DNA from: a virus
Taxonomy: Duplodnaviria > Caudoviricetes
DNA: 52,985 nucleotides
IMG/VR virus record: IMGVR_UViG_3300030099_007681
Coordinates: 1 to 52,985 of that record
Direction: 5' to 3' (one strand)
Part shown: piece by piece, positions 1 through 52,985 of the stretch
How the letters are laid out: each line of letters starts with the position of its first letter
Numbering within the stretch: position 1 is the first letter of the stretch
The notes under the pieces: generated by a model
What the model was told of the DNA's origin: nothing
Seen by the model: only the letters and a program-made list of their open reading frames with translations
The model's database searches: none
Program-made: the position numbers and the translations under genes

Positions 1-2
1 TA

Positions 3-173
3 GTGTTGGTTGTGTCAGAAGAGATGGTCGCTGATCCAAAAGTCAGCAAGAATATTGAGTCGGCAATCGCTTATGTTGGCGGTCGATGCGAGACACTTTT
101 CTCTGGCGTTTATGTCAGAAAGAATGTACCCGGTCTGATTGCTATACTAAGTATGAATGGATTAGCGACATGA
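3..173 (+). CDS. C-terminal fragment of an upstream gene, possibly FtsZ/tubulin-like (partial, not in ORF track)
   Basis: Frame open from the window edge: VLVVSEEMVADPKVSKNIESAIAYVGGRCETLFSGVYVRKNVPGLIAILSMNGLAT*. TGA overlaps the next ATG (ATGA, 170-173). The ending resembles the last two strands of the FtsZ/CetZ C-terminal domain (hhhG...hxhxhhxxG). Confidence 0.5.
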   Translation: MLVVSEEMVADPKVSKNIESAIAYVGGRCETLFSGVYVRKNVPGLIAILSMNGLAT

Positions 174-679
174 AAAAACTATTCGAAAATTGGCGAAACA
201 ATTTTAACGAAATAGCATACGAACCCGGCGGCGCTGTCGGTGATATTAATACTGGAGAAGAGCGTCTAAGCCCTGAGCATCTTGAAAGAGAAGAAATGTT
301 ACAGCTAGCCGATAAATTTAATGTTGGTATAGAATTTGATATCTCAGATTTTCGTGATGGCTCAAGTTATGCAAGGGTTACTCTTGAGAATGGTGACGTT
401 ATGTATTATTATGATGCTGAAGAAATGTATCAAGATTTAGCTAAGAGGCGCGAAATGAACGAAGAACTTAGAGATTATACTGGTGGACAATCACGCATCC
501 CCGATCTTCAAATTCCTGGCTACGGCATTATGACTGTTCAGCAAGTTGAAAGAAAGTTAGCACGCATGTTGCAAGAAGCTGCCGAGGATGCTATGAAAGA
601 CCCTCCACAATATTCTCACCTCAACAATGGCGTTATTCAAGCTTTACACAAAGCGTTAAAGGATTTTAAAGAATTATGA
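170..679 (+). CDS. hypothetical acidic protein, putative capsid-internal protein (MKKLFENWR leader)
   Basis: ORF 86..679; start moved to ATG 170, which is coupled to the upstream stop and follows a late-promoter-like ACTAAGTAT at 146. Confidence 0.6.
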   Translation: MKKLFENWRNNFNEIAYEPGGAVGDINTGEERLSPEHLEREEMLQLADKFNVGIEFDISDFRDGSSYARVTLENGDVMYYYDAEEMYQDLAKRREMNEELRDYTGGQSRIPDLQIPGYGIMTVQQVERKLARMLQEAAEDAMKDPPQYSHLNNGVIQALHKALKDFKEL

Positions 680-987
680 GTTTATGGAACAACATTAAAG
701 GCTGGTTTGATAAAGAAGAATCACCGCAGAAAGTAGAACAGCCCGCAGGCAAATCCGTACAAATTGTAGAAACATCGGGCGATATAACGGCTAAACAACT
801 TTTTGAAAAAATGTGTATAGATAGTGGCATTTCTGTTGAAAACTTAAGAAAAACCAGAGCAATTGAACTATTTTCTGATTGGTATGTTGGACCTGCAGAT
901 AGAAAACAGGTTGCTTTATGTTACGAACAGTTTAAAAACGCTCATCCAATTATTCAAAAAAAGTTCGGGGACACAGTTATAAAATGA
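676..987 (+). CDS. hypothetical protein
   Basis: 103 aa ORF with ATGA overlaps at both ends. Confidence 0.65.
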   Translation: MSLWNNIKGWFDKEESPQKVEQPAGKSVQIVETSGDITAKQLFEKMCIDSGISVENLRKTRAIELFSDWYVGPADRKQVALCYEQFKNAHPIIQKKFGDTVIK

Positions 988-1580
988 AAATTACTAAAAG
1001 CAAACTTAAAAAACTTTTGATTGAAGAAATTCAAAATGATCGCGAGCTTATTGCTGCCATAGGGGCATTAGCAAATTCTATAGAAGATTTAGATGTTAGT
1101 ATTGATTACCTCACATCAGCTGTTACTGGGGATGATCCATTCACAACTAACATGCTTCAAAAAGGTTTTGGCAGATTAGCAAAGCCGTCCGGTCGCTCTA
1201 AAGAACTTTCTGAAGGGTATGGTGAGGGCTCAATGGCCAGAGGCCAGCTTGGCAGAACAGTTGAATTAGCAACAATGATACAGGAAATGATTGCTGATGA
1301 AAGTAATTTAGAAGAATGGGTTGAATCGAAAATCACTAAAGCCCATGACTACTTGTCTACAGTTTTAAATTACATGCGCGGTGAGCAATTATCTGAAAAT
1401 GAACTAGATGAAATTTTATACAGTGATTCTGATGTTGGTGATTATGTTACAGATTTTCGTAAATCAAAAGCACCTCAGTTTAAAGGCAAAAGTAAAGAAA
1501 AGCGAACACAAATGGCTGTTGCTGCCGCTTTGGATGCTGAAGACGAAGATAAAAATAAAAAGAAGCGAGGTAAAAAGTGA
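984..1580 (+). CDS. putative capsid-internal/prohead core protein, modular
   Basis: Leader MKITKSKLKKLLIEE; modules EGSMARGQL...WVESKITKAHDYL and DFRKSKAPQFKGKSKEKRTQMAVAA separated by LSE/LDE sites. Confidence 0.6.
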   Translation: MKITKSKLKKLLIEEIQNDRELIAAIGALANSIEDLDVSIDYLTSAVTGDDPFTTNMLQKGFGRLAKPSGRSKELSEGYGEGSMARGQLGRTVELATMIQEMIADESNLEEWVESKITKAHDYLSTVLNYMRGEQLSENELDEILYSDSDVGDYVTDFRKSKAPQFKGKSKEKRTQMAVAAALDAEDEDKNKKKRGKK

Positions 1581-1774
1581 TGGGATACGTCCAAGGTAAA
1601 TTAGACCGACTTGTAGAAAAAATGATCTCACGCAAGTTTCTTGTGTGGCTCACAGCAACAGGTTTATTGGCATTTTCTGATTTAGCTTCCAGCGATTGGG
1701 TTATTATCTCTGCTATTTACATTGGTGGCCAAACCGTAATTGATGGTATTGCTAAACTTAAGGGGGTAGCATGA
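1580..1774 (+). CDS. small two-TM membrane protein, putative holin
   Basis: SRKFLVW followed by two hydrophobic segments and a basic C-terminus; precedes a spanin-like pair. Confidence 0.55.
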   Translation: MGYVQGKLDRLVEKMISRKFLVWLTATGLLAFSDLASSDWVIISAIYIGGQTVIDGIAKLKGVA

Positions 1775-2154
1775 CGTGGGCAAAAGTATTACAATTTTGT
1801 CTTAAAAATTGGAAAGAGATATTGGTAGTTGTTTCATTGCTTACTGTATCAGTAAAAACACACATGGATTATCGCGCCCTTAATAAAGCATACGAGATAT
1901 CAAAAGAAGAAACCCGCGAACGTATTGGTGCTCTTCAAGCAATTCACAGCGAAGAGATAGCACGTCGCGAACACGCGCTTGATACATATAAAAAAGCGCT
2001 AAAAGAGTTGCGGAACAATTATGAAAAGTCGCAAAAAGAATTAGAGAATGAAAAGCAAAAGAGATTAAAAACATATGAAAAGCTTTTCTCTCAAGACAAG
2101 GAGGCGTTGTCAAATGAGATTGTTAACACTTTTGGCTTTGAGTTTGTGGAGTAA
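1771..2154 (+). CDS. N-terminal TM plus coiled-coil protein, i-spanin (Rz)-like
   Basis: Hydrophobic ILVVVSLLTVSV followed by a long heptad-rich helix; adjacent to the holin-like gene. Confidence 0.45.
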   Translation: MTWAKVLQFCLKNWKEILVVVSLLTVSVKTHMDYRALNKAYEISKEETRERIGALQAIHSEEIARREHALDTYKKALKELRNNYEKSQKELENEKQKRLKTYEKLFSQDKEALSNEIVNTFGFEFVE

Positions 2155-2542
2155 CATAGCAATAGCCACCACACCAGGCAAATTTACATTTCTTGGTGAA
2201 AAACAGTGTGCACCATTTGAAGGTGTGATATTCGATCCAACTGCAACAGCAAATATATTGGCACAAGCACAAACAGCAAATGATAGTTGTCAACTTATTT
2301 TACGGTATGAATTAGATAAACAAAAAGTTGAATATGAGCTACAATTACAAAACTTAACAATCAGGCACGATGCACTATTAGCTGAATATGATATGAGAGT
2401 TCAATCTTTAGAAAGAGAAGCAGACGCGTTGGCTAATGCATTAAAAAAACAATCCAAAAAAAGCCCAGTGCTTTGGATAGCTATTGGTGTAGCTAGTGGT
2501 GCAGCTGTTTCATATGGGGCATATAAAATATTTAATGAGTAA
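2114..2542 (+). CDS. secreted/membrane coiled-coil protein, possible spanin partner
   Basis: Start moved to ATG 2114 (GGAGG at 2100-2104); signal peptide MRLLTLLALSLWSNIAIA, two Cys, coiled coil, C-terminal hydrophobic helix; overlaps the previous gene. Confidence 0.5.
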   Translation: MRLLTLLALSLWSNIAIATTPGKFTFLGEKQCAPFEGVIFDPTATANILAQAQTANDSCQLILRYELDKQKVEYELQLQNLTIRHDALLAEYDMRVQSLEREADALANALKKQSKKSPVLWIAIGVASGAAVSYGAYKIFNE

Positions 2543-2918
2543 CAAAGATTACAATAAAGTAGTTGCTATTGAAAAAGCCATAAAAGAAAAATATGGTGAA
2601 GAAGCAATTGCGAATCCTAGAACAAATTGGGACGAAAATAAAGAAAAAGATTATCTGGAGCAAATGAAAGAACTTTATAACCGTAACAAAGAAAAACAAA
2701 CGTACTCAGAAAAAGTTAATGTTAATGGTATAAAGATATCAAAAAAACTACTTAATAGAGAATCTTTAAAAAATTGTCCTGTTTGTGGTACTTTTCCAAA
2801 AAGTGTCAAGGACGATGTATCATTAATAAAATTTGAATGTTGCAATAATTGCTATTACAAATATGTTGATGGTAGAGAAGAGAGATGGAAATCAGGATGG
2901 CGCCCAAATGAAAATTAG
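2535..2918 (+). CDS. hypothetical zinc-finger protein
   Basis: CPVC...ECCNNC; start moved to ATG 2535. Confidence 0.6.
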   Translation: MSNKDYNKVVAIEKAIKEKYGEEAIANPRTNWDENKEKDYLEQMKELYNRNKEKQTYSEKVNVNGIKISKKLLNRESLKNCPVCGTFPKSVKDDVSLIKFECCNNCYYKYVDGREERWKSGWRPNEN

Positions 2919-3243
2919 TAAACAAAAATTAAAACAAATTATCTTAGAAGAATTTGAAATACTTGAAAACAAAGATGAAGATGATGTTAAACTTCAAACG
3001 CAAGCTATGTCAACCGCGACTAGACAAGCCGATGCGCGCGCACGAATTGCGGCCCAAGGGAATCAATTTAGTGCTCAGGAAAAAGGTATTGTAGATCAAT
3101 TAGAGCAATATATTTCCGATTTAGCGAGCACAAATAATGTTGATTTAATGCAACATCGTGCACTTCTTCAAAGAGTGCTAAAATACTTAAAAGATCAGAT
3201 TGTAGGTACACAAAACCCGTCAAACCAAGGAGAAAAGAAATAA
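2908..3243 (+). CDS. putative capsid-internal protein (MKISKQKLKQIILEE leader)
   Basis: Start moved to ATG 2908; leader closely matches that of ORF 984. Confidence 0.6.
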   Translation: MKISKQKLKQIILEEFEILENKDEDDVKLQTQAMSTATRQADARARIAAQGNQFSAQEKGIVDQLEQYISDLASTNNVDLMQHRALLQRVLKYLKDQIVGTQNPSNQGEKK

Positions 3244-3797
3244 TGGCTACAGTATACGAAATAGTCCAAGGGCTATCGCAAGCAGCTGCAAACGCTTATG
3301 ATGGTGCGCTTGACGAAAATGGAGAGCCAATTAAGGCTGGACTGCAAAGAGAAGAGGGAGATCCAATTCTTGATAAGCGTGTTATGGATGGGTTTAATGT
3401 CAGGTTTCATGGAAATATGATGTGCCTGACGTACATGGCAGAAACACATCTTAAAGAGGTATATACTTTAGGGTTTGAATCTGATGTAGAATCAAAATTA
3501 GCTGAGATTGTCACTTTTCTTAAAAAAGAATATCGCAAAATTCGTGGAGAATCTGTTTCATTAACAAAAGAGGGAGAGATCGATGTTCGTGTTGAAAATT
3601 CATCTCGCATTCGTTCATGGGTTACAGCAAAAATTAACTACCGCGTCGGAGGACTTGATGAATCTATGCAAGTTGCTGCTGAACAGGACACAAAGCCTGA
3701 AGATTCTTTTAAAAAATTTATTGATCAAGGCGGATGGACTGGCGATGGTGGCAAGCGTCCACAGAATGATACGAGACCTAAACCATCAAATGACTAA
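3243..3797 (+). CDS. hypothetical protein directly upstream of terminase
   Basis: AGGAG SD; TAATG coupling to neighbours on both sides. Confidence 0.7.
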   Translation: MATVYEIVQGLSQAAANAYDGALDENGEPIKAGLQREEGDPILDKRVMDGFNVRFHGNMMCLTYMAETHLKEVYTLGFESDVESKLAEIVTFLKKEYRKIRGESVSLTKEGEIDVRVENSSRIRSWVTAKINYRVGGLDESMQVAAEQDTKPEDSFKKFIDQGGWTGDGGKRPQNDTRPKPSND

Positions 3798-5380
3798 TGG
3801 CATTTCAATTAGACAAAAAGAAACAAGTAAAAGAAATACTTAAGTGTGGCGCTGAGCCTTCTTACTTTCTCAAAAATTATGCCCGTATATCTCATCCGAT
3901 GCACGGGCTAATTCTGTTTAATACTTATGATTTTCAAGATGAGTTGCTACAAAATTTTAACGATTATCGTTTTAATGTTATATTAAAAGCAAGACAACTT
4001 GGTATTTCAACAATTACAGCGGGCTACATTGCGTGGATGATGTTGTTTCATCGTGATAAATCAATCCTTGTAATGGCTACCAAGTTTGCGACCGCAGGTA
4101 ATCTAGTTAAAAAAGTTAAAAGCATTATGAAAAATTTGCCAGATTGGATTCGTATCGCTTCAATTTCTGTTGATAATAGAACATCATTTGAGCTTTCAAA
4201 TGGTTCACAAATTAAAGCAGCATCTACTTCCGGCGATGCCGGTCGTTCTGAAGCACTGTCTTTGTTGGTGCTTGATGAGGCCGCACATATTGAAGGATTA
4301 GACGAGTTGTGGACTGGTTTGTATCCTACACTCTCAACCGGTGGCCGTTGTATTGCTCTATCTACTCCAAATGGTGTTGGTAACTGGTTCCACAAAACTT
4401 GTACCGATGCAGAATCAGGAACAAACAATTTTAACCTTACAACTTTGCCATGGGATGTGCACCCTGAGAGAGATAAAGATTGGTATAAAAAAGAAACTAA
4501 AAACATGTCCAAGAGACAGATCGCTCAAGAGCTTGAGTGTAACTTTAACACTTCAGGTGAAACAGTTATCGATCCAGATTGTATGAAATGGTTATTGACT
4601 AATATATGTGAGCCAAAATACAGAACTGGGTTTGATAGAAACTTTTGGATTTGGGAAGAATTTGATCCTTCATGCAATTACTTAGCTGTGGCTGATGTTT
4701 CCCGTGGCGATGGCGCAGATTATTCTACATTGCATGTGATTAAATTGGAAACTTTAGAAATAATAGGTGAATACCAAGGCAAACCAACACCAGATATGTA
4801 CGCTAACTTTTTAAATCAAGTGGGCAGAGAATTTGGAAATGCAATGCTTGTGGTTGAAAATAATAACATTGGCTACACTGTTCTTGATAAACTTGTTGAG
4901 CAAGGATACCCAAATTTATATTATTCAATTAAGTCCACACACCAGTATATTGAACAGCATCAAGCAGAATCTATGAATTCTGCAATTGCTGGATTTACCA
5001 CATCAATGAAGACTAGACCGCTCATTGTGGCTAAATTAGAAGAGTTTATAAGAAACAAACTAATTAAAATATATTCTTCTCGTACAATTAATGAGATGAA
5101 AACTTTTATTTGGAGGAATGGTAAACCACAAGCAATGAAAGGCTATAATGATGATCTTATTATGGCGCTTGCTATCGCTTGCTGGGTAAGGGACACAGCA
5201 TTACAAGCTAACGCAAGAGATTTAAATTATCAAAAAGCTTTTGTAAGTGCAATTAAGACTTCCAAAACAACAATGAACACACAAATACCAGGCCAGCATG
5301 GCTACAAAAAAGGCGAGATATTTGATAAAATGAACGAAGCTAAAAGTATGTACAATCAATTTAAGTGGATTATAAAGTGA
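3797..5380 (+). CDS. terL: terminase large subunit (T4 gp17-like)
   Basis: Walker A KARQLGIST, Walker B LLVLDEAAH, coupling motif STPNG, nuclease acidic motifs ADVSRG and NDDLIMA. Confidence 0.96.
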   Translation: MAFQLDKKKQVKEILKCGAEPSYFLKNYARISHPMHGLILFNTYDFQDELLQNFNDYRFNVILKARQLGISTITAGYIAWMMLFHRDKSILVMATKFATAGNLVKKVKSIMKNLPDWIRIASISVDNRTSFELSNGSQIKAASTSGDAGRSEALSLLVLDEAAHIEGLDELWTGLYPTLSTGGRCIALSTPNGVGNWFHKTCTDAESGTNNFNLTTLPWDVHPERDKDWYKKETKNMSKRQIAQELECNFNTSGETVIDPDCMKWLLTNICEPKYRTGFDRNFWIWEEFDPSCNYLAVADVSRGDGADYSTLHVIKLETLEIIGEYQGKPTPDMYANFLNQVGREFGNAMLVVENNNIGYTVLDKLVEQGYPNLYYSIKSTHQYIEQHQAESMNSAIAGFTTSMKTRPLIVAKLEEFIRNKLIKIYSSRTINEMKTFIWRNGKPQAMKGYNDDLIMALAIACWVRDTALQANARDLNYQKAFVSAIKTSKTTMNTQIPGQHGYKKGEIFDKMNEAKSMYNQFKWIIK

Positions 5381-5388
5381 GAATATAA

Positions 5389-7416
5389 ATGGCAGACAAT
5401 AGAATTAGACCAAAGGGTAAAAACCCAGCAAACGAAGAATCAGAACTATTCAAAAGATTAACACGTCTTTTTTCTGGTCCGATTGTAAATTATCGTTCAC
5501 AATCTGGCCGACGTATCAGGAGACAACATCTTGATAAATTTTCTTCTAGATTTAAAACTGCCTCTGGTCAGCAATTTAAGAAAACACTTTACAATCCTCT
5601 TGATCAAATTGCTACAAATGCGATTGCGAATCAAAGACGCTCTGAACGATATGTAGATTTTGATCAAATGGAATATATGCCGGAAATAGCATCAACTATG
5701 GATATTTATGCTGATGAAATGACAACATATTCAGACCTTAAACCTATGTTGAATATTAGGTGTGCAAATGAAGAAATTAAAGCTGTGCTTGATACCTTGT
5801 ACAATAATGTTTTAAATATCCAATACAATCTTTTTGGTTGGTCTCGCACAATGTGTAAGTATGGTGACTTCTTTTTATATATGGATATTGATGACAAGTT
5901 TGGTGTCAAATCTGTTATAAGTTTACCAATCCAAGATATTGAAAGATTAGAAGGGCAAGATGCTACAAATCCAAATTATGTGCAGTACCAGTGGAATTCT
6001 GCTGGAATGACATTTGAAAATTGGCAAATTGCACATTTCAGGGTACTTGGGAACGATAAATACCAGCCGTATGGTACTTCCATTCTTGAGCCCGCAAGAC
6101 GCATTTGGCGGCAGCTTACACTAATGGAAGATGCTATGATGGCTTATCGTGTTGTTCGTTCCTCTGAACGTCGTGTCTTTAAGATTGATGTTGGTGCGGT
6201 GCCACCGAATGAAGTTGAGCAATACATGGAAAAGATAGTAACACAACTTAAGAGACATTCAGTGGTTGATCCTACTACTGGTCGTATTGATTTACGATAT
6301 AACCCCATGTCAATTGAAGAGGATTACTTTATTCCTGTGCGCGCTGGTTCACAAACAGACATTGTATCGCTTGCAGGCGCACAAAATATCACAGCAATTG
6401 ACGACATTAAATATCTTCGCGACAAACTCTTTTCCGCGCTAAAAATTCCCCAAGCATACCTTGCGATGGGTGAAGGCGCTGCTGAAGACAAGACAACGCT
6501 TGCACAAAAAGACATTCGCTTTGCAAGAACAATCCAAAGATTACAAAGAGTGATCATCGCAGAGCTTGAAAAAATTGGAATTATCCATCTTTATACTCTA
6601 GGTTTCCGCGGTGACGATTTGCTTTCCTTCAAACTGTCGCTTAACAACCCATCAAAGATTGCAGAGCTTCAAGAGATTGAACACTGGAAAGCTAAGTTTG
6701 ATATTGCTGGATCAGCAACTGAAGGATTCTTTTCTCGCCGCTGGGTTGCTGAAAATATATTTGGTATGTCTCATGAAGAATTTATTCGCAACCAACGTGA
6801 AATGTATTATGATCGCAAACAAGATGCATCGCTTCAAGCGGTTGCTGAGGCTCAAGCAGCCGGTGAAACTGGTGGCTTGGGTGGCGACTTAGACCTTGGT
6901 GGTGGCGGTGGAGATTTAGATCTTGGCGGCGATGACGCCGGCGGGCCAGCAGAAATTCCAGCTGGCGATGCAGGTGGTCCTCTAGACTTAGGCGACGATA
7001 CTGATAGCACCGCCGCAGCCGATGCTGGAGGTGCTGGCGGTGGTGGTGATGAATCGCCACTACTAGCCGTACCGCCGGGTTCTAGAAATGACAAGCGCAC
7101 ATATGAAAAAAGCACTTACACGCCTGTTAAAAATGACAGGAGAGCAGATAGTGGTCCAAGAAAAAGAAACTATGCTTCTAAGCGCAGCGCTGAAAAAAGT
7201 AGCTCAACAATTAGAAATGTGTTTCCTGGTTCTGAAATCAACAGCATTCCAAGTATCGCAAAAGGCATTTATGAAGAACAACAACCTATTTATAATTTGA
7301 ATGAGCAAGCAGAGGAACAAAAATTGTTTGAAATGAATGAATCAATTAGAAGTATTTTAAGAAGTTTAGACAATAGAAAAGTATCAACGGAGCAAAAAGA
7401 TGAAGAACAGGCATAA
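5389..7416 (+). CDS. portal protein (T4 gp20-like) with Gly/Asp-rich C-terminal extension
   Basis: PYGTSILEPARRIWRQLTLMEDAMMAYRVVRSSERRVFKIDVG and EDYFIP motifs; follows terL. Confidence 0.95.
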   Translation: MADNRIRPKGKNPANEESELFKRLTRLFSGPIVNYRSQSGRRIRRQHLDKFSSRFKTASGQQFKKTLYNPLDQIATNAIANQRRSERYVDFDQMEYMPEIASTMDIYADEMTTYSDLKPMLNIRCANEEIKAVLDTLYNNVLNIQYNLFGWSRTMCKYGDFFLYMDIDDKFGVKSVISLPIQDIERLEGQDATNPNYVQYQWNSAGMTFENWQIAHFRVLGNDKYQPYGTSILEPARRIWRQLTLMEDAMMAYRVVRSSERRVFKIDVGAVPPNEVEQYMEKIVTQLKRHSVVDPTTGRIDLRYNPMSIEEDYFIPVRAGSQTDIVSLAGAQNITAIDDIKYLRDKLFSALKIPQAYLAMGEGAAEDKTTLAQKDIRFARTIQRLQRVIIAELEKIGIIHLYTLGFRGDDLLSFKLSLNNPSKIAELQEIEHWKAKFDIAGSATEGFFSRRWVAENIFGMSHEEFIRNQREMYYDRKQDASLQAVAEAQAAGETGGLGGDLDLGGGGGDLDLGGDDAGGPAEIPAGDAGGPLDLGDDTDSTAAADAGGAGGGGDESPLLAVPPGSRNDKRTYEKSTYTPVKNDRRADSGPRKRNYASKRSAEKSSSTIRNVFPGSEINSIPSIAKGIYEEQQPIYNLNEQAEEQKLFEMNESIRSILRSLDNRKVSTEQKDEEQA

Positions 7417-8230
7417 TAAAAAAAGAAATACCGCTTTTGTTTATGAGGCTTTGATAAAAGAGGCTACCGCAGCAATTCTTAAACGGGATCATGAGCAAAA
7501 AGAAAAAGTTATTAATGTAATTAAAAAATATTTTAATCCTAATTGCATTCTTAGCAAGGATCTTGATTGTTATCGTGCCCTGTATGAGACAAAAGGTTTA
7601 TCTGAAAAAGATTCACGTAGAATTATTGAAGCAGCAACATTGGATAAAAGAATGATAGACCCAACTGGGTTATTTAAAATTCAATCTCAAATGATAAATG
7701 ATATTAATAAAGAAGTTAATTCTGATATCTTTAGTAATTTTGTGCCAAATTATAAAACGTTAGCAACTATTGATCAATTATTTTCTGTTAAAACGTCGCC
7801 AACCAAACGAATTATGTTAGAAAACGAAATGGTTGAATACATGACTACAGAGACTGAGAGGTTAAATAATGATAAAGTAGATCACGTAGTTGTAAGCACA
7901 TTTATTAAAAAATTCAATGACAAATATTCAACTGATTTGCTAGAAGAACAAAAAACACTTCTTTCGCACTATATTTCATCTTTCACTGATAACTCTCTTG
8001 AATTGAAAATTTATCTCAACAATGAAATATCTAGATTAAAAGCGGATCTTTCAGAAGCTCGTAAAATTAATGAAATTAAAGAGGATAAAGAAATGTTAAG
8101 TAAACTCAACGAGGTTATTAAAAAACTAGATTCGTATAGTTCAACTAATATTGATGATGGCGTATTACTTACCGTTCTTAAAACTCAAAATTTAACAAAG
8201 GAAATATTTTCTAATGCCGTTGACAATTAA
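7400..8230 (+). CDS. conserved hypothetical head-module protein
   Basis: 276 aa helical ORF starting RHNKKRNTAFVYE, between portal and protease. Confidence 0.7.
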   Translation: MKNRHNKKRNTAFVYEALIKEATAAILKRDHEQKEKVINVIKKYFNPNCILSKDLDCYRALYETKGLSEKDSRRIIEAATLDKRMIDPTGLFKIQSQMINDINKEVNSDIFSNFVPNYKTLATIDQLFSVKTSPTKRIMLENEMVEYMTTETERLNNDKVDHVVVSTFIKKFNDKYSTDLLEEQKTLLSHYISSFTDNSLELKIYLNNEISRLKADLSEARKINEIKEDKEMLSKLNEVIKKLDSYSSTNIDDGVLLTVLKTQNLTKEIFSNAVDN

Positions 8231-8753
8231 AATTGGCCGCGGAAATCAAAGCGCTATTGTGCGTTTAGAAATGGATATTCGCAAAAGCATGAGTGGTGAT
8301 ATAATGATTTTTGATCATGGTGACATTGATATAGTTTTGTCTCCTTCCAACAATAAAGTTTTGGCATTTCCAAAAGAAACCATGTCTGATTTAGTTTATG
8401 GTGCTCAAAACAGATTATTTTCTCATTTAAGAAAAAAGGGCTTGGTAATCCCAGAAAGTATACAGGCGGCAGCTTTTTATGGAGCTATTGAAGGTGAGAT
8501 GCAAAAATCGTTTAAGCAAGATTTAGATACTGCAAAAATGACCCTTATAAATATTTCTAAGTTTATTGATGACGAACGTCCATATTTTGAATCAACTGAG
8601 GCAATAATTAGTATGTCTGATGATGAACTGATTCACCCAGATAAAGAAGACTCTACTGAGCTTGGCGAAGTCCCGCAGTCAACTGAAAAAGGTTCAATAC
8701 GTCCTGGATTTATTAGAGATCCATACTCTTTAAGCTACCTTTACACAATTTAA
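8214..8753 (+). CDS. hypothetical head-module protein
   Basis: 179 aa ORF overlapping the previous gene. Confidence 0.7.
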   Translation: MPLTIKIGRGNQSAIVRLEMDIRKSMSGDIMIFDHGDIDIVLSPSNNKVLAFPKETMSDLVYGAQNRLFSHLRKKGLVIPESIQAAAFYGAIEGEMQKSFKQDLDTAKMTLINISKFIDDERPYFESTEAIISMSDDELIHPDKEDSTELGEVPQSTEKGSIRPGFIRDPYSLSYLYTI

Positions 8754-8754
8754 A

Positions 8755-9294
8755 ATGAAAACTATAATTAATAATTGGAATCTGTTTGTAATTTTAGAAC
8801 AAACTGGTGTTGAAAAATTAGCAGCAGATCCTAAAAAAACTAAAAATTTTGCTGACGCTGTAGGAGAAGTTTCTGATCCTGTACAATTAAAAAGAATTTT
8901 GACTGCTTTGTTAAATAACCCCGACGTTAAAGAAGCCGCACAGTTGTTTATAGATCTAAAAAGCGATATAGATAAAGGTGAACAGCCTGCGAGTGAAAAT
9001 ATTGTAAAAGATTTTGGATTAGGAGTTGATACATTAGGGCAAAAAGCCGGCGCTCAAGCGAGTACACTGTTGCAAAATAAAACTGCGCAGAACATATTAA
9101 AATATGGCGGACCCGTTGTTGCGCTTGGGATTATTGCTGCTACAATTGCAGGTGGAGGCTCGCCGTCGCTTGGGTTAGTTAATGCATTAGGGAGATTAGC
9201 TGTTTCTGGTCAGAGCACAAGTCAACTAGTAAACGGTCTTGAAGCCGCCTTAATCGCAAGCGCAGGTTTTATAGGAGAAGAAAATGAGGTATAA
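8755..9294 (+). CDS. hypothetical protein with hydrophobic Gly-rich C-terminal helices, possible internal/ejection protein
   Basis: Leader MKTIINNWNLFVILE resembles MKKLFENWR of ORF 170; GGPVVALGIIAATIAGG segment. Confidence 0.55.
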   Translation: MKTIINNWNLFVILEQTGVEKLAADPKKTKNFADAVGEVSDPVQLKRILTALLNNPDVKEAAQLFIDLKSDIDKGEQPASENIVKDFGLGVDTLGQKAGAQASTLLQNKTAQNILKYGGPVVALGIIAATIAGGGSPSLGLVNALGRLAVSGQSTSQLVNGLEAALIASAGFIGEENEV

Positions 9295-9645
9295 GTGGAA
9301 TTAGTAACTTTTATACTGTGTGCGTATGGCCTTACACAAATACTTGTATATGGCAAAATATTTGATGGTTTAAGACCAACAGAAGGACGGTTGGGGCAGT
9401 TATTTAAATGCCCAATGTGCATGGGATTTCATGTTGGTTGGTTTTTAATGCTACTTTCTCCATTCACGCAACTATTTAGTTTTGAAGTTTCTGTAACAAA
9501 CTACTTCCTTTTAGGTTGGCTTTCATCAGGAACATCTTATATTCTGAATATGGTATTCGGAGACAACGGAGTAAAATATGAACATAAATATGCAAACCCA
9601 GACACTTGCCACTTGGACAAACAAGTGGATGCTTCAACCAGTTAG
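9295..9645 (+). CDS. small membrane protein with CxxC (DUF1360-like)
   Basis: About three hydrophobic helices and LFKCPMCMGFHVG; GTG start after GAGGT. Confidence 0.6.
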   Translation: MELVTFILCAYGLTQILVYGKIFDGLRPTEGRLGQLFKCPMCMGFHVGWFLMLLSPFTQLFSFEVSVTNYFLLGWLSSGTSYILNMVFGDNGVKYEHKYANPDTCHLDKQVDASTS

Positions 9646-9667
9646 AAGATGCTGTAAAGGATCTTAA
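9578..9667 (+). CDS. 29 aa overlapping small ORF (MNINMQTQTLATWTNKWMLQPVRRCCKGS)
   Basis: GGAG at 9568-9571, 6 nt before ATG; stop 2 nt before the protease ATG; late-type motif ACTATTTAG at 9471. Confidence 0.45.
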   Translation: MNINMQTQTLATWTNKWMLQPVRRCCKGS

Positions 9668-9669
9668 CT

Positions 9670-10278
9670 ATGGCCCAAAAGTTACTTAGAGAGTATTATG
9701 AACTCTGCGATGGTGGAGTCTGCCAAGACCTGTTAACCGAAGAAGAAAAACGTTTTGTAGCCAGCGGCGGCATGATGCTGACTGGTATCATTCAAAAAGC
9801 TGACACAGTAAATGGTAACGGAAGAGTATACCCTGAGCACGTATTAAAAAGAGAAATGGTTAATTATCAAAAGCTAGTTAAGGAACGTAGGGCGCTCGGA
9901 GAGCTTGACCACCCAGATGATTCTGTAATTAATCTTAGAAATGCATCACACATGATGACAGATGTTTGGTGGGATGGAAAAAATGTTATGGGTAAAGCAA
10001 AGGTACTTGATACACCGTCTGGACAAGTGCTCCAATCTTTAGTCAGTGCAGGTGTTAGCATTGGCATTTCATCCCGTGGTATGGGTTCTGTATCAGAGTC
10101 TAAAGGAAACACAGTGGTTGAAGATGATTTTCAATTAATATGTTTTGATTTTGTTTCTGAGCCATCAACACCTGGCGCTTTTATGATGAAAGAGGCAAAA
10201 GATTTTAAAAATAAAGTATTTACAAAAGCGGATCGAATAAATCGTTTGCTAAATGAGGTTTTAAATGAAGAAAGCTGA
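9670..10278 (+). CDS. prohead core protease (T4 gp21-like)
   Basis: NGNGRVYP, GELDHP (His), GISSRGMGS (Ser), DFVSEPS. Confidence 0.95.
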   Translation: MAQKLLREYYELCDGGVCQDLLTEEEKRFVASGGMMLTGIIQKADTVNGNGRVYPEHVLKREMVNYQKLVKERRALGELDHPDDSVINLRNASHMMTDVWWDGKNVMGKAKVLDTPSGQVLQSLVSAGVSIGISSRGMGSVSESKGNTVVEDDFQLICFDFVSEPSTPGAFMMKEAKDFKNKVFTKADRINRLLNEVLNEES

Positions 10279-10672
10279 TCTTAAAAAAGCAATCAAACCA
10301 TTAGTGAAAGAATGCATACATGAAGTATTACTTGAAGAGGGTTTGTTGTCAAATATTGTTTCTGAGGTTGCGATTGGTATGCAAGGTAATGTCATTAAAG
10401 AGGCTAAAAACAATCAAACACAGTCGTCAAACAAGACAGCACAACAACAAACAGACTTTGCTAATAAACTAAAAGAACAAAAAAGACGCATGTTAGAAGC
10501 TATTGGAAATGATGCGTATAATGGTGTTGATTTATTTGAAGGAACAACACCGGCCCCAGTACAACAACAACAAGCAGCCGGCACCGTTGATTTAGGCGCA
10601 GCAAATGATTCAGGAGTTGATATATCATCGCTCGTGGGGAACGCTACACAAATTTGGAATGCAATGAAGTGA
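10265..10672 (+). CDS. hypothetical protein, putative prohead core component
   Basis: Leader MKKADLKKAIKPLVKECIHEVLLEE; GAGGT SD. Confidence 0.6.
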   Translation: MKKADLKKAIKPLVKECIHEVLLEEGLLSNIVSEVAIGMQGNVIKEAKNNQTQSSNKTAQQQTDFANKLKEQKRRMLEAIGNDAYNGVDLFEGTTPAPVQQQQAAGTVDLGAANDSGVDISSLVGNATQIWNAMK

Positions 10673-10675
10673 ATT

Positions 10676-10918
10676 ATGAAAAAGAAAAATAATGTATCAG
10701 TATCTTCTAAAGAATGCCGTGGCAACACTGAAAGAATGATACGTAGATTTATCAAAAAAGTTAAGAAAGAAAGAATTATTGAAGAGGTAAAGGATAGAAG
10801 AAGGTATAAAAAGCCGTCTGTTGCAAAGAAAGAAAAGCGTATAAAAGCTGAACGCGCTAGAATTCGTCAGGAGTTAAAGCGTAAGCGCGCAAAAGAAAGG
10901 CGTAATAGAAAAAAGTAA
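10676..10918 (+). CDS. rpsU: phage-encoded ribosomal protein bS21
   Basis: 80 aa, extremely basic; ERMIRRFIKKVKKERIIEEVKDRRRYKKPSVAKKEK matches the bS21 pattern (alrrFkk...e.r.r..yeKPs..r). Confidence 0.85.
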   Translation: MKKKNNVSVSSKECRGNTERMIRRFIKKVKKERIIEEVKDRRRYKKPSVAKKEKRIKAERARIRQELKRKRAKERRNRKK

Positions 10919-10920
10919 CG

Positions 10921-10929
10921 ACTATTTAT
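10921..10929 (+). promoter_or_regulatory. putative late promoter ACTATTTAT
   Basis: Intergenic; motif recurs before most structural genes. Confidence 0.7.
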
Positions 10930-10959
10930 ATTGAGTATATCAAATTTTGGAGTTTTTAA

Positions 10960-11391
10960 ATGGCGAATTATAAAAAATCATGGCACATGGAAGTTGGCGT
11001 CAACAACGTGCCATCTTATCAGGTAAGTGGTACACCGTTTGCTTCCGGTTCAATTAACGCTGCTCCCGGCGCCGGAACCACCGCAGTCGAGGTACCTTTT
11101 CCACAAGTGACCAGATGGGTTCAGGTTATTAATCATGGAACCGGCTCTGTAAGAGTTGGATTTTCAAAGAATGGTACTGAAGGTAGACAATACTTTAGAG
11201 TCCATGCGTCTGGTAGCGCTGCCGGTTCAGGCCAATCCCCGTCGAGCGGAAGATTAGAGCTAAAAGTATCTGAACTTTGGCTTCTTGGTTCTGATAATGT
11301 TGATGTTGTTGCGGGTTTAACTTCTATTGCTCCTGCCCGTCTTAATACCGATAGCGGCACCTCTTGGAGTGGTTCTGTAGGAGTCGGCTAA
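10960..11391 (+). CDS. beta-rich virion structural protein (decoration/fibre-associated)
   Basis: Gly/Ser/Val-rich 143 aa; first gene after a late promoter; GGAG SD. Confidence 0.6.
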   Translation: MANYKKSWHMEVGVNNVPSYQVSGTPFASGSINAAPGAGTTAVEVPFPQVTRWVQVINHGTGSVRVGFSKNGTEGRQYFRVHASGSAAGSGQSPSSGRLELKVSELWLLGSDNVDVVAGLTSIAPARLNTDSGTSWSGSVGVG

Positions 11392-11393
11392 TA

Positions 11394-12074
11394 ATGGCTT
11401 TTGGATGGGCTTACGTAGATTGTGAAGGCACTGGGGGTGGCCAAGCTGCCGGCCCAACAGGGTCAGTGCAATTTTTAACTGGTGCAAACGCGACAAGTGG
11501 TAGTTCTCATTTCGTGTATCGCACTGGTTCCGCCCTAGGTGAGCACACTGAAAATCTACTAATTTTATCTGGCAATTTAATTGTAAGCGGCACAGTTAGT
11601 GCAAGTGTTTTTAAATACGAAGATATTAGCATTATAGATGCCACAGGCTCAACTAGTTTTGGTAATTCAAACGATGATGTGCATACAAGAATTGGAAGCC
11701 TTGTGGTTAAAACTGCAGGCGCCTCCGGCGTAAATGTCTTAAGTGCAAGCATGGCTACACAAGCTGTACACATCCAAGGTCTTAATGTGTTATACGAAAC
11801 TTGTTCAGTAGACAGCTATACTGCTAGCGCGCCGGGATATATTTTGGGTGTACAACAAACCGGACAGGTTGAGATCCTTATACCAAGTGCGTCAATATAT
11901 GGTTCAGGTTCAATTTTGCTTGTCAAAGATGAAGTCGGCCACATTGATGGAACAAATATTACAATTAATGCTGCAACTGGATACAGCATTGACGGCAGCT
12001 TAACCTACAGCTTGACCGGTTCTAATCCTGCTATTAGTTTATATTCTAATGGAGCCAATTGGTTTGTCTTCTAA
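11394..12074 (+). CDS. fibre-like virion protein, paralogue 1
   Basis: Start moved to ATG 11394 (MAFGWAY); shared C-terminal domain IP.A...G....VKDE.G.....ITI......IDG...L...W. Confidence 0.65.
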   Translation: MAFGWAYVDCEGTGGGQAAGPTGSVQFLTGANATSGSSHFVYRTGSALGEHTENLLILSGNLIVSGTVSASVFKYEDISIIDATGSTSFGNSNDDVHTRIGSLVVKTAGASGVNVLSASMATQAVHIQGLNVLYETCSVDSYTASAPGYILGVQQTGQVEILIPSASIYGSGSILLVKDEVGHIDGTNITINAATGYSIDGSLTYSLTGSNPAISLYSNGANWFVF

Positions 12075-12097
12075 TTAATTAAAAGGAGACTGCTTGT

Positions 12098-12850
12098 ATG
12101 GCTTATAATAATTTATCTGGAACTGTTCTACTTCCAAACGAGTTACTAAAAGTACAAGGTGTTTCTACTGGTATTGTGTCCGGTAATCTTAGCACCTCTG
12201 ATGGCGCGCAAGTAATTAATGTTCCAAGAGTGTCCAATGCCACAAATAATGCTATTATTACAAATGTTGATGGCAATGCTAACACACTAACTTGCGAATC
12301 TAATCTAACATTTGATGGTGATACATTAAATGTTGTAGGTGAGATCACTGCCAGCACAGGTGTGTCTGCATCATTTTTTATGGGTGATGGTAGCCGCCTC
12401 ACGGGGATTACGCTCGGTGGCTCCGGTGCTGGCATTTTTACTGAAGCTTCTACTAATCAAGCATTTACAACAAGTAGTGTTACAATTGGCGATAACGTAA
12501 CACCCACAAACACTTTGACTATTGCTGGCTCTTCGTACTTAAGCGGTGCCGTAGTACACAAAAGACATGCTACAACTGTAAATTATGAAATAAAAATCAC
12601 AGATTTTTATATAGGTGCCGATAGTCTAAACAATACTGTTTTGTTGACATTGCCGACTGCCTCCACCACCACAGAAGGCCAAACCTTTGTTATAAAAGAC
12701 GAAGCGGGTAACGCTAATAATAACAATATAACTATCTCATGTAGTGTTGGTGGTGATAAAATTGATGGTCAAAATTTAGTTATTTTGGAGTCACCTTTTG
12801 CATCAATCCAGCTTTATTGTGACGGCGCCGACAAATATTTTATAACCTGA
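12098..12850 (+). CDS. fibre-like virion protein, paralogue 2
   Basis: MAYN start, ESNLTFDG, C-terminal LPTASTTTEGQTFVIKDEAG...IDGQNLVILESPFA. Confidence 0.7.
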   Translation: MAYNNLSGTVLLPNELLKVQGVSTGIVSGNLSTSDGAQVINVPRVSNATNNAIITNVDGNANTLTCESNLTFDGDTLNVVGEITASTGVSASFFMGDGSRLTGITLGGSGAGIFTEASTNQAFTTSSVTIGDNVTPTNTLTIAGSSYLSGAVVHKRHATTVNYEIKITDFYIGADSLNNTVLLTLPTASTTTEGQTFVIKDEAGNANNNNITISCSVGGDKIDGQNLVILESPFASIQLYCDGADKYFIT

Positions 12851-12869
12851 TTTTTTTTAGTTTTTCTGA

Positions 12870-12878
12870 ACTAATTAT
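12870..12878 (+). promoter_or_regulatory. putative late promoter ACTAATTAT
   Basis: Intergenic variant of the shared motif. Confidence 0.6.
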
Positions 12879-12971
12879 AAACGAGTGGGCACTTGTATCT
12901 AAATTAACTTTGGATACTTGTATTTACTCATGCTATAAATTATAAAACTTATAAATGGAGGGTTTTTAAAA

Positions 12972-14591
12972 ATGGCTTACAAATTTCAATTCGGGCAGGC
13001 AATCTTGTCCGGTAACCTAGATCAAGAAGGCGATGTAGACGTTCTTGATGGAGGTGTTCTTAAAATGAACGGAACAACAGCTATTGCGTCTAACAGAGAC
13101 GCAACACTTGCTGGTGTTACTGCTACTACTCTCGGGCACGCAGATGATACTGATTTGTTAACATTAGCTGATCAGTCTCTTACAATTGCTAATGATGCTT
13201 CTCTTACATATAAGGGTACTGGTATCACATCGACTGGTGCAGAACTCAACTTAGTTGATGGCTCTCAAGCCGGCACAGTAGTTAATAACAAAGCTGTAAT
13301 TTACAGCGCTGGTGGAAATGTGCAAGGTAGTACATTTGCCGTACCAGATGATGGTACTATTGGTAATGGTTCTAATGCCGATGCGCTAACACTTGCTGCA
13401 GCCGAGATCACTGTCAAAGATGGTGTTGACTTCTCAGTTGCTACAGTTGGTGGTTTTAACTACGGCGGCGCCGCAGTTACTTCAACTGCTGCTGAGCTTA
13501 ACTTGGTTGATGGTGCTCAAGCTGGCACTCAGGTGGCCTCAAAGGCTGTTATCTACGATGCCTCAAGAGGTATTAACGCTCATGGTCTTACTGGTTCTCT
13601 CAGGTTCTCGCTTGATGTAGCACCTAACGGTGGTGTCGGTATGACCCCATTCAACAACAGCTCTGATGTTAACGACCTTAAGATCAGTGGTTCATTCATG
13701 GATTCGACAGCAGGGATTTCATTCGACAACGATTCTTTTGTTGCTCTTTCTGTCTCTGGTACTGTTAAGTCTTTCACGCTTGGCTCATATCTCACGGGCG
13801 CCGCGGGAAGAATGGATGGTGCTGGTATTGAAGCTGCTTCTGGTGTTTTGTCTGTGAAGGTCGATGATTCGTCTATCGAAATTAACAGTGATTCACTTCG
13901 CGTTAAAGCAGGCGGTGTTACCGATGCAATGCTTAACGATGATGTTGCATCCGGCTTAGCTGGTGATGGTCTTGCTGCTTCTTCCGGTGTTCTCTCTGTT
14001 GGTGTAGACGATTCTTCGATCGAAATTAACAGTGATTCACTTCGCGTTAAAGCAGCCGGTGTTACCGATGCAATGCTTAACGATGACGTTGCAACCGGCT
14101 TAGCTGGTGATGGTCTTGCCGCTACTTCTGGTGTCATGAAGCTTGATATTAACGAGTTGAGTGCTGCCAGTGTTGATGTTGCTGCCGATAGTATTGCTAT
14201 TGTTGATGCAGACGACAGCAACCTTTCGCGCAAGGAAAGCATTGCTGACCTTGTTGCCGCAATGGCTGGTGGTGGCCTTAGTGCTGCTGACGGTGTTCTT
14301 TCAACTCAAGGTGGTAACGTTAGTCAAAGCTTTGAGGGTAAAACACTTGTTGAAGGATATAACTATCTGACTGGAACTCTTGGAGCCAACAAGCTTATTC
14401 TTCCGCCAAACCCAAGCATAGGTGACGTAATTGTCATTAAGGCAGGTGATTTGGCAGCTGGTAAAACAGTTACCGTCAGTGCATCTGCTACTCACACTGT
14501 TGATGGCGTTCAGCGTCCAATTACGCTTGAATCACCATTTGCTGCTGTAAGCTGCGTTCTTACTAGAACTGCAAGTTGGTCTATCGTATAA
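12972..14591 (+). CDS. fibre-like virion protein, paralogue 3, with internal repeats
   Basis: GGAGGG SD; repeats TST(G/A)AELNLVDG and VDDSSIEINSDSLRVKA; same C-terminal domain (VDG...TLESPFAAV...W). Confidence 0.75.
   Translation: MAYKFQFGQAILSGNLDQEGDVDVLDGGVLKMNGTTAIASNRDATLAGVTATTLGHADDTDLLTLADQSLTIANDASLTYKGTGITSTGAELNLVDGSQAGTVVNNKAVIYSAGGNVQGSTFAVPDDGTIGNGSNADALTLAAAEITVKDGVDFSVATVGGFNYGGAAVTSTAAELNLVDGAQAGTQVASKAVIYDASRGINAHGLTGSLRFSLDVAPNGGVGMTPFNNSSDVNDLKISGSFMDSTAGISFDNDSFVALSVSGTVKSFTLGSYLTGAAGRMDGAGIEAASGVLSVKVDDSSIEINSDSLRVKAGGVTDAMLNDDVASGLAGDGLAASSGVLSVGVDDSSIEINSDSLRVKAAGVTDAMLNDDVATGLAGDGLAATSGVMKLDINELSAASVDVAADSIAIVDADDSNLSRKESIADLVAAMAGGGLSAADGVLSTQGGNVSQSFEGKTLVEGYNYLTGTLGANKLILPPNPSIGDVIVIKAGDLAAGKTVTVSASATHTVDGVQRPITLESPFAAVSCVLTRTASWSIV
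13860..14135 (+). repeat. 144-bp period intragenic tandem duplication (48 aa)
   Basis: atcgaaattaacagtgattcacttcgcgttaaagcag... at 13875 and 14019. Confidence 0.9.
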
Positions 14592-14621
14592 TTAATATTT
14601 TCCAACGTTGTTTGGATTTTT

Positions 14622-14653
14622 GGATGTCTCCTGGTTGGGAGGCATCCTTTTTT
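14622..14653 (+). terminator. intrinsic terminator
   Basis: GGATGTCTCC-TGGTTG-GGAGGCATCC followed by T6. Confidence 0.85.
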
Positions 14654-14689
14654 ATGTTTTAGAATGACCTGAATAAACAATTTTAATAA

Positions 14690-14698
14690 CCTACTTAT
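14690..14698 (+). promoter_or_regulatory. putative late promoter CCTACTTAT
   Basis: Between a terminator and the next ATG; variant of the shared motif. Confidence 0.55.
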
Positions 14699-14716
14699 AA
14701 TGTTGGAGAATTAAAT

Positions 14717-15844
14717 ATGGCATATAATGTTTTGAAGGGCTCTGTAGAGGGCTCTGTAGATCAGCATGGTAATCAAGAAATTGATGGAATCAAAATTTTC
14801 AAAAATACAATAAGTGCAAGTGTTTTTTATGATACTGATGCACAAAGTCCCTGTGCAACAATGAAAGATGTTGCTATCATAAAGGTTAATGGGGGTACTC
14901 GAAACAGCGTTTTAATGATGGGCCCCAGCCAAACAGCGCACACAGCACATAATTTTAGATATGAAAATGACACTTTACATGTTACAAACATTGTCGCACA
15001 CATGTTGCGAGGCTCCGCAGAAAATTTAACAAACATTCCATCTGATAAATTTACTGATCTCATAGCTGCAGATTTTTTGTCACATGGCGCCGGCTTACAA
15101 AATGTAAGGGGCGTTTTGCAAGTTAAGGCATACGATGGTATTAAGTGTGATGACGACGGTGTTAGCATCAATATAGCGGCAAATTCTGGACTGCAGCTTT
15201 TGTCAAATAAACTTTCTATCAATCCATCGAGCGCCCCACAAGTCAATAGCGAGGGACAAAATTTAAGTGACATTGACACATTGTTGGTTCATGATGCTTC
15301 ACGTAATGCTGTAGCTAGTACAACATTAGCAAATTTATACAATTCATACATTAGCGAAAAAGTTCCACATGCTGTTGGCAGCCCCGGCTCGCTTCAATAT
15401 AGAGGCAAAAAAGAATTTGAGTCGTCACAAAATTTGTTATATGATGATTCTAAAAATACACTTTTAATTAATGGCAAAGTTCACGCTAATTGTTTAACAT
15501 CGCAGCATAAATTAGTTAATCAAGGTGCTGTTTACAATAATATAGTTAAAGTTAGCGATGTAAACTATGAAGTTAAGCAAAGTGATTACACCATGCTCTG
15601 TGACGCATCTAAAAATGTTGTCACTGTTGTGCTGCCGCCAGCTGCTAATCACGTTGGTCGCATACTTAATATTAAAAAAGCTAATACAAATAAATACAAA
15701 TTAAATTCCAACCTTGTTTATATTACATGTAAAGAGGGAAGTATTGATATAAACGACAGAGTAGAAATTAAAATGAACTATTCTTCAAGAACCGTGCAAT
15801 CAGACGGCGAAAACTGGTGGATTATTGGCTCAAAGGGAAGTTGA
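14717..15844 (+). CDS. fibre-like virion protein, paralogue 4
   Basis: MAYN start; C-terminal VVLPPAANHVGRILNIKK...ID...QSDGENWWII. Confidence 0.7.
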   Translation: MAYNVLKGSVEGSVDQHGNQEIDGIKIFKNTISASVFYDTDAQSPCATMKDVAIIKVNGGTRNSVLMMGPSQTAHTAHNFRYENDTLHVTNIVAHMLRGSAENLTNIPSDKFTDLIAADFLSHGAGLQNVRGVLQVKAYDGIKCDDDGVSINIAANSGLQLLSNKLSINPSSAPQVNSEGQNLSDIDTLLVHDASRNAVASTTLANLYNSYISEKVPHAVGSPGSLQYRGKKEFESSQNLLYDDSKNTLLINGKVHANCLTSQHKLVNQGAVYNNIVKVSDVNYEVKQSDYTMLCDASKNVVTVVLPPAANHVGRILNIKKANTNKYKLNSNLVYITCKEGSIDINDRVEIKMNYSSRTVQSDGENWWIIGSKGS

Positions 15845-15845
15845 G

Positions 15846-15854
15846 TCTATTTAA
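15846..15854 (+). promoter_or_regulatory. putative late promoter TCTATTTAA
   Basis: Intergenic, upstream of AGGAG SD. Confidence 0.55.
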
Positions 15855-15872
15855 TACAGGAGAAACTATTTC

Positions 15873-17735
15873 ATGGCATATAACAGCAATAAGGGCAATC
15901 AACATATGGGCGACGTCCAGTACGAGGGCGACCCAAATGATGTTCAAATTGATTTTGAGAATGATTTTGTAGCAATAAAGACAAACGGATCACAGCGCCT
16001 CATTGTGTCTGGTTCTGCGATCACAGCATCTGTAGATGTATCTGGCTCTGGCGCGCTTATGGTAGGCGGTAAATTGACCGCCGGTAATAGTAAATTAACT
16101 TTTGATGGTACTACTGTTGTTTTGACTGGGTCATTACAGCAAATTAGCGGCGACGACGGTAAAATAAGGTTTATTGTTAATGAGATGACCGATGCCTTTT
16201 CAATCCTATCGCCGGATGAGACCTACACCGCGTATCGATTTGACGGCGACGGAGTTGATCACTATTTTAATGGCCCAACAAGATTTGGCGCCAACACCGG
16301 TGCTCCAACCCACACAGTTTCTGTAACTGGTCACGTTTCTGCTTCGATCGGTGTTACTAGTTCAGGCTTTCATACTTTAACTACCGTCATAGATGGAACG
16401 CACGTATCTAGCTCTCTTAATATTTCAGGTTCTAAGTTTTATGGCGATGGCTCAACACTATCAGGCTTGCCGTCAGATCCGGCCATTACGGCTCTGAATA
16501 ATGCCGGTGCCAATAGAATTATCACTTCTGATGGCGGCACGGCAGCATCTGCTGAACCAAACTTAACATTTAATGGAAGCACCCTCGCAGCTACAGGACA
16601 TATATCCGCATCGTTGGGAGTAAGCGGCTCTTCACTGCATGTTGGTCGCGGCTTAGGTACTACCGGCACTGTTATTGATTCCACTCACGTATCTAGCTCT
16701 CTTAATATTTCCGGTTCTAAATTCTATGGCGCCGGTGTATTCATTGCCGGCAACATGTCTGCATCGTTGGGAGTAAGCGGTTCTTCACTGCATATTGGTC
16801 GCGGCTTAGGTACTACCGGCACTGTTATTGATTCCACTCACGTATCTAGCTCTCTTAACATTTCAGGAGCTGCTTTTTTTGCTAATGGTGTTGAACTGTT
16901 GCGACCTGCGATTGAAGTATACGATGACTCAGGCAACAATAGAATTATTACATCAATTGATTCTGTTGCCGTTAAGGGAGAACCAAACCTGACTTTTGAT
17001 GGCTCCAGACTATCTGTTACTGGACAAGTTTCTGCGTCTTTAGGAGTTACTGGTTCTGATTTGGCATTAATTAGTAACACTCCTAAAGTTTTTTACTCTA
17101 GTAGTGCCGGCACGCCACTAGGGTTTGTAGGCTACAATACTTCTGATAATTTAGTACTTCAGAATGATGTTAACAACAAACACATCGTTTTTAAAGCTAA
17201 TGACAATGGCGTAACTAGAGAGGGGCTCCGTTTGAACGGAGCAGTCCCAGAAGTTGTAATTAATGAATCAGCAGAATCATTAATTAATTTTAGAGTAGAA
17301 TCTGCCACAAACACACACATGCTTTATGTGACTGGCTCTGGAAAAGTTGGTATTGGGACTAGCTCACCTTCGCACACACTAGAGGCAACTGGCTCATTTT
17401 TAATAAGTGGCTCAACTCACTCAAGCTACACTATGCGTAGCACTGGTGGTGGCTATGCTGTGGCATCATCTGATAATGTTGTTATATTTAATAACTCGGG
17501 TGCACAAAATGCCACACTACCTCAAATTACGCTGTCCAACCATGGTGTCCAATACTACATTAAAAATATTGGCTCCGGGACTGTTACATTAACAGGCTCA
17601 TCAGGGTTTGAACAATTTATTGATGGGCAACAAACACTTGCCTTAGAACAGGGTGATGCAGCAAAAGTAATGGGCGTTGCACTTGGTTCTGGTTTTGAGT
17701 GGGCTGTGTTATCATACTATGATAAGTTTGCATAA
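15873..17735 (+). CDS. fibre-like virion protein, paralogue 5, with internal repeats
   Basis: MAYN start; repeats THVSSSLNISG, NRIITS...EPNLTF.G, GKVGIGTSSP; C-terminal TLPQ...YYIKNIGSG...IDGQ. Confidence 0.75.
   Translation: MAYNSNKGNQHMGDVQYEGDPNDVQIDFENDFVAIKTNGSQRLIVSGSAITASVDVSGSGALMVGGKLTAGNSKLTFDGTTVVLTGSLQQISGDDGKIRFIVNEMTDAFSILSPDETYTAYRFDGDGVDHYFNGPTRFGANTGAPTHTVSVTGHVSASIGVTSSGFHTLTTVIDGTHVSSSLNISGSKFYGDGSTLSGLPSDPAITALNNAGANRIITSDGGTAASAEPNLTFNGSTLAATGHISASLGVSGSSLHVGRGLGTTGTVIDSTHVSSSLNISGSKFYGAGVFIAGNMSASLGVSGSSLHIGRGLGTTGTVIDSTHVSSSLNISGAAFFANGVELLRPAIEVYDDSGNNRIITSIDSVAVKGEPNLTFDGSRLSVTGQVSASLGVTGSDLALISNTPKVFYSSSAGTPLGFVGYNTSDNLVLQNDVNNKHIVFKANDNGVTREGLRLNGAVPEVVINESAESLINFRVESATNTHMLYVTGSGKVGIGTSSPSHTLEATGSFLISGSTHSSYTMRSTGGGYAVASSDNVVIFNNSGAQNATLPQITLSNHGVQYYIKNIGSGTVTLTGSSGFEQFIDGQQTLALEQGDAAKVMGVALGSGFEWAVLSYYDKFA
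16608..16865 (+). repeat. 153-bp period near-identical direct repeat (about 105 bp unit)
   Basis: gcatcgttgggagtaagcgg...cacgtatctagctctcttaa at 16608 and 16761; partial third copy at 16401. Confidence 0.9.
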
Positions 17736-17768
17736 TGATTTCAAAAATGGACTTTTATAAGTCTTGAC

Positions 17769-17777
17769 ACTATTTAT
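17769..17777 (+). promoter_or_regulatory. putative late promoter ACTATTTAT (scaffold-MCP operon)
   Basis: Exact motif in intergenic space. Confidence 0.7.
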
Positions 17778-17809
17778 TTTGAACATTTCTCACTTTAGGA
17801 GCCCTATTA

Positions 17810-18871
17810 ATGTCAAGCTTACTGAAAGAAGCAATCGTGGATGCCAAGGCATTACGCGAGACTGCGCTAAAAAACGCCGAAACTTCTGTTATTGAAAAAT
17901 ACTCTGAAGAAGTAAAAACAACTTTAGAACAATTATTAGAACAAGAAGAAACAACGGAAGCCAACCCTTCAAATGTGGCCGATAATATACCCCTTGCAGC
18001 AACTGATGATTTATCAGAAGAAGAAGGCGATGTTCCAACTGGGATGCAAGAGAGCGGAGAAGACGTGCCAGTTAATATTGATCTTGATGCGCTTCAAGAA
18101 GCCGTTGCCGCATTGGAAAGCGAACTTAGTGAAGATGAAGAAATTGAGCTTAGTGAAGATGAAGAAATTGAGTTGACTGAAGAAGATTTAGCTTCTATTC
18201 TTTCTGAGGATGATGAAGACTTGAACGAAGAAGAAGATAAAGAACAAATTGATGAAGCTGATGAGGATGATGACAAAAAAGAAGAAGAAGTTAGTGAAGA
18301 CCTTGATACTGATGCGCTCGTTAGCGCTATCATGGAAAAGCTTACTGTTGACATGGGCGCTGATTTAGCCGGCTGGGCCGGCCGTAGAGAAGAAGATAAG
18401 ATTTATCAAATGGAAAAAGAAATGGCGCATCGGCGCTCTACAGATGTAGAAGAAGAAATGAAAGATTTAAAGAAAGCACAAGAAGAGTTAGTTTTTGAAA
18501 ATAAACAACTTACTAAAAAGCTTTCACAATACGAGGGAGCACTGGGAGAATTGCAAGAAAACTTGCAAGATGTAAACCTTTCAAACGCTCGCTTGTTATA
18601 TACGAACCGTGTACTTAGGAATACCTCCTTTAATGAGCGACAAAAACAAAAGATTGTCGAAGCAATTTCTAATGCTGGTTCTGTAACTGAAGCACGCACT
18701 ATTTTTGAGACGCTTCAAAGCACAGTGGAGGCTAAGCCAAAGCAAAGCCCACAATCGCTGAGCGAGGCAATCAGTAATAAACGTTCGTCAGTTATACGTG
18801 CTTCTCGCCAAGAGAGCACACCATCCGATCCTTTACAAGATAGGATGAAAAGACTAGCAGGTATCAAATAG
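17810..18871 (+). CDS. prohead scaffold protein (T4 gp22-like)
   Basis: Highly acidic coiled coil directly before MCP; VNLSNARLLYTN and C-terminal RMKRLAGIK. Confidence 0.85.
   Translation: MSSLLKEAIVDAKALRETALKNAETSVIEKYSEEVKTTLEQLLEQEETTEANPSNVADNIPLAATDDLSEEEGDVPTGMQESGEDVPVNIDLDALQEAVAALESELSEDEEIELSEDEEIELTEEDLASILSEDDEDLNEEEDKEQIDEADEDDDKKEEEVSEDLDTDALVSAIMEKLTVDMGADLAGWAGRREEDKIYQMEKEMAHRRSTDVEEEMKDLKKAQEELVFENKQLTKKLSQYEGALGELQENLQDVNLSNARLLYTNRVLRNTSFNERQKQKIVEAISNAGSVTEARTIFETLQSTVEAKPKQSPQSLSEAISNKRSSVIRASRQESTPSDPLQDRMKRLAGIK
18125..18172 (+). repeat. perfect 24-bp tandem duplication (LSEDEEIE x2)
   Basis: cttagtgaagatgaagaaattgag twice. Confidence 0.9.
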
Positions 18872-18904
18872 ATACTAATAATATATTAAAGGAGAAATTA
18901 TAAA

Positions 18905-20752
18905 ATGGCTGGTATTATTGAAAGACTCACAGAAGGTGTAGTCAATCGTGATATGCGTGCTGAAGGTTCCGCTCTTCTTTCCAAGTGGGAAAAGACCGGT
19001 CTTCTTGAGGGAATTGATTCTGACCGACAGAGGCAATCTATGGCGCGCTTGCTTGAAAACCAAGCAAAAGAATTACTCCGCGAGAGCAGCAGCATGTCTG
19101 CTGGTGATGTTGAGGGCTTTGCTGCCGTCGCGTTCCCAATCGTTCGTCGCGTATTCGCAGGCTTGATCGCTAACGATCTTGTTTCTGTTCAACCAATGAG
19201 CCTCCCTAGTGGACTCATTTTCTTCCTGGACTTCGTGTTCTCGGGAGACCGCGGCGATGGCACAACTGAGCCCAGACGTATGGGTAACAATGCTGATAAG
19301 TCAGTATACGGTACCGATCAGGTTGGTAGCCAGATCACTGGTGGCGTTGATCTTGTTGGTGCAACAAGCCCTGGGTCACTTTCGGGCCCTCGCAACTCTG
19401 CGCGCGGTTATGCTTATGCTTCGCCCACTGGCTCCAACGACATTGCTGTCGGCAACGGGCGCCTCGTGGCTTCGTTTGCTATTACAGCATCAATGCAAGA
19501 CTCAGATAAGAAGCTGATTGATTACGATCCAGACATTCTTGCAAAGTCTACTGATAACGGTACTGCAACTCACGCAGCTCTCGTTATTGAAATCTCATCT
19601 AGTGCTTTCAACTCAAATATAGACTTGTATAACTTATCTGCAATCAGTGCTTCTGCTGGTTGTGCTACTTTTGGTGGTGCTTTGGTTCAAACGCCACTTC
19701 TCGGTAACACTCGTCGTCTGACCAAGCGTGTTCCGGCTGAAGATACAGATCTATTTAAGCGTGGAAACGCTGCAGCGACTGAAGCAATTCGACTTGTCGT
19801 TGTTGGTAGAACTGGTTCTTCTACTGATGAAGTTCGTACCTCTGGAAATTCCGAAATCCTCCGAGGCGCGGCACTTGAAGGTGCTGAAGGCGTTATCTTC
19901 CCACTTACCGACAAGCTTCAAGCTTCCGATGCGCTCGGTTCTATTGTGGGTGCTACTGATTGGGGACTTGAGGGTGCAACTAATATCCCTGAAATCGATA
20001 TCAAGGTTGACAGCATTGCTGTTACCGCTCAAACCAAGAAGCTTAAGGCTAAGTGGACTCCGGAGTTAGGTCAAGACCTTAACGCCTACCATAACCTTGA
20101 TGCCGAAGTTGAGTTGACTTCGATTCTCTCGGAGCAAATTGCCCTTGAAATCGACCGCGAAATCCTTGCAGACCTTGTCAACGAAGCAACTGCTGACACT
20201 CGCTATTGGGCTCGTGCTCCAGGTCTCTTTGTAGATTCCAACGGTGCCGAGATTGGTGCTTCTACTAAGGCTCCTGATTTCACTGGTACTGTTAGTGAGT
20301 GGTATGAAACTCTCGTTGAAACTATCAATGATGTTTCTGCACAAATTCACCGCAAAACTCTGCGTGGTGGTGCTAACTTTGTTGTCTGCGGACCTGAAGT
20401 TGCCAACATCCTTGAGTTTACTGCCGGTTTCCGTGCCTCTGTCACTCACGATGACGAGACAGGTTCTATCGGTGCGGTACAAGTAGGCTCGCTGAGCAAG
20501 AAGTTTGATGTCATTGTTGACCCATACTTCCTTCGCAACGTGTTGCTTGTTGGACGTCGCGGTAACTCTTTCCTTGAAAGCGGTTACGTGTATGCGCCAT
20601 ATGTACCACTGCAAACTACTCCTACAATCTTCGGACCTGAAGACTTCGTACCACGTAAGGGTGTCATGACCCGTTACGCGAAGAAGATGGTTCGTCCAGA
20701 TATGTACGGATTAGTCATTGTACGTGGCCTCTTGGGCGAATCTGGCAGCTGA
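18905..20752 (+). CDS. major capsid protein (T4 gp23-like) with large insertion
   Basis: KWEKTGLLEG, VSVQPMSLPSGLIFFLDF, KLKAKWTPELGQDLNAYHNLDAEVEL, YAPYVPL, PRKGVMTRY. Confidence 0.96.
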   Translation: MAGIIERLTEGVVNRDMRAEGSALLSKWEKTGLLEGIDSDRQRQSMARLLENQAKELLRESSSMSAGDVEGFAAVAFPIVRRVFAGLIANDLVSVQPMSLPSGLIFFLDFVFSGDRGDGTTEPRRMGNNADKSVYGTDQVGSQITGGVDLVGATSPGSLSGPRNSARGYAYASPTGSNDIAVGNGRLVASFAITASMQDSDKKLIDYDPDILAKSTDNGTATHAALVIEISSSAFNSNIDLYNLSAISASAGCATFGGALVQTPLLGNTRRLTKRVPAEDTDLFKRGNAAATEAIRLVVVGRTGSSTDEVRTSGNSEILRGAALEGAEGVIFPLTDKLQASDALGSIVGATDWGLEGATNIPEIDIKVDSIAVTAQTKKLKAKWTPELGQDLNAYHNLDAEVELTSILSEQIALEIDREILADLVNEATADTRYWARAPGLFVDSNGAEIGASTKAPDFTGTVSEWYETLVETINDVSAQIHRKTLRGGANFVVCGPEVANILEFTAGFRASVTHDDETGSIGAVQVGSLSKKFDVIVDPYFLRNVLLVGRRGNSFLESGYVYAPYVPLQTTPTIFGPEDFVPRKGVMTRYAKKMVRPDMYGLVIVRGLLGESGS

Positions 20753-20772
20753 TAGCTGGATAGTCCACAATT

Positions 20773-20812
20773 AAAAACCTCCCTTGTTATTCAAGGGGGG
20801 TTTTTGTTTTTT
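20773..20812 (+). terminator. intrinsic terminator after MCP
   Basis: AAAAACCTCCCTTG-TTATT-CAAGGGGGGTTTTT followed by a T run. Confidence 0.9.
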
Positions 20813-20892
20813 AAGGTAAAAACTTTAAAATATCGATCCCTCAAAATTTTTCGCCGGCAATTTTTTGAGATTTTCGTTTTTTAGTTTTTTGT

Positions 20893-20901
20893 ACTATTTA
20901 T
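20893..20901 (+). promoter_or_regulatory. putative late promoter ACTATTTAT
   Basis: Exact motif in intergenic space. Confidence 0.7.
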
Positions 20902-20929
20902 TACAACACCAATACATAGGAGAATTGTC

Positions 20930-21154
20930 ATGGGTAAAAAATGGAAAAAGATTTGGCTTTATCGTAAGAAAAATGAAAAAGCTGTAGCTGCTGAAGAAAA
21001 ACCAGTTGTAGTTGAAACAAAAACATCATCTACTGAGTCAGAGTCAACCGACGCTAAGGCTAAAACATTACCAAAGAAATCAGCGACAAAAGCACAATCA
21101 AAGTCTGTTGTCAAAGAAAAAACAAAAACAAAAAAAGCTTCTTCTAAAAAGTAA
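20930..21154 (+). CDS. small Lys-rich low-complexity protein
   Basis: AGGAG SD; own promoter and terminator; K/T/S-rich tail. Confidence 0.7.
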   Translation: MGKKWKKIWLYRKKNEKAVAAEEKPVVVETKTSSTESESTDAKAKTLPKKSATKAQSKSVVKEKTKTKKASSKK

Positions 21155-21178
21155 ATTATAAATTAGTATACTTATTAT

Positions 21179-21213
21179 AATCCCCCTGTACGTCTTAGGG
21201 GGATTTTGTTTTT
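21179..21213 (+). terminator. intrinsic terminator
   Basis: AATCCCCCT-gtacgtctt-AGGGGGATT followed by a T-rich tail. Confidence 0.85.
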
Positions 21214-21219
21214 CGTTTT

Positions 21220-21228
21220 ACTATTTAT
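21220..21228 (+). promoter_or_regulatory. putative late promoter ACTATTTAT (neck operon)
   Basis: Exact motif directly after a terminator and before AGGAGG SD. Confidence 0.7.
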
Positions 21229-21246
21229 GTTAGGAGGCGAAAATGA

Positions 21247-22515
21247 ATGCCAACAAACCTTTCTCCAAGATCACAAACAAGCGCAATTGTGCTAACTTCT
21301 ACAGGCAGCACCGATTTGGTTGCTGCAGCCTGTCCTATAGGGACATACACCGGGTCAGCTGATTTTATTAGCGGCGCATCCGCTCAAGTTTCATATGTTT
21401 TTAAAAAATTGGGCGGTGATGTAGTAGATATTGAAATAACACCGGACAATGTTTATGCTTCATATGAAGAAGCTGTCCTTGAGTATTCTTACATTGTTAA
21501 CATGCATCAAGGTAAAAATGTTCTCTCAACTGTTTTAGGTTCACCAACCGGAACATTTGATCACCAAGGTGCTTTAAAATCAGGACCTTCAGGTAGTAAT
21601 ACTAAATATCCAAGATTTAGTTTGGGCTATTCCCAGCGCGTCGGCGATGGAGCTGCAACAGCTGCTGGGTTTGGTGGCATTGTACCTCAGTATTCAGCGT
21701 CTTTTAGAACAGTACAAGACGTGCAGGATTACGATATACAATCTATAATTCAAAGTGCGTCTAATTCTGGTGTTGATCAGGCCGGCCGTAGTGTGGATTA
21801 CGCTGGGAAGGTTGACAACAGTAGAGTAAGAGTTACTAAAGTTTTTTATCGTTCACCACGTGCAATGTGGCGCTTTTATGGCTATTATGGTGGTGTAGGT
21901 GTGGTTGGCAACTATTCAACGTATGGACAATTTGCAGATGACTCTACATTTGAAGTGATTCCAACCTGGCAAAATAAAATGCAAGCGATTATGTATGAAG
22001 ATTCAATTTATACACGCACTTCTCATTATTCATACGAGTTGTTAGATAACCATATTAGATTATACCCAACACCAAGTAATTTTGGTTTTGATCCTACCGA
22101 TGAAATATGGTTTAGATTTTATATTGATTTGCAACCATTTGAAACTGGTTCTTACAACTCTGGCGTTGAGGGTGTGAACAATATCAATACTGTTCCATTT
22201 GATAATATTCCATTTACTAACATAAACTCAATGGGACAACAATGGATTAGAAAATATTCATTAGCACTTTGTAAAGAAATGTTGGGGCAAATCCGCGGCA
22301 AATTTACTACTATGCCCATCCCAGGCGAATCTGTGACATTAAATCATAGTGAATTACTTTCTCAAGCAAAGGAAGAACAACAACAATTAAAAGATAAACT
22401 AATGGAAATGCTCAAAGAAATTGAGTACCCAGAATTAGCTAAGAAAGATCAAGAACTTTCAGATGCGTCTACCAATGTTCTTAAAATTAGTCCTCTTGGG
22501 ATTTATGTGGGGTAA
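21247..22515 (+). CDS. neck protein / head-tail adaptor (T4 gp13-like)
   Basis: KKLGGDVVDIEI N-terminal motif; QWIRKYSLALCKEMLGQIRGKF...IPG..VTLN C-terminal motif; position after MCP. Confidence 0.85.
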   Translation: MPTNLSPRSQTSAIVLTSTGSTDLVAAACPIGTYTGSADFISGASAQVSYVFKKLGGDVVDIEITPDNVYASYEEAVLEYSYIVNMHQGKNVLSTVLGSPTGTFDHQGALKSGPSGSNTKYPRFSLGYSQRVGDGAATAAGFGGIVPQYSASFRTVQDVQDYDIQSIIQSASNSGVDQAGRSVDYAGKVDNSRVRVTKVFYRSPRAMWRFYGYYGGVGVVGNYSTYGQFADDSTFEVIPTWQNKMQAIMYEDSIYTRTSHYSYELLDNHIRLYPTPSNFGFDPTDEIWFRFYIDLQPFETGSYNSGVEGVNNINTVPFDNIPFTNINSMGQQWIRKYSLALCKEMLGQIRGKFTTMPIPGESVTLNHSELLSQAKEEQQQLKDKLMEMLKEIEYPELAKKDQELSDASTNVLKISPLGIYVG

Positions 22516-22520
22516 TATAA

Positions 22521-23009
22521 ATGAGTGATCAGTGGAAAAAACCAGATGCACCACCACCCCCGCTTTTTTTAGGTAAAAAAGAGCGAGACCTTGTTAAACA
22601 AGTGAACGACGAGCTTGTTGAAAAGATAATTGGTCAGCAAATTTTGTATTATCCAATTGATATGCAAACCACAAATTTTCATGATATGTACGGCGAAGCT
22701 GTTCAAAAAACTTTTTTGGCGCCAATTCGTGTATATGCGCTCGTCACTTTTAATGAAGAGTCAACAAACTATCTTGAAGGCTTTGGAATTGATAAAATAT
22801 CACAAATTACAGTAAATTTTCATAAAAGACGCTTAGAGGAAGATCAAGACACGTTTGTTCGCGAAGGAGATTTTATTTTATACGGTGATATTTACTATGA
22901 AATTGTGAAATTGTCACAACCAAGAAAATTGTTTGGCCAAGTTGATCAAACATTTGAAATTAGTGCTACTTGTAAACGCGCAAGAAAGGGGTTATTTGAT
23001 GCTTCCTGA
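22521..23009 (+). CDS. head closure/neck protein (T4 gp14-like)
   Basis: GQQILYYPID...MYGEA, REGDFILYGDIYYEI; synteny. Confidence 0.75.
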   Translation: MSDQWKKPDAPPPPLFLGKKERDLVKQVNDELVEKIIGQQILYYPIDMQTTNFHDMYGEAVQKTFLAPIRVYALVTFNEESTNYLEGFGIDKISQITVNFHKRRLEEDQDTFVREGDFILYGDIYYEIVKLSQPRKLFGQVDQTFEISATCKRARKGLFDAS

Positions 23010-23865
23010 CAACTTTGATTTTGCTTTACTGCCAGAGGGCTCTAGCCAGTACACGCTTGAAGAAATAGGAATGTTTTCATCTACGATTGAAGATATTGAT
23101 TATGTGATTACGTCATGGTTAAAGAAAGACCTTGATCTTTTTTGTAATACGAACGAAGGAAGGGTCCAGGTGCCTGTTTTATGGCAAGTCCCTGAAAGAG
23201 CATATCAAATTAAAAATGAAAAAGATTTACGAGATAGCAATAATACATTAAAACTACCGCTTATCAGTATTGAACGCACAGGAATAGTCAAGGATCCAGA
23301 AAAAAAGGGCTCTTTTCAAGCGCATACATATTCTAAAGATAAAAATGGCAGATCCGGTAGATTTATTATTGCGAAACAAATAGTTCCTGATAAAACACAA
23401 AATTTTGCCATAGCTTCAGGAACTAGAACCAATACAGAGGGGGTACAACAACAATTTTATCCCAGAAATAACAAAAAAATAGTAATTAGAACCTTGTCAA
23501 TTCCAATACCCGTATATATTAACGTGCAATACAAAGTTAAATTGAAAACCGAATATCAACAAAACATGAATGAACTTTTAACTCCGTTTATCAGTCGCAC
23601 CGGCCAAATTAATGCATTTTCACTACGTAGAAACGGTCATATTTACGAAGTATTCATTGACCAAAACTTTACACATAACAATAACTTAGCTAATTTAAAT
23701 GAAGACATTAGAGAATTTAATACTGAAATTACACTAAGAGTTTTAGGCTATTTAATTGGCGAAGGTCCAAATGATGACCGTCCATTAGTGCGTGTTGATG
23801 AAAACGTTGTTGAATATGTTTTTCCAAAAGAATCAACTGTTCCAGACGGTTTTATTGACTTTTAA
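22999..23865 (+). CDS. tail terminator / sheath stabiliser (T4 gp15-like)
   Basis: Start moved to ATG 22999; PERAYQ, LPLISIER, IPIPVYINVQY...QQNMNELL; lies before sheath. Confidence 0.7.
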   Translation: MLPDNFDFALLPEGSSQYTLEEIGMFSSTIEDIDYVITSWLKKDLDLFCNTNEGRVQVPVLWQVPERAYQIKNEKDLRDSNNTLKLPLISIERTGIVKDPEKKGSFQAHTYSKDKNGRSGRFIIAKQIVPDKTQNFAIASGTRTNTEGVQQQFYPRNNKKIVIRTLSIPIPVYINVQYKVKLKTEYQQNMNELLTPFISRTGQINAFSLRRNGHIYEVFIDQNFTHNNNLANLNEDIREFNTEITLRVLGYLIGEGPNDDRPLVRVDENVVEYVFPKESTVPDGFIDF

Positions 23866-23928
23866 AACACTTCAGGACATGAACTACTGTTTTTCTTGGT
23901 TCTGTAATATCCTTTTGAAATCCAAAAT

Positions 23929-23937
23929 ACTATTTAA
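23929..23937 (+). promoter_or_regulatory. putative late promoter ACTATTTAA (sheath)
   Basis: Intergenic motif. Confidence 0.65.
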
Positions 23938-23989
23938 AGTATGATTGATGACATCAATTAATACAAAATTGTAAAGAGGGTTTTATAAC

Positions 23990-26959
23990 ATGTCAGTTAA
24001 AAGTTTTAAGTTTGTATCTCCCGGAGTGTTTATCAACGAGATTGATAATTCGTTCCGTCCCAGATCTTCTCAGGAAATTGGTCCTGTGGTCATTGGCCGC
24101 TCCACTAGAGGTTTAGCATTACAGCCAATTAAGGTTCAATCCTACTCAGAATTTGTTGAGGTTTTTGGCGAAACAGTGCCAGGAGGTGCAGGCGACGACG
24201 TTGCTCGTAATGGTAATTTTACCTCCCCAATGTATGGAACATATGCTTCCAAAGCTTTCTTGGCAGCTAATGTTGCCCCTCTTACTTATATTAGATTATT
24301 GGGTGCTGAACACCCACAAGCAGATTCAGACGGCAAGGCCGGCTGGGACACAACAAACGCACCAAATGCAACTGAAGTTAAGTCCAATGGTGGTGCATAT
24401 GGATTGTTTGTTTTTCCTAATTTTACATTTTCCACCGGAAATAGCACCGATGGCGTCAACGTCACCGCACCGACTGGCAACGGGCACTTAGCTGCAATTT
24501 GGTATTGCAACTCAGGATCACAAATTCAGCTGTCGGGAGTTTTTGCTAACGAAGAAGAGCCCCAGTCGCTCGATGGCCAAGAGCCTCATCACGGTTTAGG
24601 TGTTGGTAAACTTTTGAAAGTTGACACCGACAATTTATTTAAAGTTAAAATTGCAACCGCTGGTGGCACTTATGATGAAGTAATTAAATTTGGATTCGAT
24701 GACAATTTAGATTCCTACATTAGAGATAAATTTAATACAAATCCATCTTTAACAAGCACCGCTGGTACATATTATAATTCTGCTGCTCACAAACCCTATT
24801 GGCTTGGTGAAACGTTTGAACAATTCTTAAGAGATAATAGTGTAGTTGCTCCAGGTAATACTGGTTTGTATGGTGCGATTTATCCTCTTACTCTTTCGGG
24901 TTCAACCACAATTGGTCCTCACGAAAGACGACTTCCATCGCAAGAAGCTAGAGCCGGCTGGTTTATCGGCCAAGACTTAACTCTTAATCATGACGACTTT
25001 GATGCCGCGCTACAACAAAAACTTTTCCGCCTGATCGGCCGCGGTCATGGTGAATGGTTGCAGAAAAATTGCAAGGTTTCAATTGAAAAAATTAGGCAAT
25101 CTAAAACAACCACATCCGACTACGGGACATTCTCTGTTGTTATTAGGCAGCTTCAAGACACTGACAATAAAGTAATTGTTTTAGAACGCTTCGATAATTG
25201 TACTCTTGATCCAACGTCTCCAAATTATATTGCACGCAAGATTGGTGATGTATATCATGAGTGGAACAACCAAGAGCGCCAGTTAAAGCGTTACGGCTCC
25301 TACCCAAATCAATCGAAATATGTTTACGTTGACATGAACACAGAAGTTGATTCTGGTGTCACCAATGCTAAATTGCTTCCATTTGGGTACTTCGGACCTC
25401 CAAGGTATGCCACAGTTAATTTTGTTAGTAGTTCTGGCACCCCCACAAAACCACCAACCGCGGGCATGATTGGTCTGACTTCAGGAGCGTTTGGCAGCTG
25501 TCTTGAACAGCCGGTTGCTCAACGTTTAAGCGGTCAGTTCCCATTTCTTGCTGTATCGTTGACCTCATCAGCAACATCCGCATCCTTTGTGTTCCCAACA
25601 GACAGATTACGCAACAAAGGATCAGATGGCGGACTTTCAGATCAATTAAATGCGTATTATGGTTTCTCTAACACACGTACAGCAGCCAGCAGCCGTCATG
25701 ATGATAGTGTTGCAGACATGCATGCAATGTTAGATGATCGTCTTGGCCAAAGTGTTGATCCAACCTCGTCCCCACCAACCGGCGTACAGGGATTTGGCTA
25801 TGTGTTCACCCTTAATGACATTAAGGCAACAACCAGTGGTGCAAATAACTTGTTTTTCTATGAATCTGGCTCATATAAGAATAACACATCATTTTCAAAA
25901 GATTCTTATGAAACTTTACTAAATGCACGAGTTAATAGATTTACCGCGCCATTCCACAGTGGTTATGATGGACTAAACGTTAAGGTTCCAGATCCGTTCG
26001 CAAATACACTAATGGATTCTAGTACGACCGAAACTAACAGTTCTGCTCATTTTACTGTCAAAAGGGCAATTGACACAGTTGCTGACCCAGAATCAGTTGA
26101 CATGAATTTGTTAACAGTGCCTGGACTTACCGCTGATGCATTAACAGTGCATGCAACGAATGTGTGTGAAGATAGAGGCGATGCCATGGCCCTTATTGAT
26201 TTGCCAGGTGTTTATAGTCCAAATCATGAATCCTATAGCTCTACATTTTCTGGAAGACTTGGTTCCGGCGCTGAAAGCGTTGCAAATACTCTTAAAAATA
26301 GAAGACTTGACACATCTTATGGTGCCACCTTTTATCCATGGGTGCAAACTCTTGATGAAACAACAAGCCAACTGGTTTGGATTCCACCAAGTGTCGCAAT
26401 GTTGGGTGTACTAGCCTCTTCTCAAGCACGCTCACACCTGTGGTTTGCGCCGGCTGGATTCAACCGCGGAGGCCTTTCTGACGGGGCAGCTGGAATTCCA
26501 ATTACCAGTGTTACTGAAAAACTTACTTCTAAAGATCGCGATACGCTCTACGATGCTAAGATTAATCCTATCGCCTCATTCCCATCTACCGGGCTTGTGG
26601 TATTTGGACAGAAAACGCTCCAAGAGAGAGCATCTGCCCTTGATAGAATTAATGTTCGCAGACTGGTTATTTTCTTAAAGAAACAAATTTCAATCTTGTC
26701 AACACAAGTGCTGTTTGAACAGAATGTTCAGACAACTTGGAACCGCTTTAAGGGTCTTGTTGAGCCATTCTTAGCCAATGTAAAGGTTCAGTTTGGTATT
26801 ACAGATTATCGTTTGATTCTTGATGAAACAACTACGACCCCTGACTTGGTTGATCAAAACATATTATATGCTAAGATTATGATCAAGCCAGCGCGCGCCA
26901 TTGAATACATTGCAATTGATTTTGTAGTAGCTTCCTCTGGTGCATCATTTGAAGACTAA
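23990..26959 (+). CDS. contractile tail sheath protein (T4 gp18-like)
   Basis: FVSPGVFINEID, WFAPAGFNRG, INPIASFP, GQKTL, DRINVRRL, KPARAIEYI. Confidence 0.96.
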   Translation: MSVKSFKFVSPGVFINEIDNSFRPRSSQEIGPVVIGRSTRGLALQPIKVQSYSEFVEVFGETVPGGAGDDVARNGNFTSPMYGTYASKAFLAANVAPLTYIRLLGAEHPQADSDGKAGWDTTNAPNATEVKSNGGAYGLFVFPNFTFSTGNSTDGVNVTAPTGNGHLAAIWYCNSGSQIQLSGVFANEEEPQSLDGQEPHHGLGVGKLLKVDTDNLFKVKIATAGGTYDEVIKFGFDDNLDSYIRDKFNTNPSLTSTAGTYYNSAAHKPYWLGETFEQFLRDNSVVAPGNTGLYGAIYPLTLSGSTTIGPHERRLPSQEARAGWFIGQDLTLNHDDFDAALQQKLFRLIGRGHGEWLQKNCKVSIEKIRQSKTTTSDYGTFSVVIRQLQDTDNKVIVLERFDNCTLDPTSPNYIARKIGDVYHEWNNQERQLKRYGSYPNQSKYVYVDMNTEVDSGVTNAKLLPFGYFGPPRYATVNFVSSSGTPTKPPTAGMIGLTSGAFGSCLEQPVAQRLSGQFPFLAVSLTSSATSASFVFPTDRLRNKGSDGGLSDQLNAYYGFSNTRTAASSRHDDSVADMHAMLDDRLGQSVDPTSSPPTGVQGFGYVFTLNDIKATTSGANNLFFYESGSYKNNTSFSKDSYETLLNARVNRFTAPFHSGYDGLNVKVPDPFANTLMDSSTTETNSSAHFTVKRAIDTVADPESVDMNLLTVPGLTADALTVHATNVCEDRGDAMALIDLPGVYSPNHESYSSTFSGRLGSGAESVANTLKNRRLDTSYGATFYPWVQTLDETTSQLVWIPPSVAMLGVLASSQARSHLWFAPAGFNRGGLSDGAAGIPITSVTEKLTSKDRDTLYDAKINPIASFPSTGLVVFGQKTLQERASALDRINVRRLVIFLKKQISILSTQVLFEQNVQTTWNRFKGLVEPFLANVKVQFGITDYRLILDETTTTPDLVDQNILYAKIMIKPARAIEYIAIDFVVASSGASFED

Positions 26960-26988
26960 TAAAGTCGCGGCTCTTTTCAGACCGTGCA

Positions 26989-26997
26989 ACTATATAT
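26989..26997 (+). promoter_or_regulatory. putative late promoter ACTATATAT (tube)
   Basis: Intergenic variant before AGGAG SD. Confidence 0.5.
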
Positions 26998-27023
26998 TAT
27001 AGATTAACAGGAGAACCCCAACA

Positions 27024-27614
27024 ATGGCATTTTGGTCAGAAAATTACGGTGACGGCACCGGGCTAAAGGATCCGAAAAGAAACTTTAGATTTAAGGTTGA
27101 ATTTCAAGGAATTCAAGGCGCGCAAGGGCCTATGCTTTGGTATGCGAAAACCGCTACAAAGCCATCATTTGCAATTTCTGCTGCAGAGCACAAGTATCTA
27201 AATCATACGTTTTACTACCCAGGTTCCGTTACATGGAATGATGTGACGATCACCATGGTTGACCCATCTGATCCTGACATGGCTTCTACGCTAGCGGCCA
27301 TAGTTCAAGATGGGGGGTATAAGCCGCCTAACGATCCAACTGATCTTCAAAGTATATCTAAAGCATCTGCAGTGGCTTCTCTTGGTGCAGTTACCATTTC
27401 TCAACTTGATAGTGATGGTAACGAGCTTGAGACATGGACTCTTTGGAACGCTTTTATTATTGATGTTAAATTTGGCGACTCACTTGCTTATGGTGATGAA
27501 AACTTAACAGAACTTTCAGTTACTCTTAAGTATGACTGGGCAAGAATCAATGTTACTAACAACGGTTCTATTAATACGCTTAGTCAAGGAAAGAAAGAAT
27601 TCTTTAGAACATAA
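27024..27614 (+). CDS. tail tube protein (T4 gp19-like)
   Basis: DPKRNFRFKVEF, YYPGSVTWNDVTIT.VDP, ETWTLWNAFI, SVTLKYDWA. Confidence 0.9.
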   Translation: MAFWSENYGDGTGLKDPKRNFRFKVEFQGIQGAQGPMLWYAKTATKPSFAISAAEHKYLNHTFYYPGSVTWNDVTITMVDPSDPDMASTLAAIVQDGGYKPPNDPTDLQSISKASAVASLGAVTISQLDSDGNELETWTLWNAFIIDVKFGDSLAYGDENLTELSVTLKYDWARINVTNNGSINTLSQGKKEFFRT

Positions 27615-27638
27615 TATAATTTAAAATAGAGGTGTATA

Positions 27639-28505
27639 TTGTCACGTAATAAAGATCGGCTGGGCCTCGGTGATACCACTCCCGAAAACACCGCAGTTCC
27701 GCCACAAGTCATGACACAAGGAGGGGAAGAAAACCCATTTTCTTTTGTCATACCAACTGAGTTTGTAGAACTCCCGTCAAAAGGTTTGTTTTATCCACCA
27801 AACCACCCGCTTCATAATCAAGAAACAATTGAAATTAAGCAAATGACGGCAAAAGAAGAGGATATCCTTACTTCAAGATCCTTGCTTAAAAAGGGAGTTG
27901 CAATTGAACGCGTTATTTCCAGCGTTATAATGGATAAAAGAATTAAGCCCGCAACGCTGCTGGTTGGTGATAGAAATGCCATTATCATTGCTGCAAGAAT
28001 TTCAGGCTACGGAAGTGATTACGCTACAAAAATAACATGCCCTGCTTGTAGTGCTGCATCAGAACAATCTTTTAATTTGTCAGAGCTTGAAATTTACTAT
28101 GGACAGAGTTTATTGCCTGAAGAAGCAACTCAAAACGAAAACGGCACATTTACAACCATCCTTCCAAATACCAAAGTAGAAGTAAACTTTCGTTTGTTAA
28201 ATGGCATGGATGAAAGATCACTGGTTGACCAAGTAGAAAACGCGCGCAAGCGTAAGTTAGATGAAAATGCTGTCACTAGACAACTAAAACACATTATTGT
28301 TGCGGTTAACGGTAACACAGAACAGAAAAACATTAACTATGTTGTTGATAATATGCCAACAAGTGATTCTCGTCATTTGAGAATGGTTTATAAATTAGCT
28401 ACCCCTAATGTTGATATGATTCAAGATTTTGAGTGTACAGAGTGCGGGTTTGAACAAACAATGGAGGTGCCGCTCACCGCGGACTTTTTTTGGCCTGACC
28501 GGTGA
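27639..28505 (+). CDS. tail assembly chaperone / baseplate hub assembly protein (T4 gp26-like)
   Basis: VELPSKGLFYP, MTAKEEDILT, GDRNAIIIAARISGYG, CPAC and CTEC, ends FFWP; TTG start after GAGGTG. Confidence 0.8.
   Translation: MSRNKDRLGLGDTTPENTAVPPQVMTQGGEENPFSFVIPTEFVELPSKGLFYPPNHPLHNQETIEIKQMTAKEEDILTSRSLLKKGVAIERVISSVIMDKRIKPATLLVGDRNAIIIAARISGYGSDYATKITCPACSAASEQSFNLSELEIYYGQSLLPEEATQNENGTFTTILPNTKVEVNFRLLNGMDERSLVDQVENARKRKLDENAVTRQLKHIIVAVNGNTEQKNINYVVDNMPTSDSRHLRMVYKLATPNVDMIQDFECTECGFEQTMEVPLTADFFWPDR
28463..28491 (+). promoter_or_regulatory. putative programmed frameshift signal: internal SD GGAGGTG, 15 nt spacer, U7
   Basis: GAC TTT TTT TGG in frame 0; the +1 (equivalently -2) frame continues FFGLTGEYMENV to 28743; located between tube and tape-measure genes. 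Confidence 0.65.
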
Positions 28506-28509
28506 GTAT

Positions 28510-28743
28510 ATGGAAAACGTATATGAGCAGTTTTTCTTCTTGAAATACAGTGGGGGCTGGTCGTTTACTGAAGCATATAATTTACCCGTTGGTTTGCGCG
28601 ACTGGTTTGTTAAAAGATTAATAAAACAGTTAGAAGCAGAAAAAGAGGCCATCGAAAAAGCCTCAAAGGGTGGCGGCTCAAATAGTCAAACTCTAACGCC
28701 CCACAATCAACCCGCGCCACCATCTTCCTTAAAGACAGGCTAA
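28510..28743 (+). CDS. tail chaperone extension (GT-like 'T' domain / gp51-like)
   Basis: EQFFFLKYSGGWSFTEAYNLPVGLRDWFVKRL; frame stays open upstream through the U7 run. Confidence 0.7.
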   Translation: MENVYEQFFFLKYSGGWSFTEAYNLPVGLRDWFVKRLIKQLEAEKEAIEKASKGGGSNSQTLTPHNQPAPPSSLKTG

Positions 28744-28757
28744 TTGCCTGTCTTTTT
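28731..28757 (+). terminator. intrinsic terminator with the stop codon in its loop
   Basis: AAAGACAGGC-TAATT-GCCTGTCTTT followed by TT. Confidence 0.85.
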
Positions 28758-28766
28758 GTTTGTAAT

Positions 28767-28775
28767 ACTAATTAT
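28767..28775 (+). promoter_or_regulatory. putative late promoter ACTAATTAT (tape measure/baseplate)
   Basis: Directly after the terminator. Confidence 0.65.
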
Positions 28776-28798
28776 AGATGTAAAAGTGAGGGCTATAC

Positions 28799-31444
28799 GT
28801 GTCCGAAAAATTATCAGATGTTCAAAAACTAATACAACTGAAAAAAGATCTTCTCAAAATCACGATTGCTGGTGAAGAGGCAGAAGGTCGCCTTGCTCGC
28901 AAATTTGAGAGACAAAGAGTAACTCTTGAGAAAGAAGTTGAACAATTAACAGCCCGCACAAAAGCTATTGCAGTGGCTGCTGATCGAGCGGCGGAAGCTA
29001 ATGAAAATGAGATAAGAGCTATTCAACAAAGAATTGATGCATCAACAAGCTTAAATGAAAAACTTGCGGCTCAACAAATTATGAATGAAGCTCTAGAAGA
29101 GCAATTGGCAAACCAAATAGAAGCTGCTAAAGCACAAGCTGCCGCTACTGATGATGCTGCGAAAGCTGCAGAATTAAGAAAAAAAGCTCTTGATCTTGAA
29201 GACGAGCTAGAAAAATCTCAAGAAATTACCAAAGAACTTAAAGAACAAAGAAAAGTAATGAAAGACTTTGGTGGCGGCAAGTTTGGTGCGTTTGTGGCGC
29301 GCCTCTCTAAAATTAATTTTAAAGAATTAGGCTCCCAGCTTTCACCTGTAACAGGAGCGTTTGATAAATTATTTTCTGCTGCACAGAAAACTTTATTTGA
29401 ATTTGATAGTTTGACACAAGGTTTTGAGCGTCAAATGCAACTTGGTCAAGAATATCAAAATTCAATAGACGAACAATTTAAATCATTAGTCCAATATGGT
29501 ACTAGTATTGAGGATGCTACTGAAGTTCAAAAAGAATTTGCTACTACATTTACTGATTTTACTATGCTAGCAAAAAATCAAAGAGATATTATTACTGAAA
29601 ACGCTCTTGTGTTGGCGGAACTTGGTGTTGCACAAGCTGATTTTTCTCAAGGCGTGCAGAATTCGACTAAGTTTTTTGCACAGTCTGCAGGTCAAGCCGT
29701 GATAGTCCAAAGAGAGCTTATGGAAACAGCCCGCGCACTTGGTCGTGAACCGGGCGCATTAGCAGAAGAATTTGCAAAAGCTGGCCCCATGCTAGCTAAA
29801 TTTGGTGACGAAGGTATTAAATCATTCAAAGAATTATCAAGAATTTCTAAGATTACTGGAATGGAGTTGGGCAAAATTCTTGATTTAACAAACAAATTTG
29901 ATACTTTTGAAGACGCCGCCACAATGACCGGACAACTAAATGCTGCTTTAGGTGGCAATTTTGTCAATGCTATGGACATGATGATGGCAACAGATCCAGC
30001 AGAGCGTTTTACAATGGTCAGGGATGCCATTGAAAGCGCGGGCCTGTCATTTGATGAAATGTCTTATTATCAAAAACAATTTTATACTGAATCTCTTGGA
30101 TTGGGTGATGTTGGTGATTTGGCTCTTATGCTTTCTGGCAACATGGATATGCTAACTGGCTCAACAAATAAAAGCGCTGCTGCTTTAATTGAAGAAAAAC
30201 AAAGAGCACTTGAGGTTCAAAGCGCACAAGAAAAAATGCAAATTACATTGCAAAAATTAGTTGCTGAAGGAACAAAATTCAAAACACAATTGCAAGCTAT
30301 CGCTGATCTTGTAGTAAAATTCGGTGAAAAGATAGGTACAATAATACCAGCACTTATAAAATATAAATTTGTAATGGTGGCTTTAACTGCTGTAACCAAA
30401 TTAAATGCAGCCGCGAATGCCTTTAATATGAAAGGCATGACGAGAACGGTGTTTGTAATTGGAGGTCTAGCCACAGTTCTCTTCCTTCTTGCTAAGGCAC
30501 TGATGATTGCCTCGCCATCAAAAGTTGTTTTAGCGATGTTTGGTTTGGCCGCGGCTTTGTTCGCTGTTAGTAAAGCCGGCCCAAAAGCCGCACCCGGCAT
30601 ACAAGCCGTTAATGCGCCGCTTATGCAGATGGCTGTGGCAATTTTCATAGCCTCTACAGCCCTTGCAGGATTAGCAATTGCATTTAGTGCTCTTTCACTT
30701 GAGCAAATGGCTGGAATGGCACTTGTATTAGGTACAATTGCTGTCTCTGCATATTTCTTGGCTCCCGCGCTTGGCGCGCTATCTGCTGGTTTGGTTGCAC
30801 TTGGTGCAGCAGGTGTTACAGCAGCCCCAGGCTTGTTAGTAGTGGGGCTCTTTATAGCATCATTGGCGGGTTCAATATTTGTTGCAGCCGCAGGTGTAGG
30901 ATTAATGGCCACAGGAATAGCTCTTATGTTTGATTCCATTACTATTGAAAAGGCAACAGCATTTGGTGCATTAGTGGGAGCGTTATCAATTGGTGGGCCT
31001 TTCTTGCTTATGGCTGGTGCTGGATTCGCTGCAATCGGAGCTGGAATGATGTTGTTTGGCTTGGCTCTCAGATTTATCGCAACAAAAGATTTAGAGGCAA
31101 TTGCCACATTTGCGACTGGTCTTTCGCAAATTGATGTTAGTAGTATTGAGGCTCTTGTTGATGCAATAAGGGCAATTGCAGATGCAATGAATGAGATACC
31201 TGTAAAAAAATCAATTGCATTCACCCAAACAATGACGACAACAGCAATTGCAGCCAGGACAGCTAATACCGCAGGTGCCCGGGCAGCGATGGGCTTAACT
31301 CGCACAACTGGCGCCACCAGCGGAACGATAAAAACAGAAGTTGCAGGCCAAGTAGAAGTTAAATTTAATACTGCACTATTTGAAAAAGAAGTAATTAACA
31401 TAGTGCAAAAAAATAAAAGAAAAATTGCTCAGATTATAACTTAA
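28799..31444 (+). CDS. tape measure protein
   Basis: 881 aa Ala-rich helical protein with a long hydrophobic multi-helix segment; follows the tail chaperone. Confidence 0.85.
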   Translation: MSEKLSDVQKLIQLKKDLLKITIAGEEAEGRLARKFERQRVTLEKEVEQLTARTKAIAVAADRAAEANENEIRAIQQRIDASTSLNEKLAAQQIMNEALEEQLANQIEAAKAQAAATDDAAKAAELRKKALDLEDELEKSQEITKELKEQRKVMKDFGGGKFGAFVARLSKINFKELGSQLSPVTGAFDKLFSAAQKTLFEFDSLTQGFERQMQLGQEYQNSIDEQFKSLVQYGTSIEDATEVQKEFATTFTDFTMLAKNQRDIITENALVLAELGVAQADFSQGVQNSTKFFAQSAGQAVIVQRELMETARALGREPGALAEEFAKAGPMLAKFGDEGIKSFKELSRISKITGMELGKILDLTNKFDTFEDAATMTGQLNAALGGNFVNAMDMMMATDPAERFTMVRDAIESAGLSFDEMSYYQKQFYTESLGLGDVGDLALMLSGNMDMLTGSTNKSAAALIEEKQRALEVQSAQEKMQITLQKLVAEGTKFKTQLQAIADLVVKFGEKIGTIIPALIKYKFVMVALTAVTKLNAAANAFNMKGMTRTVFVIGGLATVLFLLAKALMIASPSKVVLAMFGLAAALFAVSKAGPKAAPGIQAVNAPLMQMAVAIFIASTALAGLAIAFSALSLEQMAGMALVLGTIAVSAYFLAPALGALSAGLVALGAAGVTAAPGLLVVGLFIASLAGSIFVAAAGVGLMATGIALMFDSITIEKATAFGALVGALSIGGPFLLMAGAGFAAIGAGMMLFGLALRFIATKDLEAIATFATGLSQIDVSSIEALVDAIRAIADAMNEIPVKKSIAFTQTMTTTAIAARTANTAGARAAMGLTRTTGATSGTIKTEVAGQVEVKFNTALFEKEVINIVQKNKRKIAQIIT

Positions 31445-31455
31445 GGAATTATTAA

Positions 31456-32673
31456 ATGGCAGACAAATTCGATAAAAACCCTCTGTATTACAATGTCAAT
31501 AAAATTGGCACTATGCGTATTCGTGAGGGCCACTTAGAAGAAATAGAGGACAACGCTGTCCTTGAACAGTTCACACCGGAGGGCTCGCCCAGGCCAATAA
31601 AAAATGTATTTTTTGCCGATGGTAGTGACTCATTGGCAAATAGGGGATTTGTTGTTTCATTTCAGCATGTTGCGTCAGGCAAGTTTGTTCATTTTAAATC
31701 TTTTATTACAGCGTTTAACGAATCTTACAATTCTGATTGGAACTCAGAGCCTGTTTATGGAAGAACTGACCCCATTAAAATGTTTAAACAAACTACAAGG
31801 TCCATGACGCTAGGTCTTATTATACCGGCCGCATCTGAAGGAGAAGGTTTTGAAAATCTTGGTAAATTGCAAGATTTCCTATCTTTTTTATATCCAACGT
31901 ATACTGATGTGGATAATGCATTAACCATATCCCAATCACCTCTAATTAGAATGAGGGTTATGAATTTAATAAGAAAAACACAATATGGCCAACCCGACAC
32001 ACGCACCGAAAAGCAAAAAACCGAAGGAGTGCCACCAGCGAATACTTTTAAATCTTTAAAGGATGGCGATTCCAATTCTGGAACTACAAATCTTAGTCAG
32101 GCCGGCGCATCTGAAGGATTACTGGGTCATATTTCTAATGTTGCAATTAATCATAATTTAGAGAATAACGATGTAGGCTCCTTTATACTTTCAGATGGTG
32201 TCATAATTCCAAAAGCTGTTGAACTCACAGTAGATTTTCAAGTTTTACACGAAAGAAAATTAGGCTGGCAAAATGGAAACTTTAGTGATCAATTATTCCC
32301 ATACGGAATTGATTTGTCTAAAACAAAAGTGAGAACAGAGCAACAAATTATAAACGAGCAGCTACGGCAAGCCAAAAGCGCTGTAGAAAGTATCATTGCG
32401 CGTAGAGCGGAGGAAGAAGCAAAAGAAGCTACAGAAGCACAAAGACAAAATGCTATTGCCGCAGGCTACCTTGTTGCAGATGGGGTTACTGCTGATGGCA
32501 GAATTAGGTATGCTCTTACCAAGCGTGGCGAACGCGCAGCAAAAAATAAAAGAGCCGAGGCTAAAAAGGATTTCAATCCTTTTAATGCTAGACCCTATCC
32601 AGATGAAGACGCAAAAGCAGAAGCAAATAAACTTGCAGAATTTTTAAGTAACACAGACAATTTCATAAGCTAA
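31456..32673 (+). CDS. baseplate tube-initiator-like protein (gp48/gp54-like fold)
   Basis: FKSFITAFNESYNSDWNSEPVYGRTDPIKMFKQTTRSM and SPLIRMRV. Confidence 0.65.
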   Translation: MADKFDKNPLYYNVNKIGTMRIREGHLEEIEDNAVLEQFTPEGSPRPIKNVFFADGSDSLANRGFVVSFQHVASGKFVHFKSFITAFNESYNSDWNSEPVYGRTDPIKMFKQTTRSMTLGLIIPAASEGEGFENLGKLQDFLSFLYPTYTDVDNALTISQSPLIRMRVMNLIRKTQYGQPDTRTEKQKTEGVPPANTFKSLKDGDSNSGTTNLSQAGASEGLLGHISNVAINHNLENNDVGSFILSDGVIIPKAVELTVDFQVLHERKLGWQNGNFSDQLFPYGIDLSKTKVRTEQQIINEQLRQAKSAVESIIARRAEEEAKEATEAQRQNAIAAGYLVADGVTADGRIRYALTKRGERAAKNKRAEAKKDFNPFNARPYPDEDAKAEANKLAEFLSNTDNFIS

Positions 32674-32685
32674 TAGGTAAAAATT

Positions 32686-33030
32686 ATGCCCACAAGATAT
32701 ACAAAATCAAGATTTTTAGAAAATGACTCAGAATTTTATAGATTTTTAAGAGAAAAACGCAATGGTGCAAAAAGCATCACACATATGTCTACGGTTATGC
32801 TGAAACACCCATCTTTGCTAGATAGGATTAATTTAAAAACCACTAGCCACATATGGAAATATGGTGACAGATTTTACAATTTAGCATACAAGTATTATAA
32901 TAATCCTGAATACTGGTGGATTATAGCTTGGTATAATGGGTTGCCCACCGAAGCAGATGTTAGAAGTGGTGATCCGCTGGTTATTCCTTTAAATATTGAA
33001 GATGTTCTAATAGCGCTCGGAGTATATTAA
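32686..33030 (+). CDS. LysM-like baseplate wedge protein (gp53-like)
   Basis: GDRFYNLAYKYYNNPEYWWIIAWYN...GDPLVIP. Confidence 0.8.
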   Translation: MPTRYTKSRFLENDSEFYRFLREKRNGAKSITHMSTVMLKHPSLLDRINLKTTSHIWKYGDRFYNLAYKYYNNPEYWWIIAWYNGLPTEADVRSGDPLVIPLNIEDVLIALGVY

Positions 33031-36000
33031 TGTCTAATGGTATAACTCAAGATATTTTAAACGATCCAAAACGTTTACAAGAATATTACGAAGAAAAATT
33101 CAAAGATAATCCGTTTATTAAGGATAATTATCGCAAAGAATGGAAGCAACAAAATGTCGCAAATATAACTTCCAAAAAATGTGGGCTTATTTATGGCACC
33201 TGGACATCAACTAATGGAGCTATGGCCGGTTACAAAGCTATAGATGGTTTGGGCTCTGAAGCTCCACCGATACCGCCAAATAACTTTGGACGTCGCCGCG
33301 GCGAGCCAGCGGCAAAAAGCTGGGCGGACTATTTCAGTGGTGAAATTAGAGTTCAAAGTCAAAAAAACCGTGAGTTGTTAAACCTTGAGGCTCGCGAGCC
33401 GGGCCGAAACGCTGTCAAAAGAGTTATAAACGATGAATTATATGCACCAAAGGCTCAAAATTTAATTTTTGAATCTGCATGTGGTAAAAATTTGAAAGAT
33501 TTAGAAGTACTACTTGATTATAAATTTAACGAAGAAAAGAAGAAATCTTTGGGTTCCACTCTCCAAGGAGATGTAGACAGTATAGGCGCGCAGTCAAAAA
33601 AAGAAACACTCGCATGTGCAAGAAGACTTGCAGAATATAGAACAAGTCTTGAGCAGGCTCTAAATTTATTTTGGACAAGCGCAAAAAGACCCGATGTTGG
33701 TTTATTTAATGATTATGATTCTGATCAACTCAGAGGTATGGTGCCTTCACCACCAGCCAGAGTAAAACCAGCTGCTCCAACCCTAAATAAAGCTCAGGTG
33801 GCTTCCGAAAGTGTATTTGGTGCCGGGGAAGTTGCTGATGCGGTCGCCGATGAAGAAATATCATCTACTCCATCTTTTGTAAACCCACAAGATAACCCAC
33901 TTTTTATTCCACAAGTGACAGATCCACAAGCAATGTTTAAAGATGCAATTGGTGATGCAGTATCTGTGGAAATTGCGTCTTCATTACCATCTTGGGTCGT
34001 GTTTTCCCCAACTGGAATACCCACAACAAATGGCGCACCTCTTGCTTCCGCGCCCACAAGTTATAAATTTAGATGGGATTTTTTGTTAATTGATCAAAAC
34101 GCGAGAAACTCACTTAAAAACCCTGAATGGTACAAAGATTTAGCTGCCTCACCAAGTGTAAAAACAGTCAGTATGATGCCTACATTATTTGCATCTCTTT
34201 GTGTTGGAATTCACAATGCTATAGAATATGTGTTGTTGCCTGCACTTCCAAACGCTGCACAAGTTGATGCTTATCAAGGCGGCGCCGATGGCTCCGATAT
34301 ACAACTATATAATCAAGCGCAATCTATCTTAAGGGCCATGGATGGCGGAGACCAGAACGCCTTTCCGCTGCAGCCACCTATAGGAGAAGATGAAAGTTAT
34401 GATTCTGTTATTAACTACGCCCAAGAATCAATTGGCAAGCTTGACAATAGTCAAATTAAAACATGGCTCGGTCGCGACTCACTAACAACTTTAAAAAACT
34501 TTTTAAATGCTATAAAAGAAGATGCAAAATGCATTAAAAAAGAAAAAGACGAACTTGATAAAAACTTAGACAACATAAAGGAGGCGGTGCCAGAAGCAGC
34601 TAAAGAAGTATTAAACGAAGACGACGCGAAGGACGTCGCCACCGATTCAGCAGCTGTCATTGATAGCTTTGACATTGACAATATTGGCTTTACAAGTCCA
34701 ACTGATAAAAAACTTTTTAAAGAACAATGTTTCCTTTTGGCATTTGCTGCAAAAATTGCATCTTATAAAAACAACACACTTGACTACTCAATTGGTACCA
34801 CACCGGCACATCCTGCGGGAGTACATAAGCGATTACCATATGAAAATTTATCACAATTTGGGATTAGACAAACAGAGTTTGCAGCTAAAAAAGACTTTAA
34901 TGCTTCCATTCAAATGAGTGGCGATCCTTTTGGGTTCATCAATAAGCTAACGCAAAGCCCTAATTATTCAGATTTACTAGACATAGGACACGACCAGCTT
35001 TCGTCGTTGCAACCAAAAATAAGACTGTTCAAGGTTGTTTATAATGATAACCAGCTTAATCGTAGCGGCCAATTTGTAAATTCTGAAAAAGAAAGAGAAA
35101 TTGAAATTGCTTTTAATTCTGTATTTTCAAAAAGCGAGCTAGACGAGATATACATCGGCAGTAAAGCAAGATCCGCTGGTATTGGTTTAAAAAGTTTTGA
35201 GTTTACTTACGATGGCAACAATCCTTTTTCATATAAAAAGAGTATTAAAGCAAAACTTGTTTTGCACGCCGCTTCATTTCAAGAGTTTTTTGTTCCAAGA
35301 ACAGGAAAGTTTAGAGACTATGAGGGTTCCGAATTATTGTTAGGCGGCAAAGAATCTTATCGATATATTGATTTAGCGCTAAAAACATTTACCACATTTA
35401 ATAAGCTTAATACCGTTTCAGCCCAGTATGCAAAATTAAGAGATCAAAATTCAAACTTAGCTAAATTAAATTTTAGGTTAAAGGCAGTAGTCGGCTGGTC
35501 AGTACCGCCAGGAAATATTCCTGGAATTGATCCAGAACAAAAAAAACGTTTAGTTAGAGCAATTTCTAACTCGTTTGTTACACTAAATTTAACACCTACA
35601 ATACACAATTTTAATTTTGAACAAGATGGCTCGGTTACCTTAGAGATTGATTACTTAGCATATATTGATGATTTTTTTGATGATCGGGGATTTAATGTTT
35701 TTGCTGATCCGTCTGGTGTTGTTGGCTGGCAAAGAGAACTGAGAAAACTTAAGATGAAGCGCTTACGCTCCGCGTGTAAGTCTGCCGAAGGGATTCAAGA
35801 ATTAAATGAAAAATATAAGGATACTGTGCAAAAAGAAATTAATGATTCACTTAGCTCATTAATAAGTTCTTTAATTAACAATAATAAAATTTATTATATT
35901 AATTTGAATTATGCAAAAATACAAGATTTTATTGCTAGTGGCCCATATCAAAATTATGAAAATTATGTTATTAAAAATGCTAGAGGCGACATTATTGTTA

Positions 36001-37538
36001 GCGATGATGAAAAAGATGAAATTGTTGCAAAACAAATTAATTCTGCGCTAGAATCTTACAAAGCGCAAAGAGAAGAGTATAATAATGCAGGTGGTTCCGC
36101 TGAAGAACCACCGAACCTTGGTGCCGCGCTATACGCAGCGTCACCACAGAGCAATGAACTCAGCTTTTTTTATCTAGGTGATTTAATAGATATAGTTTTA
36201 GAAAACATACAAAAAGAGCAGGCTGTTCTTATTTCACAATTTGAAAGCGAACAAAACAAAGAACAATTCACTTTCCCAAAAAAATCAGCAATTGCAAATC
36301 TGGGATTAACAAATGCTTTAAAGTCTGAAGGCGAAGATGGAAACAAAGACAAAATTTCTATTGTTGACTGGAACGAAAGACGAATTGAATTAGAAAAATT
36401 TGCAAGAAATTTAAAAAGAATGAGAATTCTTCTTGGGCCTGTAGAATTAGTCCACCACAAAAAACAAGCAGAGGGTAATATTAGTGAATTTGTAAACTTT
36501 GGGGATGTTCCTATATCGGTTAAGTATTTTATGGAGTGGATTTCTGGTAAAGTACTATCAAAAGACGAAGTATTTTACGCACTCCCGGTTTTCATCACAC
36601 AGCTCATGAACAATTTAGTTTCTAAATTTTTAAATAATAACAATTGCTTCTTTTTTGACATTAAACAAAAAGTAAGAGTCAACCAATGTTCACTAACAAC
36701 ATTCAGTCCTCCCGAATATGGCGGAAAAGATGAATTAACAAATCTATTGGTTTCGCCTATTATAGCGTCCAAAGCAAAATTAATGAAAAAATTTAATAGG
36801 GCCGGTAGTCCGACCAGATTGAATTTGTCTGATTCATCTGTTCTGCATCATCGTGGCCTTAATGCTGATGGTACTATTGCAAATCCTAATTTATTAAGAC
36901 CGATTCTTAATGTTTCTGGCCGCGCAAATGAAGAAAATATAAACTACCCAATTTTAAATAATGAAATTAATTATATGGTTTTTTTCGCAGGTCAGGTTTC
37001 TAAGCCCAGTGAATATCCTGTTGATAAAGAAGAGAATAGAAGGAATGGCATATTTCATTATCTTCTTGGCAGGGACCGCGGCTTAATAAAAGAAATTAAC
37101 TTACAAAAAACTACTTCTAAAGGATTAGCTGAAGTTAGATTTGAGCAAGATGGATATGATGGGTTAAAACAATTGAGAGTTATTTATGATTTAGATGTGA
37201 CAACATATGCTAATGTAAATACATTTCCTGGTACGTATATATATGTGCCAGCCGCCGGCTTTGATCCTGCAATGTCTACAAACCTTATAACCACAACTGA
37301 TGGTGATGGAAATTTAATGCCTCTTCGTATGGAAGAACTAGGTATAGGTGGTTACTATATGATTATTCGCTCAACACATAAATTTGGAATTGGCGAGGCA
37401 ACAACTGAAATATCCGCTAAATGGATTGCAGGGCTTGCTAGCGACTACCCGATAGCAGAGGGCGAAAATTCTGATCCTTCTGAGGTAGGTTGTGCCGAGG
37501 CGATCAATACAAGAAAAGAAAAAATGAGTAGTTCGTGA
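33030..37538 (+). CDS. large baseplate hub-like protein, 1502 aa
   Basis: After the LysM gene; LQPKIRLFKV, GIGLKSFEF, C-terminal PGTYIYV...GIGGYYMIIRSTHKF...TEISAKW suggest a gp27/VgrG-type hub. Confidence 0.55.
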   Translation: MSNGITQDILNDPKRLQEYYEEKFKDNPFIKDNYRKEWKQQNVANITSKKCGLIYGTWTSTNGAMAGYKAIDGLGSEAPPIPPNNFGRRRGEPAAKSWADYFSGEIRVQSQKNRELLNLEAREPGRNAVKRVINDELYAPKAQNLIFESACGKNLKDLEVLLDYKFNEEKKKSLGSTLQGDVDSIGAQSKKETLACARRLAEYRTSLEQALNLFWTSAKRPDVGLFNDYDSDQLRGMVPSPPARVKPAAPTLNKAQVASESVFGAGEVADAVADEEISSTPSFVNPQDNPLFIPQVTDPQAMFKDAIGDAVSVEIASSLPSWVVFSPTGIPTTNGAPLASAPTSYKFRWDFLLIDQNARNSLKNPEWYKDLAASPSVKTVSMMPTLFASLCVGIHNAIEYVLLPALPNAAQVDAYQGGADGSDIQLYNQAQSILRAMDGGDQNAFPLQPPIGEDESYDSVINYAQESIGKLDNSQIKTWLGRDSLTTLKNFLNAIKEDAKCIKKEKDELDKNLDNIKEAVPEAAKEVLNEDDAKDVATDSAAVIDSFDIDNIGFTSPTDKKLFKEQCFLLAFAAKIASYKNNTLDYSIGTTPAHPAGVHKRLPYENLSQFGIRQTEFAAKKDFNASIQMSGDPFGFINKLTQSPNYSDLLDIGHDQLSSLQPKIRLFKVVYNDNQLNRSGQFVNSEKEREIEIAFNSVFSKSELDEIYIGSKARSAGIGLKSFEFTYDGNNPFSYKKSIKAKLVLHAASFQEFFVPRTGKFRDYEGSELLLGGKESYRYIDLALKTFTTFNKLNTVSAQYAKLRDQNSNLAKLNFRLKAVVGWSVPPGNIPGIDPEQKKRLVRAISNSFVTLNLTPTIHNFNFEQDGSVTLEIDYLAYIDDFFDDRGFNVFADPSGVVGWQRELRKLKMKRLRSACKSAEGIQELNEKYKDTVQKEINDSLSSLISSLINNNKIYYINLNYAKIQDFIASGPYQNYENYVIKNARGDIIVSDDEKDEIVAKQINSALESYKAQREEYNNAGGSAEEPPNLGAALYAASPQSNELSFFYLGDLIDIVLENIQKEQAVLISQFESEQNKEQFTFPKKSAIANLGLTNALKSEGEDGNKDKISIVDWNERRIELEKFARNLKRMRILLGPVELVHHKKQAEGNISEFVNFGDVPISVKYFMEWISGKVLSKDEVFYALPVFITQLMNNLVSKFLNNNNCFFFDIKQKVRVNQCSLTTFSPPEYGGKDELTNLLVSPIIASKAKLMKKFNRAGSPTRLNLSDSSVLHHRGLNADGTIANPNLLRPILNVSGRANEENINYPILNNEINYMVFFAGQVSKPSEYPVDKEENRRNGIFHYLLGRDRGLIKEINLQKTTSKGLAEVRFEQDGYDGLKQLRVIYDLDVTTYANVNTFPGTYIYVPAAGFDPAMSTNLITTTDGDGNLMPLRMEELGIGGYYMIIRSTHKFGIGEATTEISAKWIAGLASDYPIAEGENSDPSEVGCAEAINTRKEKMSSS

Positions 37539-37539
37539 T

Positions 37540-38805
37540 ATGTCAAAATATTTAGTTGAAGAAAACTCTGAATCATCAATTCTACTTTTTAACAAAAGAA
37601 GACTATATCGGTCCATTTTGAGAGGACAAAACCATAATAATATTATACAAATGGACGTGGCAGAAAAAATATTATACGGTAGAATTGATTCAAACTTTTT
37701 ACCCTTAATCGTAACCAAAGCAAATCTAACAAGGTTACAAAGTTTTGATAATGAATTTGATCCTCCAAAAGCATTAAATTTTGTTGCGGACCTGTTTGCC
37801 GAAGTTGTTACACAATTTAAAAAATGCACCCAGATTGGAAATATTAGGCAAAATGATACCTACTTAAGTAATTTAAAAGCGTACAAAGCTTACGTGGACC
37901 CAATTGAGGAATATCAGCAATACATACAAACATACTCCGACTCAATTGCTGGTATGTTTATTGCTGACAATATTAAGGTCACAAACTTTGATGAGTTCAA
38001 AGAGGCTATACTGCCAGTCTTAAAAACTGCAGCTAGTTTTGAGCCCATAACATTTACTGGATTTTTAAAAAGTAAAAATTGTTCTGTCTTATCTACAGGA
38101 CTGGCGATTGAGATTGCAGATTCTGATTATATCAATGATAATGAAAAATTTGAAAGCTTTATTCAAAGTGAAAACTGGGAATTTTTTGTTAACACTTGCG
38201 ATTCGTATGGATTTATGGTAGATTTAAATGTTCCCTGGAGAATGATTATTGACCTTAATTCAACAGCAGCAATTGAAGCAGCTTCAAGATATATTGATGT
38301 TGCGACAGCAGATCAAACCTTATTTTATTATTACCAAAATTCATCAAGGGTAAATTATTCATTTTTTAAAAAAACATTGCTTGATCTTTATATGAATATA
38401 AGAAAAAACTATGCGCAAATATTTGAGTGCCAGGTAAGTAGAAAGCTTGTTCCGTCAGTCATTTCTGCACAAGCGTATACACTTGAGCAATTAACAAAAA
38501 AATATGATGAACAATATTTTATAGATTTTTATACAAGATTAAGATTGTTTGAAGAAAGGCGCGAATTGGACTCTGAAAAAATTAACAAAATTGTTGATGA
38601 TCAAATAAGTTTTTTTAATAGTAATGGAGACTACGAGCGTCTTTTTGTATATTTAGAGTCTCAAATCAATAAAACATTTGACAAAGAAGGCTCATTGGGA
38701 TATTATAACAATCTGTATAGAAAACGCAAGATTGAAAAATTTAATTTAGGCGAAATAAATATTCTAACAACTACAGAAGGTGGAGATGATTTTTCAGGCT
38801 ATTGA
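37540..38805 (+). CDS. hypothetical protein, 421 aa
   Basis: Long ORF coupled to the hub gene; motifs LYGRID and YGFMVDLNVPWRMIIDL; function unrecognised. Confidence 0.7.
   Translation: MSKYLVEENSESSILLFNKRRLYRSILRGQNHNNIIQMDVAEKILYGRIDSNFLPLIVTKANLTRLQSFDNEFDPPKALNFVADLFAEVVTQFKKCTQIGNIRQNDTYLSNLKAYKAYVDPIEEYQQYIQTYSDSIAGMFIADNIKVTNFDEFKEAILPVLKTAASFEPITFTGFLKSKNCSVLSTGLAIEIADSDYINDNEKFESFIQSENWEFFVNTCDSYGFMVDLNVPWRMIIDLNSTAAIEAASRYIDVATADQTLFYYYQNSSRVNYSFFKKTLLDLYMNIRKNYAQIFECQVSRKLVPSVISAQAYTLEQLTKKYDEQYFIDFYTRLRLFEERRELDSEKINKIVDDQISFFNSNGDYERLFVYLESQINKTFDKEGSLGYYNNLYRKRKIEKFNLGEINILTTTEGGDDFSGY
38678..38706 (+). promoter_or_regulatory. sigma70-type promoter for polA-tubulin
   Basis: TTGACA-17-TATTAT inside the 3' end of the upstream CDS. 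Confidence 0.6.
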
Positions 38806-39955
38806 TGACAAAAATGAATGCATCGGCATATATGCCAACGGAAAACTTGATTTTGAAAATATACCAACTGGACTTACCCGAACATGGAAATACAGCGGGT
38901 CTGTAACTGATGAGGCAATTGAATATGGTTGGCTTTACGCAGGTGGCAAAAAATTAATTGATTGTTGTCCAGATGAACTAGTGGATGAATTACAAAGCGC
39001 ACAGAAAAAAGCGCGCGCTTACATCAAATCATTTGAAATTGCAAAAATTAATTTACGTGACCATTGTATATATGATTTAATACCATATGACTTTCTCATG
39101 GAGTTTTGCGAAGTTAAAAATAAAGTCACTGAGCACGTATTTAACAATTTTAACAAACCAAATAACTATGAACACTTAAATGCTGTGCAAAAATTGCTTC
39201 ATAAAATAAAGTATCAAAATTTAAACATCGATATTAGTGATTGCAAGCACTTACTAATATCATCCGTCGTAAGAAGTAAGATACAGAGGATATCAAAGAA
39301 TAATTTTATTGACTATGATTTATTTGGCACAGTAACAGGCCGTCTTACAACAAAACAAAATTCATTCCCTGTGCTTACTATGAAAAAAGAAATTAGACAA
39401 ATTATGAAGCCAAATAACGACCTTTTTATAGCATTGGATTACAATGGCGCAGAGGTGAGAACACTGCTTGAGCTACAGAGTGTTGAACAGCCAGCCGAGG
39501 ACATTCACGAGTGGAACTGTAAACATCTTTTTGAGCAAGAGGTTACAAGAGATGAGTGTAAGGTAAGATTTTTTGCATGGCTATATGATCCTGAATCAAC
39601 TGACATTAATACAAGATTATATAACCGTGAAAATCTTTTAGAAACGTGGTATGATGGCACGCATATTAGTACTCCATATGGCCGGCGCATTAAAGTAGAA
39701 AAAAGAAAAGCATTCAATTATTTAATTCAAAGTACAACTGCGGATCGTGTTTTAGAAAAAGCTGTTAAAATTGATAAATTGCTGGAAGGCCACAAAAGTT
39801 ACATATCTCATATAATTCATGATGAAATTGTTTTAGATTATTCTGATGAAGATCGTGGGTTAATTCCTTTAATAAAAAATATATTCGAAGATGGATTCTT
39901 GTCTTCGGTAAGTGCTGGAAAAAATGGGTTTGAACTAAAAGAGATAAAAATATGA
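38786..39955 (+). CDS. minimal family A DNA polymerase (polymerase domain only)
   Basis: TVTGRL, motif A LDYNGAEVR, motif B RDECKVRFFAWLY, NYLIQSTTAD, motif C IHDEI; about 390 aa; start ATG 38786 or GTG 38780. Confidence 0.85.
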   Translation: MIFQAIDDKNECIGIYANGKLDFENIPTGLTRTWKYSGSVTDEAIEYGWLYAGGKKLIDCCPDELVDELQSAQKKARAYIKSFEIAKINLRDHCIYDLIPYDFLMEFCEVKNKVTEHVFNNFNKPNNYEHLNAVQKLLHKIKYQNLNIDISDCKHLLISSVVRSKIQRISKNNFIDYDLFGTVTGRLTTKQNSFPVLTMKKEIRQIMKPNNDLFIALDYNGAEVRTLLELQSVEQPAEDIHEWNCKHLFEQEVTRDECKVRFFAWLYDPESTDINTRLYNRENLLETWYDGTHISTPYGRRIKVEKRKAFNYLIQSTTADRVLEKAVKIDKLLEGHKSYISHIIHDEIVLDYSDEDRGLIPLIKNIFEDGFLSSVSAGKNGFELKEIKI

Positions 39956-40815
39956 TTTCTATTATTGGATTAGGAAACGCTGCTTCAGCGATAGCAGAAC
40001 TGTTCTCAGAAATTAAGCAATACAAAATTTACAAACTTAATTCAAAAATTGAAAAAAATACTAAGTATAACTTTAAATTAAAAAATTTTGATAAGCCGGA
40101 AGATTATGAAAAAAATATTCCCAGATTAGGTAAGTTTTTTAGTACTATTGATAATAATGTACAGTTTATTGTTATGGGGGGCTCCTACAGTTCTAACTAC
40201 ACTTTAGGAATTTTAGAACAAATAAAAGATAAGCCCATAGACTTAATTTATATTCAGCCAGACACCGAATTACTAACGGGCAATCCTGTATTAATAGAAA
40301 ACACAACATTTGGAGTGCTTCAGGAGTATGCTAGGTCAGGATTGATAAACTCAATTACTTTAATTTCTAATCTTGCAATTGAAGAGTCTCTTGGAGACAT
40401 TAACATTAAAAACTATTATAATTCGCTAAACAACTTCATTTTTTCTGCAGTTCATCATTTAAATTATTTTGTACATTCAGAGCCAGAAATTGGACAGGTC
40501 TCACGTCCTGCTGATATTAATCGAATTCGTGCCATAGCTGGTCTTAATATGAAAAATCTTGAAGAAAAATGGTTTTTTAATCTTGACAACCCCAGAGAGC
40601 TATGTTATTATTTAGCTATAAATACAAAAAGATTGGAGACTGAAGGAGGCTTGCATAAAAAAATTGTAGATATGCTTAAACAAAAACCAAAAAATGCATT
40701 TCGCAAAATTTCTTATGCAATTTATGAAACACCTTACAATGACTTTGGGTTCTGCGTTGCCCATACTAACGTAGTACAAAACAAAAAAACTCTTGACAAG
40801 CTAGAACAAGAGTGA
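39952..40815 (+). CDS. divergent tubulin/FtsZ-family protein
   Basis: T1 loop ISIIGLGNAASAIAE, degenerate signature loop VMGGSYSS, YIQPD, ITLISN, YYNSLN; ATGA-coupled to polA. Confidence 0.7.
   Translation: MISIIGLGNAASAIAELFSEIKQYKIYKLNSKIEKNTKYNFKLKNFDKPEDYEKNIPRLGKFFSTIDNNVQFIVMGGSYSSNYTLGILEQIKDKPIDLIYIQPDTELLTGNPVLIENTTFGVLQEYARSGLINSITLISNLAIEESLGDINIKNYYNSLNNFIFSAVHHLNYFVHSEPEIGQVSRPADINRIRAIAGLNMKNLEEKWFFNLDNPRELCYYLAINTKRLETEGGLHKKIVDMLKQKPKNAFRKISYAIYETPYNDFGFCVAHTNVVQNKKTLDKLEQE
40583..40611 (+). promoter_or_regulatory. sigma70-type promoter inside the tubulin-like gene
   Basis: TTGACA-17-TATTAT with extended -10 TG. Confidence 0.55.
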
Positions 40816-40821
40816 TACATT
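40793..40821 (+). promoter_or_regulatory. sigma70-type promoter for ssb
   Basis: TTGACA-17-TACATT with extended -10 TG and an A-rich UP region. Confidence 0.7.
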
Positions 40822-40872
40822 AGATGCTGTGGAACGCACAGTATACTTTACAAACAAATAGGAGAAAAACTA

Positions 40873-41643
40873 ATGTCAATCAATATGGAACTAATGAGAA
40901 AGAAACTTGCCACACTTCGTGGGGAGCGTGACAAGGATGAAAGCTCACCCTTTTTTAAGCCAGACGAGGGCGATACCGATATTCGTATTGTGCCCACCAA
41001 TGATGGCGACCCCTTGAAGGAAATGTTCTTCCACTATAATGTGGGCGATCACAAGGGAGGTATTCTCTGCCCTAAGCGTAATTACGGGGAGACATGCCCA
41101 ATTTGCTCATTCGCTTCTTCACTTTGGCGTGAAGGAGTTGACAACAACGATGATGAGAGTAAGAAGCTTGCTAAAAGCCTCTTTGTGCGAACCCGCTACT
41201 TCTCACCAGTCATTGTGCGAGGACGAGAAGAAGAAGGAATCAAGGTCTATGGCTACGGTAAGCAAGCCTATGAACTTCTTCTTGGATATATTCTCGATCC
41301 AGAATATGGTGATATCACAGATTCCAAGGAGGGAACCGATATCACTCTTACATACACCAAGCCAAACAAGCCTGGTGCATATCCACAAACGAGCCTCAAG
41401 ATGCGCCGTAACACATCCACCTTGCTGGAAGACGCAGAAGCGATCCCCGCCCTCCTTGATCGCATGCCTGACTTTGACGGACTTTTTGAACGTCTTAGTG
41501 CTCAGCAAGTCGGCGCTATCTTGGACGAGCAACTTTCGGGTGATAGTTCAGCCGAAAGCCGCTCTTCAGAAACAGCTAAATATGGTCCCGCCAACGGTAA
41601 GAGCAGTGTTGACCAAGCATTTGATGAACTAATGAGTAGCTAA
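40873..41643 (+). CDS. single-stranded DNA-binding protein (T4 gp32-like)
   Basis: KPDEG..DIRIVP, Zn site HY...CPKRNYGETCPIC, DITDSKEGTDI, acidic tail AFDELMSS. Confidence 0.85.
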   Translation: MSINMELMRKKLATLRGERDKDESSPFFKPDEGDTDIRIVPTNDGDPLKEMFFHYNVGDHKGGILCPKRNYGETCPICSFASSLWREGVDNNDDESKKLAKSLFVRTRYFSPVIVRGREEEGIKVYGYGKQAYELLLGYILDPEYGDITDSKEGTDITLTYTKPNKPGAYPQTSLKMRRNTSTLLEDAEAIPALLDRMPDFDGLFERLSAQQVGAILDEQLSGDSSAESRSSETAKYGPANGKSSVDQAFDELMSS

Positions 41644-41664
41644 TATAACTAGGCTCTTGTGAGA

Positions 41665-41699
41665 CCGATGGCAGACCGGGATAAAAAATAGTCTGCCAT
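41665..41699 (+). repeat. conserved pseudoknot/hairpin element, copy 1
   Basis: CCG-A-TGGCAGAC-CGG-GATAAAAAATA-GTCTGCCA(T), then ATTTT. Confidence 0.8.
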
Positions 41700-41724
41700 A
41701 TTTTACCAATAAAGGAGAAATAGT

Positions 41725-41976
41725 ATGTTAGATTGGTTAAAGGCCGCATGGGCCAGCTGGAGAATTAGAGTAGCAGTAGTTGGAGGCACACTTGTTGTTG
41801 CAACCGCATATGGAACCTGCTCTGTGGATCCACAAGAGGTTTCAGAGGCCGAGGTAGTACCACAAGTTGAGACTGAAACTAAACAAGTTTCAGAAACTAC
41901 AACCACAGAAACTGCAACAGAAGTTTCCGCTGATACCACCGCTGAAACGACTACTGAAACAAACGCAACAGAATAA
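41725..41976 (+). CDS. small membrane-anchored Thr/Glu-rich protein
   Basis: AAGGAG SD; hydrophobic VAVVGGTLVVATAYGTC followed by a T/E-rich low-complexity tail. Confidence 0.7.
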   Translation: MLDWLKAAWASWRIRVAVVGGTLVVATAYGTCSVDPQEVSEAEVVPQVETETKQVSETTTTETATEVSADTTAETTTETNATE

Positions 41977-41983
41977 GCTGCAG

Positions 41984-42012
41984 CCGCTGGCAGACCGGTG
42001 TAAAGTCTGCCG
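41984..42012 (+). repeat. conserved pseudoknot/hairpin element, copy 2
   Basis: CCG-C-TGGCAGAC-CGG-TGTAAA-GTCTGCCG, then CTTTT. Confidence 0.8.
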
Positions 42013-42081
42013 CTTTTATCAACCACAAAATCGCGAACATAAGATTGTTTAGATGCGATAACAACAAATAAGGAAACAAAC

Positions 42082-43395
42082 ATGACTAGACACGTTATAA
42101 CATTGCCTCTTGCGGGCAAAAATGCTGTTGCACAAGCAGCGCTTCCTCGCCAGGAAGCATCACCAGATGATGTACCAATTATGCACTATGTGTGCTTTGT
42201 TGAACCATCTATTAATAATGGGCTGGAGCTAATTCCAAAGGGCCCAAACCCTCGATATGTCAATATTGATGGTAAAATTCCTAAAGAAATTGAAAAGTCT
42301 TTTATTGAAGACGAAAACTTTGCTATTAAGAATAGAGGCTTACAAATTATTATTGATGATGGGTCATTTGATGTTGTTACAATCGATGGAACACCACACG
42401 TGAAGTTTAGTTGTTCAGAACCCGGCATGACTGGCCATTATGATGGTCAACATACAGGTGATCGGGTTACCACTGCTGTAAAGCAGCTTGGAGAGCAGGG
42501 TCACAAGCAACACTTACCAGTTCAGTTGGTAGAAAGAGCAGCCTTTAGGACTCTTAAGGAAATGCGCGATGCTGCCAAAGCAATTAATAATGTACAGAAA
42601 CAAAAGAATATTAGTGAATTTGATATTGCTGGTGGGTTTGATGAACTCAAGAATAATTTAAGCTATTGTGCTCAAGAAAACATTGGCTGGGCTCAAAATC
42701 AAATTTCTACAGCCGGTACCCGCGTCACCAGTGAATGTCAGGCTACACAAGTTACTTGCCTGCTTGGTTCTTTGCTGCCTAAGACTTTTAGATCTGGCGC
42801 ATCTTTAAGTGACATTAGTTCGTGGCCCAAAAAGGGCGAAGCTGTAATTAATAAGTTTAACGAAAAAGGAGTTGGACAATTGCTCTACCGCGCAGCTACT
42901 GAGATTGATACGCTATTGGAACTGTCAGACTATATCCAAAGCACGCTGAAAAGTACTTTAGGGGGCCAATATGAAACCTATGGTATTTTGAGGGCTTCCA
43001 CCGCCGCACAGTTAAAAAAGTCAGTTGAGGATAGAAAAGCATATAAGTCCTCTTTATTTAAGACCGGGGGATCTAACGACCATACGCTAAATAAAGATAT
43101 CATGCCAGTTGTATGTTATTCAATTGTCAATAGTGTTTATGAATATGACGACCAGTCTGGGTTTACTACAAATTATTCAATTGACGAAATGAAGGCAATT
43201 TGGAAGGAGGCAGGCCCTGCGGTTCTTTCTAGCATTGAAAATCGTTATCGTAATAGTTTTCAGACAAATTATAAATCACGTTGGGCTGATTTTGCTTTAG
43301 ATATTACAATGTGGGCACAGTGTGCCGATCTTGTTCAGCGAGTAATTTATAATCCTCAATCCTGGAAGAGACACTTAAGTCAAAAAGTTGCTTAA
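42082..43395 (+). CDS. AIPR-like (ParB-superfamily) protein
   Basis: GPNPR...FAIKNRGLQI...GHYDGQHT...INN.QKQK matches the AIPR NxR / FxxxNnGi / (D/N)GxQ(H)T pattern. Confidence 0.65.
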   Translation: MTRHVITLPLAGKNAVAQAALPRQEASPDDVPIMHYVCFVEPSINNGLELIPKGPNPRYVNIDGKIPKEIEKSFIEDENFAIKNRGLQIIIDDGSFDVVTIDGTPHVKFSCSEPGMTGHYDGQHTGDRVTTAVKQLGEQGHKQHLPVQLVERAAFRTLKEMRDAAKAINNVQKQKNISEFDIAGGFDELKNNLSYCAQENIGWAQNQISTAGTRVTSECQATQVTCLLGSLLPKTFRSGASLSDISSWPKKGEAVINKFNEKGVGQLLYRAATEIDTLLELSDYIQSTLKSTLGGQYETYGILRASTAAQLKKSVEDRKAYKSSLFKTGGSNDHTLNKDIMPVVCYSIVNSVYEYDDQSGFTTNYSIDEMKAIWKEAGPAVLSSIENRYRNSFQTNYKSRWADFALDITMWAQCADLVQRVIYNPQSWKRHLSQKVA

Positions 43396-43402
43396 TAAAT
43401 AT

Positions 43403-43430
43403 CCGCTAGCACACCGGTTAAAGTGTGCTA
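43403..43430 (+). repeat. conserved pseudoknot/hairpin element, copy 3
   Basis: CCG-C-TAGCACAC-CGG-TTAAA-GTGTGCTA, then TTTTT; two compensatory pairs relative to copy 1. Confidence 0.8.
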
Positions 43431-43436
43431 TTTTTC

Positions 43437-43465
43437 TTGACACTTGATTCAGCACGTGATAAGAT
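43437..43465 (+). promoter_or_regulatory. sigma70-type promoter for recA
   Basis: TTGACA-17-TAAGAT with extended -10 TG. Confidence 0.65.
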
Positions 43466-43489
43466 ACAATATAATTTATAGGAGGGCTA

Positions 43490-44638
43490 ATGGCCAGAAA
43501 AGCAAAACCAAAGGCAGGTCGTGTAGATATGCAAGATCTGATGAAACTAGTAAATAAGAAGGCAGGTAGAAATGTCGCACATGATTTAACTGGCGATAAT
43601 CCTACATCAGTAAAAGAATGGATTCCAACAGGATCTAGGTGGCTAGATTCTATTATTTGCAAAGGACAGGTTTCTGGTATTCCTGTTGGCAAGGTTACTG
43701 AAATCGCTGGCCTTGAAGCAACAGGTAAATCATACATGGCTGCACAAATTGCGGCGAACGCTCAAAAAACAGGTAAGTTGGTTGTATATTTTGATTCTGA
43801 ATCTGCAATTGATCCAACTTTTTTGGAGCGTTCTGGGTGTGATTTAGGGCGATTAATGTATGTTCAAGCATCCTCCGTGGAGTTTGTGCTTGAAACTATT
43901 GAAGAACTTTTGGGCGCCACTGATGAACAACTAGTTTTTATCTGGGACTCGCTGGCTTTCACGCCATCTATTTCAGATGTAGAGGGCGATTTCAATCCTC
44001 AGTCTTCAATGGCAGTCAAGGCTCGAATCTTAGCTAAAGGAATGTCAAAATTGACTATTCCAATTGCAGATAAACAAGCTACTTTTATTGTTCTTAACCA
44101 ATTGAAGACAAATATTCCACAAGGACCAACGGCGCGTATTGTAGCAATGACAACGCCATATATCACGCCGGGTGGAAAAGCCATGCACTATGCATATTCG
44201 TTGCGTGTATGGCTTACTGGTCGCAAAGCAAAATCTTCGTTTATTGAAGATGAAAAAGGGTTTCGCATTGGCTCTGAAGTCAAAGTGAAGCTTGAAAAGT
44301 CAAGATTTGGTACGCAAGGTCGATCCTGTGCTTTTCGTATCTTATGGGGGACAGATGAGATTGGCATTCGCGACGAAGAAAGCTGGTTTGATGCCATTAA
44401 AGGTTCCGATTCGTTAACATCTGCAGGGGCATGGTATACATTATCCACCTCCGATGGTTATACGAAAAAGTTCCAACCCTCCAAATGGACTGAGTTAGTT
44501 ACTAGTGATGAAGAATTTAGAAATCGCGTAATTAGAATTATGGATGAAGAAATTGTTCAAAAATTTGATAAACGCGAAGGTGATGCTAGTAATTATTACG
44601 AAGATCCTGATGATCTCACTGTGCCCGTAAAAGAATAA
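43490..44638 (+). CDS. recA: RecA/UvsX recombinase
   Basis: IPTGS, EIAGLEATGKS (Walker A), FDSESAID, WDSLA, NQLK, TPGGKAM. Confidence 0.93.
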   Translation: MARKAKPKAGRVDMQDLMKLVNKKAGRNVAHDLTGDNPTSVKEWIPTGSRWLDSIICKGQVSGIPVGKVTEIAGLEATGKSYMAAQIAANAQKTGKLVVYFDSESAIDPTFLERSGCDLGRLMYVQASSVEFVLETIEELLGATDEQLVFIWDSLAFTPSISDVEGDFNPQSSMAVKARILAKGMSKLTIPIADKQATFIVLNQLKTNIPQGPTARIVAMTTPYITPGGKAMHYAYSLRVWLTGRKAKSSFIEDEKGFRIGSEVKVKLEKSRFGTQGRSCAFRILWGTDEIGIRDEESWFDAIKGSDSLTSAGAWYTLSTSDGYTKKFQPSKWTELVTSDEEFRNRVIRIMDEEIVQKFDKREGDASNYYEDPDDLTVPVKE

Positions 44639-44646
44639 AATAATTC

Positions 44647-44675
44647 TTGACTTTGCCCTCTGGATTGGTTATAAT
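44647..44675 (+). promoter_or_regulatory. sigma70-type promoter for uvsE
   Basis: TTGACT-17-TATAAT. Confidence 0.75.
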
Positions 44676-44703
44676 AAGATATAATCATGAAGGAGGGTTT
44701 TTC

Positions 44704-45639
44704 ATGCGAAACTACGGATATGCTTGCATCAATATGGGGTTTTCAAATCGCTCTAAGTCGCAACGCATTACAACTAACAGAACAATGATCAAGCGCACGT
44801 TCTTTGAAAAGGGTATCGGATATGCTTCCGAGCTAGCTTTACAGAACGTACGAGATCTTTACAAAATTCTAGAATGGAATTTGGAGAACGATATTTATTT
44901 CTATCGCCTCTCATCGGATATGATCCCATGGGCAAGCGAGTATGAAATGGAAGAGTTGCCAGATTACAATCTTATTCTTGCGGCCGCTATGAAAGCTGGC
45001 AACTTTGCACGTGAACATGGCATGCGGCTGACATCGCACCCCGGCCCATTCAACAAGCTGGCATCGCCAAAAGAACGAGTATTCCAGCTTACTTACAAAG
45101 ATCTCAAGGTCCACGGAGATTTGTTTGATATGATTGGTTTGCCGCGCACGCCGTACGCTAAACTAAACATTCATGTGGGTGCAGCCTATGGTGATAAACC
45201 AATGGCTCTCGACAACTTCTGCCGCAACTTTGAACGTCTGCCAGAAAATGTCCGCTTAAGATTGACAGTTGAGAATGATGATAAAACTTCGCTGTATTCA
45301 ACACTGGAGTTGTACGAAGGTGTATACAAGCGCATCGGTATTCCGATTGTCTTTGACTATCATCACCACATGCTTCATACCGGCGGACAAACAGAACAGG
45401 AAGCACTTGAGCTTGCTTTATCTACATGGGGTGAAATCAAGCCAGTGGTGCATTATGCTGAATCGCGCTCTGTTGAGCAAAACAACCCCAAAATCAAACC
45501 ACAAGCACACTCCGACATGATTCGTAACCCATTTAATGATTACGGCAATGAATTTGATGTTATGATTGAGGCTAAGCATAAAGAGCTTGCATTGTTGGAA
45601 TATCGTGATATAATGAATAAACAAAGGAGCGTTGCATAA
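44704..45639 (+). CDS. uvsE: UV damage endonuclease (UvsE/UVDE)
   Basis: GYACIN, FYRLSSD, RLTSHPGPF, NIHVG, LTVENDD, VFDYHHH, HSD, MIEAKHKE; start moved to ATG 44704 after GGAGGG. Confidence 0.93.
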   Translation: MRNYGYACINMGFSNRSKSQRITTNRTMIKRTFFEKGIGYASELALQNVRDLYKILEWNLENDIYFYRLSSDMIPWASEYEMEELPDYNLILAAAMKAGNFAREHGMRLTSHPGPFNKLASPKERVFQLTYKDLKVHGDLFDMIGLPRTPYAKLNIHVGAAYGDKPMALDNFCRNFERLPENVRLRLTVENDDKTSLYSTLELYEGVYKRIGIPIVFDYHHHMLHTGGQTEQEALELALSTWGEIKPVVHYAESRSVEQNNPKIKPQAHSDMIRNPFNDYGNEFDVMIEAKHKELALLEYRDIMNKQRSVA

Positions 45640-45728
45640 TGTATCAAGTATTTTTAAATTGCACTGTTGCGTTTATTATACTTGGGTTTGTGTATACACT
45701 TTATTTAATTGACAACATGGAGAACTAG
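45639..45728 (+). CDS. 29 aa single-TM peptide (MYQVFLNCTVAFIILGFVYTLYLIDNMEN)
   Basis: AGGAG SD at 45625; TAATG and TAGTG couplings fill the gap exactly. Confidence 0.6.
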   Translation: MYQVFLNCTVAFIILGFVYTLYLIDNMEN

Positions 45729-46003
45729 TGAAATTTATAACTGATTATTTTCGCAATAGAGAAAGAAATAAAATTATTAAACAAATATCAAAACTTCAAG
45801 AAAAGTCTGTGCAATTGCAAAGAAACGGAAACTTAAGAGAATATGCAGAAGTAATGAAGGAAATTGATGAATTAGAAAAAACCCTTGATATATCAAAGAA
45901 TACACCTAGCGGCCCAACAAATCAAAAACAAATATATACAGATTTTGTTGACTACGATGGGATGGGCAATCAAGGCAGATTCCCGGAGGTTAAAAATAAA
46001 TGA
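45728..46003 (+). CDS. hypothetical protein
   Basis: GGAG SD, GTG start; coiled coil with QRNGNLREYA. Confidence 0.65.
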   Translation: MKFITDYFRNRERNKIIKQISKLQEKSVQLQRNGNLREYAEVMKEIDELEKTLDISKNTPSGPTNQKQIYTDFVDYDGMGNQGRFPEVKNK

Positions 46004-46476
46004 AACATCAACAAGTTGATACATCATATTTTAGTAAATGGAATCCAGATATAGACTATCAGCAGCATCCTGAACTATACCATATTGGCCGCGGCCAACA
46101 GGGAGTTCTAATTTGTGAGCCATATAAATCTAACATTTGTGCTTTCTGGCGATTTAAAACAGTACGTGAAGCACAAGTATCAAGTCAAAACATTCTTGGC
46201 ATGTTTTACACATATATCAACGAAGGAGACTTTGTCGGTGCTGATATGGCTAAGAAGTTTTTGCACATGGGCTTTACTCGTGCTCGTAGGTATGCAAACC
46301 ACAGAGATGGCAAAAAATATAATGATGACGGCTCAATCATTCCGCAAGAACCGGACGCACTCACTTGTGAAAAGGCACAATCAGCACACATTTTTTATCA
46401 CTGCTGGAAAGAAGCACGTGAATACCCCAAATATTTAGAAATGAAAAAAGAACACAGGAGCAAGCATGGGCACTAA
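46000..46476 (+). CDS. DUF4385-family protein
   Basis: YHIGRGQQGVLICEPYKS...WRFKT...DFVGADMAKKFLHMGFTRARRYANH. Confidence 0.8.
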   Translation: MKHQQVDTSYFSKWNPDIDYQQHPELYHIGRGQQGVLICEPYKSNICAFWRFKTVREAQVSSQNILGMFYTYINEGDFVGADMAKKFLHMGFTRARRYANHRDGKKYNDDGSIIPQEPDALTCEKAQSAHIFYHCWKEAREYPKYLEMKKEHRSKHGH

Positions 46477-47458
46477 AAGAGTATTGATCGTAGATGCATT
46501 AAACGCATATCTTAGGGCATATATTGTTGACCCATCTGTCTCCACTAATGGGCAGCCAATAGGTGGTCTCAAGGGATTTATAAAAATTTTACAGAAGCTT
46601 GTACGTCAAACACAGCCTAATGCAATAGTTGTTTGTTGGGATGGGCCAAATGGTTCCAAAAAACGTAAAACCATGGATAAAAATTATAAGCAGGGCAGAA
46701 AGCCAATTCGTCTAAATCGTTCAGTGCATAATTTAACAGATGATGAAGAGTTGCAAAATAAAATTTGGCAACAAGGCCGTGTTGTTGAATATCTGAACAA
46801 TATGCCGATTATACAAACTATGCTACCAGAGATTGAAGCCGATGATGTCATTTCGTATATCTGCTCTCTTGGTCATTTTGATGATTGGCAAAAAATTATT
46901 GTATCTAATGACAAGGATTTTATGCAACTGTGTGATGAGAAGACAGTTTTGTGGCGTCCCGTAAAAGATGAAATTTTAAATTCAAAGCGAATTGTAGAGC
47001 AGACTGGGGTGCATCCAACTAACATGGCATTAGCGCGCGCCGTTATCGGTGATGCATCCGATAATTTACCGGGAGTAAAAGGGGCAGGGTTTAAAACAAT
47101 TGCAAAGCGAATTGGCTTTTTGTCTGAAGAAAAAACATACACGATTGATGATGTGGTTGAACACTGTGAAGCTAAATCAGAAAATAGTAATCTAAAGTTT
47201 TTCACAAATGTTGTGCATGCTAAAGATTTAATTGAACACAATTATAAAATGATGCAACTTTATGCACCACAGATGTCAGTTCAGGCTAAATCTCATGTAA
47301 AAGAATCTGTAGAAAATTTTGAATGTGATTTTAACAAAACTGAGATTATCAGACTTATGCGCGAAGATGGATTTGGTGAGCTAAATTGGGAAGAACTTAA
47401 AGCACACTTAAACAAGATTAGCACCGATTGTCTTGACGGTGCAACAGAATTATTCTAA
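46466..47458 (+). CDS. 5'-3' exonuclease / flap endonuclease (T4 RNase H, PolI N-terminal-like)
   Basis: LIVDALN, YKQGR, EADD, SNDKDF, GDASDNLPGVKGAG. Confidence 0.92.
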   Translation: MGTKRVLIVDALNAYLRAYIVDPSVSTNGQPIGGLKGFIKILQKLVRQTQPNAIVVCWDGPNGSKKRKTMDKNYKQGRKPIRLNRSVHNLTDDEELQNKIWQQGRVVEYLNNMPIIQTMLPEIEADDVISYICSLGHFDDWQKIIVSNDKDFMQLCDEKTVLWRPVKDEILNSKRIVEQTGVHPTNMALARAVIGDASDNLPGVKGAGFKTIAKRIGFLSEEKTYTIDDVVEHCEAKSENSNLKFFTNVVHAKDLIEHNYKMMQLYAPQMSVQAKSHVKESVENFECDFNKTEIIRLMREDGFGELNWEELKAHLNKISTDCLDGATELF

Positions 47459-47466
47459 TTTTGTGA

Positions 47467-47494
47467 TTGACTTTACGACAAAATAGGTTATACT
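47467..47494 (+). promoter_or_regulatory. sigma70-type promoter for the helicase operon
   Basis: TTGACT-16-TATACT in intergenic space. Confidence 0.6.
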
Positions 47495-47517
47495 TATAAA
47501 CACCAGCGAGGGCACTA

Positions 47518-48897
47518 ATGAAAGCAGAAAAAGTAAATTTTGGAAGGTATGGGAAAGCCTTCCAAGAGGGACTAGTTCAGCTTATTTTCCAGGATCGACC
47601 ATTCGCAGACCAGATCACTGAAGTGCTTGACGCTAGCTTTATTGAGTTGGAATATCTGCGTGTTTTTCTGCAAAAGATGCTGCAATTCCGACACCGTTAT
47701 AACAAACATCCTTCGGTGGATGCTATGTTAACTATCATCAAAACAGAACTTGATGAAGAAGATGATGTAATTCAAGAAAAGGTACAAGATTACTTTACTA
47801 GAATGCACCAAAGAGAGCTAACAGACATTGATTATATCAAAGAAATATCTCTTGATTTTTGTCGTAAGCAGAATCTTAAAGAAGCAATGATGACTTCGGT
47901 TGGCCTGCTTCAAAACTGTTCTTTTGATGAGATATCAAAAGTTATTAACGATGCACTTAAACTTGGCTCTGAAAATAATTTTGGCTATGACTATATGGCA
48001 GACTTTGAAGAAAGATTTATGCCAAAGTTTAGAAGGCCAGTAACTACCGGCTGGGGAGATATCGACAACATAACAGGTGGGGGCTTGGGCAAAAGTGAGC
48101 TTGGTGTTGTCATCGCACCAACTGGTGCTGGAAAATCAATGGTGTTAGTTCACCTTGGTTCTCAGGCGCTGAAAGAAGGTAAAACAGTTGTTCATTATAC
48201 GCTTGAGTTGCAGGATACAGTTATTGCGACTAGATATGATAGCTGTATAACAGGCTATCCCCTGTCTGACATTATTAATTTTAAAGAGGAAGTTTATGAA
48301 GAAATTAAAGATATTGATGGATCACTTATTGTTAAAGAATACCCAACTAAATCTGCTTCCACAAATACAATCAGAGCACATCTTTCTCGGCTTGTTAAGC
48401 GTGGTATTACTCCTGGAATGGTTATTGTAGACTATGCAGATTTGTTAAAACCAGTTCAGGTTAGAAAAGAAAAAAGAGAAGAACTGGGCTCTATATATGA
48501 AGAACTTAGAGCACTATCAACAGAATTTAAGTGTCCTATATGGACGGCATCACAAACTAACAGATCGGGCTTGAGCGCAGAAGTAATTACAATGGAGCAA
48601 ATATCAGAGGCATTCAACAAATGCTTTGTTGCAGATTTTATCTTTTCAGTTTCTCGGACTATTGAAGATAAACAAAACAATCAAGGCAAAATCTTTATCG
48701 CCAAAAACAGAAATGGGCCCGATGGTATGGTCTATAATATATTTATGGATACATCAAATGTTAATATAAAAATATTGCCTAAAACTCCACAACAAAAAGA
48801 TACCCCAAGTGGTGTTGTTACAGCACCAGTCGCGCTTGACTCTAAACAGCAAAAAGATTTACTACGTCAAAAATATACCAAGCTAAGAAGGAAATAA
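47518..48897 (+). CDS. replicative DnaB-like helicase (T4 gp41-like)
   Basis: APTGAGKS, HYTLEL, VKEYPT, VDYADL, WTASQTNR, KNRNG. Confidence 0.93.
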   Translation: MKAEKVNFGRYGKAFQEGLVQLIFQDRPFADQITEVLDASFIELEYLRVFLQKMLQFRHRYNKHPSVDAMLTIIKTELDEEDDVIQEKVQDYFTRMHQRELTDIDYIKEISLDFCRKQNLKEAMMTSVGLLQNCSFDEISKVINDALKLGSENNFGYDYMADFEERFMPKFRRPVTTGWGDIDNITGGGLGKSELGVVIAPTGAGKSMVLVHLGSQALKEGKTVVHYTLELQDTVIATRYDSCITGYPLSDIINFKEEVYEEIKDIDGSLIVKEYPTKSASTNTIRAHLSRLVKRGITPGMVIVDYADLLKPVQVRKEKREELGSIYEELRALSTEFKCPIWTASQTNRSGLSAEVITMEQISEAFNKCFVADFIFSVSRTIEDKQNNQGKIFIAKNRNGPDGMVYNIFMDTSNVNIKILPKTPQQKDTPSGVVTAPVALDSKQQKDLLRQKYTKLRRK

Positions 48898-48902
48898 ACT
48901 AA

Positions 48903-50870
48903 ATGAGAACTATTGACAACATTCGCAGATTCAGATTATCAGATACATTCGTGGAACCATATAAAAAAGCTGAAGTTCCGTGGGGCCCTTTGGGATATGT
49001 AACATTTAAAAGAACATATTCTAGGCGATTAAACGAATTTGATCCTGAAGCCACCGGCACCGAAGAATGGTGGCAAACCTGCAGGAGGGTTGTTGAAGGA
49101 ATGTTTAACATGCAGAAACAGCATGTTTTTGCCTTGGGGCTTGAGTGGAATGATAATAAAGCACAGCGCACTGCTAAAGATGCATATGATCGCTTATTTA
49201 ATCTTAAATGGACACCACCTGGCCGCGGCTTATGGATGATGGGTACAAAATTTATTGAAGAAAAAACTGGCGCTGCTCTTTTTAATTGTGCATTTCGCTC
49301 TACCAAAGATTTAGCCACAAAAGGTGGATACCTGTTTGCTTGGATGATGGACGCTTTGATGGTTGGCATTGGGGTAGGGTTTGATACAGAAGGTGCTAGT
49401 AGTCTTACCATATGTGAACCTCAGTTCACAAACGATACTTTGATAATTGATGATTCACGTGAAGGATGGGTAGACTCTGTACAAACATTGCTTAATGGTT
49501 ATTATTTTGGTCACAAAGTTCCAAAGTTTGATTATTCAGCAATCCGCCCTTTTGGGGCTCATATCAAAGGCTTCGGTGGGACCTCATCTGGCCCGCAACC
49601 ATTAATTGAGCTTCATGAAAGTTTGATTGAGATGTATTCTAAAAAAATCGGAGAGCCCATCACATCTGTTGATATCGTAGATACAGAAAACTTGATTGGA
49701 CGTTGTGTTGTATCCGGTAACGTTAGGCGCTCTGCTGCTTTGGCTATGGGCAAGCATGATGATTTGCATTATCTTGAAATGAAAAATGATTCTGAAAAAC
49801 TTATGCATCATCGCTGGAATTCTAATAATTCATTTAATGCTGTCGTTGGAATGGACTACACGTGGCATGCAAATCAGTCACAAAAGAATGGCGAGCCCGG
49901 CTATATCTGGTTAGAAAATGCTAGAACGCGCGGTCGCTTTAAAGATGGCGAGCGTTTAGACGATGTTAATGTGGCTGGTTTTAATCCTTGTGTGGAACAG
50001 CAATTAGAAGATGCCGAATTGTGCTGCTTAGTTGAAACATTCCCAGCCAAACATGATGACATGGATGATTATTTAAAGACATTAAAAATAGCCTACTTAT
50101 ATGGCAAGACGATTACCTTATCGAACACACATTGGCCCGAAACGAATGCTAAAATGCTAAAAAATCGCCGCATCGGTCTTTCGCAGTCAGGTGTCATACA
50201 AGCTTTCAACAAACATGGCCGCCGCGAGATGTATAATTGGTGCGACCAGGCTTACCAATATGTTCAGAAACTAGATGAAGAATATTCAAACTGGCTGTGC
50301 ATACCTAAATCTATAAGAACCACGTCAATCAAGCCGTCAGGCACAGTTTCTCTTCTTAACGGTTCAACCCCAGGTATTCACTTTCCAGAAGATGAATACT
50401 ATATCAGACGAATCAGGTTTTCAAAAGATTCTCCGCTGTTAGAACCTTTACAAAAAGCAGGCTATGCTATCGAAGATGATGTATATTCGCCCAACACTTC
50501 GTGTGTTGAGTTCCCTGTTCATGAGCCTTATTTTTTCAAAGGCAAAAGAGATGTGAATATGTGGGAACAACTTGAGATTGCTGCACAATATCAACACTAT
50601 TGGGCTGACAACTCAGTTTCTATAACTGTGACCTTTAAACCAGAAGAGGCTAACAGCATAAAAGATGCTTTAGAAATGTATGAATCGCGCTTAAAAGCTG
50701 TATCATTTCTAAAGTATGAAGAGACCGGCTATGAACAAGCGCCGTATGAGCCTATTACAAAGCAAAAGTATGAGCAATTAACTAAAAATATAACCCCTAT
50801 TACTCGAATAGCTACCGAAGAACAGGGTACTGGTTCAAAATTTTGCACCAATGACACATGTACAATTTAG
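48903..50870 (+). CDS. nrdJ: class II (adenosylcobalamin-dependent) ribonucleotide reductase, monomeric RTPR type
   Basis: RTYSR, PPGRGLW, NCAF, GNVRRSA, NPCVEQ, IKPSGTVS, C-terminal FCTNDTC. Confidence 0.92.
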   Translation: MRTIDNIRRFRLSDTFVEPYKKAEVPWGPLGYVTFKRTYSRRLNEFDPEATGTEEWWQTCRRVVEGMFNMQKQHVFALGLEWNDNKAQRTAKDAYDRLFNLKWTPPGRGLWMMGTKFIEEKTGAALFNCAFRSTKDLATKGGYLFAWMMDALMVGIGVGFDTEGASSLTICEPQFTNDTLIIDDSREGWVDSVQTLLNGYYFGHKVPKFDYSAIRPFGAHIKGFGGTSSGPQPLIELHESLIEMYSKKIGEPITSVDIVDTENLIGRCVVSGNVRRSAALAMGKHDDLHYLEMKNDSEKLMHHRWNSNNSFNAVVGMDYTWHANQSQKNGEPGYIWLENARTRGRFKDGERLDDVNVAGFNPCVEQQLEDAELCCLVETFPAKHDDMDDYLKTLKIAYLYGKTITLSNTHWPETNAKMLKNRRIGLSQSGVIQAFNKHGRREMYNWCDQAYQYVQKLDEEYSNWLCIPKSIRTTSIKPSGTVSLLNGSTPGIHFPEDEYYIRRIRFSKDSPLLEPLQKAGYAIEDDVYSPNTSCVEFPVHEPYFFKGKRDVNMWEQLEIAAQYQHYWADNSVSITVTFKPEEANSIKDALEMYESRLKAVSFLKYEETGYEQAPYEPITKQKYEQLTKNITPITRIATEEQGTGSKFCTNDTCTI

Positions 50871-50878
50871 GAGAAGAT

Positions 50879-51163
50879 ATGAACTTTAAACCATTAAATA
50901 GATATATTGAAATTGAAATCGAACCAATAAAAGCACCACAGACTGAAAGCGGTATATTGCTACCTAGCGACTTTAAAGTACAGGAAGCACGCCACGCATG
51001 CGTTAAAGTAAAGTCGTGGGATAATGAAGTTAGATTTGCAGATTCGTTAACTGAAAACAGTTGGCTTATTGTTGATAAATCAATGATTGAGGAAGTAAAT
51101 GTTAGAGGCAATGCGATCAATTTGGTGTTGGATAATTACGTTCTGGGACTATTTACATCATAA
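50879..51163 (+). CDS. GroES-like co-chaperonin
   Basis: MNFKPLNRYIEI...TESGILLP mobile loop, about 94 aa; start moved to ATG 50879 after AGGAG. Confidence 0.75.
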   Translation: MNFKPLNRYIEIEIEPIKAPQTESGILLPSDFKVQEARHACVKVKSWDNEVRFADSLTENSWLIVDKSMIEEVNVRGNAINLVLDNYVLGLFTS

Positions 51164-51209
51164 AGAACGTAAACTTCCAACCGAAGGCAGCAAAGAAGAA
51201 GAACATGAT

Positions 51210-52109
51210 ATGGGCATTGATAAGAATTTTTATAATGAATCCTCTGCAAAAAATTTGGGATGGGAACCTGCATGGTTTGGTCAAAAGTATTTTGACGAAC
51301 AATTAGTTAGAGCAATCAAAAAATGGCAACGTGAACGTGGCTTACAAGCCGATGGTTTATGTGGCCCAATGACTTATCGTAGAATATGGACTGAGCGACA
51401 AGCTGACATTGACGATCATAGGCCCGTCGACTGTCAATACTCTAACTATATTGTATATAACGGCGATTTTCACCCAATTGAATGGGACAAGGTTGTGCTT
51501 TGGTCTGAAACCGGCGGCATGCAAGCAAAGAAGGGTTCATACTATGATTATACCGGCCGGCCCCAGCGCGGGATAAGATTATTTGTAAATCATTGGGACG
51601 TGTGCCTATCATCACGCTCATGTCAATCTATTCTAGACAAACGCGGTATTTCAGTACATTTTTTAATTGATAATGATGGAACCATTTATCAAACATTGGA
51701 CATGCAACACGGAGCCTGGCACGCTGGTTCCGAGCGTGTAAATCGTGCATCTGTTGGTGTTGAGATCTCTAATGCTTATTATACAAAATATCAAGATTGG
51801 TATAAACGCAATGGCTTTGGCGAGAGGCCGATCATATCAGGCGCAAGAGTGCATGGAGAACAGCTAGAAGATTTTACTGGATTCTATCCAGAACAAATCA
51901 ATGCACTCAAAGCCCTGTGGAAAGCTATCAATACATCTACAGGGGTTGAATTTCAAACACCCACTAACCAGTTTGGTACAACATCAAAAACATATGTACA
52001 GGACGCTAAATATGGCAAATTCTGTGGCTTTGTAAGTCATTATCATGTTAGCAAAAGCAAGATTGATTGTGCCGGCTTAGACATTAAAAAATTACTTGAT
52101 GAATTATAA
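51210..52109 (+). CDS. endolysin: peptidoglycan-binding domain plus N-acetylmuramoyl-L-alanine amidase
   Basis: AIKKWQRERGLQADGLCGPMT (PG-binding), VNHWD, SVHFLIDNDGTIYQ, AWHAG, SVGVEI, SHYHV...KIDC; start probably ATG 51210. Confidence 0.88.
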   Translation: MGIDKNFYNESSAKNLGWEPAWFGQKYFDEQLVRAIKKWQRERGLQADGLCGPMTYRRIWTERQADIDDHRPVDCQYSNYIVYNGDFHPIEWDKVVLWSETGGMQAKKGSYYDYTGRPQRGIRLFVNHWDVCLSSRSCQSILDKRGISVHFLIDNDGTIYQTLDMQHGAWHAGSERVNRASVGVEISNAYYTKYQDWYKRNGFGERPIISGARVHGEQLEDFTGFYPEQINALKALWKAINTSTGVEFQTPTNQFGTTSKTYVQDAKYGKFCGFVSHYHVSKSKIDCAGLDIKKLLDEL

Positions 52110-52980
52110 ATACGACAATGTTGTTGTTGGCAGTTCGTTTGACGCAGTACTCTTTGCATTTATTCACAATTATCCAATAATTTATTCGGATCATGATATA
52201 CCGTTTAGGTTCGATTATTTAGATCACAATATTGATTTATCTGCTTTGAAAATAGATAATAGACCGTCTGTTATCAAAACCTCTGTTGATGATGTGGTGG
52301 TGGGACTTCCAAAGGTTCTCTTGTGGGAGCGTATGTTGTTTTTATTATCACTAGACTCTAAAGCCCCTTTATCAAGTTTATGCAAATCATTGCGAAGAAA
52401 AGACAATAAAATAATATGCTCAAACGAATATTCTAAAATTGCTGAGATCAAATTTGCCACTTGCCACTATTTTTATGATCAGAATGCGTTCAATTTCGTA
52501 AACGAAAAAACGCTTGCATCAGACAAGTACATATGCTATGATTGGATAGCTATTAACAGAGGCGGCAAACAAGAGATAGATTTGATTGAGACAAACGATG
52601 ATTTTACAAAAGAGATGTGGTTTTACCCATCTGATCGTATCGATGGTCGTACATCGGTAAAAGATGTTTGCGCAGTTTCTATCTTGACAGAAAAACAGAT
52701 TAGTGACTTCAATTATTCAGAAACAATGGCTCGATTTAAATTAGTTCACGAAATGGAGAAACGTGGAATGAAGGGGCCTTCAAATGGATATGGACCAAAT
52801 GGAAAACTCAAACATTACAAGATTAGAGCTACTAGCGTTAATCGCTCAGTCCGTAAGCTCGAACATAAAATCACACCGAAAACCAGCAATATTAAAATTG
52901 CGCAAATTATCAAAGAAGATTACTATGCAGGCTTACCAAAGGCTTGTTTGGGATACGATAGATTTTTGAGGCACCTATGA
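52096..52980 (+). CDS. hypothetical protein with a degenerate Rossmann-like N-terminus
   Basis: YDNVVVGSSFDAVLFAF resembles a dinucleotide-binding beta-alpha start but lacks GxGxxG. Confidence 0.55.
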   Translation: MMNYKYDNVVVGSSFDAVLFAFIHNYPIIYSDHDIPFRFDYLDHNIDLSALKIDNRPSVIKTSVDDVVVGLPKVLLWERMLFLLSLDSKAPLSSLCKSLRRKDNKIICSNEYSKIAEIKFATCHYFYDQNAFNFVNEKTLASDKYICYDWIAINRGGKQEIDLIETNDDFTKEMWFYPSDRIDGRTSVKDVCAVSILTEKQISDFNYSETMARFKLVHEMEKRGMKGPSNGYGPNGKLKHYKIRATSVNRSVRKLEHKITPKTSNIKIAQIIKEDYYAGLPKACLGYDRFLRHL

Positions 52981-52985
52981 ATCAC

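Follow-up and report, generated by a model that had tools for sequence, protein, structure and literature searches.

The pseudoknot of the T4 gene 32 operator has a loop 1 of 1 nt and a stem 2 of 7 bp, and the frameshift and readthrough pseudoknots of the luteovirus type are likewise compact, with a loop 1 of 1-2 nt and an A-rich loop 3. Integron attC sites carry conserved R''/L''-L'/R' boxes and are roughly 57-141 bp long. To our knowledge, covariation supports very few of the structured RNA families that are specific to DNA phages. In the T4 operator a pseudoknot of ~28 nt is followed by an unstructured, UUAAA/UAAA-rich stretch, longer than 40 nt, in which the RBS lies (PMC535899, in excerpt). 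The PeSLs (promoter-early stem-loops) of T4-like phages were put forward, and in part demonstrated, as mediators of indels and swaps through homologous recombination and as terminators or attenuators (PMC2839356 and PMC4122927, in excerpt).

The element described here occurs in a stretch of 52,985 nt from a virus of the Caudoviricetes (IMG/VR record IMGVR_UViG_3300030099_007681), hereafter the window. It is similar to the gene 32 operators of T4, T2 and RB69 in its predicted compact H-type pseudoknot, in which loop 1 is very short and the two stems are coaxial, and in its intercistronic position beside a phage SSB (single-strand DNA-binding protein) gene, ahead of a U/A-rich, probably unstructured stretch with an RBS (PMC535899, in excerpt). 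Covariation of both stems (S1 and S2) agrees with the H-type fold of that operator, with its very short loop 1, stem 2 of ~7 bp and lack of a loop 2. The T4 operator is part of the 5' leader of gene 32, the very gene that it controls, whereas the present element is found on the 3' side of the SSB gene; it is present in up to five copies, and elsewhere it stands behind head genes or ahead of tRNAs. The UUUUAA-type tail leading to the start codon (12-36 nt in 81/115 elements) is also shorter here, and the likeness is one of architecture.

Three copies between gp32 and recA

The copies lie between a gp32-like gene and recA, the conserved right border of an interval that varies among relatives. 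The features of the region are:

40793-40821, promoter-like site just upstream of the gp32 gene
40873..41643, + strand, gp32-like single-strand DNA-binding protein gene (PF08804, 2.6e-13; phrog_1192, 4.1e-22)
41665..41706, + strand, predicted pseudoknot copy 1, long-loop type, a type that gp32 always precedes: CCG (S1a) 41665-41667; A (L1) 41668; S2a TGGCAGAC 41669-41676; CGG (S1b) 41677-41679; L3 41680-41690; S2b GTCTGCCA 41691-41698; U-rich tail 41699-41706
41725..41976, + strand, small ORF of 83 aa, cluster c0, no Pfam or PHROG match
41984..42020, + strand, predicted pseudoknot copy 2, short-loop type: CCG (S1a) 41984-41986; C (L1) 41987; S2a TGGCAGAC 41988-41995; CGG (S1b) 41996-41998; L3 TGTAAA 41999-42004; S2b GTCTGCCG 42005-42012; tail CUUUUAUC 42013-42020
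42082..43395, + strand, accessory ORF of 437 aa, cluster c3, in 5/61 intervals
43403..43436, + strand, predicted pseudoknot copy 3, short-loop type, its arms TAGCACAC/GTGTGCTA being compensated: CCG (S1a) 43403-43405; C (L1) 43406; S2a TAGCACAC 43407-43414; CGG (S1b) 43415-43417; L3 TTAAA 43418-43422; S2b GTGTGCTA 43423-43430; tail UUUUUC 43431-43436
43437..43465, + strand, sigma-70-like promoter (TTGACA, 17 nt, TAAGAT, with TG), located after copy 3 and ahead of recA
43490..44638, + strand, RecA/UvsX-like recombinase gene (PF00154, 1.9e-34; 598 IMG/VR relatives)

The repeat itself, first described in an earlier note, is confirmed as real. Exactly three copies begin at 41665, 41984 and 43403, all on the + strand, and the gaps of 21, 7 and 7 nt that separate them from the preceding stop codons (41641-43, 41974-76 and 43393-95) are as that note gave them, as is the change of two arm bases in copy 3 together with both of their partners. 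The pattern CCGNTRGCASACCGG has 3 matches in the window, against 0.03 ± 0.17 expected from 100 shuffles, none of which reached 3. A generic scan for the architecture on both strands returned the three copies and two poor minus-strand matches, at 31282 and 28482, and covariance model R1 scored copies 1, 2 and 3 at 46.2, 48.4 and 39.9 bits, with 11.8 bits for the next-best match in the window. No element was found upstream of gp32 in the covariance-model search of the window, all copies lying 3' of that gene.

In the predicted product of the c0 ORF the N-terminus is hydrophobic, a lipobox-like ..YGTC is present, and the tail is acidic and T/E-rich. The 437-aa ORF had been labelled AIPR-like, a label left unsupported because the ORF has neither a Pfam nor a PADLOC match at E<=0.01. 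A promoter-like site adjoins copy 3 only, none being listed beside copies 1 and 2. In relatives whose last insert lacks a pseudoknot, similar promoters are seen ahead of recA.

Covariation of the fold and family membership

Within the marine clade to which the window belongs, S2 covaries across 10 arm types, and CCG and CGG, constant in 115/115 elements, give no covariation. In the IMG/VR elements that share these arms, each of the three positions of S1 covaries with its partner, giving the pairs GCG/CGC, ACG/CGU, UCG/CGA, CUG/CAG, CCC/GGG and wobbles. These came from searches in which the 5' triplet was forced to be non-canonical and the loop was left free. With A in the triplet the loop read CGT in 9/12 cases; with G, it read CGC in 51 and CGT in 8 of 88; with T, CGA in 13 and CGG in 6 of 20. 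The triplet CTG was matched by CAG in 33 and CGG in 2 of 37 cases, and CCC by GGG in 5/5. For the non-canonical rows of a permutation test, 23 were observed against 9.4 ± 2.8, a value reached by 0/5000 permutations. A fourth S1 pair, for which no selection had been made, is formed in 105/138 sequences by six pair types, and in prokaryote genomes carrying the same arms S1 complementarity was at chance level (8/130). In alignment A1, 92.6% of cells are paired, compared with ~35% after sliding the partners; the pairing includes G.U.

The element is 35-48 nt long, with the consensus CCGCUGGCAGACCGG...GUCUGCCR. Among 138 distinct members S1 has 3 bp in 28, 4 bp in 51, 5 bp in 36, 6 bp in 16 and 7 bp in 7. 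S2 comprises 7-8 bp, and its base is GGC/GCC. Loop 1 consists of a single nucleotide, C or A, together with an invariant U (U11), a position fixed as T by the search patterns outside the marine clade; loop 2 is absent, and the A-rich loop 3 varies from 5 to 17 nt and in sequence too. For the H-type pseudoknot proposed earlier from the window, whose loop 1 has 1 nt and which lacks a loop 2, support comes from S1 covariation among relatives, not within its own clade. The comparisons support a compact H-type RNA pseudoknot as the predicted fold of each copy, which would be transcribed. In four marine metatranscriptome runs from one study there are contigs identical to parts of gp32 and recA, and one contig spans the element of a relative with both flanks; RNA ends and strand cannot be read from such contigs, which may also stem from carried-over DNA.

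It is very improbable that the copies are plain hairpin terminators, with CCG and the loop CGG conserved by descent only and no tertiary pairing. The invariance of both triplets in the marine clade, which alone gives no covariation, is consistent with that explanation, and so is nested folding, which yields simple hairpins of -11 to -13.5 kcal/mol (copy 1, -13.4 kcal/mol, z -3.1). Descent alone does not account, however, for compensatory changes at all three S1 positions and a fourth in relatives when the prokaryote control stays at chance, nor for a second pseudoknot class in which loop and flank also covary (30/33 versus 9/187).

The element is a member of a virus-specific RNA family absent from Rfam, and more than three hundred viral contigs, sampled from sea water, soil and the gut, carry it. 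Rfam 15 gave no relevant match at E<=10 for window positions 41000-44000, nor at E<=1 for 20 carrier loci, in line with the original remark that the element was not recognised as a described family. No annotated model phage is available for it, because comparisons with cultured phages gave no close relative: the 3.8-kb region has no DNA match among them, the best RecA match is 31.6% identical, a 48-nt element query returned a single match in an unannotated gut-phage record, and for two carrier loci no close cultured relative was found. The element was not found in the supplements of PMC10690425 (~10,000 structured RNAs from IMG/VR) other than files 1, 2 and 4, and the accessible portions of 2026 preprints on intergenic motif mining mention no such element. 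A text search of the literature with core sequence strings gave unrelated matches only, apparently primers.

The variable interval and its cassettes

The gp32-recA interval measures 69-4732 nt in relatives (61 distinct intervals). All 61 have a pseudoknot just after gp32, 13-30 nt past the last aligned gp32 residue; 59 are of the present class and 2 of the second covarying class, which is unrelated and takes this place in distant relatives. An array may have as many as 5 copies, with small ORFs between them in orders that differ among relatives. The c0 ORF is flanked by copies on both sides in 19/21 relatives, and clusters c1, c4 and c7 have differing neighbours before them and always lie between two elements. 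This bears out the description of the region as a cassette-like array, at least for the small ORFs, which are copy-bounded and reshuffled. The rule that the number of copies equals the number of inserted genes plus one, counting ORFs of >=40 aa, holds in 29/61 intervals and fails for large inserts, most of which have no trailing copy. Homology between the window and relative L001 (69/70 identical) stops right after the copy 2 tail, at 42018, and on its right the c3 insert does not end at an identical copy. The element is rare within a genome: three complete genomes have 5, 2 and 1 strong matches, and in the 195-kb relative all five are inside the gp32-recA interval. In the marine myovirus group, the hotspot bordered by the element collects methyltransferases, histone-like proteins, lipoproteins and defence-like genes.

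In their general layout the PeSL cassettes of T4-like phages are alike, with short repeated regulatory motifs flanking small ORFans in a hyperplastic region between core genes (PMC2839356, in excerpt). The ORFans here also differ between close relatives, as seen from the map of 61 intervals and the breakpoint at the copy 2 tail. A PeSL, however, joins a sigma-70 early promoter to a simple, often G/C-tract stem-loop and occurs over several genome regions, whereas the present element is a covarying pseudoknot confined to one interval and not joined to such a promoter, copy 3 alone being followed by one. PeSL copies recombine with one another to give indels or mini-circles, and the cassette maps suggest that copies of the present element may recombine in a like manner.

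The array also brings integrons to mind, with an imperfect palindrome at the 3' end of each small cassette, tandem arrays of up to 5 copies, variable content and the same cassette in differing orders. The earlier note had suggested a folded single-strand DNA recombination site of the attC type that lets cassettes accumulate; a site-specific recombinase would capture them there. This suggestion found no support and we regard it as scarcely credible. The tyrosine recombinase family PF00589, to which the partner IntI would belong, is absent from the window and from the complete carriers G003, G012 and G013, and the resolvase family PF00239 from the complete 195-kb relative, control genomes being positive in both searches. 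The element is also shorter than attC, at 35-48 nt, without R/L boxes of the GTTRRRY type; most carrier genomes hold just 1-2 copies; and it is always on the sense strand, uses G.U pairs and shows covariation of the RNA type. An operator in double-stranded DNA for a dimeric protein was rejected because the spacing of the arms varies from 8 to 20 nt.

Proposed expression and recombination roles

The explanation that we tentatively prefer, at somewhat less than even probability, is that the element is an intercistronic expression step after the SSB gene and that its repeats double as recombination joints. Acting in cis on a polycistronic transcript, it would step expression down after SSB, a gene needed in bulk, through a leaky terminator combined with a fold that blocks 3'-to-5' decay, such that the gp32 message would be plentiful and long-lived, with less expression left for the genes that follow it. 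At the DNA level, near-identical copies of 35-45 nt would be short homology patches by which the phage's own recombination system may gain, lose and reorder modules of gene plus element between gp32 and recA; their service as patches is suggested because near-identical copies also follow small accessory genes.

Several observations point to the expression step. In the marine clade the tail after the stem is C-N-UUUU-A-A, with TTTTA in 70/115 elements against 12.7 in shuffles, and this excess, the promoter after copy 3 and the placement behind SSB and head genes all favour it. So does the pseudoknot 5-12 nt before tRNA genes in several phages: near-identical elements stand 7 nt ahead of tRNA-Trp in L214, L296 and L331, and others 7 nt ahead of tRNA-Tyr in L323 and 5-12 nt ahead of tRNA-Met in L012, L036, L040 and L052. 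The element shares its position after SSB or head genes, its G+C-rich stem and, in the marine clade, its U run with the intrinsic terminators and 3' stabiliser hairpins of highly expressed phage genes. It differs from them in a large hairpin loop locked by a second stem and in a U tract that is offset, or absent in most other members. A U run that here begins 2-3 nt beyond the stem, together with hairpin loops of 8-14 nt, makes for a poor intrinsic terminator, and a scan for the terminator consensus fully flagged copy 3 alone. Since most non-marine members have no U tract, termination is not the mechanism of the whole family. At least 10 loci have intervals of 69-93 nt with no room for a promoter before recA, and the element must therefore be read through there, unlike a plain intrinsic terminator; this too favours the expression step.

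The reshuffling of c1, c4 and c7 and the end of L001 homology at the copy 2 tail favour the recombination joints; the right edge of the c3 insert, which does not coincide with an identical copy, and the lack of a trailing element in most large inserts count against them. The expression step also leaves the selected pseudoknot fold unexplained, because a plain hairpin would suffice as a decay barrier. Nor does it explain why S2 should be preserved in sequence across two phages with SSBs of just 52% identity, a preservation that hints at a specific binding partner.

Outside the marine clade, the gene upstream of the element is an SSB in 6/56 cases (phrog_9002 twice, 7011, 44 twice and 112) and a major head protein in 2 of 56; an SSB is the downstream gene in 0/52. 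In a reciprocal test of a Gp2.5-like SSB (3 loci), the gene itself and a 52%-identical relative carry the element after the gene, and a 30%-identical relative lacks it there, numbers too small to carry weight. Genes for terminase, tail proteins and tRNAs also occur downstream, and the downstream genes share no common function. The element lies on the gene strand, a start codon following within 40 nt in 75/106 non-marine cases versus 46 for the reverse-strand control; this strand test uses the distance to start and stop, the cruder version based on ORF coverage being uninformative in G+C-rich contigs.

The preserved S2 would find an explanation if the element were an SSB-responsive translational operator, at which free gp32-like protein nucleates on the pseudoknot and spreads over the downstream U/A-rich stretch and RBS, translation of the next cistron, recA or a cassette gene, tracking unbound SSB as in T4 gene 32. 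We consider this a serious though rather unlikely alternative. In its favour are an architecture that matches the T4 operator, a next start codon 12-36 nt beyond the tail in 81/115 elements, an unrelated second pseudoknot class in the same slot, and a position behind gp32-like genes and four other PHROG SSB families that is not mirrored downstream. Against it, the element is 3' of the SSB gene and not in its leader, the window having none upstream of gp32, and it is also found behind head-protein genes and ahead of terminase, tail and tRNA genes. One specific RNA target is itself improbable for unrelated SSB folds, and in the window a promoter intervenes between copy 3 and recA. A broader form of the idea, to our minds equally doubtful, is a portable SSB-sensing leader: phage-wide pseudoknots of at least two sequence classes behind unrelated SSB families, through which free SSB would gate translation of the following cistron, be it that of the recombinase, a nuclease, a polymerase or an inserted accessory gene. 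If true, the portable leader would turn T4 gene 32 autoregulation, a single textbook case, into a general modular control device, and would explain why units of gene plus knot accumulate exactly between ssb and recA.

The position of the element in tRNA arrays, 5-12 nt ahead of tRNAs in the eight loci named above, could instead mean that it imitates the acceptor/T-arm minihelix of a tRNA, and that RNase P or some other enzyme of tRNA processing would cleave it and so separate the cistrons. With S2 (7 bp) stacked upon S1 (mostly 4-5 bp, 51 + 36 of 138 distinct members), the helix would have ~12 bp. In applying the RNase P rules we take the invariant U to be position -1 and the G to be the +1 base, with R-C as discriminator and C74. 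U11 is invariant although its nominal partner is unpaired in 35/138, and a C directly follows the stem in 101/115 marine copies. Yet only a minority of non-marine members have RCC after the stem, and the T at position 11 is outside the marine clade a product of the search patterns; this mimicry is quite improbable.

Pseudoknot riboswitches resemble the element in size and topology, and its place just upstream of start codons would suit a small-molecule riboswitch built on an H-type pseudoknot. With a loop 3 that varies in length (5-17 nt) and sequence, downstream genes of no common function, an RBS outside the fold and no Rfam match, such a riboswitch is extremely improbable. Luteovirus-type pseudoknots are alike in size, in a loop 1 of 1-2 nt (often C), in the A-rich loop 3 and in a position 6-10 nt after the codon where the ribosome pauses. 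They differ in that here there is no slippery site, no open frame past the stop and no constant spacing after gp32; a readthrough or frameshift signal was rejected because in-frame stops follow within a few codons and the spacing varies between 13 and 30 nt.

The element represents a tiny phage RNA (about 35-45 nt) with a covariation-supported pseudoknot, and so simple a fold makes direct tests feasible by reporters, structure probing and binding assays. The hotspot that it borders gives a testable model of how hotspots are built in the marine myovirus group. Its repeated placement behind unrelated SSB families points to a rule of gene expression common to phages, one that could set the dose of SSB against its partner enzymes, or let SSB feed back on them.

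The replication block and the three copies

The window is the entire record of this virus, a single contig of 52,985 bp with a G+C content of 38.9% and an estimated completeness (CheckV) of 28%. Every large ORF is on the + strand, and the genes for terminase, portal, major head, tail sheath and baseplate identify it as a fragment of a myovirus genome. A tail-module ORF of 1502 aa (33030-37538) has no PHROG match. Besides the gp32-like SSB and RecA, the replication/recombination block encodes pieces of DNA polymerase A, UvdE, DUF4385, a 5'-3' exonuclease, a DnaB-like helicase and ribonucleotide reductase. The DNA polymerase family A match within 37540-39955 is confined to a single ORF (38780-39955) and to its C-terminal part; the ORFs beside it (37540-38805 and 39952-40815) matched no family; the polymerase is perhaps split, or has diverged strongly. 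DNA-level comparison of the region with cultured phages gave no match, and the nearest cultured RecA is 31.6% identical to that of the window.

Features of the gp32-recA region
40873-41643, + strand, gp32-like SSB gene
41665, + strand, pseudoknot copy 1
41725-41976, 83-aa ORF (c0)
41984, + strand, pseudoknot copy 2
42082-43395, 437-aa ORF (c3)
43403, + strand, pseudoknot copy 3
43490-44638, + strand, RecA gene

All three copies are present exactly as the earlier note had described them, 21, 7 and 7 nt beyond a stop codon, and in copy 3 two arm bases are altered together with both partners. A degenerate 15-nt pattern matched three times in the window against 0.03 expected, with three or more matches in none of 100 shuffles. 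A generic scan for the architecture on both strands found just two further matches, both poor and on the minus strand, and a covariance model scored the copies at 48.4, 46.2 and 39.9 bits, the next match reaching 11.8 bits. Nested folding of the copies gave hairpins of -11.2 to -13.5 kcal/mol.

At least 598 RecA relatives are found in IMG/VR, from which the best 80 loci (80-95% identity) were used. Together with the window, and after removal of four with no gp32 end that could be used and 16 whose interval duplicated another, these provided 61 distinct gp32-recA intervals of 69 to 4732 nt. A pseudoknot follows gp32 in all 61, 13-30 nt beyond the last aligned gp32 residue; 58 pass a strict filter, one locus (L056) has a degenerate copy, and in two (L033 and L049) the element is of another kind. 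When the clade was scanned with an arm starting T(A/G)G(C/T) as the sole criterion, leaving flank and loop unconstrained, 115 of 141 hairpins had CCG at -4 to -2 and CGG opening the loop. The other 26 are G.U-rich, lack both CCG and a T tail, and apparently sit inside ORFs. The arms (stem S2) covary in the clade, with ten arm types each having a matching 3' arm. Two subtypes occur, the post-gp32 copy having a long loop ending AAAUA and the others 5-6 nt past CGG. The tail consensus is C-N-UUUU-A-A, with TTTTA in 70 of 115 tails versus 12.7 in shuffles.

Covariation of the S1 pairing

The earlier note had proposed an H-type pseudoknot in which the CCG flank (S1a) pairs with CGG at the loop start (S1b), to be judged by covariation of the two triplets. 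Since both are invariant in the window's marine clade, S1 covariation is not demonstrable there; it appears among wider IMG/VR relatives at positions -4, -3 and -2, and with a fourth pair it bears out the pseudoknot.

An arms-only scan of IMG/VR (TGGCAGAC, 5-17 nt, GTCTGCC) found at least 123 loci. Among the matches listed were 49 CCG/CGG copies, and also elements with other flank and loop triplets that match each other. Of 110 distinct non-canonical rows among the matches listed (both strands), 23 are fully complementary, compared with 9.4 ± 2.8 when loops were shuffled, and none of 5000 permutations reached 23. Three conditional scans kept the arms fixed and the loop unconstrained while forcing a single S1a base to be non-canonical. 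At position -4 (at least 120 matches), among the matches listed, A was accompanied by loop CGT in 9/12, G by CGC in 51/88 and CGT in 8/88, and T by CGA in 13/20 and CGG in 6/20. The remainder with G, among the matches listed, included 25 near-identical sequences with loop triplet CTG, taken from that likeness as a single non-fitting clade. At position -3 (53 matches, complete), CTG was found with CAG in 33/37 and CGG in 2/37, and CGG with CCG in 4/14 and CTG in 1/14; CAG fitted in 0/2. At position -2 (18 matches, complete), CCC was found with GGG in 5/5, CCT fitted in 1/12 and CCA in 0/1. Misfits outside the CTG clade numbered roughly 10-15 per scan, which by rough estimate, not computation, is about the level expected of chance hairpins. 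As a negative control, 596 Gb of prokaryote genomes were scanned with these arms, giving 130 rows, eight of them with at least three contiguous S1 pairs; two of the eight (L429 and L509) resemble family members.

Two groups of loci in these scans are described separately. L221, L229 and about 25 more loci of the position -4 scan read tatgagGCGC-TGGCAGAC-CTGGGCGTCCCG-GTCTGCC; the arms are present, the S1 rule is not fitted, and this clade may be a different element or an other-strand reading. L429 (a Victivallis vadensis contig, its element with an A-rich loop and U-rich tail) and L509 are the sole prokaryote-genome matches resembling true members of this class (class I), with CCG...CGG, and are probably prophages.

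In an alignment of 139 sequences, 92.6% of cells are paired in the full structure versus 28-38% with partners slid. Non-marine rows had been preselected for S1 pairs 1-3, so in those rows these pairs are circular evidence; the unselected fourth pair (columns 6:22) is present, as one of six pair types, in 105 of 138 sequences. S1 is 3 bp long in 28 of the 138 distinct members, 4 in 51, 5 in 36, 6 in 16 and 7 in 7. The first base of the arm is always U (fixed by the search patterns outside the marine clade) and its nominal partner is unpaired in 35/138, which makes a 2-nt loop 1 (C/A + U) over a 7-bp S2 the probable working geometry. Such an arrangement is sterically comfortable in H-type pseudoknots. 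Long-loop members of the alignment (e.g. L154, L193, L350, L353, L380) carry the motif G-Y-G-C-G-A-H-A-H right behind S1b; short loop 3 sequences read U-N-A-A-A, and marine first copies finish AAAUA. Two loci with Gp2.5-like SSBs 52% identical (L681 2215-2260 and L682 2119-2160) have an identical S2, UGGCAGAC/GUCUGCCA, but not the same loop 3 or S1 extension, which argues for selection on the stem sequence beyond pairing.

Genomic distribution and the cassette array

In the window and the records of five long relatives the element is confined to the gp32-recA interval. One of the five, a complete 195-kb genome (terminal repeats), has all five of its copies there; two other complete carriers of 134.8 and 113 kb have two strong matches and one, respectively. 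So few copies per genome argue against a general terminator. Class I elements outside the marine group lie on the gene strand, a median 23 nt past a stop and 20.5 nt ahead of a start, and most lack a U tract. A start follows within 40 nt in 75 of 106 distinct cases versus 46 in a reverse-strand control, with a Shine-Dalgarno-like motif in 36 of the 75 versus 11 in the control. Non-marine flanks were annotated with PHROG in two sets (39 upstream and 36 downstream; 17 and 16, a near-duplicate clade having been reduced to two members beforehand). The upstream gene is an SSB in 6/56 (phrog_9002 twice, phrog_44 twice, Gp2.5-like phrog_7011, and phrog_112) and a major head protein in 2/56. No SSB was found among the 52 downstream genes, which include exonucleases, DNA polymerases, a primase, a small terminase, a tail protein and an anti-restriction protein.

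In tRNA arrays, several non-marine elements end 7 nt short of a tRNA. In four marine loci a tRNA-Met (CAT) gene between gp32 and recA, as sole insert or one of several, lies 5-12 nt past the pseudoknot (L012 3146-3222; L036 5897-5973; L040 414-490; L052 3983-4059). A weaker, third idea of function is a tRNA-minihelix mimic cleaved by RNase P. At L214, a tRNA array starts 7 nt past a class I pseudoknot (1201-1234), and a drum RNA (Rfam RF02958, 71.5 bits; 1066-1171) lies immediately upstream of it.

The 95 ORFs (at least 25 aa) of the 61 intervals form 35 clusters. Four small ORFs are each flanked by elements and have varying neighbours.

Small element-flanked ORFs
c0, about 80 aa, lipoprotein-like
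c1, 32-49 aa, clear lipobox
c4, 62 aa, histone H1-like Hc1
c7, 66-70 aa, small element-bounded ORF

To the left of c1 stands c0, the first element itself, c11 or c4. The window order is E-c0-E-c3-E (E, one element copy); elsewhere c3 occurs as E-E-c3-E, E-c3 and E-c3-c2. Small ORFs end 6-18 nt before CCG, with a mode of 7. Behind most large inserted genes (including D12 adenine methyltransferase, helicase, MzaB-like ATPase and NsnA-like protein) the trailing element is missing, and recA then has its own sigma-70-like promoter. The suggestion that copies equal genes plus one is true of 29/61 intervals (ORFs of at least 40 aa); it fails where inserts are large. The cargo of this hotspot, which looks like defence or counter-defence content, includes D12 N6-adenine DNA methyltransferases, Hc1 histone H1-like, MzaB-like HATPase and NsnA-like proteins (L075 1753-2748; L051 4930-5991; L076 5317-5505; L078 3357-4988; L056 1034-2296).

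Homology with a close relative, L001 (69/70), stops just past the tail of copy 2, the window insert comprising the c3 leader, c3, copy 3 and a promoter. The attC-like recombination site suggested earlier found no support, as tyrosine recombinase genes are absent from the window and three complete carrier genomes, and a resolvase gene from the 195-kb relative.

A second pseudoknot class and possible function

More distant relatives (gp32 36-81%, RecA 42-88% identical) carry another pseudoknot, class II, in the same post-gp32 slot, and in some it recurs ahead of recA. Its layout is S1a (3 nt), RCRGG, GAGGCAC, R, S1b, UUAUCAG or UUACAG, GUGCCUC.

Class II elements
L049 5935-5990; L033 about 3660; loci L567-L679
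Examples: L580 890-930; L602 901-925 and 1440-1462

The two S1 strands match completely in 30 of 33 distinct elements and use six pair combinations; among other hairpins with the same arms the figure is 9/187. We argue that two unrelated pseudoknots in one slot point to selection of the fold itself.

The fold type is already known, its nearest analogue being the gene 32 operator, which lies 5' of the SSB gene whereas the present element lies 3'. Cassette behaviour is similar to that of the promoter-early stem-loops (PeSLs) of T4-like phages, but these, in the parts of the sources covered, have a built-in promoter that our element lacks; attC would entail an integrase, and none accompanies it. 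The element thus misses defining features of all three. In line with the earlier note, which could place it in no described family, there was no Rfam 15 match and no description in Rfam 15 or the parts of the literature covered; the 2023 IMG/VR structure catalogue, its supplements covered in part, could hold the hairpin.

The element is a rare pseudoknot on the gene strand, linked to SSB gene ends and positioned at cassette borders. In at least ten loci the whole gp32-recA interval is 69-93 nt, without space for a promoter, so transcription of recA has to pass through the element. In the window, neither c0 nor c3 has its own promoter-like site, and one follows copy 3. The strongest competitor of the best reading, which is given below, is an SSB-responsive operator modelled on T4 gene 32, as set out in the covered part of PMC535899. 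Such a role would fit the shared architecture, the U/A-rich tail with an RBS 12-36 nt downstream in 81/115 elements, the link to SSB genes, and the retention of S2 sequence between phages with 52% identical SSBs; it fits poorly with the position 3' of the SSB gene, the non-SSB contexts and the diversity of SSB folds involved. In the best reading, an inferred one, the element would serve as an intercistronic step-down after a gene needed in bulk. In the window's clade it would act as a leaky terminator, and more generally as a fold blocking 3' decay and insulating the next cistron. Repeated copies may also offer short stretches of homology through which modules are exchanged, a role proposed for PeSLs in the covered parts of PMC2839356 and PMC4122927.
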